Made by a program: the position numbers and the translations under genes. Below are positions 1 to 64,000 of a DNA stretch of 64,000 nucleotides, piece after piece (the stretch's first letter is position 1; each line of letters begins with the position of its first letter). The stretch lies in assembly GCF_033153115.1 (NCBI RefSeq), contig NW_026889805.1, positions 15,314,001 to 15,378,000 of the forward strand, written 5' to 3'. Source of the stretch: Saccostrea echinata (lineage: Eukaryota). A model generated the notes under the pieces. It ran no database searches, had not been told where the DNA came from, and saw nothing but the letters and a program-made list of their open reading frames with translations.

Positions 1-769
1 TATTTATTTTTACTAAAATTGAAAAATCAAAATTAAAATCTTGAAAAGAAACTATTTTTTACATTTCAAATTTTATATTTTATATTCTCTATAGCAAAAC
101 TCAATGTACGAATTCTGACTTAAGTCTCAAACTGCTTCCGGATCCTTAAACCAGATCGATGGTTAAAAATTGGGACAGGAAGGAAGCTCTACGTCTGTCG
201 AACCAACCATATAGAGCATTTGCAACCCCCCCCCCCAAACCAAAAAAAAACCGTTTTCCCTAAAAAATGATAAAACTTGTTTTTGCTTCAGAAAGAAATG
301 CATAATTTAGAAGTTGAAAGCATATTTAACAATGTTTGAACATTTGTACATGACTTGAAAGCTTTCGATAAAAATTTCATATCTTTCAGATCTGTTTCCT
401 TATTGCTGTATCCATAATAGTTAAACTCCAATTATTATACAGCAGATTCTAAAGAATATTTATTAGTTATCCTGCTTATAGTCTTTGTAGTTAGGTTTTG
501 CCATGGAAAAAAACGCAGATAATAATAACGATATGTACAAGGTAAAGGAAATTTTATCATATTATGTTTATAACTGAGATTGATTTGAATCTGTGCAAAC
601 GTACAGGCATGATACTGAAATAAAAGTTTTAAATCACTGTATCTTATTTTATCAATTAAAACATTACATTTTGTAGATATATTATCACTTTTGAGATTTG
701 TCAAGATTATCCATTACTACTGAGCACACCCATCCGGTTTTGAAATTTTTAAATCATATTAATAGTTGA

Positions 770-865
770 ATTTCCAGAGGCCTATGCTTTTATGCCCATT
801 TCACAGATTTGTGTTGTTGGAGGTTTTTTGAGATGGTCACTGTTTGTTATTTTCACCTATTTCAT
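770..865 (+). mobile_element. Solo 3'-terminal fragment of the Penelope-like (Naiad-like) family
   Basis: Resembles the 3' tail of the longer copies in this window (ccagaggcc...ttttatgccc...gatggtcactgtttgttattttcacc vs gatcactattcgttatcttcacc at the end of the 1420-2560 copy). Confidence 0.55.
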
Positions 866-1181
866 TGATAAGGATTTTAATTCTTTAAGGATAAGCCTAA
901 AGCATTTCATATAAAGATCATATAATTTTCTCTTTTTCTTAAAATTGTTTAACTTAAAGAAAAATAGCTATACAGGAAACAAATAGAGTCTAACAAGCGT
1001 TATGCATGCATTTATCAGAAGAAAAAAATTGGTAAGACACGTTTTTCCTTAGTATATCTTACCAATGGTTATTCTCTATCATCTTCAAAAACCAATGGCA
1101 ATTTACATAAAATTTTTATTCATTCATGACAGCATGAAGGAAAACATACACTCGGTTTACTTGTTCACTATTTATAGCTTT

Positions 1182-1184
<3 letters not shown>

Positions 1185-1235
<51 letters not shown>
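1185..1235. repeat. (CT)n microsatellite
   Basis: About 25 perfect CT units. Confidence 0.98.
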
Positions 1236-1239
<4 letters not shown>

Positions 1240-1419
1240 CATTTATAGCTATTTTTGTTTTATTCTTTATTATTGTTTATCAGTATTTTCACATTAGAAG
1301 GAAAACAATTGTTGATGAACAATTTATTACAAGCAAAAGATTTTCCATTAGGATTTTTTTTCGTATAAGCAGCTATGGTTAACATTAGCCTAAATACAAG
1401 CATAAAAGTTTCCTGAATG

Positions 1420-2560
1420 AAAAAGGTGAAGATAACGAATAGTGATCGATCAAAAGAAAAAATCCACATACAATACAAATGCTGTGAAGTGGGCATAAAA
1501 CACGGACCCCGAAAATTCCAGAGTTGGAATCAGGTGCCTAGGAGGAATAAGCATTCCCTGTTGACAGATCACACCCGCCATGAGCCCTATGTATTGATCA
1601 GGTAGACGGAATATTCCGTAGTCTAATTCATTAAAAAAAAACAAAGGCCTCATACAATTGGTATGAAACACGTCAGGCAAAATACGACTCACTGATAGGT
1701 TACATCTGCTAACAAGGTCATTATAACGACCATAGAATTTACGAAATGCTGACTTTAAACGAGGTTTTTGAAATTCCCGTAACATCAACTTATCTGTCAG
1801 TAACATGCCTCAGTTTAAAAATTGATCGCACTCGAAGTATGCTCTTAAGTATAGAATAAGATGGAAGATGTAAACACCATATGCAGGTGATAGGTGATGC
1901 AGGTGATACTACATAAATAAACGACAGAAAGGCTGAAGTCCTCTTGCCTGTCATACAATTTACTTATTATAGTCATCTATAGTCAGTAAAACATCCAAAT
2001 ATGCAACAGATGTGGCAGACTCTGTGGTGTCTTTTATTTCAAGTTCGCTGGGATATATCGAGTTGACATATGACTGGAAGTCGACGTATGACTGTTAATT
2101 GATAATACGTCGTCGATATATCTAAATGTCGAGTTGAAAGCCACAGCAAGTGGGGTTTTTTTCTCAAGCTTTCAAATATATTCTGCGTTATAGTAATATA
2201 AAAACAGATCGGCTAATAAAAGAGCACAATTAATGCCTATCGAATTTCCAACAGTTTGTTGGAAGACTCCAAAAATGTTGTCAATGAGGAACTCCAGCAT
2301 CCTTTTAATATCAACCTCAGAGTACTTGTGTGTAGAATCAGAGTGATATTTAACAAATTTTTTGATGACTAATCTAAGAAAATTTCCGACTTCCATTTTT
2401 ATCGAAGAAGCAGTTGTCTATGATATCAAAAAGCCTTATTTTTAACTTATCGTAAGAATGATTGTAAAAGTGTAGAAAAGTCGTACGTTTTGATGTTACT
2501 GACTTTTGAATAATTTAGCGATTTTAAATTTTTTGAAAAGTTCTTTGGAGTTTTTGAAAA
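1420..2560 (-). mobile_element. Degenerate, 5'-truncated Penelope-like retroelement (probably Naiad clade), copy 1
   Basis: Frameshifted RT pieces: KTYDFSTL, MLEFLIDNIF..FQQTVG..IGINCALLLADLFLY, FRYIDD, and C-terminal RLKSAFRKFYGRYNDLV, followed by the conserved 3' element. No GIY-YIG domain follows the RT, which fits N-terminal-endonuclease (Naiad-type) or EN-less PLEs. The clade assignment is an inference. Confidence 0.8.
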
Positions 2561-3334
2561 CCGATTAATGATTGATTACTACTGTAACAATAATCTGATG
2601 TATATATTCAAAGACATATCTAAAAATAAAAATAATAAAAAATGAATTGACAGGTTAGATTGAGCCAAACATTTGGACGTAAACATTTGACGTTTTACTA
2701 ACCAGTCCAAATTTCACACATCTGAGATAATTTAAAAATTAAATATAAACAATCAAAAAGACGGAAAGATGGGGAGTAAAACGAGACCACCTATTCAAAG
2801 AGAAACAGCGTTCACAAAATTCCACAGATCAAAACCCAAAATAAATTCTGGGAAATAGACTATCAAATTGTGCAACAAATATCAGAATATTTTGATCAAC
2901 ATATAAAATAAATTTTGAAAAAAATATTTTGTTCAGCCTCTGCTGGTTGTATATAAAGTTGATAAATTGTGTACAAATTAGATGCCGGAAAATAAGTTTT
3001 AATCAAAGTTTTGGTATTTGCAGATAAAACAATACATTAATCAATAGTGACTATCGGGTGTCAAAGTTGCAAACTTTCTATAATGAGATTAATTCATTTC
3101 TTTTGAGAAAATCCATCAGCTTAGAAATGGTAAATTTTAAGAAGATAAAATATTGTCATGATTTACAATGGCTTCGATACAAGTACTTTTAATAATAGAA
3201 ATGATAATGATTCCAAAGTACCCATAAACATTTCTTATCAAATCAGAAAATATATCTCTTTTCCATAATTTTTCCACTTTGAATTGAAGACGTGATATAT
3301 TTTTCTTTTAAAAAAAAAAGTCTACACAAACAAA

Positions 3335-4775
3335 GGTGCATAATGGGTTCTAGTAAATGTTCTACCAAGTCTCTACCATTACTCCTCACCAAAACATTAA
3401 CAGTAGTGAAGGAGGAACATCAGGAGTAATATACAACAAAATATTCGAGAAATGGTATTAATCAAATGTGGATACTTAAACGCCAAGGAACTTTTAGAAA
3501 CTTTGAAATCACAAATTTTTAACAAAATCAATAGCATAACTTTTCAACTCTTCATGCTGCGATTTCCCAAGATGAAATTAAAGACCGCTTCTTGACATAA
3601 TAGAAAACTGCTTCTCTAATACATATGGAACTCGTAAATTTGCATACCTTGTCATTGGTCATCTGCAAACTTATTTTTAAAAAAACATTCTGATTCTACA
3701 CACAAGTACTCCGAGGCTGATATTAAAAAGATGTTTAAGTTTCTATTTGACAATATCTATGTAGATTTTAAAGACCAGTATCCCTTTTCACAAAAAAATC
3801 TTACGACCAAGATTCAAATTTTCCAATTCTTATATATGTACGTAAATTCTAGTAGGTTACAAAAATCTTTTATTTCTATTACAGTATATTGTGATTTATT
3901 CTTTTGAAATATTAATTTTCTTTACTGAACAAAGAAATTACAGAGTTGTCAAATTTCAATCTTAGTCGTTAGAATTTTTTGTGAAAAAGGCTACAGCCTG
4001 TCTTGCAACACGCTGTTGGAATTACCATGGGTAGTTATTGTGTCCGTTATTAGCAGAACTATTTATGTATTCTTATGAAGTAGAATTAATTTAAAAACTT
4101 CTACATGAAAAGAAGAAGTCCCTTGCTGTTGCATTCAATTGGACGTTTAAATATATCAATGACGTCTTATCAAATTAATTAGCACTATTATTTTCACTCT
4201 TTTGTCATCACTTTGATTTGATGTATCCCATTGAACTCGAAATACATGTAAAAGACACCACATAGTCTGACACATCTACTTCGTATTGGAGATTTTACTA
4301 GAGAAAGACATTGGTGGAGAACTAACATCTAGACTTTATAATAAAGGTGATGACTTCAACTTTTTCAATCGTCAACTTCCCTTATTATTGTATGTAGCAA
4401 TTTCTAAAGCGAGGCATACTATTAAAAATAAGTTGATTATATCAATATTCTCATTTATTGTCAACATTTCGCATATTCCATGGTCGATACAATGACCTTG
4501 TTAGCAAATACAAGTCATTCGTTTGGTCGAATGTTGACTGACATCTTTCATGCAAATTGCTCGCTCATTTTTTTTTTCACACTGAATCTGCAAAATTTTC
4601 CGTTTACCCGATCATGACAAAGTGCATACGGTGGATATGACTGGTTTACAGGGAAACTTACTTCTCCATGGCACCTGATCCCACCTCTGTTTTCAGAGGT
4701 CCGTGTTGGCTCTGCTAACAATTTCTATTGTTTCAATGGACTTTTGATCACTGTTCTTATCTTCAAAAGTTTGTA
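3335..4775 (+). mobile_element. Degenerate Penelope-like retroelement, copy 2 (inverted relative to copy 1)
   Basis: GSSKCSTKSL..LLTK, YSRNGINQMWILK, DSTHKYSEADIKKM, VGITMG, FKYINDVL, LTSRLYNKGDDFNF remnants with stops and frameshifts, plus the same 3' element at 4620-4712. Confidence 0.8.
3779..3993. mobile_element. MITE inserted in PLE copy 2
   Basis: Imperfect ~45-bp TIRs (tatcccttttcacaaaaaaatcttacgac / gtcgttagaattttttgtgaaaaaggcta) with a possible 3-bp CAG duplication. It interrupts the RT just before the VGITMG motif. Confidence 0.7.
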
Positions 4776-5511
4776 TGTCATATCATTTTTCCGAAATTTC
4801 AAAAATTGTGGAAGGCCTCCGCCTATTATTACCGAAATGTGATCATCAGATCTATCAATTCTACAATAAGATTATTGTTATCATAAGCATAACTCATTGA
4901 ACTAAGAATCTGAATAAAAGTTCTTATTGAGTGCATACTTGACTTGACGTCGACAAACTCCGGTTGTATCTTTTCGCACACCAGTTTAGATGTCACATCT
5001 CCGAGATCAAAGATCTCATTGTATATCGATATTTGTTTTAGAACTTTCTATCTCTCTCTGTCTGTCTCTTTGTTTGTCCAAATAAACCTTAATCATCATA
5101 TTTGAACTTGACACAAAGAAAGTTTATGATTATTTCCTTACTGGGAGTCATCTGAACAAAGTCAGAGAGATTGGAAGTTTAAAATTCTAGTTACAACTAC
5201 TGAATTGATATTCGTTTCAATTTTATGCATGTACTCGGCAAAAAGATAGGACAAATCATGAATAAGAGGTGGTAACTATCTGATCCAATTGTAAGAGGTA
5301 TAATATGTATGCTGTTTTGGATCTCGTAACCAGCCTCTATAACCAGGCAGAGCGCATGCGTGAAATAAATTTCCATCGAGATCGGAAAACAGCAGAGAGG
5401 AAATTCGGAATATATAATGGAAACTAGTAATGCGGAATGATACTATAGTCAGATGCAGAAATTTTTGCATAATTCGATCAACTTTTATTTAAAAAAAGCA
5501 GAAGAATAAAT

Positions 5512-5664
5512 NNNNNNNNNNNNNNNNNNNNNNNNNNNNNNNNNNNNNNNNNNNNNNNNNNNNNNNNNNNNNNNNNNNNNNNNNNNNNNNNNNNNNNNNN
5601 NNNNNNNNNNNNNNNNNNNNNNNNNNNNNNNNNNNNNNNNNNNNNNNNNNNNNNNNNNNNNNNN
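5512..5664. other. Assembly gap (153 N)
   Basis: Run of N; the corresponding stretch is present in the right arm (~15779-15881). Confidence 0.99.
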
Positions 5665-5920
5665 AAGTAACTGATTAATTTATTAAAAAATATATATATT
5701 TGTATTTTTTTTTTTTTGAATTCATTTATAACATTCTTTCCTTCATTTATTAATTATTCCATCCTTTAATTATTTATCTATTAATTAATTCATTGATTTA
5801 TTAATTTGTATGCATGTTTGTTTATTTATTTATTTATTTATTATTCTAATAATTAAGTAATTGATTAATTCATTAAGAAGTTCATTTATTTGTTTATTTA
5901 TTTATTATATTCATTCCTTC

Positions 5921-6082
5921 NNNNNNNNNNNNNNNNNNNNNNNNNNNNNNNNNNNNNNNNNNNNNNNNNNNNNNNNNNNNNNNNNNNNNNNNNNNNNNNN
6001 NNNNNNNNNNNNNNNNNNNNNNNNNNNNNNNNNNNNNNNNNNNNNNNNNNNNNNNNNNNNNNNNNNNNNNNNNNNNNNNNNN
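5921..6082. other. Assembly gap (162 N)
   Basis: Run of N; the corresponding stretch is present in the right arm (~15424-15527). Confidence 0.99.
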
Positions 6083-6159
6083 ATTGATTTATTTTTGCAT
6101 TTATTTATTGATTTATTTATGCATTTATCATATATTTCTTTTATCAATTAATTATTTTT

Positions 6160-7580
6160 ACAGGGTTTGTATACTGATTACCAGGGTCTGTTTATGTATT
6201 GCCATAGTTTGTTTACCATTACCAGGGTCTATATACCTATCACCAGGGTCTGTATACCTATCACCAGATTCTGTATACCTATCACCAGGGTCTGTATACC
6301 CATCACCAGGGTCTGTATACCCATCACCAGGGTCTATATACCCATCACCAGGGTCTGTATACCCATCACCAGGGTCCGTTTTATCTATCACCAGGGTCTG
6401 TATACCTATCACCAGGGTCTGTATACCCATCACCAGGGTCTGTATACTTATCACCAGGGTCTATGTACCTATCACCAGGGTCTATATACCCATCACCAGG
6501 GTCTGTATACCCATCACCAGGGTCTGTATACCCATTACCAGGGTCTATAAACCTATCACCAGGGTCTATATACCCATCACCAGGGATTGTATACCCATCA
6601 CCAGGGTCTGTATACCTATCACCAGGGTCTCTTTACTTATCACCAGGGTCTGTATACCTATCACCAGATTCTGTATACCTATCAACAGGGTCTGTATACC
6701 CATCACCAGGGTCTGTATACCCATCACCAGGGTCTATATACCCATCACCAGGGTCTGTATACCCATCACCAGGGTCTGTGGACTTATAACCAGGGTCTAT
6801 GTACCTATCACCAGGGTCTATATACCCATCACCAGGGTCTGTATACCCATCACCAGGGTCTGTATACTCATCACCAGGGTCTATAAACCTATCACCAGAT
6901 TCTGTATACCTATCACCAGGGTCTGTATACCCATCACCAGTGTCTGTATTATCTATCACCAGGGTCTGTATACCCATCACAAGGGTCTGTATACTCATCA
7001 CCAGGGTCTGTATACCTATCACCAGAGTCTATATACCCATCACCAAGGTCTGTATTATCTATCACCAAGGTCTGTATACCCATCACCAGGGTCTGTATAC
7101 CCATCAACAGGGGCTGTATTCCCATCACCAGGGTCTGTATACCCATCACCAGGGTCTGTATACTTATCACCAGGGTCTGTATACCCATCACCAGGGTCTG
7201 TATACCCATCACCAGGATCTGTATATCTATCACCAGGGTCTGTATACCCATCACCAGGGTCTGTATACCCATCACCAGGGTTTGGGTATCTATGAACAGG
7301 GTCTAAATCTGTAAATCTATGTCAAGGGTGTGTATTATCTGTCATTAGGGTCTGTATGTACCCATCACCAGGGTGTGTATATCTATCACCAGAGACTGTG
7401 GACCTATTACCAGGGTCCGTATATCTATTACTAGCGTCTGTATTTCTATAACCAAGGTCGGTATTATCTATTAAAAGGGTCTGTATACTTATCACCAGGG
7501 TCTATATTATCTACCACTAGGGTCTCTATTATCTATCACTATAGCTGTACATCTATCACCAGGGTCTGTATACCCATCAC
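6160..7580 (+). repeat. 21-bp tandem repeat (ATCACCAGGGTCTGTATACCY), left arm of foldback
   Basis: Roughly 65 units, with 23-bp variants (...CTGTATTATCT...); degenerate after ~7280. Confidence 0.97.
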
Positions 7581-8700
7581 CTGTTTGTCTGTCCGCAAAA
7601 ACGTGCCCATTACTTTTGATTGGTTGGACCTATGGCTTTCATATTTCACATGTGCATTCCTTGTGATAAGGCCTTTGTTTGGGTTCTAACATATTTGACT
7701 TTTTTGACCTTGATCTTTGAGTTTTTCCCACTTTTTCAAGAATTTACCAAACTTTAACCTTGGCTTTAACTTTTCAACAGTTGGTGCAAGGGCTTTCATA
7801 CTTTATACTAGTATGTGTATTCATAGTAGCAAGACCTTTGAACGGATATTAAAAATATTGATCTTGACCTTTGAGTTTTACCAACTTTTAAAAATTCTAA
7901 CCTTGAGAAATTAGTATCAGGGCTATTATTTTCCACATGTGTATTCCTTGTGACAAATCCTTTCTTTGGGTTCCGACATATTTGAAACTTTGACCTTTAT
8001 CTTGGAATAAGACATACTTTTGAAAAACTTTAATCTTGGCCATATATTTTGAACAGTTGGTGCTAATTCTTTAATGTTTTACATGTGTATTTCTTATGAC
8101 AAAGCCTTACCCTGGGTACCTTTAATTTGACCCTTTGACCTTGACCTTGCAGTTTGACCCACATTTAAAAAACTTTAACCTGAACTAAACCTTTTGAATG
8201 GTTAGTGCCTGGAATTTCTTATTTCTCAGATATATTCACTGAGAGTCCTTTCTTTGGGTAACAACATTTTTCAGCTATTAAGGACATACGCAACGTAGTT
8301 TGAACTTTATTGTCTTTTTCCCTGGAGTTGAAGATTTCCAATGCTTAAAGGAACTGTGTGCTACATTTTAATGTCTATATATGCTGTTCTAAAACAAATT
8401 TGGATAAACAAAACATCTAGAATATATGTTTAATAATTTTTGTATATTTTTCTTTGAATTATACAAGACTTTTCATCAATTGATATCTTTTCAAAACCCC
8501 TGGTAATGCATGCTGATTTTTTGTCTACGAACATCTGATGGCACTATAATCTTAAATTAAGAATATCTTGAAAAATTATCAGTAGGTAAGGTACGTTGCG
8601 TATGTCCTTAATATTTGAGTTTGAGTTGCATTTGAGAAACTTTAACCATTGTCAAAAGCTGCCATACAGGGACATCAGTGTTTCACAAACACATTTTGTT
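7581..8700 (+). mobile_element. Helentron-associated non-autonomous element (HINE-like) with ~166-bp satellite-like units, 5'-truncated
   Basis: Starts at a GTCT/GTCC microsatellite, has repeated gaccttgacc / tttcacatgtgtattccttgtgaca units, and ends in sub-TIR gggacat plus palindrome gtgtttcacaaacac followed by ttgtt. Confidence 0.75.
8282..8607. mobile_element. TTAA-targeting MITE (Kolobok-like)
   Basis: Perfect 16-bp TIR GGACATACGCAACGTA / TACGTTGCGTATGTCC, with TTAA at 8278-8281 and 8608-8611. A second partial copy lies at 33264-33395. Confidence 0.85.
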
Positions 8701-9502
8701 TTAATTTGAAATACCAAACAAAATTAAATTGAAATATTCGATAATAACCATTATAGTTTTTAGATAATTTTGTTCACTAAAGAAGAGAAAGTCCTTTGCT
8801 GTAAAGTGAGGTTTATTTGTACGTTTATTTGTTCACTAATTTGTTTATTTATTTTTGGCCTGAAATGACCATGTTATAGACCGTTCGAGAAATTAATACG
8901 ATATGTTCTTTGACATCAAACATATCAAACTTTCATGCATACTTAGCTTTGAAGTCTACATTTGGACTTTGCGACTTTGTAAAAATATTTTTTTAATGTA
9001 CGCCTGCACTGAAAATTTGAGTTTAAATTTCAATTTAAATTTAAGGAGGTATAACCTATCGATTACATGAATTTTTATTGGGGGAAGTGGGTTAAAGTCA
9101 CTATTTATAACAAAGTGTTGTCAGTCTAACTATCATGATAAATAAAGAAGGATGGCTAAATAATTGTCTGGAATGTGTTGCTTGGAATTTATTTCAAGGC
9201 CTAAACATGTAAATCAAGGTGTAGGGAAAGGTCGACCAATAATAACGACCTCACTATAGATTTTCAAGGCACCTAAATACTACAGATTTTATTTATTTCA
9301 TTTGTATTTACAATTCATCAAATTATAATTTCAGATTAACAATTTGTTATTACAATTTTTTATCTTTTATAAAACAAGTTAACATTTTATAATTGCAAAT
9401 TATTTGATTTGTTGTATAAATATTTTCCTTCCTACTGAGTTTATGTTAAAGTATGAATTTGAATTCCCCCAATACTGATGTACAAAAATCACCGTTACGG
9501 AA

Positions 9503-10055
9503 AACAAGATGTGTTTGTGAAACACTGATGCCCCCGTATGGCAACTTACAGCAAAGGTTAAACTTTCTCAAACGCAAATCAAATATGTTGGTACCCAAAG
9601 TAAGGTCTTGTCCCGAGGAATAAACCTGTGAAATATGAAAGCCCCGGTAGCAACGATTGAATAGATATGGATAAGGTTATTTTTTTTTCAAAAGTATGTC
9701 AAAAATCAAGGTCAAGGTCAAATGGTCAAAATTAATGGTGCCCAAGGAAAGGCCTTCTCCCAAGAAATACACCTGTGAATTATGAAAGCCAAAGCACCGA
9801 CCTTTCAAAAGTTATGACCAAGGTTAAAGTTTGATAAAATTTTGCAAAACTGGGTCAAACTCCAAGGTCAAGGTCAAATATGGTGGTACCCAGAGAAAGG
9901 TCTTGTCACAAGGAATACACATGTAAAATATGAAAGTCATAGCTCCAACCAATCAAAAGTTATGGGCAAGGTTAAAGTTTTTGCGGACAAACAGACAGAC
10001 GGACGGACAGGGCAAAACTACATACCCCCGAATCTTCGATACAGGGGCATAAAAA
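9503..10055 (-). mobile_element. Complete HINE-like (Helentron-associated) element, same family as 7581-8700
   Basis: On the minus strand: TTTTTATGCCCC...GGGGGTATG 5' sub-TIR and inverted repeat, (GTCC/GTCT)n microsatellite, ~166-bp units with caaggtcaaggtcaa, then GGGGGCAT sub-TIR, gtgtttcacaaacac palindrome and ATCTTGTT end. Confidence 0.85.
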
Positions 10056-12189
10056 TGCGAATAAAGCGTTCGATTAATTTATCTTATCCAATAAATTAAA
10101 GAATTGAGAACACTTAAACTGGTTGCAAATTGTACATCTAGTAGGAAAATTCTATGAAATATTTTGTTTATAAAACAAGTAGAATCAACAGTTAACACAT
10201 TAATCAAAGATTGTGTTTGCCTGCACATGATTAGAAAAACTGACTTTCTATGAAATTGCCCAAAAATGTACGATACATGGGAGAATTATTTGAAATCGCA
10301 AAGATATAGTCAGATAAGAAACAAACACACTCAATTTTGTAATTCATATTCGATTATCTTGTGATTTATTTTTGAAATTGTGTATACTTCATAATTATAT
10401 TTAAAAAATCCCTGTGATTCATATTTAATTATGCGAAAAGTTCATATTCGAAATCTTGTTACTGTGTATTTTTAGGGATGTCAAAATATTTATTTTCCTT
10501 AGTCGACTATTCGATAACATTATTCGAACGATAGTCGAATATTCGGAACATTTTCCTAAAATAAAATTTTAATATTTCAAACCTCACTTGTAAATGCAGG
10601 AGGTATTTATAACCAAAAAAAAAAACCTTTTTACCTCATATATACAAAAAAGTAACATCAATTGCCTCTGTTGCACATAGATGTTTGCAGGCACCTAACG
10701 TGTGGGCAGTGTGTTTATATGAAATAATTTTAGACCGTAAATTATTCATATATCAGTTTTTATTTTAGCAAGCATAAAAAAATTGCCAGCATGATATTTT
10801 AAAGTTTACAAAAATAAATGGAGGGGTGGGATGGGGGGGGGGGTGTTAATACACTATCTACGCCTTACTCTTTGAATATATGTATTGCTAATAAAATTAA
10901 TTTGGAAAGATATACATATCAATACTTCAAATAAAACGTTTTATCATAATTATCATTTTATCTTTCATGGAATTTTATTCAATTATTCTCCATTGCTAAA
11001 GCAAATACGCCGGGACAGTCTATGTGTTTGTTCATCACAAAAAATTGAACATTGGTCATAATTTTTTGTTTAGTTTATCAATTTCAAGAAATATTCATCT
11101 AATAGAAAATATATAATAATTTTGAGAAGATCGGACTCTCATATTCCACATATGAATTACGAATTACAAAATCTTTCTGAATTTATTTTTTTTTATCTTA
11201 TGACCTTGTCAGTGAAAGTTGATATACTTATAAAAAAAAAATAACCCTGACCTAAGCTTAGTATGGAATGAGCTATATGTTTTCATAATTGACCTGTGCA
11301 ATACCCGTGACAAAACTATAACAAGTCACTGGAATGTATATAGCCTAAGATCTTTGACCTTGGCATTTGACTTTCTTTTTACAAAACTTTTAATCCTGGC
11401 CAAAGCTTTGCACCTGATGAGACAGGACTTTAATATTTTCTTGTACATGAACATAGCTGTAACAAGACCTTCCAAATATACTTTGATTTTTAACCTCATA
11501 AACTTGACATTGAAGTTTGATCGACTTTCAAATCATAACTCGATCCTTGGTCCTAAGCTTTTAAACAGAACATCCCACTTTAAAAATATATAATAATTTT
11601 AAATATGATGAGCCGCCACGAAAGTCACAATATGCCATAGACGATTGCATCCCAACCAAAAAGGAAAAATAAACCAACAAAAAACGATTAAAGACATTCC
11701 ATATCATCATGAACATAGAAGAAATTTGAACTTTGTGTTGGTTGCTCTTCTTTTATGATAATTTTTACCATTTCACACTTTATTGATTAATTATGTAGAT
11801 ATGTATATCTTCACATTTTCTCTGGAACAAGTAAACAACATAATGGAATTTTTAGATTTCTCTCGATTTATGCAATAGAGGAATCAGGATACATTGGCAT
11901 TTACAATGTAAAGATAGTTCCACACAAATATAAATCTTTGTCCATTGTTATAAGTTTCTATAGTCTTTGCTTCCTCCTTGACAGGCTTACACTACAAAAT
12001 AAAAAGTAAATAAGATCAATATAACATTAGAGTCAAGGCATCTTAATCACAATAAAATCATTATAGTTCATTAAACAACTCATACGTTCTCCACAAGATG
12101 TTACGTTTATGAATACACCCTAAAAAGTAATTGGATTCATTTTCATAATGCAAACTATGTTGAAGATCACCCTACTAAAAAGATGGGAA

Positions 12190-15100
12190 CTAGACCCTGA
12201 ACGATGGAAGAAAAAACCGTGATGAAGGGTATATAGACCCTGGTGATTGGTATACAGTACCTGGTGATAGATAAACTGACCCTGGTAATGGGTCAAGAGA
12301 CCCTAGTGATTGGTATACAGAACCTGGTGATGGATAAACTGACCCTGGTGATGGGTCAAGAGACCCTAGTGATTGGTATACAGATCCTGATGATAGGTAT
12401 ATAGACCCTGATGATAGTTATAGATGGTGGTGGGTATATACAGACCCTGGTGATAAGTATAGAGACCCTGGTGATAGGTATACAGAGCCTGGTGATAGGT
12501 ATACAGACCCTGGTGATGGGTATACAGACCCTGGTGATAGGTATACAGAATCTGGTGATAGGTATACAGACCCTGGTGATAAGTAAAGAGACCCGGGTGA
12601 TGGGTATACAGACCCTGGTGATGGGTATACAAACCCTGGTGATGTGTATATAGACCCTGGTGATAGGTTTATAGACCCTGGTGATGGGTACACAGACCCT
12701 GGTGATGGGTATACAGACCCTGGTGATGGGTATATAGACCCTGGTGATAGGTACATAGACCCTGGTGATAAGTATACAGACCCTGGTGATAGGTATACAG
12801 ACCCTGGTGATAGGTATACAGACCCTGGTGATAAGTAAAGAGACCCAGGTGATAGGTATACAGACCCTGGTGATGGGTATACAGACCCTGTTGATAGATA
12901 CAATGTAATACAGACCCTGGTGATGGGTATATAGACTCTTGTGATGGGCATACACACCCTTGTGATAGGTATACAGACCCTGGTGATAGGTATATAGACC
13001 CTGGTGATAGATAATACAGACCCTGGTGATAGGTATACAGACCCTGGTGATGGGTATACAGACCCTGGTGATGGGTATACAGACCCTGGTGATAGATAAT
13101 ACAGACACTGGTGATGGGTATACAGACCCTGGTGATAGGTATACAGAATCTGGTGATGGGTATACAGACCCTGGTGATAAGTAAAGAGACCCGGGTGATA
13201 GGTATACAGACCCTGGTGATGGGTATACAAACCCTGGTGATGTGTATATAGACCCTGGTGATAGGTTTATAGACCCTGGTGATGGGTACACAGACCCTGT
13301 TGATGGGTATACAGACCCTGGTGATGGGTATATAGACCCTGGTGATAGGTACATAGACCCTGGTGATAAGTATACAGACCCTGGTGATAGGTATACAGAC
13401 CCTGGTGATAGGTATACAGACCCTGGTGATAAGTAAAGAGACCCGGGTGATAGGTATACAGACCCTGGTGATGGGTATACAGACCCTGTTGATAGATAAT
13501 ACAGACCCTGGTGATGGGTATATAGACTCTTGTGATGGGCATACACACCCTTGTGATAGGTATACAGACCCTGGTGATAGATAATACAGACCCTGGTGAT
13601 AGGTATACAGACCCTGGTGATGGGTATACAGACCCTGGTGATGGGTATACAGACCCTGGTGATAGATAATACAGACACTGGTGATGGGTATACAGACCCT
13701 GGTGATAGGTATACAGAATCTGGTGATGGGTATACAGACCCTGGTGATAAGTAAAGAGACCCGGGTGATAGGTATACAGACCCTGGTGATGGGTATACAA
13801 ACCCTGGTGATGTGTATATAGACCCTGGTGATAGGTTTATAGACCCTGGTGATGGGTACACAGACCCTGGTGATGGGTATACAGACCCTGGTGATGGGTA
13901 TATAGACCCTGGTGATAGGTACATAGACCCTGGTGATAAGTATACAGACCCTGGTGATAGGTATACAGACCCTGGTGATAGATAATACAGACACTGGTGA
14001 TGGGTATACAGACCCTGGTGATAGGTATACAGAATCTGGTGATGGGTATACAGACCCTGGTGATAGATATACAGTTCCTGGTGATAGATAATACAATTCC
14101 TGGTGATGGATATACAGACCCTGGTGATGTGTATATAGACCCTGGTGATAGGTTTATAGACCCTGGTGATGGGTACACAGACCCTGGTGATGGGTATACA
14201 GACCCTGGTGATAGGTATACAGACCCTGGTGATAAGTAAAGAGACCCGGGTGATAGGTATACAGACCCTGGTGAAGGGTATACAGACCCTGTAGATAGAT
14301 AATACAGACCCTGGTGATGGGTATATAGACTCTTGTGATGGGCATACACACCCTTGTGATAGGTATACAGACCCTGGTGATAGGTATATAGACCCTGGTG
14401 ATAGATAATACAGACCCTGGTGATAGGTATACAGACCCTGGTGATGGGTATACAGACCCTGGTGATGGGTATACAGACCCTGGTGATAGATAATACAGAC
14501 ACTGGTGATGGGTATACAGACCCTGGTGATAGGTATACAGAATCTGGTGATGGGTATACAGACCCTGGTGATAGATATACAGTTCCTGGTGATAGATAAT
14601 ACAATCCCTGGTGATGGATATACAGACCCTGGTGATGGGTATACAGACCCTGGTGATAGATAATACAGACCCTGGTGATAGGTATACAGCCCCTGTTGAT
14701 GGGAATACAGCCCCTGTTGATGGGTATACAGACCCTGGTGATGGGTATACAGACCCTGGTGTTGGGTATACAGACCCTGGTGATGGGAATACAGCCCCTG
14801 TTGATGGGTATCAAACCCTGGTGATGGGTATACAGACCTTGGTGATAGATAATACAGACTTTGGTGATGGGTACATAGACTCTGGTGATAGGTATACAGA
14901 CCCTGGTGATGGGTATACAGACACTTGTGATGGGTATACAGACCCTGGTGATAGATAATACAGACACTGGTGATGGGTAAACAGACTCTGGTGATAGGTA
15001 TACAGAATCTGGTGATGGGTATACAGACCCTGGTGATAAGTAAAGAGACCCGGGTGATAGGTATACAGACCCTGGTGATGGGTATACAAACCCTGGTGAT

Positions 15101-15345
15101 GGGTATATAGACCCTGGTGATAGGTTTATAGACCCTGGTGATGGGTATACAGACCCTGGTGATGGGTATACAGACCCTGGTGATAGGTACATAGACCCTG
15201 GTGATAAGTATACAGACCCTGGTGATAGGTATACAGACCCTGGTGATAGGTATACAGACCCTGGTGATAGGTATATAGACCCTGGTGATGGTATACAAAC
15301 TATGGCAATACATAAACAGACCCTGGTAATAAGTATACAAACCCT
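12190..15345 (-). repeat. 21-bp tandem repeat, right arm of foldback (inverted relative to 6160-7580)
   Basis: Roughly 145 units reading GGGTATACAGACCCTGGTGAT on the plus strand, with the same variant units as the left arm; degenerate below ~12430. Confidence 0.97.
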
Positions 15346-16804
15346 GTAAAAATAATTAATTTATAAAAGAAATATATGATAAATGCATTAATAAATCAAT
15401 AAATAAATGCAAAAATAAATCAATCAATCAATAAAAAAATAAATAAAAATACGAATAAATGAATGCATAAATAAATAGATAAATAATAAATAAATAAATA
15501 AATAAATTAATAGAATACGAAATAAATGAAGGAATGAATATAATAAATAAACAAATAAATGAACTCCTTAATGAATTAATCAATTACTTAATTATTAGAA
15601 TCATAAATAAATAAATAAATAAATAAACAAACATGCATACAAATTAATAAATCAATGAATTAATTAATAGATAATTAATTAATGGATGGAATAATTAATA
15701 AATGAAGGAAAGAATGTAATAAATGAATTTAAATAAAAATACAAATAATATATTTTTTAATAAATTAATCAGTTACTTAGTTAATTAATTATAAGAATGA
15801 TAAATAAATAAATTAAATAAATAAATTAATTAATTAATAATTGAATAAATAAATAAATAAAAACTAACTTTAAAGTTGATTAATTTATTCTTCTGCTTTT
15901 TTAAATAAAAGTTGATCGAATTATGCAAAAATTTCTGCATCTGACTATAGTATCATTCCGCATTACTAGTTTCCATTATATATTCCGAATTTCCTCTCTG
16001 CTGTTTTCCGATCTCGATGGAAATTTATTTCACGCATGCGCTCTGCCTGGTTATAGAGGTTTGTTACGAGATCCAAAACAGCATACATATTATACCTCAT
16101 TGTAATGGAGAACCATCAGTAGCTCATGCTTACAATGATTCGTTAAATCAGAGGACCTTAACCAAGGTCATTTGAACGATTCAAGGTCAAATACATTCCC
16201 ATTAAAAATGTATCATTCTCTGGGCAATTCATGTCTAAATTGAACATCAACATGCTATCTTATTCTTTATTTTTTCGATATTTACGAATATTCTCAAGTA
16301 AAGAAAGCAGTATTGTATTTTAAATAAAAATTTTATTACAAACAATTATTTTCTTAAAAATCTAAGCTGTTATTTGAATAGACTAATACATTTCTCGTTC
16401 AATTGATTAAAGCTTAAGTTAATTTTGATTCAAATGCAGCGTGATAGCTTTTTTACATATTGTTAAGTGACAAAAATTACTCAATTTTCATCATAAATGT
16501 ACATATTTAAAGAAATGTCTACAAATATTATTTTGAAATATAAAAATATCTACATGTATATAAAATTGAAATAAACCTTGAAGACTTTTTTTAAATTATA
16601 TAAACAAAACTTAAGTAATCTTAGGTTTCAAAAATCTAAGAAACTTTCGATAACCTCTTAGTGATTGAGGAGAAAACGGTTGCTTATATTGCCTTTTGAT
16701 CTTAGGTCCTATATACGCTTAGCGGGGACCTAAAAAATTAGAACATAATATCCTACAGCCAAGTATTGTTTCAAACAACTCCTCAAATGTAATTTAAAAA
16801 AACC

Positions 16805-17107
16805 GCAATTTAATTAACAAAAGCGAATAAATGAATTCGCAATAGTATATAAAGTTCTAAACTTTTCGGACATACTACATAAAATTTATAATCTCTCAAG
16901 ATATAATACACGTACATGTATATAAAGCTAATGAATATTAAAAACATTCAAACAAATTCGCAATGTAGTTAACAAAAGCAAATTAATTCATTCGCAATGA
17001 TATATAGAGATAATAGACTTTTAAGACATACTACATAAATGTTATAATCTCTAGAGACATCATATATAAAGTTAATGAATTTTTAAGCCATTCAAACAAA
17101 TTCACAT
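16805..17107. repeat. Two-copy ~155-bp tandem duplication downstream of (probable 3' UTR of) the 4-CUB gene
   Basis: taacaaaagc...ttcgcaat...acatactacataaa...cattcaaacaaattc recurs at ~16815 and ~16970. Confidence 0.75.
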
Positions 17108-17199
17108 AACAATCTCAAATTCAATTTTAAAGTAAATTCCCACACACTGTCAATTTGCATCAATCCGGGCATTATACAATAAATGCAGTATTCACAGAA

Positions 17200-19329
17200 T
17201 CACTTAGAAATCTTTGAAATAGGTGGCAATTTGCTTTGTTTTGATATGGGTAAGTCTGGTAGTTTGTCCACATTGGATGACTGAACTGGTGGTAGTTTTA
17301 CTTTCGTTTTGGATCTGAGCGCGGTCTTTGGGCGGCGCTTTTTCTTGGCGTCATTGTCACTGTCACTATCGCTACTACTACTACTAACACTAGACACCGA
17401 TAGACGGCGCTTTTTAGGTTTACCCGATTTCATACCAGGGAGTTTTCCTTTCTTTATTGCTATTGCTAACCCTGCTATTAATCCGACAGCAACAATAGCC
17501 GCAATAGTTACTCCAGCTATCAGTGCAACATCTTGCCAAAAAGTGCTGGTCTTTTCTCTCTCTGCAATTATGGAAGACAAAATTGGAAGATTGAAACACG
17601 TATATTTTACAGTAAATATAGTATATATTATATATGATTATATATGTACTTGTAGCAATCTCTCTTTTAATAAAATTCTCAATTCTTTATAGGTTGTTAA
17701 CCATACTAACAAAAACTTAAAGCTTAAAAGAACTGCATGTACTTTAATTAGTAGGTTATAAAGTTTTTGATACAATTTATGTTTACAAATATATCAGCCA
17801 AGTCCAATCAACTTTATAATTTTTTCTTATTAATGCATACAGTTTTGGATTTCTACCACTGGTGAGGTAATACTACCTGTGGTGACGTAGTACTTGATTC
17901 TGAATCCCTTGAACTGAGCAGTGGAGTCCGTAATGAAGGCCACTAGTACATAGGAGCCAGTGTACTGGGTGATGGTGGGCTTCTCCACCCCACAGAAAGA
18001 ATCCAGGACAGGGTACGTAGTGCAGGGACCTGGGGAAAACAAGGTATAGAGAAAACAATTAAGAATTAAGTGATGCAGGGGTGAAGTTTTCAAGATATTC
18101 AACTTTTACTACATTTACGAGTGATAAAGATACACAACTATTTGTCATATCTGACATGGTTATATTTAGCATCACTTAAAATGTAATTACCAGTTCAGAT
18201 CTTTCACAAACATAAATATATTACCTCTATATACTGTAACCTTGTCAAATGAACAGGACGGATTAGCCTCAATTCTAGAATCCTCTACTTCAAGCTTAAT
18301 ATAACCACTATCAGTGGGATTGTGAATCAGCCAGTAAACTGTTGTTGAGCTGAAAATTCAACAATTTGAGTAATAACATTAACTAGATAGTGTTACTGAG
18401 AATGAACATAATATAATGTTCCTTTAAAAAATTTATCACACTTACTTATCATAGTTATTAGGGTAATTAGGTGATTCAAAATACTGGGCTGTAGAATTGG
18501 CAACAAGATTTGTTACTCCTGCAGGTGGAACACAAGATGGGGCCGCTGAAAAAAATGTGTTGAGATTTGAGATTATTATTGAAAGCAAAAAAACCTGATT
18601 ATTTCCATGCAACAACGCCATCTACATTGTTGTGCACGAATTAATACCATCGACGACTTACAGTAGTCTGTAAGGGCTGTATACTCCAGATTGAACCCTC
18701 TTTGACCGACGGATCCATCCGACCGGAACCGGATGTACAACTTGTTGCTAGTGGAGTTGACGCTGCTAGAGATCTCCCCGCAGTATGTAGCAATCACAGC
18801 TGCCTCAGCACTGCCGCCTGTGTTTATGAATCAAAACAAACTTCATTGAACGAATATTTATCTACACAGGTAAGAAAGAAATATTTGTTTTAAGGAGTTA
18901 CAGAATTTCCAGCGCTGAAAAGAGATGACAACTAACAACATAATGAGTACTTAAAGGTTATAATTCAATTAAATGTTAATAGGAACCACGATAGGAACCA
19001 TGTCATCAGTGAGTTTCTAGATTATACGTACTATTTTCTCTAGAAAATTCAGACTAAACTATATTTCATAAAGTTGATAGTTTCCAGACATATAATGAAT
19101 ACGTTATCATAATCTATATATAAACTAAGGTAAATTTTCACCATCATGGATGTTAACAGAGTCTCCTACACAGTCCTCACTGTCTTCCAGATAGGAATCT
19201 ATAACCTTCAGCTGAATCAGACTTCCTTCCGGTCCCTGGATCAACCAAGAACATATCAGGTTCCTGTGGTGGAAATATCATTTACTAACTCCATGCAAAG
19301 GTAAATTACTCAAGGTTTTAATCCACTTA

Positions 19330-19419
<90 letters not shown>

Positions 19420-22400
19420 GGCTTGTATCTGATTCAGAGGCAACCATAGATAATGTGTCTAAGCCCTACTTACGGTGAGTAGAATATTGGATAGCTTGGA
19501 GACTGTATATATTGTGTGTCGTTTGTGGCTGTTAGCTGTATAGTACCACTGCTACACACGTCATTCGGTGGTTGTGTGGTGGTCGTCGTGGGGGCTTGGG
19601 TAGTGGTAGCAGCTATAAATGTCGATAAATTTAGTGAATGTGGGAACAATACACAAACTCGTTTTCTCATTCTTCTCGATGTTTATTATCAAAGCTTTAG
19701 CTTATTCATTGGAAAAATAAAACAAGTTGCAAGTAAGTTTTCTTTGGTCTTAACCATTTATTTTATTACAGAGAAATTTATCTTACCAGTTCCTTCTTGT
19801 CTAAAGCTCAAGACAAACCCATGTCTTGTCCAGCCGCTTCGAATGGATCTGAATTTGATAAAGGCATCCGTACCACTGGTTAAAAATGTCAAAGTATTCC
19901 TACTGGGAAATGTATCTCTGCTGTCACAGAATGTCTGGGTGAGAGGGGTGGAGGCATCACTAGACCCTGAAATAAATATGGAGAGGAGACTCACTTGACC
20001 TTGGATCTAGTAAGCTTAATGAATTATGATTTTATTATCTAAGTTTAAGTCATTGTTCAGCGTGTTTAGAGAAATATCCATACCGTCATATATATCAAGC
20101 GTGTCCGAGTAGCATTCCTCTCCGCTCATCAGATCAGAAAACAGAATCTGTATTTCTACCTTTGCAGATGAGGTGATGCGCCACTGACACAACGACCCTC
20201 TGTTTAAAAAAAAAACAATATAGCATCCTCAGTATCCTTAGTTCTTAATGGACAAGTAAGTATATCACATAGTTTCTTCCCACTTGTAAATTTTTTAAGC
20301 AGGTGTTTCTCCCAAGAAATTTATTTGTTTAAAGCAAATAAAAATGAAATAATAAAGGTTCCCTTACTCGTCGTAAGAGTCCGGCCATTGTTTGTTAGTC
20401 AGGTATTGGACGGTACCGGTTGCTGTCAAACTCACAACGATAGAAGCACAGCCACCCTGATCTACAAGATATCTTCAAATGATAATACTTTGAAAACTTT
20501 AGATTTAACTACCAAAAGAGTGATTCGATAATTTTATACATGTCTTCATAAGTTTAAGAACCTTCCATTTTTCCGATGAAGTATCTCATTGTGAAGCCGG
20601 CCATTTCTAAACTATAGTCACTTTTAAGTCGGATAAGTGCATCTTTTCCAGTGGACACAAACATCCTGCCCCGACGAGCTGTACCGCAGACCGTCACGGA
20701 CTGGGCGCTAGTGCTGGATCCTGTTATTAATCAGAATTACTTCAGAATCTTTAAATACATGTATAAATTTTAATATAGAAATTAAAATAAGTAAAAACGC
20801 CGGCTTTTTGCATTTCTTGTGAGATTAATTGTCTAAACTAACCGTCAAAGAACTGGAGGAAGTCATAGACACATTCTGGTCCCTCGCCATCTTCTATAAT
20901 GTACTCCCGCATGTCCACCACGACACGGTTACCATTCCCGGCAGTTATCTGCCACTTACAGTCCATGTTCCTGTAGAAGGTCGGTGTATTTTTAGAACAC
21001 AGCTTGTTTGATATAATACTGAGATATTGTAATTCACATTGCTATTACACGCATTATACAATAGAATTAATATATACATGTAGTCGAAGAAAGTTATGCA
21101 TCATTTTTATCGAGTCGATAAAAAGTTGTTTTAAAACTGATAAGCTTCCGATTCTGGATATTATTTAGTTAATTAGCAAAGTTCCATATGCAAGGTATCA
21201 GTATTAGGGTGTTTTTGTCAAAGCCATCCACATGGTTTCAGTTTTTGACAAACATTTAATGATCGATAAGATTTCAATATATTGGTATCATTTTTGGTGT
21301 TATTTAGTCAATGTCTGTATTTTGGTGTTATTTAGTCAATGTCTGTATTTTGGTGTTATTTAGTCAATGTCTGTATTTTGGTGTTATTTAGTCAATGTCT
21401 GTATTTTGGTGTTATTTAGTCAATGTCTGTATTTTGTGTTATTTAGTCAATGTCTGTATTTTGTGTTATTTAGTCAATGTCTGTATTTGGGTGTTATTTA
21501 GTCAATGTCTGTATTTGGGTGTTTTTTAGTCAATGTCTGTATTTGGGTGTTATTTAGTCAATGTCTGTATTTGGGTGTTATTTAGTCAATGTCTGTATTT
21601 TGTGTTATTCAGTCAATGTCTGTATTTTGTGTTATTTAGTCAATGTCTGTATTTTGGTGTTATTTAGTCAATGTCTGTATTTGGGTGTTATTTAGTCAAT
21701 GTCTGTATTTTGGTGTTATTCGGGTGTTATTCAGTCATGTTCCATGAGGTATTCGATAGTTCTATATAAGCAATTGAGTGTTATATACGGTCAAGTTACT
21801 CACGAGTAATAGGACACCTTCCATCCTGGGGAACTAAAGGTCTGGAGGGTCCGGGTAGCAGCAGGAAGACTCTCAGTGCTCACCAAGTTATTAGCACTGC
21901 ATTGACTAAGGGCTGTCGGAAAAAAAAATGAAAGAGATGTTGTTTCCGATCTTATTGAAAATCTTGGATACAGGAATTTCAAACGTCTCATTCATGTCAA
22001 ATCAAGAATTGTTCGTGTAACTGTCTACAGCGTAAAACTGCAAAAGTTTGAACAATTCACCTAACTAACAGGAGAATGAAACTTGCCCCAAACTTTTTTG
22101 AAGCGATAGGTTGTGGGGAAAAAAAACTTATATGACTATATCAATTCCCACAATAACATCATTTAATGGAATGATTGAATATTAAATCGAATTCTCTTCT
22201 CTCTATAACGTCTTTTCAGTCTAACCTTAAATATGGAACTTCGATTTTAAACAACCTTTTCAATTCAATGAACAAATCCTTACAATAAAGGGAAGAAGAC
22301 TGTTCTGGAAACACGAAAATTTTACGTGTAATTTGGCATATGGTATTGTCATGGAGAAAAACTTACAGTTTTTCAATATACCTGTTTATCTTTGAAATAT

Positions 22401-22731
22401 GTAATTTATTTTAATAATTCAAAAAAAGTTAAGTTTTAATAATTTGTCATGTAATCATTTTCAACTTTAGATTGAAAATTAATAAAAGACAGTATTATGC
22501 GAATCATAACGGTAAAAAAGCATCAAGACGGATACTCTTTGAAGCTTGTCTAGCTCAAATTGTGATCTATTTTCATTTGTAAAGTAGTGTAAACTCTCCT
22601 TCAACAGAACCACATTTTGTTGCATCATTCGTGTCTTTAGATTATGATATACCAAATATAACACAACAACATCTCAGGTAGTACAAGTATTGAAATAAGA
22701 AGTGGAACAAAATCATTTGAATATGATTCAT
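17200..22731 (-). CDS. Type I membrane protein with four CUB domains (signal peptide-CUB-CUB-Thr-rich linker-CUB-CUB-TM-basic/Ser-rich tail), 673 aa
   Basis: 14 GT-AG exons with compatible phases: 22653-22731, 21804-21912, 20843-20970, 20562-20720, 20368-20461, 20084-20199, 19787-19966, 19474-19612, 19142-19263, 18662-18817, 18446-18545, 18225-18349, 17877-18029, 17200-17561 (2022 nt). CUB motifs include SPNYPNNY, CxWxI, CVYDFLQFFDG, YCG and FRSDGSVGQRGFNLEY; TM is VALIAGVTIAAIVAVGLIAGLAIAI. The first (signal-peptide) exon is the least certain. Confidence 0.9.
19333..19417. repeat. (TA)n microsatellite in an intron of the 4-CUB gene
   Basis: About 42 TA units. Confidence 0.98.
21291..21737. 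repeat. 28-bp minisatellite (GGTGTTATTTAGTCAATGTCTGTATTTT) in intron 2 of the 4-CUB gene
   Basis: About 15 near-identical units; period 28 (27 in some copies). Confidence 0.95.
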
Positions 22732-24464
22732 GTCTTCAATGCATCTTGATTGTCGACATCTAATTTTCAGGAAATGTAATTTTAAATTCAAAATATTGAT
22801 CCATTGATTGTCTCTGCCTATATTGCTCGTCAAAAATCCCAAAGTAAAAGATAAGTCAGAAAATCTGATTACTTAGTAAAACACCTTATAATAGAAAAAA
22901 CTTACCAAAGCCGAAAAAACTGCAAAATACATAGCACCATATTATCAATTTCTCCATTTTGATGAAAAATAAGTTTGGCTTAATAGAGATATCAAGACCA
23001 TGGAATTGCCATGTTGTGTTTAGTATACAGAGATCTGACAACAGAACAAAGCTGCTATTGGGACCTTTAAACGTTGAGCATGGTGTTTTTTCGATCTCTT
23101 TATTGTTACTCGGGATTGTGTATGAGACGTTAGTTACGTTCATTCATTGACCGTATTCCCTTTAAATTGTTTATAAATATCATCACGCTCTCGTAATTTT
23201 CATCAATGCCTTGTTCCTGTTTAGAGAATTCAGTTATAAGATAGATCTGCTTGACAGAAAGATAATCATATTCAGGCGCGGATCCAGGAATTTTTTCCAG
23301 GGGGGTCCACTCCAGTCCAAAAAAAAATTTTCAACCCAAAAATTTCTCGACAAGCAAAAAGCAAAACAAAAACAAAAAAAAAAACTACAATCCATTTCCC
23401 AAACGTGAAAAACACCTAACACTTATTTCGTGGTGGTGATGGTGGGGTCCACGTTTTCTAAGGGGGGGGGGGGTCGAAGGTCATTTTTTTTAAAATTTGT
23501 TTCAGTATATACTTTTAATACCTCTGCAAATTCTAGGGAGGGGGGAGGTCTTGAAAGAAAATATTTGAGCTTTTTTTGTGGGAATTGATCCCTTGAAGAA
23601 AATTTCACGATCCACACATGAACGTTTTGGTAAATATCGTTCATAGGGATGGAACAAACTTGTTTTCTTTACTACTTTATAAAGTTTGGGGTATAAGGAG
23701 TGGAGGAGTTTTGAAATGCCATCTTATGATTCATTTTAGGAAAATTCTGGTATGTTACTCAAAAATCTTAAAGATAGAATTGGAGTTTTAATATCATGCG
23801 CGGATCTTGGGGGGGGGGGGGGGGTTACATGTACATTCACATGAATAGTAACTACAGTTGATTATTTGTTACCAGACAATTAAGCAGTTTTATTAATGAC
23901 AGGGATTCCAAAAGTGTGTGTAGAATCTCAAAGTGACCGATAGGGGAGAGAGAGGGAGAGAAAGGATGACTTAAAAAGTCCTTATTTAAAGTTTGGAGAA
24001 AAATTTTTATAGGAGTAAAAAAATTATCCTACGGTCCATACAAGACATCGACCATTCTTTGTACACTGCCTTCAATGGCAAAACATAATTCTTGGAGAAC
24101 TTAATTAAACGGTTAAGAAAATATTTACAGGAAGTATTTTATTGTCGGTGTTTAAATTTTTTGTAATGAGATGACTAACACAGTAGAAGCAGATAATCGG
24201 ACTTTCGCTTCTTTGAAATTGTTAAAGAATTGTTGAATATTTATATCGTAGTCTAAGACATCCGTGCGCGTCTCGTGTAGTGTACAAGCACCAACTCATC
24301 GGATACAGGCACGTTGTTAAATTCATATGAGGTAAGATTATATATCAAAATGACAAAAATGGACTCTTAGTCCCAGTACTATAGAATGTTTTGGATAGAT
24401 TACTATAATTTCTTAATTATTTGATGAAATTAATATCGGTTTTCTTTCATTCGTTGGTGGTTAA

Positions 24465-25103
24465 GGATGTCCGATCCTCAGCTATGAACGATAACTCTTA
24501 AAATTATCATTTCATTTAAAGAGTCTATGAATGAAGTTTGAAATTAAAATCTTATCATGCAACAATTTTTATGTTATCAATCTCAATATGATTCAAGGTT
24601 CTTTAGAAACAAAATTAACATTTGTACCCCATAAAAGTACAAAAATAAATACATTTTTAGAGAAATTGAATTTCCTTTAATCTTGCCTTAGAAATCCAAT
24701 GTTGATTAGCATAATATGAAATTAGGAGTGATCTGTGATGTCTTGCAATGAAAGCACAAGCTTTTTACATTATATTATTATATAACAATTGAAGTAAATA
24801 GAACGAAAATACCGTACAAGTATGACCACATTCTCCAAAAGCCTGGATACATGTAGTTTATTGTCCTAAATTATATTTATTGTCCAATTTTCAATTAAAA
24901 AATGCATAGCTGGTGCCTTTTTCGTGTTTCCTTAAAATATTTTTGAGATTTGATAATTTTCTCTATATAATATGATTAACTATAATGATGAACGCTAAGA
25001 AATACAATGGGTAAAACATATTACTTTGTAAATTCAGAGACATTTTTATCAGTATTTTATATTACCAAAGTACTGATTTTCGGAATCTGATGATCGGACT
25101 ACC
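24465..25103. mobile_element. Old TTAA-type MITE (Kolobok-like)
   Basis: Imperfect TIR GGATGTCCGATCCTCAG / CTGATGATCGGACTACC (14 of 17 match), with TTAA on the left and TTCA on the right. Confidence 0.55.
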
Positions 25104-28039
25104 TTCAGCATTTGAATTTTTTTAATTAAAAAAACAATTCACGGTTTGTTTTTTTTTTTTCTCATTTTAGATTGAATTATTATTCCTTTACTGTATGACA
25201 GGTACTATTGGCAGGGCACCACAAATTGATATTATCTTTCTGTTAAGAACAAAGTTACGATTACGCAAGAAAAAAAAACCCATTGTATTACGGCATTTAC
25301 GGTTCCGCATATATGTTACCTGGATTTCTGGCACACAGGTAAAGAATTATAAATTAAACATGCCTATCAATAAAATAAAACTGTGCAACATGAATGATAA
25401 AATAACACATACTGATAAAATAACACATACTGATGAAATAACACATACTGATGAAAAAAAAATAGCACTCCGTAGCACTACATAAAAATGAAGCATGAAA
25501 GTTAATATGGTAGTGCATAAAATATCGATTCTTACTTTTTGACTATCAATACAAAATGGCACCCTAGCTGTAGCATTTCATAAAGTGTTCTATATGCTAC
25601 TGTAACAACTTCCGTCGGGTATAAATGGTGCCAGAACATCTTACATGTCTGTTTGTACACCTAATCTGTAATCGACAGTCCTTTAAAATTCAATCATGGT
25701 AACTTCTTGATTCGTATATTTTGCAAATTCTTTATAAAGAAGTCAAGTTGAGTCTTTGTTAATTTGGTGCTGTCAGGGACCACAGGTAAACTGTGGGAGG
25801 TCAGTATCAATAGCAATACATTTATATTACTTTGTCAAAACCTAACAAAACATTTTGCGGAAACGTAAAATGAGATTGTTAAAAATTTGTGAAAATGTAA
25901 TACGCCCCTATGTAAAAAAAAATTTGATTACATTAAGCCTCACTCTGATACCTGGGAGCCAAGGTATATGAATTCTACAATTTTTGTAGAGGACAAGCTG
26001 CTTATAATAATTGTGCACACAATATGTTTGCTAAATGTTTATGTGAACTATGAAGATTTTCAAACATGTAATGTACTTTCAATGAATTACCAACTTTGCC
26101 CAACCTGGGGTCTGAACGCTTGACAAGCTGGGAAGGGGGCATGAATTTTACAATTTCTAAGGTCACCAATATACCCCAATTCTCCAAGCACGGGAAAAAA
26201 TTGAAAGATTCAATCCGGATTTGGAGAGAATAAGATTTGTCATCGGAAGGCATAACAACGTTATAAACAAAGTTATAATGGTTTAAACGAACTGTACAAA
26301 GTTCTATTATCCAGAAAATTAAATGGTTAGTCTAGTCTCTAAACTGAAGACAAAGAGGTATTCGTCTGAATACATGTAATTTAAAGAATTTGTAAACAGC
26401 AATTTAAAAAAGGTCGCGAAGGAGTTCATAACAGATCAAGTATTGTGGCACCCTATAAAAATATGAAATATTCAAGACATACTGTTGAAAATATGGAAAG
26501 CGAAAAGTCAAAGCTATTGGCATTTTATGAATGTATGCATATATTTTCTTCAAGTAAATAAATATCAGAAAATTATCAGTACTGTAATTCACAAGGAATG
26601 TGACATTTATATTCCAAGTCCATATTTTATACCAATAATATGCGTTTGTGTGTGTTTAATATCTTATCATTGTTTGTAGTGAAATTATTGACTGTGACTG
26701 ATTAATGAACTTCAAGTCTATATTAAGCTTATAAACATGTTCACAGTAAACTCGTAATCCGGTTATACACGCCACTTGTTCTTTTACCGTCACCCGAGTG
26801 CGTTGTTCGTAAACTATTAATCATTTTCATTTCTCTAAATTGGCCGAAACAGTTTCATTAGTTTTAGATTTGAGTATCTCTGGATAAAGAGAAATTAAAA
26901 AAATGAATTTCATGGGCCTAAGGAGTTGGAACGAAACCATCAAAATGTATGGATTCTTTAAAGATATTCCTCTACACTCCTGTAATCAAGCAGGCAAACT
27001 GTCTGCATTAGAATAAAGAGCAGTTAGTCTTTACCAAATAAGTAAAAATCACCACCCCCTGGCTCCAGGGTCAAGTCCACACAGGATGTTGCAGGTCCGA
27101 GGTCCGAGTGTAGGGCTAAGACGGTCAAGTATTGAACATTTATTGTTCAGAGTACCTTTGAAAATCTTCCTATAAAAGCTCTAAGCCTTTTAACAAAATA
27201 CAATATTTGTGGGGCCAAGTCTCCGGGGTGAGTCCATGATTCCACATTTCTGTGTTCAGTGTGCCATCGTTGAGTAGAGCATGGAACCGAGTCAAGAATC
27301 AAAAACAAAATAGTTCAAAAACAAATTCGAAAAATAATTGAAAAACAAATTCGACAGCTTTCAACTTAAAAAAAAAAGTTTTGAAAAAAATAACTCCCTC
27401 CTCCCCCGCCGATGTTTGCAACCTTGGTTTGCTTTACAAATAGCCATTCATTCTAACAGCATAATATGGAAAGGTTGCTTAATTTGTGTTTGAAGTGGAT
27501 AATTGACTTAAAAGAAAACCAGTGGAAAAGTGTAGATAAATATTAAGGAAATGCATATATTTGTGCAGAAATGAATTGCAAAGAAAGAAATTAACTAGGG
27601 GTGACAAATGAATACAGAATAACTGATCGGTTAACCGCAAGACGTTCCGACCGGTTAACCGTATCAAAGTACGCATTTTCTTGACGTTTTTTTTTCTACA
27701 AGTGAGCTGTATAACGCAAGAAGACTGTTAGTAGTATTCCGTGTTTGATCATAACAGTATAAAATATTATATTCCTATTTCTATGAACAAGGACCACAAT
27801 ATGAAAACCGTGAAACAAACTTGAGATATCAGAGATATTAATAATTTTTAGACCAGATATCACACGAGTTCATTCTGCATTGTCACCATAATCAGATCTT
27901 AGTCTGATCTATTGCTTAATTAAATATCATTGCATAAAGTTTGCATTGTAGCATTTAAAAAAAATAATTTTTATAAAAGTGGTCAATCATAGAAAATTGG
28001 TTTAAAAAAAGACAATTTTTATTACATGAAGGTCAAAGG

Positions 28040-28600
28040 TTAGAGATTCTAAAGAAGAATAACCCCAAGCAATTTTTTTGCAAAATTTTAACGAAAATCC
28101 AACTTGAGGTCTAATGCAACATTGAGTGAGTTTTTGAAAATTTTAAATCATTTTCACACTAGAATATTAATAATGAATTTTTCAATGATGTTGATGAATG
28201 TATTTTTGAAGAAATGAATAAAGATATTGATATTAATAAAACTAAAATTGTTATTAAAAATTTAAAAAGAGGCAAATCTCATGAGGAAGATTTTATACCC
28301 AATAAATATTTCATTGAATTTGAAGAATATTTTGTGCCCATTCTGCATACTTTTTAAATGTATTCAACATAAAGGGTTTCTCCCTGAATTTTGGTCAACG
28401 GTAATTGTACGTGTTTAAAAAGGGATATAATTCTGACCCTGATAAATAGAGGAACCAGTCTGGTCAGCAACCTATGTTAACATTGTATCTCTGTTCTAAA
28501 CAATATTAATGGTCAGAATGTAATAATGTTAATGACGCTCAGTTTGGTTTTAAATCAACTTGTAAGACTAGTGTTGCCATTTTCGTTCTATTCTTTAATT
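28040..28600 (+). mobile_element. Highly degenerate LINE reverse transcriptase fragment (RTE/RTEX-like)
   Basis: Broken frames give IKNLKRGKSHEEDFIPNKYF, GFLPEFWS, VFKKG..SDPD..R..SLVSNL and NDAQFGFKS, typical of non-LTR RT domains 0-2. Confidence 0.7.
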
Positions 28601-29315
28601 AATATCTCATTTACAAAGAACGAAACAACTTATGATTAGATAAATAACTGTAAAGGATAGAGAGGATAAAGTATATAATAAAATACAGTACTCGACGTCG
28701 ATTTATTGAATAAAATACTGTATAGACTGGTTAACGACATGATGGTGTTTAAAAAATAAACCGACCAATTACCCCCGTGATCTCATCCAGAGAGCCTTAA
28801 GCCATAACACATACAAAAAAAAAAGGATCAGGGTTTTTTAAAATTAAATTTGAAAGAAATTATTTTCAAATTTACACGTATTTTATTTTTTTTCCCGACT
28901 AACCGATAACAGATTTTCTTGTAAGGTTATAATGTTGTTTCCCCTCTTTTTCTTCAGATTCAAATGCACATACGAACCACAGTGCTGATAATTGTACTCC
29001 TGGAAATATATCAGCGTACAAGTAAGTAAAATTTCTCGATATTTTTCAATTCTTTTCGTTTCGCCTGGTAAATTAGCAAACAAAAATCAATAACTCAATG
29101 TCTGTCTAATTATTATGTCTTAACATTTAAATCTATTATTGTTTTTGAAAATTATACGAATTTTCACCTTTCGAACTTGGTCACGGAAATGTTTTTCAAG
29201 AACATTTGATATTCGGCTGAGGCGCCGTATTTTTTGTATCAAAATTCTTTGTTACACCGGATTCATTTTTGAGAGGATGAAAAAAAACTTTATTTAACTC
29301 AATAAAGCTAGATGA

Positions 29316-30045
29316 TTTTCTCGTTATAACTAGATAATAATCTTGTTGTAAAGAGATAGTTATCTCCTTTTAACGAGTTAGTTATCTCGTTATAACTACT
29401 TAGCACCTCGATATAAGTAGTTTGTTATCTCGTTATAACGAGATAATAATTTTTCTTCAGAGTTGATACCTCTTAGTAAAGAATGCAAGTATTGGAAATA
29501 AACTGAGTCGAGGCGATAAAATTTGTTTATAGTGTGCATAAAAAATTACTAACTCGTAATAACGAGATAACTAACTCGTTTTTACGAGATACAAACTCGT
29601 TAAAGCGAGATAACTAACTCGTTATGGTTAACTTGTTATAATCATGAATGAGATAACTGACTCTATATTTAAGGAATAACTGTCTAATTTTTTGGATTCA
29701 TGATGTGATCAATCGAGTGGCTTGCGTGATATGCCGAAGGCGTTTATGCATAAAATTATCACGCAAGCCAATCGACTGATCATCGTCATGAATCCAAAAA
29801 ATCTGACAGTTATTCCTTATATTTACATGCTCCTGATTCTGCAAATTCCCGTGCTAATAGCCCCGCTTCTGTCTCTATTTGTCCCGCCCCGCACGTGATT
29901 CTTTTTTAACCGCGCCTATCGATGAACCAGTAGATTTATGTAGAAATAAAGTATTTTTACAATTTGTAATTTTATCTCGGACAAAGACATTGGAAATGTA
30001 AATATAACGAGATACTACCTGTAACTCGTTATATCGAGATAACCA
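29316..30045. mobile_element. MITE-like element of ~22-bp palindromic repeats (TTATCTCGTTATAACGAG), interrupted by a hairpin element
   Basis: Two inverted clusters of tctcgttataac(g)ag units (29316-29450 and 29546-30045). Confidence 0.6.
29664..30006. mobile_element. Palindromic non-autonomous element with a T-shaped hairpin (possibly Crypton-derived)
   Basis: ~60-bp inverted arms at 29670-29819 enclose two mini-hairpins; the end motif tgtaaatataa recurs at ~29997; inserted at TATA within the host repeat. The family assignment is tentative. Confidence 0.65.
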
Positions 30046-31067
30046 TCGAATTAATTTTGTTTACCTTGTCAGAAATGATCCTCTCCGGCTTATCATTCGA
30101 ATAATTGATATTACATGTAGCGATATAAAAATTTCACAAGTTCTGGGGGTATATAGGAATCAACTTGTCCATCTGTCTGTCTATGCAATCGTATCAGGAC
30201 CATAACTTTGTAATAAGGAATTATTGGAAATCCATACTTGACACAAAGATTGCTTTTTACCTGAGGGTGTGCCATTACCTTGATTTAATGTCTTTTAGGA
30301 ATGATCTCGGCCACTGACTGAAAAAAGTGTATAAATTTTGTCTTGAGAAAAAATTATTGGAATTTCATACTCGACACAAAAATATACATGACCTGTTTGT
30401 CAAGACCTCTACCCAAGGTCATATGGGTAAGTTCAAAGTCACCAGTATTTTGTGTCTGGTCCATGACTATGTAATAGAAAAACAGTGGATGCAGCAATTT
30501 AAAAAAATGTTGTATAGATATCACTTTGTGAGATTGCTCATGGTACTTTTTGTTCGAATATTTGATTTTACCTTCGTGTATTTGAATAGGTATAGTAGTT
30601 TCCCCAATTATCAAAAGATGAAAATGACTTGAAAAAAAAACAGGGATTGCAAAATGCTAATTGCCTTATTTGTATTCAGTGACAAATAACAATAATAAAT
30701 CGACATATTAATTTTATTTGGCTGAATTGGCCACGACCCCTCAAATAAGGCAGCCGAGACGTAAAATGGTGTCCCTAAAAATGCAAGTGAACCCAGGCCC
30801 ACAGAACGCAGGGGAGCCCCCCTTTTTCTGAGTATATAATATTTTGCTATAGTAAATTTTCCTTAAGATGCTGGTCCCCACTTTTTTAATGATGTAGTTA
30901 GCTACAAAAACATTCACACTCTGAAAGAATACGATACAAATAAATAAATGGATATAATCCTAAGTGATTAAATCCCATTAATTTAAAATATTGATTACAA
31001 CAAAAAATTATTGATTACAACATCACAAACAAAAAATTATTGATTACAACATCACAAACAGGAACAA

Positions 31068-31478
31068 GTGTCATCACTTACTAGAATACGTGATATAACT
31101 AATATGTATCATCACTTACTAGAATACGTGATATAACTAATAAGAATCATTACTTACTTAAATACGTGATATAACTAAAAAGTATCATCACTTACTAGAA
31201 TACGTGATATAACTAATAAGTATCATCACTTACTAGAATACGTGTTATAACTAATAAGTATCATAGAATACGTGATATAACTAATAATATCATCACTTAC
31301 TAGAATATGTGATATAACTAATAAGTATCACCAATTAATAGAATACATGATATAACTAATAAGTATCACCACTTACTAGAATACAAGATATAACTAATAA
31401 GTATCATCACTTATTAAAATACGTGATATAACTAATAAGTATCATCACTTACTAGAATATGTGATATAACTGATAAGT
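31068..31478. repeat. 38-bp minisatellite (TATCATCACTTACTAGAATACGTGATATAACTAATAAG)
   Basis: About 11 units, period 38. Confidence 0.95.
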
Positions 31479-31659
31479 GATGCCTCGTATTGAAAATAAA
31501 TTAGTGATATTCAGTATTCGAATAGATAAATTTCCGGTGCAACTTGTTAATCGCAAACATTACATAATTATTAAATTCTACAATCAGACAGAATATATAA
31601 TACAAAGCATTAAATACAGAATGTTTGTGTAATATGGAAATGAAATGTATGGAGATAAT

Positions 31660-32434
31660 GAACAGTATTCAAGCTCAAAAGTCCATTAAACAGTACAAAT
31701 TTTGGAGCAGAGCAAACATGGACCTCTAAAACATCAGAGGTGGGATCAGGTGCCATGGAGGAGTGAGCATCCCCTGCCTACCGGTCACACCCGCCGTGTG
31801 CTCCTTGTCATGATCGGGTAATAACGGAAAAATCCGTTGACAATTCAGTGTGTAAATAATGGCCTACAATCAGTATGAAAAACGTCAGTCAGCATTTGAC
31901 TTAATGATAAATTGTATTTGTTGACGACATTAAACGAGACTGCTGATATTCATGTTTCATCAACTTCTTTGTCAATAACTTACCTCGTTTTAGGAATTGT
32001 TCATACGTAGAGCATGCTCTTGTGTATCGAATCAACTGAGAGATATAAACCCCATTTGCAGGGGATGAAGGTATATTGCTGCATAAGTGAGGGAAGTTGA
32101 TGATTGAAAAGTTAAAGTCATCACGTTTATCATAAACTTGGTTGTTAGATTACCATTAACGTCTTTTTCAAGTAAAATGTCCAAATATGAAACAGATGTG
32201 TCAGACTCTGTGGTATCTTTTATTTCAAGCTCACTGGGATATATCGTATCGACCTACGAATGGAAATAACCATTGTTAAATGACAGTACGTCGTCTATAT
32301 ATCTAAATGTCGAGTTGAAGGTCACAGCAAGTCTTTTCTTCTTTTCACATACAAGATTTTGAACAAATTCTGCTTCATATGAATACAAAAATAGGTCTGC
32401 TATTAACGGGGCGCAATTGGTACCCATGGGTACC
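31660..32434 (-). mobile_element. Penelope-like retroelement copy 3, 3' part
   Basis: PMGTNCAPLIADLFLYSYEAEFVQ, TFRYIDDVLS, YDKRDDFNFSIINFPHLCSNIP and the intact 3' structured element. Confidence 0.85.
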
Positions 32435-32493
32435 ATCGCTAAAAATTATATCCTATCTCCCTGGGAAGGTGTTGGAGAGGAGTAAGGGCCTCC

Positions 32494-35400
32494 ATGTGTT
32501 TTGTTCCATTGTCTGTAGTCTGGGTTGTGCATATGTTAGGTACAGATATTTAAAGTTAATTTTTAATTTTTTGCACTGTTTATAATACCAAATACATGTA
32601 CCTCATACTTCTAACAAGCTGCTGCCTGGATGGACTTTTTGACATAAATGTTGGGGTAAAATTGAAATGAACTAGTAAAATTTGCATACCCCTATTTCAT
32701 AAACCTTTTTTATTCTAACAACATCCAAAGAGACACATTGAATTGGTAAAAGAAAAAAAATAGTCCTACAACATGTGCTAGTTAAATCTGTCGTAACAGG
32801 AAAGAATGGTCTCTTAAGTGTGTTGGAATGCTTGGCAGACTCCATCCTCCAACACACAACAACTCCTTTATTCATTTGCACAGAAAATAGGTAAATGTAC
32901 GGAAGCCCATTTAGAACCTATCAAAAAATATTTCTGAATTCGATATAACGAATTGTCGAATTTGTTATAGAGAATTTAATTCGTTATAACAGTTTCTTTG
33001 AATTCGTTCTAATGAATTAAATCTGTTAAAACAAATTTGTTGAATTCGATATAACGAATTCAAAAATTTGTAATAACGAATTAAATTCGTTAAAACAAAT
33101 TCTAAAACTTATTATAACGAATTAAATTCGTTTAAACGAATACTCTAATTTGTTATAACGATTTAAATTCGTTAATATAAATTCGCACAAATCGTTATAT
33201 CGAATTAATACAAATTTTTCTATAGGCCCTGGTTGTTGAATCTGATTTAACGAATTTAACAATAGATATCTTTTCAAAATCCCTGGTAATGTATCCTGAT
33301 TTTTTTGTCTACGAACATCTGATGGCACTATTATCTTAAATTAAGAATATCTTGAAAAATTATCAGTAGGTAAGGTACGTTGTGTATGTCTTTAATTTTG
33401 ATTAACTTTAACTTTAATTTATCGTGGGGAATGTTTGCATAAAGTGTTGAAAAGTCGTACGTTTTGATGTTATTGAATTTGTTAAAATTTTATGATTTCA
33501 AATTTTCTAAAAGTTCTTTGGAGTTTTTAAGTATCCACGTCTGATTTACACCACTTCTTGAATATACTGTAGTACAGTACTTCTTAAGTTTCTCCTTTAA
33601 ATACTATAAATATTTTAGTGAGAAAGAGGCAAACGTTTTCTGGTGATCATTCTGTAGTTTCGATGCATTCTTACGTTGTTATTACACATGGAATCCGGAT
33701 TACTATCGCACCATCTGAATCCCATAATCGTATGAGACATTTGTGGTTTTTCAACAATTAAGTTTATTAAAATATATTTGCTGATTAAATACAAGTCTTC
33801 TCCTTATTTATTCAGGTGTAGAGGCATCATGCAGCAACTCATCAGATGTTCTTGACGTAACCGCCACGTCTGCTGCAAGGAGAATTTTTTTCCCAATAAC
33901 GAACGCACCGTCTTCCACGTAAGATATTTAAAATGATAAAATAATAGTGCTTTCATGTCCTGATTTAAAACAAATATATTTTGATCACTATTTAAAACTC
34001 GAAGACTTTCTTTTTTTCGTATTAATATACATGTAGTTTAAGATTCAATATGAAGAGATTGAAAGATTGTACGTTATAGTGTATGTGTTATTAAGGTTCA
34101 TTGATACTCTGAGAAGAGAGATAACTCTTAATTACATAAATGCCTATTATTCCTTTATAGATTTGTCAAGTTGAAATGTCTTATTTGTTTAATTCTACCC
34201 CGCAAGCTGTGATAGAAACGTTTGTATTTAAAATACATTTCTTTAGGAAAATCATAAAAGTTAAAGCTACATTTTGAGTGGGCAGAGGGTTTATGAACCT
34301 TAACACTTTCTTCCATCAGGTACGACATTTGTTATGACTGGAGGATCACGGGACAGCCAGGGGAGATGATGGAGCTCTATCTAGTGAGAACCATTCAATA
34401 TGACCAGCCGTGTACCGTGGGAAAGTCCTGTCTCCTCATTTATGACGGTAATAAGCAGTTACACCGTTTTACGCAATGTGACGATTTGAAGGTGGTTTCA
34501 TAAGGCACTCGTATATGTCAAATCCAGTCCTATATATAAATCTTACATTCAAATTATTAGTTTTTAGCCATAAAGAATTTTGGGATTAAAGAGATTCAAG
34601 GTTGTTCAAATGAAGGTCTTGACCTGATCAGAAGGAAATATTCTTGAATACTTCAAATAACGTTGGGTTGTGAAAAAAAATCATCTTTTCGACAATCACA
34701 GTGTCAGGGTAGTCTGAAATTAAATAAATTCTTTCAATATATGCATGGTGTACTTTCTTTGTTCAAACCATGGTCACTGGGATCAAGGCTGCAGTTATCT
34801 GTAAGCGTATCCACGTGAAGTTTGTAATTTGGTCTCAATGGTCAGAATAATCTACAGGAAGAAACCAGATTAAGAAGGAATAGTAGGAAAATTGGTCATT
34901 TGTATAATCAGTAAGGTAGCTTGTAGTCAAGAATATTGGAATTTTTCATCTATTATGAAACTGCGAAAAAAAGAATAATAACCGTTTCCGAGTACAGTTC
35001 AAAAGTGTTCTCAAGCTGGAATTTAGTATACATATCTTGATTTTAACTGATTATTATGGGAAGATTATGATGTTTGGCTTAGAATGATGTTAGGTATTGT
35101 TTTACAGGATATAATTTCTCAGCAATGTTTGGCTTCCGGAAGATGAGGGAGGAGGACGGAAATGTAACGGAGGCCCTGCGCTTGGCATATCCGATCCACC
35201 AGCATGTGTTCATCCGGTTTTACACGTATGAAAATAGCGGCTTCGTCATTCAACACAGATCCAGAAATGATATAGGTTTCATTCTTTGGATTTCCTAAAA
35301 ATTAAGATATGGTTTACGGTGTGTCTGTTGGGGCGAGCGTAGTTGTACCATCAAAAACCTATACACAGCTTACACTTGAAACTTTGATCCGCCTTTTTAA

Positions 35401-38400
35401 ACTTCAAACAGCACGATCCACAGCACTCGGCACACCTCGGCCAATTCGTACCACTCGGCACACCTCGGCCAATTCGTACCTCATCAAACCTCGGCTGTAT
35501 CACGTAAACCTCCATTGAACCGGAGCTACTTTATACCCAATATGGCTGCGCCCTACATATACACGTGCACAGTGTGCTGAATTCGATCCGTTAACAAACA
35601 TGTGATTATGTAAAGATACTAAGTGCATTTTTCTCGGTAAGTGTTTTTCTTAGTGTTACCTAAATGCTTTTGAAAATTTTTGTCGCATATCAGATGCATG
35701 TTTATTATCGTTTTCAAAGCGTTACGTTTTCCCTAAGCGGTAAACAGGCAGCCTTATCACAAGTGTTAAGCGGAGACGCATATCAAGTTTCCTCGTACAG
35801 CCGAGGTTTGATGAAGGTGACGGAATCAGCCGAGGTTTGCCGAATGGATCCACAGTTTAGACTGTGACGTCGCATGACGTCGTATATTAGTTGCATTTCT
35901 ATAAAGGGAGTCTAAATGCAGTTTTTTAACGAAAGGCGTGCAGTTATTTTTTATTTCTTTTAAGCTCTCCACAAGAACTAAAATTTTACGATAACTGCGG
36001 GTCTGATATATTGCCATTATCACATGGAATCATGGTAGCAAAAGAATTCGTGGAAGGTTTCAAACAAAAGTTTGCCTGACGAATGTTTGCGTTTCATTCC
36101 GGGTGGGGCTAAAACATCAAAATTAATGCAATTTTCAAAAATCTTCTTTACTCCTAGATTTCAAGCAGTCATACTATTGGCATGATTGTAATAAGCATTG
36201 AGCCCTCTACCAAAATTGCGAAATTCATGGCTTCAAGGTCAGGGGTTCTGTAGTTAGGGTGGGGCTCTGTTGATTATATACTGGAAATGCATAAACTCTT
36301 TAAAAATCTTCTCTCCTCCCCTTGTGATTATGATCGGAAAGAGTGTTTTCAGACTTGTGAAATTCATGGACCTTGTGTCAGGGGACTGGTGTTTGGGCAG
36401 GGCTCTATCTATTGATTAATTATATAGTGAATATGCATCAAGTAAACAAGTGCATGGTTATGATGAACAAGGATCCCTCTTTCAAAGTTGTGAATTTCAT
36501 GGTCCCTGAGTCAGGTGCTTTGGTTCTTGGCAAGGCTCTATTGATTAAATAATGAAAATGCATTATTTCTAAGAGAATCCTCTCTGCTCCTCTGTTTCTT
36601 CCTGTATTAAGCAAGCAAATTAAGTGCATTGTTATGATGAACAAGGGTGCCTCTTCCGAAATTTTGAATTTGATAGCCCCTGACTCAGGTGTTCTGGTTT
36701 TAGGGCGCGGCTCTATTGACCATATAGTGAAGATGCATTAATTCTTTGAAAAGTTTCTTCCCTGTCCCTGGCTATTTAGCAGACAAATTAATTGCATGAT
36801 TATCAAGGTTCGACATTTACGCTTGTCCGATACCAGTGAAAAAAAATTACGGACAATTGAATATTGCTGAGAACTTGTCCGACTGGACAAGTGCATTTTA
36901 ATGTAAATAAGTCTCCAAATAATGAAAAGAACGACTTTTGAAATTTTATCGGTAGTTTAAAGACCGAAGCAGTATATAAAAACCGAACTTCTATCCCGAT
37001 ATGGATCGCTATGTACTTGAGTTCATACTCGATCGGAATCGAAGTTCACTAATTGTATACTACTGCGAAGGCATGGAACTTATGAAGATTGGATTCTGTT
37101 TGATGTTGACAGTTTCACTTGTTAACATTTATGTTTTGTCAGGACAAAAAGTCTGTATAAAATTTGTGTGTTTGTTGTTTTTATCAATAACATCACGAAT
37201 CAATCAAGCATATGTAATGGACTTTATTTTAGTTTTCAAGTTGACAGTATTAGATCTTTATTGAAAAACATTTGGACAAGTGAAGTTGAAGTTCAGACAA
37301 GTTAATGTCTTGGTTACTTGTCTGAATGAACAAGGAAGAAAAAAGTCAATGTAGAGACCTTTTTAAAATGAGCAGATGCCTCTTTCAAAGTTTTTTTAAC
37401 GGGATTTCAGTACTACCTGTGAGTCAATTGTTCGTGTGAAGTAGGTAAAAAGATTTCTTATCAAAACAAAATAACAAAATTCATGGCCTCAGGGTTAGGG
37501 GTTCTAGTGCAATGGTGAGACTCTATTGATCATAAAGTGAAAATGCATTGTTTATTTCAAAAACGTCTTTTTTTCTCTGTATATATATTAAGCAGACAGA
37601 CTAATTGTATGGTTATGATGAGCAAGGGTATCCCTTTCAAATGCAAACAAACTAAATACATAGTTATAATGAACAAGGGTGTCTCTTCCAAATGTGTGAA
37701 ATCCCTGGGTCCCATGGTCAGGGGTTCTGGTATTAGGATAAGGCTCTTCTGATCAAATAATGAAAATGCATTATTTTTTGAAAATTTCTACACCTGGGTA
37801 TTTAGCAGATAAACTAAGTGCATAATTATGATGAGTAAGGGTTCCTCCATCAAAATTGTGAAATTCCTGGCCCCTAGGTGTTAGGGTGGGATTCTGTTGA
37901 TTATTTAGTGAACATGCATTAATTCTTTGAAAATATTCTCTGCTCAGGGTTGTATTACACTCAGGCCATTAAGGCCCTTGGGCCTCTTGTTATGATTAGT
38001 AGATGTGTCATGATCCTAAATTAAGGTCATTTGGACAAGGTCAGAGGAACTGCTGGTGTAAATTCTTGTCACGGTGTTGATCATGTCTTTGTACTACAAG
38101 GAGAGAGTAATAATTGTTGCTTATGATCAGATCTTAAAAAACGTGCTTTTTTAATTGTTTTATGACTTATGATTGTAGAATTTGGTATATTGTTATTTCG
38201 CGTAAAGTGCAGAACATGTTATAATGAGAATTCGGAAAGTTTCTGACCTCCTCATAACCCGACAGTTACCTCACAAAATGAAAAGAAAAGAAACTCAAGT
38301 TATTTTGAAAGATAACCAAATATATACGTGACTTAGATACACAAAGAAACGTTTGAAATTATTTGGACAATGTAACTTACATAATTCTGTTCTATATGAT

Positions 38401-38897
38401 GCTGAAATTGTTTTAGTGATGAAATTCTTCATTCATTTGTTATGTGCATCCTGGAAATATTTTAATAAATTTATTGTTGTAAATTATAATATTATAATTC
38501 CAGAAAATGACATCTTTCTGTTATACTAGTACATTGTAGTTTCAGCATTTGTCTAAACACGTTGATTTGTTTATAATACAACATATTTTAATTCGGTAAT
38601 CCTGCTTCTAAATTGATACTTTGATTAATAGCTGACGGTCATAATCATACTTCTGTTTCAGATGACTATGGGTTTGCGAGCAACCAGAAGAAGACAATAG
38701 GGATCGCCCTGGCGGCTAGTGGGAGCGCCTTGGTTATCATCATTATCGCCATCTTTGCGGTCCTGTCCTGTAGCAGGGACAAGGGCAAGGAGACGGACAG
38801 CCAAAGTGGACTGGTCAACGGGACCACGGGAGATCCAAATAGGAGAATAGGCCTGTTCTATAGAACAAACAGGAAACAAAACATGTCAACACTTTGA
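32494..38897 (+). CDS. Small type I membrane protein with one divergent CUB domain and a C-terminal class I PDZ-binding motif, 226 aa
   Basis: Five exons with compatible phases: 32494-32539 (MCFVPLSVVWVVHML, signal peptide), 33816-33918, 34320-34447 (DICYDWRITG...LLIYDG), 35108-35275 (HVFIRFYTYENSGFVIQH) and 38662-38897 (TM IGIALAASGSALVIIIIAIFAVLSC; ends MSTL*). Same three-exon CUB layout as the neighbouring gene. Exon 1 is less certain. Confidence 0.8.
32913..33230. mobile_element. MITE with internal TTCGTTATAACGAATT repeats
   Basis: ~40-bp imperfect terminal inverted repeats (cctatcaaaaaatatttctgaattcgatataacg / cgttatatcgaattaatacaaatttttctatagg). Confidence 0.6.
33264..33395. mobile_element. 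Right-end fragment of the TTAA MITE family seen at 8282-8607
   Basis: Near-identical to 8480-8611, including the terminal tacgttgtgtatgtctttaa. Confidence 0.8.
33405..33630 (-). mobile_element. Penelope-like RT fragment (5' continuation of copy 3)
   Basis: KEKLKKYCTTVYSRSGVNQTWILKNSKELLENLKS...NNIKTYDFSTLYANIPHDKLK, same strand as and collinear with 31660-32434. Confidence 0.8.
35424..35846. mobile_element. MITE with 9-bp TSD (Mutator/MULE-like)
   Basis: TIRs cactcggcacacctcggc... / ...gccgaggtttgccgaatg; GATCCACAG is duplicated at 35415-35423 and 35847-35855; the left terminal 28 bp is tandemly duplicated. Confidence 0.8.
36090..37991 (+). mobile_element. HINE-like element carrying Cg170/HindIII-like ~166-bp satellite units, with a nested MITE at ~36803-37360
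   Basis: Repeated aaattcatggcccctgggtcaggggttctgg...gctctattgatcatatagtgaaaatgcatta units and a 3' end aaggcccttgggcctcttgtt. The 5' boundary is approximate. Confidence 0.7.
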
Positions 38898-40824
38898 TGG
38901 AGAGTTTTTCTCCCATTAAATTACACATCGAAGGAACTATAGAATGTTTTTGTTTTACATGTATCACTTATTGACCGTATACGTAATAACTAAATGTATA
39001 GCATTTTGTGAACAGCATGATGCGATGAAAAGATGCAGAAGCTACTTCTCGGTACAATTAAATGTAAAATGTTAATAAACTGCAGATGACAAAATGATTC
39101 TTGATATGGACACTCAAGGCCGATAATTTTTTGCAAGGCCAAATTGTTTGGTGATACTGGCTATTTGTTTGAGTTGTCCCTCTTTATCCACTCCTTTTAC
39201 GCTTTCATCCTGGCGAGATACATAGTGATTTTAATTTAGAAAATTGCGATTTGAATTTGGCAGTAGATTGGCTTGTATTGATTTTCAACATTATTTATCA
39301 TACGTTATGACAATGTTTATTAAAAATTAGACTGATTGATAGATTAGGAAGACAGGTTTTGTTTGAGAATTCCAATATTGTTCGGTTGATGAGAAAATAA
39401 ACACTGTGGACAATTGAGGGGTTCCCAGTTGAAATGGTAATCGTTTGTTCGTGCGTAACTTTACATGCAGAAATTCTTTAACGATGGCAACAATTCGCTA
39501 AATGAAAATATGTCCGGGATTCCGGTTATTACTCTCCTGAATGGCTCCAATAATTAGGTACATTCAATTCCCAATTAACAACCGCGATACACTGACAACA
39601 AATAGGAACCCGCAATCGTTGACAAATCGCTGACAGACCTGGAAAATGTCATACTGAGACAGTAATGATCGAGGGAAAGGAAGGACCGCCTCTGAATTCA
39701 GGGATTAAATTTTCCATTTCAGACTTAAAAATTTAAAGTACAGAGGGGGTCTGAAATTTTATTGAAACATTTCAATATGAAACGAGAAGTGGACGTATAT
39801 GAGGCTATAAACAAGGGATGAATAATTAATACTGCTCTGTTAACTTTATCACCTCCATAAAACAGAATCAATAAAATTTATGCATTCCATGCGGTTTTAA
39901 AATATACCCACTTGAAGAATTATAAATAAATTTATGGGTCCAGGTTTTTTGTATATTTTGAAAGACGGCAAATGATGTGGAACCAACGAAATGTAACTAT
40001 TATGGCAACTATAGAAATTGTGACAATATCCTGTTGGATAAATGTCACATGAGGCTAATATAATCATTACGTCTCATTACATCTCAAAAGAATCATACAA
40101 AAATACAGAAAACATGCATAAAAGCTAAATAAGACATAGGTTGATAGGATTATGTTCAGTGTTACACGTCCGTCTTTTGGTACTACGCGGTTTTCAGAGT
40201 ATCATATATCACTCTACAATATTCTGAGATTGATTTTCATCTTGGATCCTCATTGTGGACAAATGTTTTACCTGGCAGGTGTGAAATAAGACTATATTAT
40301 TAATCCAACATCCGAACAGAGAGAAACAGAGATAATCAAATGACATTGCTCGGTTCAGATGCAAGTACCTTAGTAACGCATGCCACATAAAAGGGCCGTT
40401 GCGCTATCATTAAAATATTTGTCATGTGATGAGTTCCCACGCGCTTTGATTGATTCTTAATACTTTAATACAACTGTCCGGTTTTTATCTCCCACTACTT
40501 TCTATGCCCCCTCCCCGTGCCCCGAATTGTTCCTCACATCTATGTTATATACCTTTAACAACAAAAGAAAGGAAATCTCACCCTCAATATTTCGCCAGCA
40601 TTTTAAAGATTTATATCTGATAAAATTTACATAAAGCAATTTCCACTTAAAAGCGGGAGTTCGTTTGGAGTGGAAGGATTCCGTATATTGTAAATAACGG
40701 CGCTTTATTCCGAGGTTGTAAAATCAAACGAGAACGATAGAGTATTGCAGAAAGCCAAACAGCGCAGAAAGCAGTGAACTGGCCGATAGAGTGATGAATG
40801 CGGGCGACTGGTAACATCAGCAAA

Positions 40825-43800
40825 ATGGTGAGTATCACTGCTTTGTACTGTGAGTTGCACTTTATCTTCAGTTAGTCTGTAGAGTGATGAATTTGTTTGA
40901 CTTATTTTATAAGACTTTTCCCCCGTCAAACTGACGCTGTAAGAAGAAAAATTTTCAAGTGTTAATTAAATTTACAATGTTATAGGACGTTGTTATGTCT
41001 CTACTTAGATGTAGAGTATTCCTATGATATAGTAAACTGAAAATATAAGATCTATCTGAGTAGACCAAAGGAATGTGTAACTCTGTCATAGTAAGTCAAT
41101 AGATTCATGATTTTAATAAGTACGTTCCCAGTCAACAGCGGGCAATAAATACGTTGCCCTATAACATATGTTGCAAAATCCGGTAGAAAAATCTCTTCCC
41201 AAAACAAATTGGCAGTGTTTCGAACGTTTATATTTTCTTAAATAAACAATAATTATTAGTACAGTTAAACGCACTTCCTATAATTTATAAATAGGAAAAT
41301 CAGAATGCCTACTTATTTCACAAGCTTTGAATTATTTATATCATTTTGTTTACGATTGTAATCAAGAAGATTCTGTTCGATTATCGTGAATTTCTTATCA
41401 TTAAAATTCGTTCTACTTATGGTAATGAACTTGAAATCACAAAGGTTTATTAGTTAACAAGAATTTGTAGTCTTAAGCCTACCTTAATGTAAGTAAAGTT
41501 AACATGATCGCGATCATGAAGGTTCTTCAATTTCAGTATAGTTAATTAACAGGATCATGTTCACTGCTGGTTTTTCAGTGGTTTTACAGAATCGTGATCA
41601 CTGAGGTTCTTTATTTTCAGTAAGGTTTACATGTTCGCCAACATATACAATCATCATTAATAAAGTTCATCGTGATTACTGGGTTTGTTTTTGTTTTCAG
41701 TATGGTTTTAATGATTATGTTCATCACAATTCTCTATTATCAGTATGGTTAACGTGTGTTCACCAATAATTTTCTTACTCTGTACGGTTAACGTGTTGGT
41801 TTCTTTCTCAATATGGTTACTGATCACTAAGGTTCTTTCTTTTTTTAGTACGGCTTTGTGAATTACGCCTTGGAGTTGCTGGTGGTCCGGAACTTTGGAG
41901 ATGAAGCTTGGGAAAATATCAAGTAAGTGAAGGAATCCTTAAGCAACAATGACGTGACTGTTTTTGGCCGAACTATGAATACTTGTATCTAAATTTAAAT
42001 CGATGCCTTCCACCATTGAATTCTAATTTTAGTTTTCCTTATAACATGCCATTAACAATATTTCTGTCTGCTATTCACTATCGGGAATACTTTTTTGCCA
42101 TTGCTCTGTATCATTAATTGTCTGCTCTATTTTTACTGTTTGCTCCATTACCATACATATAATACTGTATACACCATTGGTTTTAGTTCAGCGCGATTTC
42201 TTATTGGCAATTATTTATTTTAATACTAAAATCAAAGGCCAAAAAAATTATTTTGTTAAAATCTTCAGTTAAACAATTAAAAGTTCAATATACCAAAGAA
42301 TATTTTTTAAATGTATATATGCTAGAGCGAAACTAGCTCTCGCTCCGACACTTTGACACAAGTACGTTCACTGACAAAACTAAGTATCGCTGTCATGTTT
42401 AGTTGTAAATAATGTATTCCTAAATCTTGATCTGCTGTAGTAAAAGAGCTTTTTGGTGTTGTGTTTGAAAGTATTGGAAAGATGCTAGCTCGTGTATTAA
42501 CTTTTCCACTTCGAGCGGTGTAGGTCACAGTAGGTGTTTGAAATTATTAAAGTACACGGACTTGTACTTTGACTGTTTGTTTTTTAACACTACTTAATCT
42601 TGTTTCAACCGTTATTGCAAAAACCATATCAGCGGCTAGTTACTGAAAAATTCAATAAAAAAAATAATTAAGGATTGGTCGAATACATGAGATTGTAAGT
42701 CTTTGCCCTTTGGGGCCTACATAGGCTGTACAAATGCATATATTTCAAAAAGTTGAAAGAAAGAAAAAATTAATAAAAATTACATATAATTATGAATTTT
42801 AAAATGTACAATGTATTTGCTTACCTCCAAAAAATGTACATGTCATTTAATTTGAAAATGCATTTTTAGCATTTGTAAATGTTAATAAAACATTATTTAA
42901 CCAAGCAAAATATAATATCAATTGCTCTTTTTGTAATTGGTAGTCTATAAGTATAAATTATGCTAAATGATTTGATATTTACACTTTTAAGATTCAACAC
43001 TCCTCAAATAAGAATGATAATGTTCTGTAAGGTAGAACACAGAGTCTGAAGTCTACTGAAATAAGCTCTGTCCTCGGCATGGACACGCCGATCCTTTCGT
43101 GCATTGTGGGTTTTTTTTCTTCTGTCGGATCAATTTCTCCGCTGCAGATGTAAATCAATTTTCGGTTTGAAGTACCCTCGGATATATTTGATTTACCATC
43201 GTCAAATATTTGCCTATAATTCAATCTTCTTCACCATTGTACCTCTGATGCTGGGGGAATATTGGATCTGCTCTCTTATTGTAATTCTTACTCATCTTAG
43301 AAACACTACGTGTCCCACTTCATGCAAGGCATGCAGTTGAGTGTTATTAAATTACATTTATATTTTATTGGCAGTTCTAGTTATATTTTATAGGACAAGC
43401 GATCTACAAAACCATGCTGCAAAAGTTTAATACCTGGTTTTATATATACAATGCCATGTACCATCATTTAAAAAAAAAAAATCGTCTTCTGGCAAATTTG
43501 ATCGTGTATCCGTTTGTTATTATGAACAGAACTATAATCTGTCTATTATCTTTATATTTAATTGACATCTGATATCATTGTGAAATTTTCTGACAGAGAA
43601 AAAAATCAATATCAGTTGTTAATCACGATTTCCATCCGTTTTAAAGAGTTTTTAACGGAAATAGCTGTTTTTCTTAGTGTTTATTTTAAATTTGGTAGGA
43701 AAGAGGCAGGCTTGGAAATGGAGGGTCATTTTCTGGTACGGCAGGTGTATGAAGATGTGAAAACATACGATCTTGTTGGTGCTGCCTCCAAGGTCCTTAG

Positions 43801-46253
43801 TAAGTATATATATATATAATTGTGGGTGTGTGTGGGTATGTGTGTGTGGAAATCCTTGAAAATGTAGTATTCACTTTCCATGCAGTAAACAGGCAAAGGA
43901 TTTTCTTCGAAATCGAAAGAATTAGTAGCAATTAAAAAATATCAGTTCTTATGAATTATTTGAATTATCTGTCATGTTCCAGTAACTGAGGATAGAGTCT
44001 CCCAATAAAGCTTTGTTCACTAATAAGAACACTATATTTCCTTTGACTTAATTATGATGTTTGGTACAGATTTACCCGCCGCGGATATTCTACAATTCTT
44101 TGGGAAAATGTTCTTTGAGTTCTGTCAAGAGTCAGGATATGACAAGATTCTACAAGTTTTAGGAGGCACAACAAGAGATTTTTTACAAAACCTAGACGCC
44201 TTGCATGACCATCTTGCCACCATATATCCGGGCATGCGTGCACCATCTTTCCGGTGCACGGAACGAAAGGAAGATGGAGCTTTAATTCTTCACTATTACT
44301 CGGAACGGGACGGACTGGAACCGATAGTAATAGGTATCGTCAAAGAAGTCGCCCATAAACTTCACGAGTCCGAGGTCGATGTGGAAGTAATAAACTACAA
44401 ATCAAAAAACTGTGATCATGTGCAATTTGCCATTACTCATAAAGACAAGCAAATGGACGTGTCAAACCCAGTTCTTACTGGTCAACATCATATGTTCTGT
44501 AAAAAGAAGAAGATCAGTCCTTCAACATTTTGTCGGGCGTTTCCATTTCATTTCATGTATGATCGTAATATGGTTGTCCGTCAAGCTGGCTCATCGCTAC
44601 AAAGAGTTATTCCTCAGACGGGTTCGGACAACTGTCGTGTCGATTCAGTTTTTGAGATGATTCGTCCACATATGGATTTTGAATTCAATCATGTTCTTTC
44701 GCATATTAACACTGTATATGTGCTGCGAACAAAGCCAGGGATACTGGACTCCGATGGTCTTTATATTCAAACAAATATCGTTGAGCAACATGATATTTCG
44801 CGCATGCGTTTAAAGGGACAAATGATATATGTTCCGGAATCCGATATGATGTTATTTCTGTGTTCCCCAAGTGTGACAAATCTGGATGATTTACATCGTA
44901 AGGGACTTTATTTAAGTGACATCCCTCTTCATGACGCCACCCGGGACCTTGTGCTGCTTTCCGAGCGGTTTGAGGCAGACTACAAATTAGCACAGAATCT
45001 AGAAGTGCTTAATGACCAACTGCAACAGACCTACCGCGAACTAGAGGATGAAAAAGCCAAAACAGACAGGTATTTATTATAAAACGTATGTGAAATTTCT
45101 CCCTATCTGATAAGCAAGAGATGTTAAACATCAACACAAACTTTATGGTTTTTAGATTGATGTACTCTATTTTGCCAATATCAGTGGCTAACGAACTGCG
45201 TCATCATCGCCCAGTTCCTGCTTCCAAACACGAAGGCGTCACCTTATTATTCAGTGGTATTGTAGGATTTAATGAATTCTGTGCACAGCACTCGGATGCT
45301 GAGGGGGCCATCATGATCATTAACTACCTGAATGAAATTTATGTCAAGTTTGATGACCTTCTAAAAACCAATACTGACGTTTACAAGGTATCGAACCAAT
45401 AAAGAAAAACTGTTCTTATTTGAAGATTAAAGTATTTAGTACACATTTATTACATAAACTGAAAATCCATAACTTTGAAAAGCTTAACAAAAAGTGAAAA
45501 GAGTTGATTAGATAAATTTTCAATAGAGATTATGATGCTGAAAATTAATACTAGGTATATTTGCACAGATGGACAAAATAAATTGATTTTCTCTGTCATA
45601 CTTCAACTATTTCCGAGATATGTGACTTAGATTTAATGTATGTACCAGGTTGAAACTGTTGGAGACAAGTACATGGCGGTCAGCGGACTTCCAGAGCCGT
45701 GCACTGATCATGCGAGAAGTATTGCCAGACTTTCATTAGATATGATGGATATATCTAATCATCTGAAAGATCCATATGGAAACAAAATTATGGTAAGACC
45801 CTGTAAATAAAGATAAACAAATTGTCTATTTGCCACAGTTTATTCAAACTTGAAATTTATAAATAATGACACATTTCACCGATAGATTACAATTGGGATC
45901 CACTCTGGTGAAGTTGTAACGGGAGTTATTGGAAAGCGAATGCCCAGATACTGTCTCTTCGGAAACACCGTGAATCTTACAAGTCGTACCGAAACAACAG
46001 GAGTGAAGGGCAAGATAAATGTATCAGAATTTGCCTACAGGTAAATTAGATAAACTCATCCTGAAATTATTGTTATATATGTATTAGTATATATATGTAT
46101 GTAGTAATATTCACCTTATTTTTTAGATTTCTCACCTCTCCAGAGAATTTTGACCCTGAATTCGAATTTGAGCACAGGGGGTTCGTGAAAATGAAGGGAA
46201 AACCCGAACCAATGGAGTGCTACTTTTTGACACGAAAAGTTATGAAAAAATAA
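40825..46253 (+). CDS. GUCY1B1: Soluble guanylate cyclase beta-1 subunit (H-NOX, PAS, coiled coil, cyclase), 611 aa
   Basis: Exons 40825-40827 (ATG only, followed by gtgagt), 41849-41922, 43699-43799, 44070-45069, 45156-45387, 45649-45792, 45886-46040, 46127-46253 (1836 nt). N-terminus [13 protein letters not shown]; haem ligand His105, Cys78, Cys122, Y135-S137-R139 and Ile145 (conventional NO-selective type); cyclase motifs [17 protein letters not shown] and [18 protein letters not shown]. Confidence 0.97.
41500..41860 (+). repeat. Degenerate ~42-bp tandem repeat of the exon-2 splice acceptor region of sGC-beta
   Basis: Units of (gat/gtt)cac..ggttct...ttttcAG-TAYGGTT with AG ending at 41536, 41578, 41620, 41700 and 41743; the last unit is the true acceptor (41848). 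Confidence 0.7.
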
Positions 46254-47185
46254 GTTTCTGTAAAAAATGAATTACCAGTAGTTATACAACAGTGATGAGG
46301 ATAGGGCGCGTAGATGCTAATCGTAGCACATACAAGAAATGAATAGCCTTACTGTGATTAATATTTATAGGTGTTTGTATCGTTATACTATTTTTTGGTT
46401 TTATTAATTATTTTCTAGTCATTCGTATTTTTTCTTGAACTTTACGATATTTATTCGGAATAAATGAAGAAAAAACCATTGTTTGCTTTTGATGCAAGAA
46501 AAAATCTTGGTACCACATCCCCTAGTCTACTATGCCATTGATGAATTGGGACCTAACCCTAATCAATCGCATAGATGATATGTATCATCATAGAGCTACG
46601 TCTGTGCCTGCAATCCCAGAATAAAACAGCTCAAATCTGATGCTGCTGTGTATCCTCAGGCAGTTAACATGAGCGATTTGCCGAGTAAAGGTCGGAGACA
46701 GGATGCCGTTAGTCGCCATAAAGATAAAGGATACATTTTGAGGATGACTTTATGAAATTGCTGTTCTCTGTTATATCCCTCCGGAGATTAACCATTAACT
46801 GTTTCTTACTGCGCCTAAGCTTCGTGATGAACAAGAAAAAGCTGTCATTTCCTTTTGAATTTAAGATTTCATGAGGATTTTATTAATTAACAAAAGTAGG
46901 CTTGGGTAAAGGATCATGATCAGTCTTGATAAAACGAATGTTTGAATTTCGAATTGAAAAAGTTTGCGTGTGTATATATAAACTTAAATACTGGTTATTT
47001 ACATATCCCAACCTTTCCGAATAGAAATTCATTTAAACTTCTGATCCAAATCTTGAACCTTATTAGATGGCAAACGAAATGACAAGACGTATGTAAATAA
47101 AACACTTTATTATCTAACCTTCTGAAAACCAATGCTATTTAGAAATATGGGGGTTGTACAATGCTCTTATACATGTACTTTACTA

Positions 47186-47215
47186 CTAGGGGTTTTCCCG
47201 TAGAAACAAACGGCT
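47186..47215 (-). mobile_element. Probable Helitron 3' terminus
   Basis: Minus strand reads ccgtttgtttctacgg (imperfect hairpin), gaaaacc, CTAG|T. Confidence 0.5.
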
Positions 47216-48499
47216 GAAGAATTTTGATTTTGAAGAATTGTTCTTTTTTATTCAATGTTACATGTAAGTCCATTTTGACTGGTTTTAAGACAAAATTTGC
47301 GTCTTATTTTCGAAACATGAGTAAGTATTCTTGAAAAAAATGCCATTTCTTAATTCGATCTTTGTGTCAAGGACTTAAATATTTACCACTTCAATTTATT
47401 TATGGTATTAGAACCAGATATCGGTGTTTGATGGCGTGCGATCTTTTGTTGTCGGGCATATGCAAATTTTATGTAACCAACTCGTATAGGAGAAAGATTG
47501 TAGGTAGCGGTGACTTATCCATGTAAGAAAGCTTTCCAATCCGAATTTAAGCCGGTTTCTCCATTATTTTATCGTTTATTTCGTCAAATGTGACAGAAGT
47601 TCCACATCGTTATATGGAATTCATAACCAGCCTAACGCTGGCTTTACGATAGTGATATGTATCTGAAGGTAAATAAACTCTTGAATGCTAACATTGAAGA
47701 ATTTTCGGTTGATATAGTTTTGAATTTCTAGTAAATGTGTAGGTAGAGCAAATAGACATGTAGTATTAGGCTTCACGAATTCATTGTAAAACAAAGAAAA
47801 TTGGATTCACTTTCTTAAACAATTTTTTTTTTATTCGTGACTCTGAAATTTTTTGCAATAGCTATTTTAAAATTGCAGATAAAAAAATATCGGCCTGAGT
47901 GACCACAAAGAACTAACTTAAAACGATTTCTGTGAAAGCTTCTTGATTTGAAAGATTTACAACCGTTACCGCATATTTCAAAAACCAGTGGTTTGTATGG
48001 AACGCCATAGCTGCCTTATGTAAGATGGTTTTATTATATGCTGTGGTTCTATTATTATATGCTGTGGTTTCATTATTATATGCTGTGATTTTATTATTAT
48101 ATGCTGTGGGTCAATATATTATTATATGCTGTGGTTTCATTATTATATGCTGTGGTTTCATTATTATATGCTGTGGTTTCATTATTATATGCTGTGGTTT
48201 CATTATTATATGCTGTGATTTTATTATTATATGCTGTGGTTTCATTATTATATGCTGTGGTTTCATTATTTTATGCTGTGATTTTATTATTATATGGTGT
48301 GGGTTCATAATTATATGCTGTGGGTCTATTATTATATTCTTTGGTTCTTTTATTAAATGCTGTGGTTCTTTTATTATATGCTGTGGATTCATAATTATAT
48401 GCAGTTGGTCTATTATTATTCTATGATGGTAGTTGTTGTAGAGTGTTTCGCAACAAAATATGCATAATCAGGGGGCCCATTTTAGAGATTCCATATTTA

Positions 48500-49150
48500 T
48501 TGTAAACTTGATTTTTTCAATAGACCTCCTATATTTTTATGCTTACTATTCGCAATGCTAGATTCCCATTTGAATAAGTCCTTGCATGTTGGGTCTGCTT
48601 TTAATATATTCCAATACTTTAAAATACACTTTTTTAATCCTTTGACGCGAGGGTTCAATTTTTAGAAATCTCAGACATGAGAATGTACGAAATTACCAAG
48701 GCCGAAGGAACCGGGTGGGGGGGGGGGGTACCCCCCTCCCTCAATATTTTTGCCGATATATAAAATACTATAGAAAACATAGCTACTATATGCTTGTGCC
48801 CCCTCAATATTTTTGGTAGTTGATAGTGCCCCTCCAACTGAAAATGTATATCTGCCCCCCCCCCCAACTGAAATTGCTTCCTACGGGCCTGATTACTCAG
48901 TATATTGAATCTTAATGTCAACAAAATTCTGTTTCAGTGCAGATTTAGGGATCATAGATTCATTATTTCCAATGGAATAAAAGAAGAAATTCAGGAGTAT
49001 CTCGACATCCTTTTCAATTGTCAGAAACACCTAAAATTCACATTTGATATATTTCAGTCATCCGTGCATTATCTGGACACAATGGTTTACAAAGGTAACA
49101 GATTTAGTCATTGTCAGAAACTTGATATCAAATATTACATCAAACCAACT
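48500..49150. mobile_element. Fragments of a second Penelope-like family (Neptune/Poseidon-like RT) in opposite orientations
   Basis: Plus strand ~48935-49150: CRFRDHRFII..HLKFTF..SVHYLDTMVYKG..LDIKYYIKPT. Minus strand ~48660-48505: NPRVKGLKKCILKYWNILKADP...KHKNIGGLL (thumb/linker). Confidence 0.65.
48697..48891. mobile_element. G-rich MITE with 5-bp TSD (hAT5-like)
   Basis: Ends caaggccgaaggaa / ttcctacgggcctg; ATTAC at 48692-48696 and 48892-48896. Confidence 0.7.
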
Positions 49151-49513
49151 CGTTTATTGAAAAAGAATCTGCCGCCATTTCGTTTAAGGGACATTTATTC
49201 TAAAAATTTACCACTGCATATAATTTAAGAATACCACAGCATATAATTATGAAACCACAACATATATAATGATGAAACCACAGCATATAATTATGAACTC
49301 ACAGCATATAATAAAAGACCCACAGCATATAATTATGAACCCACAGCATATAATCTTAGACCCACAGCATATAATAACAGACCCACAGCCTATAATTATG
49401 AACCCACAGTATATAATAATAGACCCACAGCATATAATAAAAGACCCACAACATATAATAAAACACCTAACATAACGCACCCATGGCGTTCCATAGGTTT
49501 GACCTGATGTCAG

Positions 49514-49812
49514 GTCGCCCGCTTGGCGCAGTGGTTAGAGCGTCTGCTCTAGAGTCGCGGAGTAAGGAGTTGATCCTTACGTTGCGGGTTCGAATCCCGC
49601 TGTGGGACGTTGAGACCGGTCCTTCGGATGAGACCGCATAAACCGAGGTCCCGTGTCGCAGTAGGTGCTAGCACGAAAAAGATCCCTCACTGCTCAATGA
49701 GCCTAAATGCCGAGTATAGGTCAAAAATTTGCAGCCCTTCGCCGGCAAGTGGTGGCGTCTCCATATGAGTGAAAAGTTCTCGAGAGGGACGTTAAACAAC
49801 ACACAAACAAAA
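49514..49812 (+). mobile_element. tRNA-derived SINE with V-domain-like core (V-SINE family)
   Basis: Pol III A box TGGCGCAGTGG and B box GGTTCGAATCC; central GTCCTTCGGATGAGAC..TAAACCGAGGTCCC typical of V-SINEs; (AC/A)-rich tail; 12-bp TSD ACCTGATGTCAG at 49502-49513 and 49813-49824. Confidence 0.9.
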
Positions 49813-63572: not shown

Positions 63573-64000
63573 CAGATCCATCTAGAAATATGAAATATGA
63601 TTTTCTAGCCAGAAACTATCATTAAGTAAAGAAAAAAAGCATGTTCCAGCTTTAACATTTTAATGCACTTTCCTATAGTTATAAACAGAGCTCTTCTATT
63701 TCAGGCCCGGGTTTATAAATAGTCTAGAATTGTCATGGCAACCGAGCCCTCTTAAATTTATTTTGTTGTAAAGCACCTTTTCAAAAACCTTCGGAAGCCT
63801 TTAGTTTAACAGTTTAACACAAGCCTTTAGTTTAGCATTGTAACACGTAGAATGACTTCTATATCAGTGGTAGAGAGTTCACGAAGTGTAACAGATTAAC
63901 AATGTATTTTTAGAAAGCATGTCACTTTATCTAATTGAGGGCTTTGAGCATCTGTTTTTTGGATAATACAATATAAAAATAATAATGTTAAAATGAATTT

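Follow-up and report, generated by a model that had tools for sequence, protein, structure and literature searches.

The window analyzed here, a 64,000-nucleotide stretch of the Saccostrea echinata genome, contains two long inverted arms rich in short tandem repeats, which raised the question of whether they form one mobile element and, if so, of what kind and with what cargo. Both the coordinates and the anatomy of the 10.8-kb foldback unit with inverted arms proposed in a preliminary description were upheld. The element spans positions 5295 to 16098 (10,804 bp) and consists of a spacer between inverted arms, each comprising, from the outside inwards, a tip, an AT-rich tract, and an array of 21-bp tandem repeats. 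The left TIR tip (5295 to 5511, plus strand) is a unique sequence starting with GAGG, and the right tip (15883 to 16098, minus strand) ends with CCTC on the plus strand. As described earlier, the approximately 217-bp tips are near-identical and end in GAG...CTC; 214 of 217 alignment columns were identical, with two substitutions and one gap. Within the tip lies an internal inverted pair (5310-5326/5377-5394), absent from the earlier description, and the left tip folded with a z score of -2.4 (3 of 200 shuffled sequences folded equally well). The palindrome in the left tip, previously quoted as a 9-mer, had to be corrected, the perfect palindrome being the 8-mer CGCATGCG.

The entire unit is flanked by ATTGTAA on the plus strand (5288 to 5294 and 16099 to 16105), and the claim of an exact duplication was borne out, since among lengths from 2 to 15 bp the repeat was exact at 7 bp alone. 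Two random 7-mers from the window were identical at a frequency of 1.9e-4 (2,000,000 draws). The mirror symmetry of the arms ends precisely at this duplication and the outer flanks are unrelated, their alignment being no better than that of shuffled sequences (100 of 300 reached its score). Placements of the ends yielding 6-, 8-, or 9-bp duplications were ruled out by the flank sequences. Within the 64-kb window, the tip matched its partner alone, neither arm carried an inner tip, and no other tip copy and no empty-site paralogue of the flanks was found. The locus displays two features of the foldback class as described in PMC4079207 and PMC3169594, namely, long TIRs of modular build whose inner tandem repeats are unequal between the arms, and a target-site duplication around the entire unit.

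The AT-rich tracts were present as described, but their length of about 600 bp was only approximate. The left, (ATTT)n-like tract (5512 to 6160, plus strand) measures 649 bp with 13% GC, and the right one (15347 to 15882, minus strand) measures 536 bp with 12% GC. Because 315 of the 649 bases on the left are N, only the readable parts could be compared; these were 92% and 96% identical. Tandem-repeat analysis placed the left array at 6161 to 7581 (plus strand; 67.0 copies of the 21-bp unit, degenerate towards the inner end) and the right array at 12228 to 15346 (minus strand; 73.9 copies of 42 bp, or about 148 monomers), the full extent of the latter being 12191 to 15346. Both arms keep the same register at the outer array edge, down to an odd 41-bp first unit, and they have 12 monomer variants in common. 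Moreover, the order of the shared variants scored 20.0, compared with a mean of 11.9 and a maximum of 14.5 after shuffling (none of 60 shuffles reached the score), which indicates that the two arrays derive from one. The right array was later lengthened by recent internal block duplications, as evidenced by duplicated blocks of 197 to 429 bp that are 96.8 to 100% identical (six offsets examined). The inner array ends differ between the arms and the left array cuts through a repeat of the spacer described below; the interior was therefore rearranged at some point.

Outside the arrays, no match between satellite and tip was found at up to five mismatches. Derivation of the satellite from the tip was thus rejected, and the notion that its repeats represent amplified binding sites for a transposase finds no support here. 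The long open frames within the arrays were rejected as genes, as they arise because the 21-bp unit is free of stops in five of six frames. When satellite translations were used as bait for a fused transposase, no match at an E value of at most 1e-5 was obtained among 8,000 scored candidates (548 to 1747 amino acids), and 8,000 shorter candidates gave one weak, unnamed match with 36% identity. The 479 matches to cluster representatives were of low complexity, unnamed, and not used, and the Atlas scores of the translations (at most 0.87) were uninformative.

By eye, the 21-bp repeat of both arms matches CgiSat33 of Crassostrea gigas, to which it appears to belong. The five CgiSat33 subunits agreed with the commonest monomer of the window at 91 of 105 positions (read by eye, no alignment run), and their majority consensus, compared in the same way, was identical to that monomer. 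CgiSat33 is tabulated as 105-bp units, of which one assembly has 3,191 on 9 of 10 C. gigas chromosomes and another has 2,789 on 8 of 10, and the "-" in its Repbase column denotes the lack of a Repbase match in 2021 (PMC8268682). The 21-bp unit is the same as in the arrays here and the base composition is similar; however, the published pentamer has another order of variants, and CgiSat33 was published as a stand-alone 105-bp satellite, whereas here a TIR element has it in each of its arms. A second, unrelated TIR element, with TA..TA ends, a 6-bp duplication, and an IS3EU signature, lies at 47996 to 49495 and carries CgiSat43, which is likewise listed without a Repbase match. The tandem repeats of both TIR elements in the window match C. 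gigas satellites. In the literature, we found no mention of CgiSat33 or CgiSat43 beyond PMC8268682; later Repbase releases are described in PMC11136912 as assigning such satellites to elements.

The spacer (7582 to 12190, no strand assigned; 31% GC) is 4,609 bp long and, as the preliminary description held for its approximately 4.6 kb, devoid of a transposase by open reading frame and Pfam analysis. Its longest stop-to-stop frame is 119 amino acids, none of the 62 frames of at least 35 amino acids matched a Pfam transposase family, and three of them gave unrelated Pfam matches under the curated cutoff. No transposase remnant was detected in the spacer or tips, and the entire window had no Rfam match at gathering scores. 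A guanylate cyclase exon of the window proved mollusc-like, its best named single-domain matches over the full exon, among proteins of at least 616 amino acids, being from gastropods at about 65%. Rather than unique DNA, the spacer holds nested old repeats. The first (7582 to 8702, plus strand) resembles a HINE/pearl-like nonautonomous Helentron with internal units of about 146 bp, shares motif and period with the Cg_HINE cluster CL6, and has its microsatellite-side end cut by the left array. Nested in it is a small TTAA-bounded MITE (8278 to 8611, no strand assigned), part of which recurs at 33260 to 33401 with 93.7% identity. A second HINE-like repeat (9501 to 10056, minus strand), with a microsatellite, a terminal hairpin, and 147- to 148-bp units, is 71 to 86% identical to the first, and a third, strongly decayed putative remnant (11130 to 11565, plus strand) gave weak matches only. 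Cruciform extrusion, raised earlier as a source of rearrangements, is unlikely across 4.6 kb, and the length of the spacer speaks against it.

To which superfamily the element belongs can be answered with graded confidence. A Mutator-like identity is the likeliest, with a probability approaching one-half, and it is unproven. Long, G-initial TIRs, a weak Mutator/MULE feature, are present (GAGG), and 26 of the 27 bivalve MULE-MuDR consensus starts shown (out of 38) begin with GG or GA, although none of the bivalve entries labelled MULE and shown starts with GAG. The 7-bp duplication, known from one copy, falls short of the 8 to 11 bp of Mutator/MULE elements; one rice MULE-calling pipeline accepts perfect 7-bp duplications. 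Mutator-like elements, including Tm1/Phantom and curated bivalve MULEs (PMC6446971, PMC3169594, PMC10294476), have the same long TIRs and G-initial ends, internal short tandem repeats, and uptake of foreign DNA, with the usual duplication of 8 to 11 bp instead of 7 bp. In the bivalve MULEs shown, repeats, where present, begin in the first bases of the tip, whereas here they begin about 870 bp inside.

An undescribed lineage is an unlikely though appreciable alternative, and a Sola-like or other assignment is somewhat less likely again; Sola2 and Sola3 have GRG or GAG ends and a 4-bp or TTAA duplication, and the ends fit, but a 4-bp duplication is absent (one of four bases matches) and there is no TTAA. 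Assignments to the P superfamily (Galileo-like) and to hAT both appear improbable, and to the same degree. P-type transposons have CA...TG ends, and while the 7-bp duplication agrees with the 7 to 8 bp of P/Galileo elements, the ends (GAG...CTC) and the target (ATTGTAA) do not. As to hAT, the 7-bp duplication agrees; hATw, which we take to be the hAT group with this duplication length, was ruled out by its ends, with four of five entries starting with TAGC and the fifth with GGGT. Other hAT entries shown start with CAG or TAG, a type of end that the foldback element does not have. A 7-bp duplication is annotated for some hAT families (PMC4455052).

The preliminary description also suggested that the element fits none of the families it compared cleanly and may belong to an undescribed bivalve foldback family. 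This stands insofar as no curated bivalve DDE family combines GAG ends with a 7-bp duplication, judged from visible 5' ends, and must be tempered in that the GG/GA starts and the 7-bp pipeline leave it compatible with Mutator-like elements. Tip and satellite motifs had no terminal match and one internal chance 10-mer in the curated bivalve DDE library (about the first 400 letters per consensus), no match in a further curated bivalve library file, and one chance match, in a bacterial context, in literature full text. No "DNA7-n" family name tied to Crassostrea or Repbase was found in the literature, and the absence of the tip motif from prokaryotic genome contigs was uninformative.

Two foldback systems are close in design. 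Tetris of Drosophila virilis (PMC4079207) is likewise nonautonomous, with a noncoding variable middle and long modular TIRs in which an outer unique domain is followed, further in, by tandem repeats from which satellite DNA is seeded. In contrast, it produces 8- to 10-bp duplications, its 220-bp units are related to the flanking domain, whereas the 21-bp units here are unrelated to the tip, and here an AT-rich tract separates tip from array; the same source counts the majority of foldback elements as MULEs. Galileo (P superfamily, PMC4168063) shares 7-bp duplications, long TIRs, AT-rich segments, and unequal tandem repeats, and 9-kb copies of it without a transposase exist; however, ATTGTAA fits its palindromic target consensus GTANTAC poorly, and no THAP transposase was seen in our element. 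The Cg_HINE nonautonomous Helentrons (PMC7492417), similar to the repeats in the spacer, are the elements known to carry dispersed satellite-like arrays in the C. gigas genome, but they are of the rolling-circle type, hold their array centrally, and leave no target duplication, whereas here each inverted arm has its own array and a duplication flanks the unit. The architecture and the link from foldback to satellite are therefore known already from Tetris and Galileo; what would be new is CgiSat33, matched by eye, as the 21-bp repeat of foldback arms, and CgiSat43 in a second TIR element.

Collectively, the matched tips, the single 7-bp duplication around the whole unit, the arms derived from one array, and the lack of coding capacity make it very probable that the locus is a nonautonomous cut-and-paste DNA transposon of the foldback (long composite-TIR) kind, mobilized as a single unit and carrying CgiSat33 with it. 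The earlier reading of a nonautonomous foldback-type bivalve element that was inserted whole is supported. A DDE transposase encoded elsewhere would have bound the 217-bp tips and excised the unit, which would then, in fairly recent times, have inserted here through a cut staggered by 7 bases. Neither the candidate proteins nor the 5' ends visible in the curated bivalve library yielded an autonomous partner. CgiSat33 would ride in the arms as a passenger, making the element family its vehicle, and the spacer would be old host-type repeat DNA, obtained from the donor copy or by gap-repair capture.

The strongest competing account, a variant of this reading that is possible although less probable than not, is that the element arrived with another, shorter or coding, middle and that gap repair or template switching, as in Pack-TIRs, later copied the spacer in from the host, so that the 10.8-kb form never moved as such. 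The nested, diverged repeats of the spacer (the MITE in a HINE-like repeat, HINE-like copies 71 to 86% alike), set against a tip difference of about 1%, and the truncated HINE-like repeat adjoining the left array point in this direction; moreover, most single-copy animal Pack-TIRs form in this way, according to PMC8277862. Nevertheless, an old spacer could equally have been present in the donor copy, and no source locus for it was found within the window.

The unequal arrays, their different inner ends, and a spacer resembling ordinary intergenic repeat DNA might also suggest that a repeat with one arm, or a smaller one, inserted twice in opposite orientations, or that two copies became inverted relative to each other, so as to mimic a single element. 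We consider this very unlikely, as it does not predict the exact outer direct repeat, and neither arm has an inner tip. An assembly artefact, in which a fold-back read or misjoin gave rise to a spurious inverted copy or made the right array too long, seems slightly less probable still. The left arm does contain runs of N, and the right-array blocks of 99 to 100% identity could be duplicated by an assembler; yet the arms differ in substitutions and array content, exact matches between the two arrays reach no more than 99 bp, and the symmetry stops at the direct 7-bp repeat. Such an artefact might alter the length of an array but hardly the ends.

In the C. gigas satellitome study, Helitrons are named as the main satellite spreaders, and active spread by other elements is considered unlikely for satellites partly similar to them (PMC8268682). 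The follow-up asks whether oyster satellites unrelated to transposable elements exist at all, some carriers being perhaps still uncharacterized (PMC11136912). Arms built largely from a catalogued satellite with no known carrier suggest how CgiSat33 spreads, and the earlier proposal that the element disperses a satellite gains support from the identity of the repeat with CgiSat33, found on 9 of 10 chromosomes and without a Repbase match; its novelty is reduced in that the satellite was already catalogued and satellite-seeding foldbacks such as Tetris are known. We regard it as speculative and rather unlikely that an undescribed cut-and-paste lineage (GAG...CTC, 7 bp), together with the IS3EU-like carrier of CgiSat43, constitutes a second, Helitron-independent dispersal route in oysters, whereby TIR transposons of separate descent would have acquired 21-bp repeats in their arms by convergence, explaining most satellites listed as unrelated to mobile elements. 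The kilobase inverted arms may also give rise to structural variation and assembly errors. With CgiSat33 and CgiSat43, both lacking a Repbase match, each placed in the inverted arms of its own TIR element, the question of satellites unrelated to transposable elements becomes testable by one genome search, and the tip provides a probe for a possible autonomous partner with the GAG/7-bp signature.

Comparison of the window with itself, together with direct alignment, confirmed the foldback structure proposed in the preliminary description and placed this 10.8-kb transposon, here the first element, at 5295-16098. Its 217-bp unique tips (5295-5511 and 15883-16098), both starting with GAGG, were identical in 214 of 217 alignment columns, and the mirror symmetry ended exactly at their outer edges. 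The proposed 7-bp target duplication also held, ATTGTAA being the sole exact direct repeat among lengths of 2 to 15; two random 7-mers from the window are identical at a frequency of 1.9 × 10−4. The intact duplication and the divergence of the tips by about 1% point to a recent insertion. Within the tip lies an internal inverted pair, a candidate binding site, and the fold of the tip gave a z of −2.4, with 3 of 200 shuffles as good. These observations describe one copy, within the 64-kb window.

The two arms of the first element constitute one TIR of common descent. Inside the tips lie AT-rich tracts of 649 bp on the left, 315 of these being N, and 536 bp on the right, which were 92% and 96% identical over the readable parts of the left tract. 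Farther inward come the 21-bp arrays, 67 copies long in the left arm and about 148 in the right arm, with outer edges in the same register. Twelve monomer variants were common to both arrays, 24 were found only in the left and 37 only in the right, and the shared order of variant monomers exceeded chance (score of 20.0 versus a shuffled maximum of 14.5, reached by 0 of 60 shuffles). Duplication of blocks of 197-429 bp, with copies 96.8-100% identical, has recently enlarged the right array, and the inner array ends are degenerate and unlike between the arms. Mirrored arms could also be produced by a fold-back assembly artefact; however, the longest exact match between the arrays is just 99 bp, which argues against it. 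Outside the arrays, the tip included, no monomer-like sequence was found in the window. Nothing in the element therefore indicates a terminal origin of the repeat, unlike Tetris, a Drosophila foldback element for which the literature indicates such an origin, and we rejected derivation of the satellite from the tip.

The repeat itself had already been catalogued from Crassostrea gigas as CgiSat33, a 105-bp satellite in the satellitome supplement (PMC8268682). Compared by eye, its five 21-bp subunits matched the commonest window monomer at 18, 19, 20, 18, and 16 of 21 positions (91/105 in total), with an identical majority consensus. The published variant differs from the window monomer, and exact 14-mers of the latter therefore gave no CgiSat33 match. 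The same source reports that CgiSat33 accounts for 0.05% of the C. gigas genome and shows no similarity to Repbase entries; one assembly has 3,191 units spread over 9 of 10 chromosomes, and the other has 2,789 spread over 8 of 10. According to PMC11136912, Repbase updates continue to assign such satellites to elements, and CgiSat33 may be among them. In the open-access literature, neither CgiSat33 nor CgiSat43, a further C. gigas satellite, was found by name beyond PMC8268682. The suggestion that the family disperses a satellite is strengthened by this chromosomal spread and by the lack of a Repbase match; the satellite itself is not new. Both satellites point to the Pacific oyster or a close congener as the probable host, and a guanylate cyclase exon of the window gave just a mollusc-like signal.

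Between the arms, the 4,609-bp spacer (7582-12190) has a longest open frame of 119 amino acids, and 0 of its 62 frames matched a transposase family, as anticipated in the preliminary description; the element lacks coding capacity. The spacer contains two HINE/pearl-like repeats in opposite orientations that are 71-86% alike, the first of which harbors a nested, TTAA-bounded MITE; a third such repeat is decayed. The HINE label is based on a microsatellite, a hairpin, 146-148-bp units, and a motif common to the Cg_HINE cluster CL6 (PMC7492417). One end of the first repeat is truncated by the left array, indicating that part of the interior has at some point been lost or exchanged. The spacer looks older than the divergence of the tips; either the donor copy already carried it or it was captured at this site (compare PMC8277862). 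The flanks of the element (about 5045-5294 and 16106-16190) look like a decayed HINE-type repeat interrupted by it, although computed support is weak: the left flank has a GTCT-like microsatellite, and the right flank, judged by eye, has a CL6-like unit.

The architecture of the first element works like that of Tetris and Galileo. Its duplication agrees in length with P/Galileo, but its ends do not, P-type ends being CA, and neither does its target agree with the Galileo consensus. Among hATw, the hAT group with 7-bp duplications, four of five bivalve entries start with TAGC, whereas the element starts with GAGG. For Sola2/3, the ends agree but the duplication does not. Families of hAT with 7-bp duplications are on record (PMC4455052). 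Closer are the MULEs, some of which (compare Tm1) have long G-initial TIRs with repeats, and of which 26 of 27 displayed bivalve entries start with GG or GA; their duplication is usually 8-11 bp (PMC6446971 and PMC4858842) versus 7 bp here, although PMC4858842 also admits 7-bp repeats when they are perfect. The earlier view that GAG ends and a 7-bp duplication fit none of FB, Galileo, and Sola3 cleanly holds for P/Galileo and Sola2/3, and less so for MULEs. A curated bivalve DDE library of 762 autonomous families, without P elements (PMC10294476), was compared over about the first 400 letters per entry; five entries start with GAG (one Kolobok, three Tc1/mariner, and one Sola1) and none resembled the tip. 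Nor was the family found in open-access papers. We placed the element in no superfamily; it is real and of a known kind of architecture, and its family matches none of those compared.

Mechanistically, a DDE transposase supplied in trans may act on the tips and insert the element by a 7-base staggered cut, with CgiSat33 as a presumably passive passenger. Galileo repeats are discussed as possible extra binding sites in PMC4079207; by analogy the 21-bp repeats might play this role, but nothing in the window supports it. If the two arms recombined, the spacer would be flipped, and recombination among dispersed copies could invert larger segments. Cruciform extrusion over a 4.6-kb spacer is unlikely.

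A different, foldback-like TIR element, the second element, lies at 47996-49495. Its TA..TA ends share 13 identical terminal bases, and it is flanked by an exact duplication of 6 bp, GGTTTG, the only length of 2 to 12 that fits. Both its arms hold CgiSat43 arrays (18.3 and 10.8 copies), the catalogued monomer being a 21/21 rotation of the array consensus at 49234-49461. No transposase was found in the one frame tested. Its spacer includes a 111-amino-acid frame (48893-49225) without a Pfam match, which is reminiscent of a Penelope-type reverse transcriptase, and a small repeat also present inverted at 57886-58063; directly after the element, 49511-49810 has by eye a tRNA-like head and is probably a SINE. 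Since PMC10045372 gives TA..TA ends together with 6-bp duplications as the signature of IS3EU, the element may be labeled IS3EU-like from its ends.

Elsewhere in the window, a multi-exon CUB-domain protein gene (Pfam CUB; 17200-21000, minus strand) encodes a predicted membrane segment near the C terminus and has its stop codon about 1.1 kb from the right end of the first element. A soluble guanylate cyclase beta-1 gene (about 43700-45400, plus strand) contains one open exon that, at about 1 kb, is unusually long. The segment 55909-57138 holds a 410-amino-acid non-LTR retrotransposon reverse transcriptase frame (Pfam RVT_1, E value of 2 × 10−27), and 1498-4765, 31650-32429, and 53640-54333 belong to one decayed repeat family (fragments 67-76% identical, both orientations), probably retrotransposon remnants. 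Short palindromic minisatellite clusters at 29308-29825 and 32915-33226 (22- and 41-bp periods), which match their own reverse complement, are possibly further small foldback MITEs. Four short tandem arrays lie at 21292-21720 (28 bp), 31066-31478 (38 bp), 50281-50469 (21 bp), and 51723-52046 (32 bp).

We consider it rather improbable that a new transposase lineage and a general non-Helitron route of satellite dispersal are jointly represented here. The presence of two unrelated TIR elements bearing 21-bp arrays within 64 kb suggests a design that is common in this genome; the second carrier makes the first element less unique and gives more weight to the general point on satellite carriers, and a catalogued satellite without a known carrier is now tied to a TIR element.
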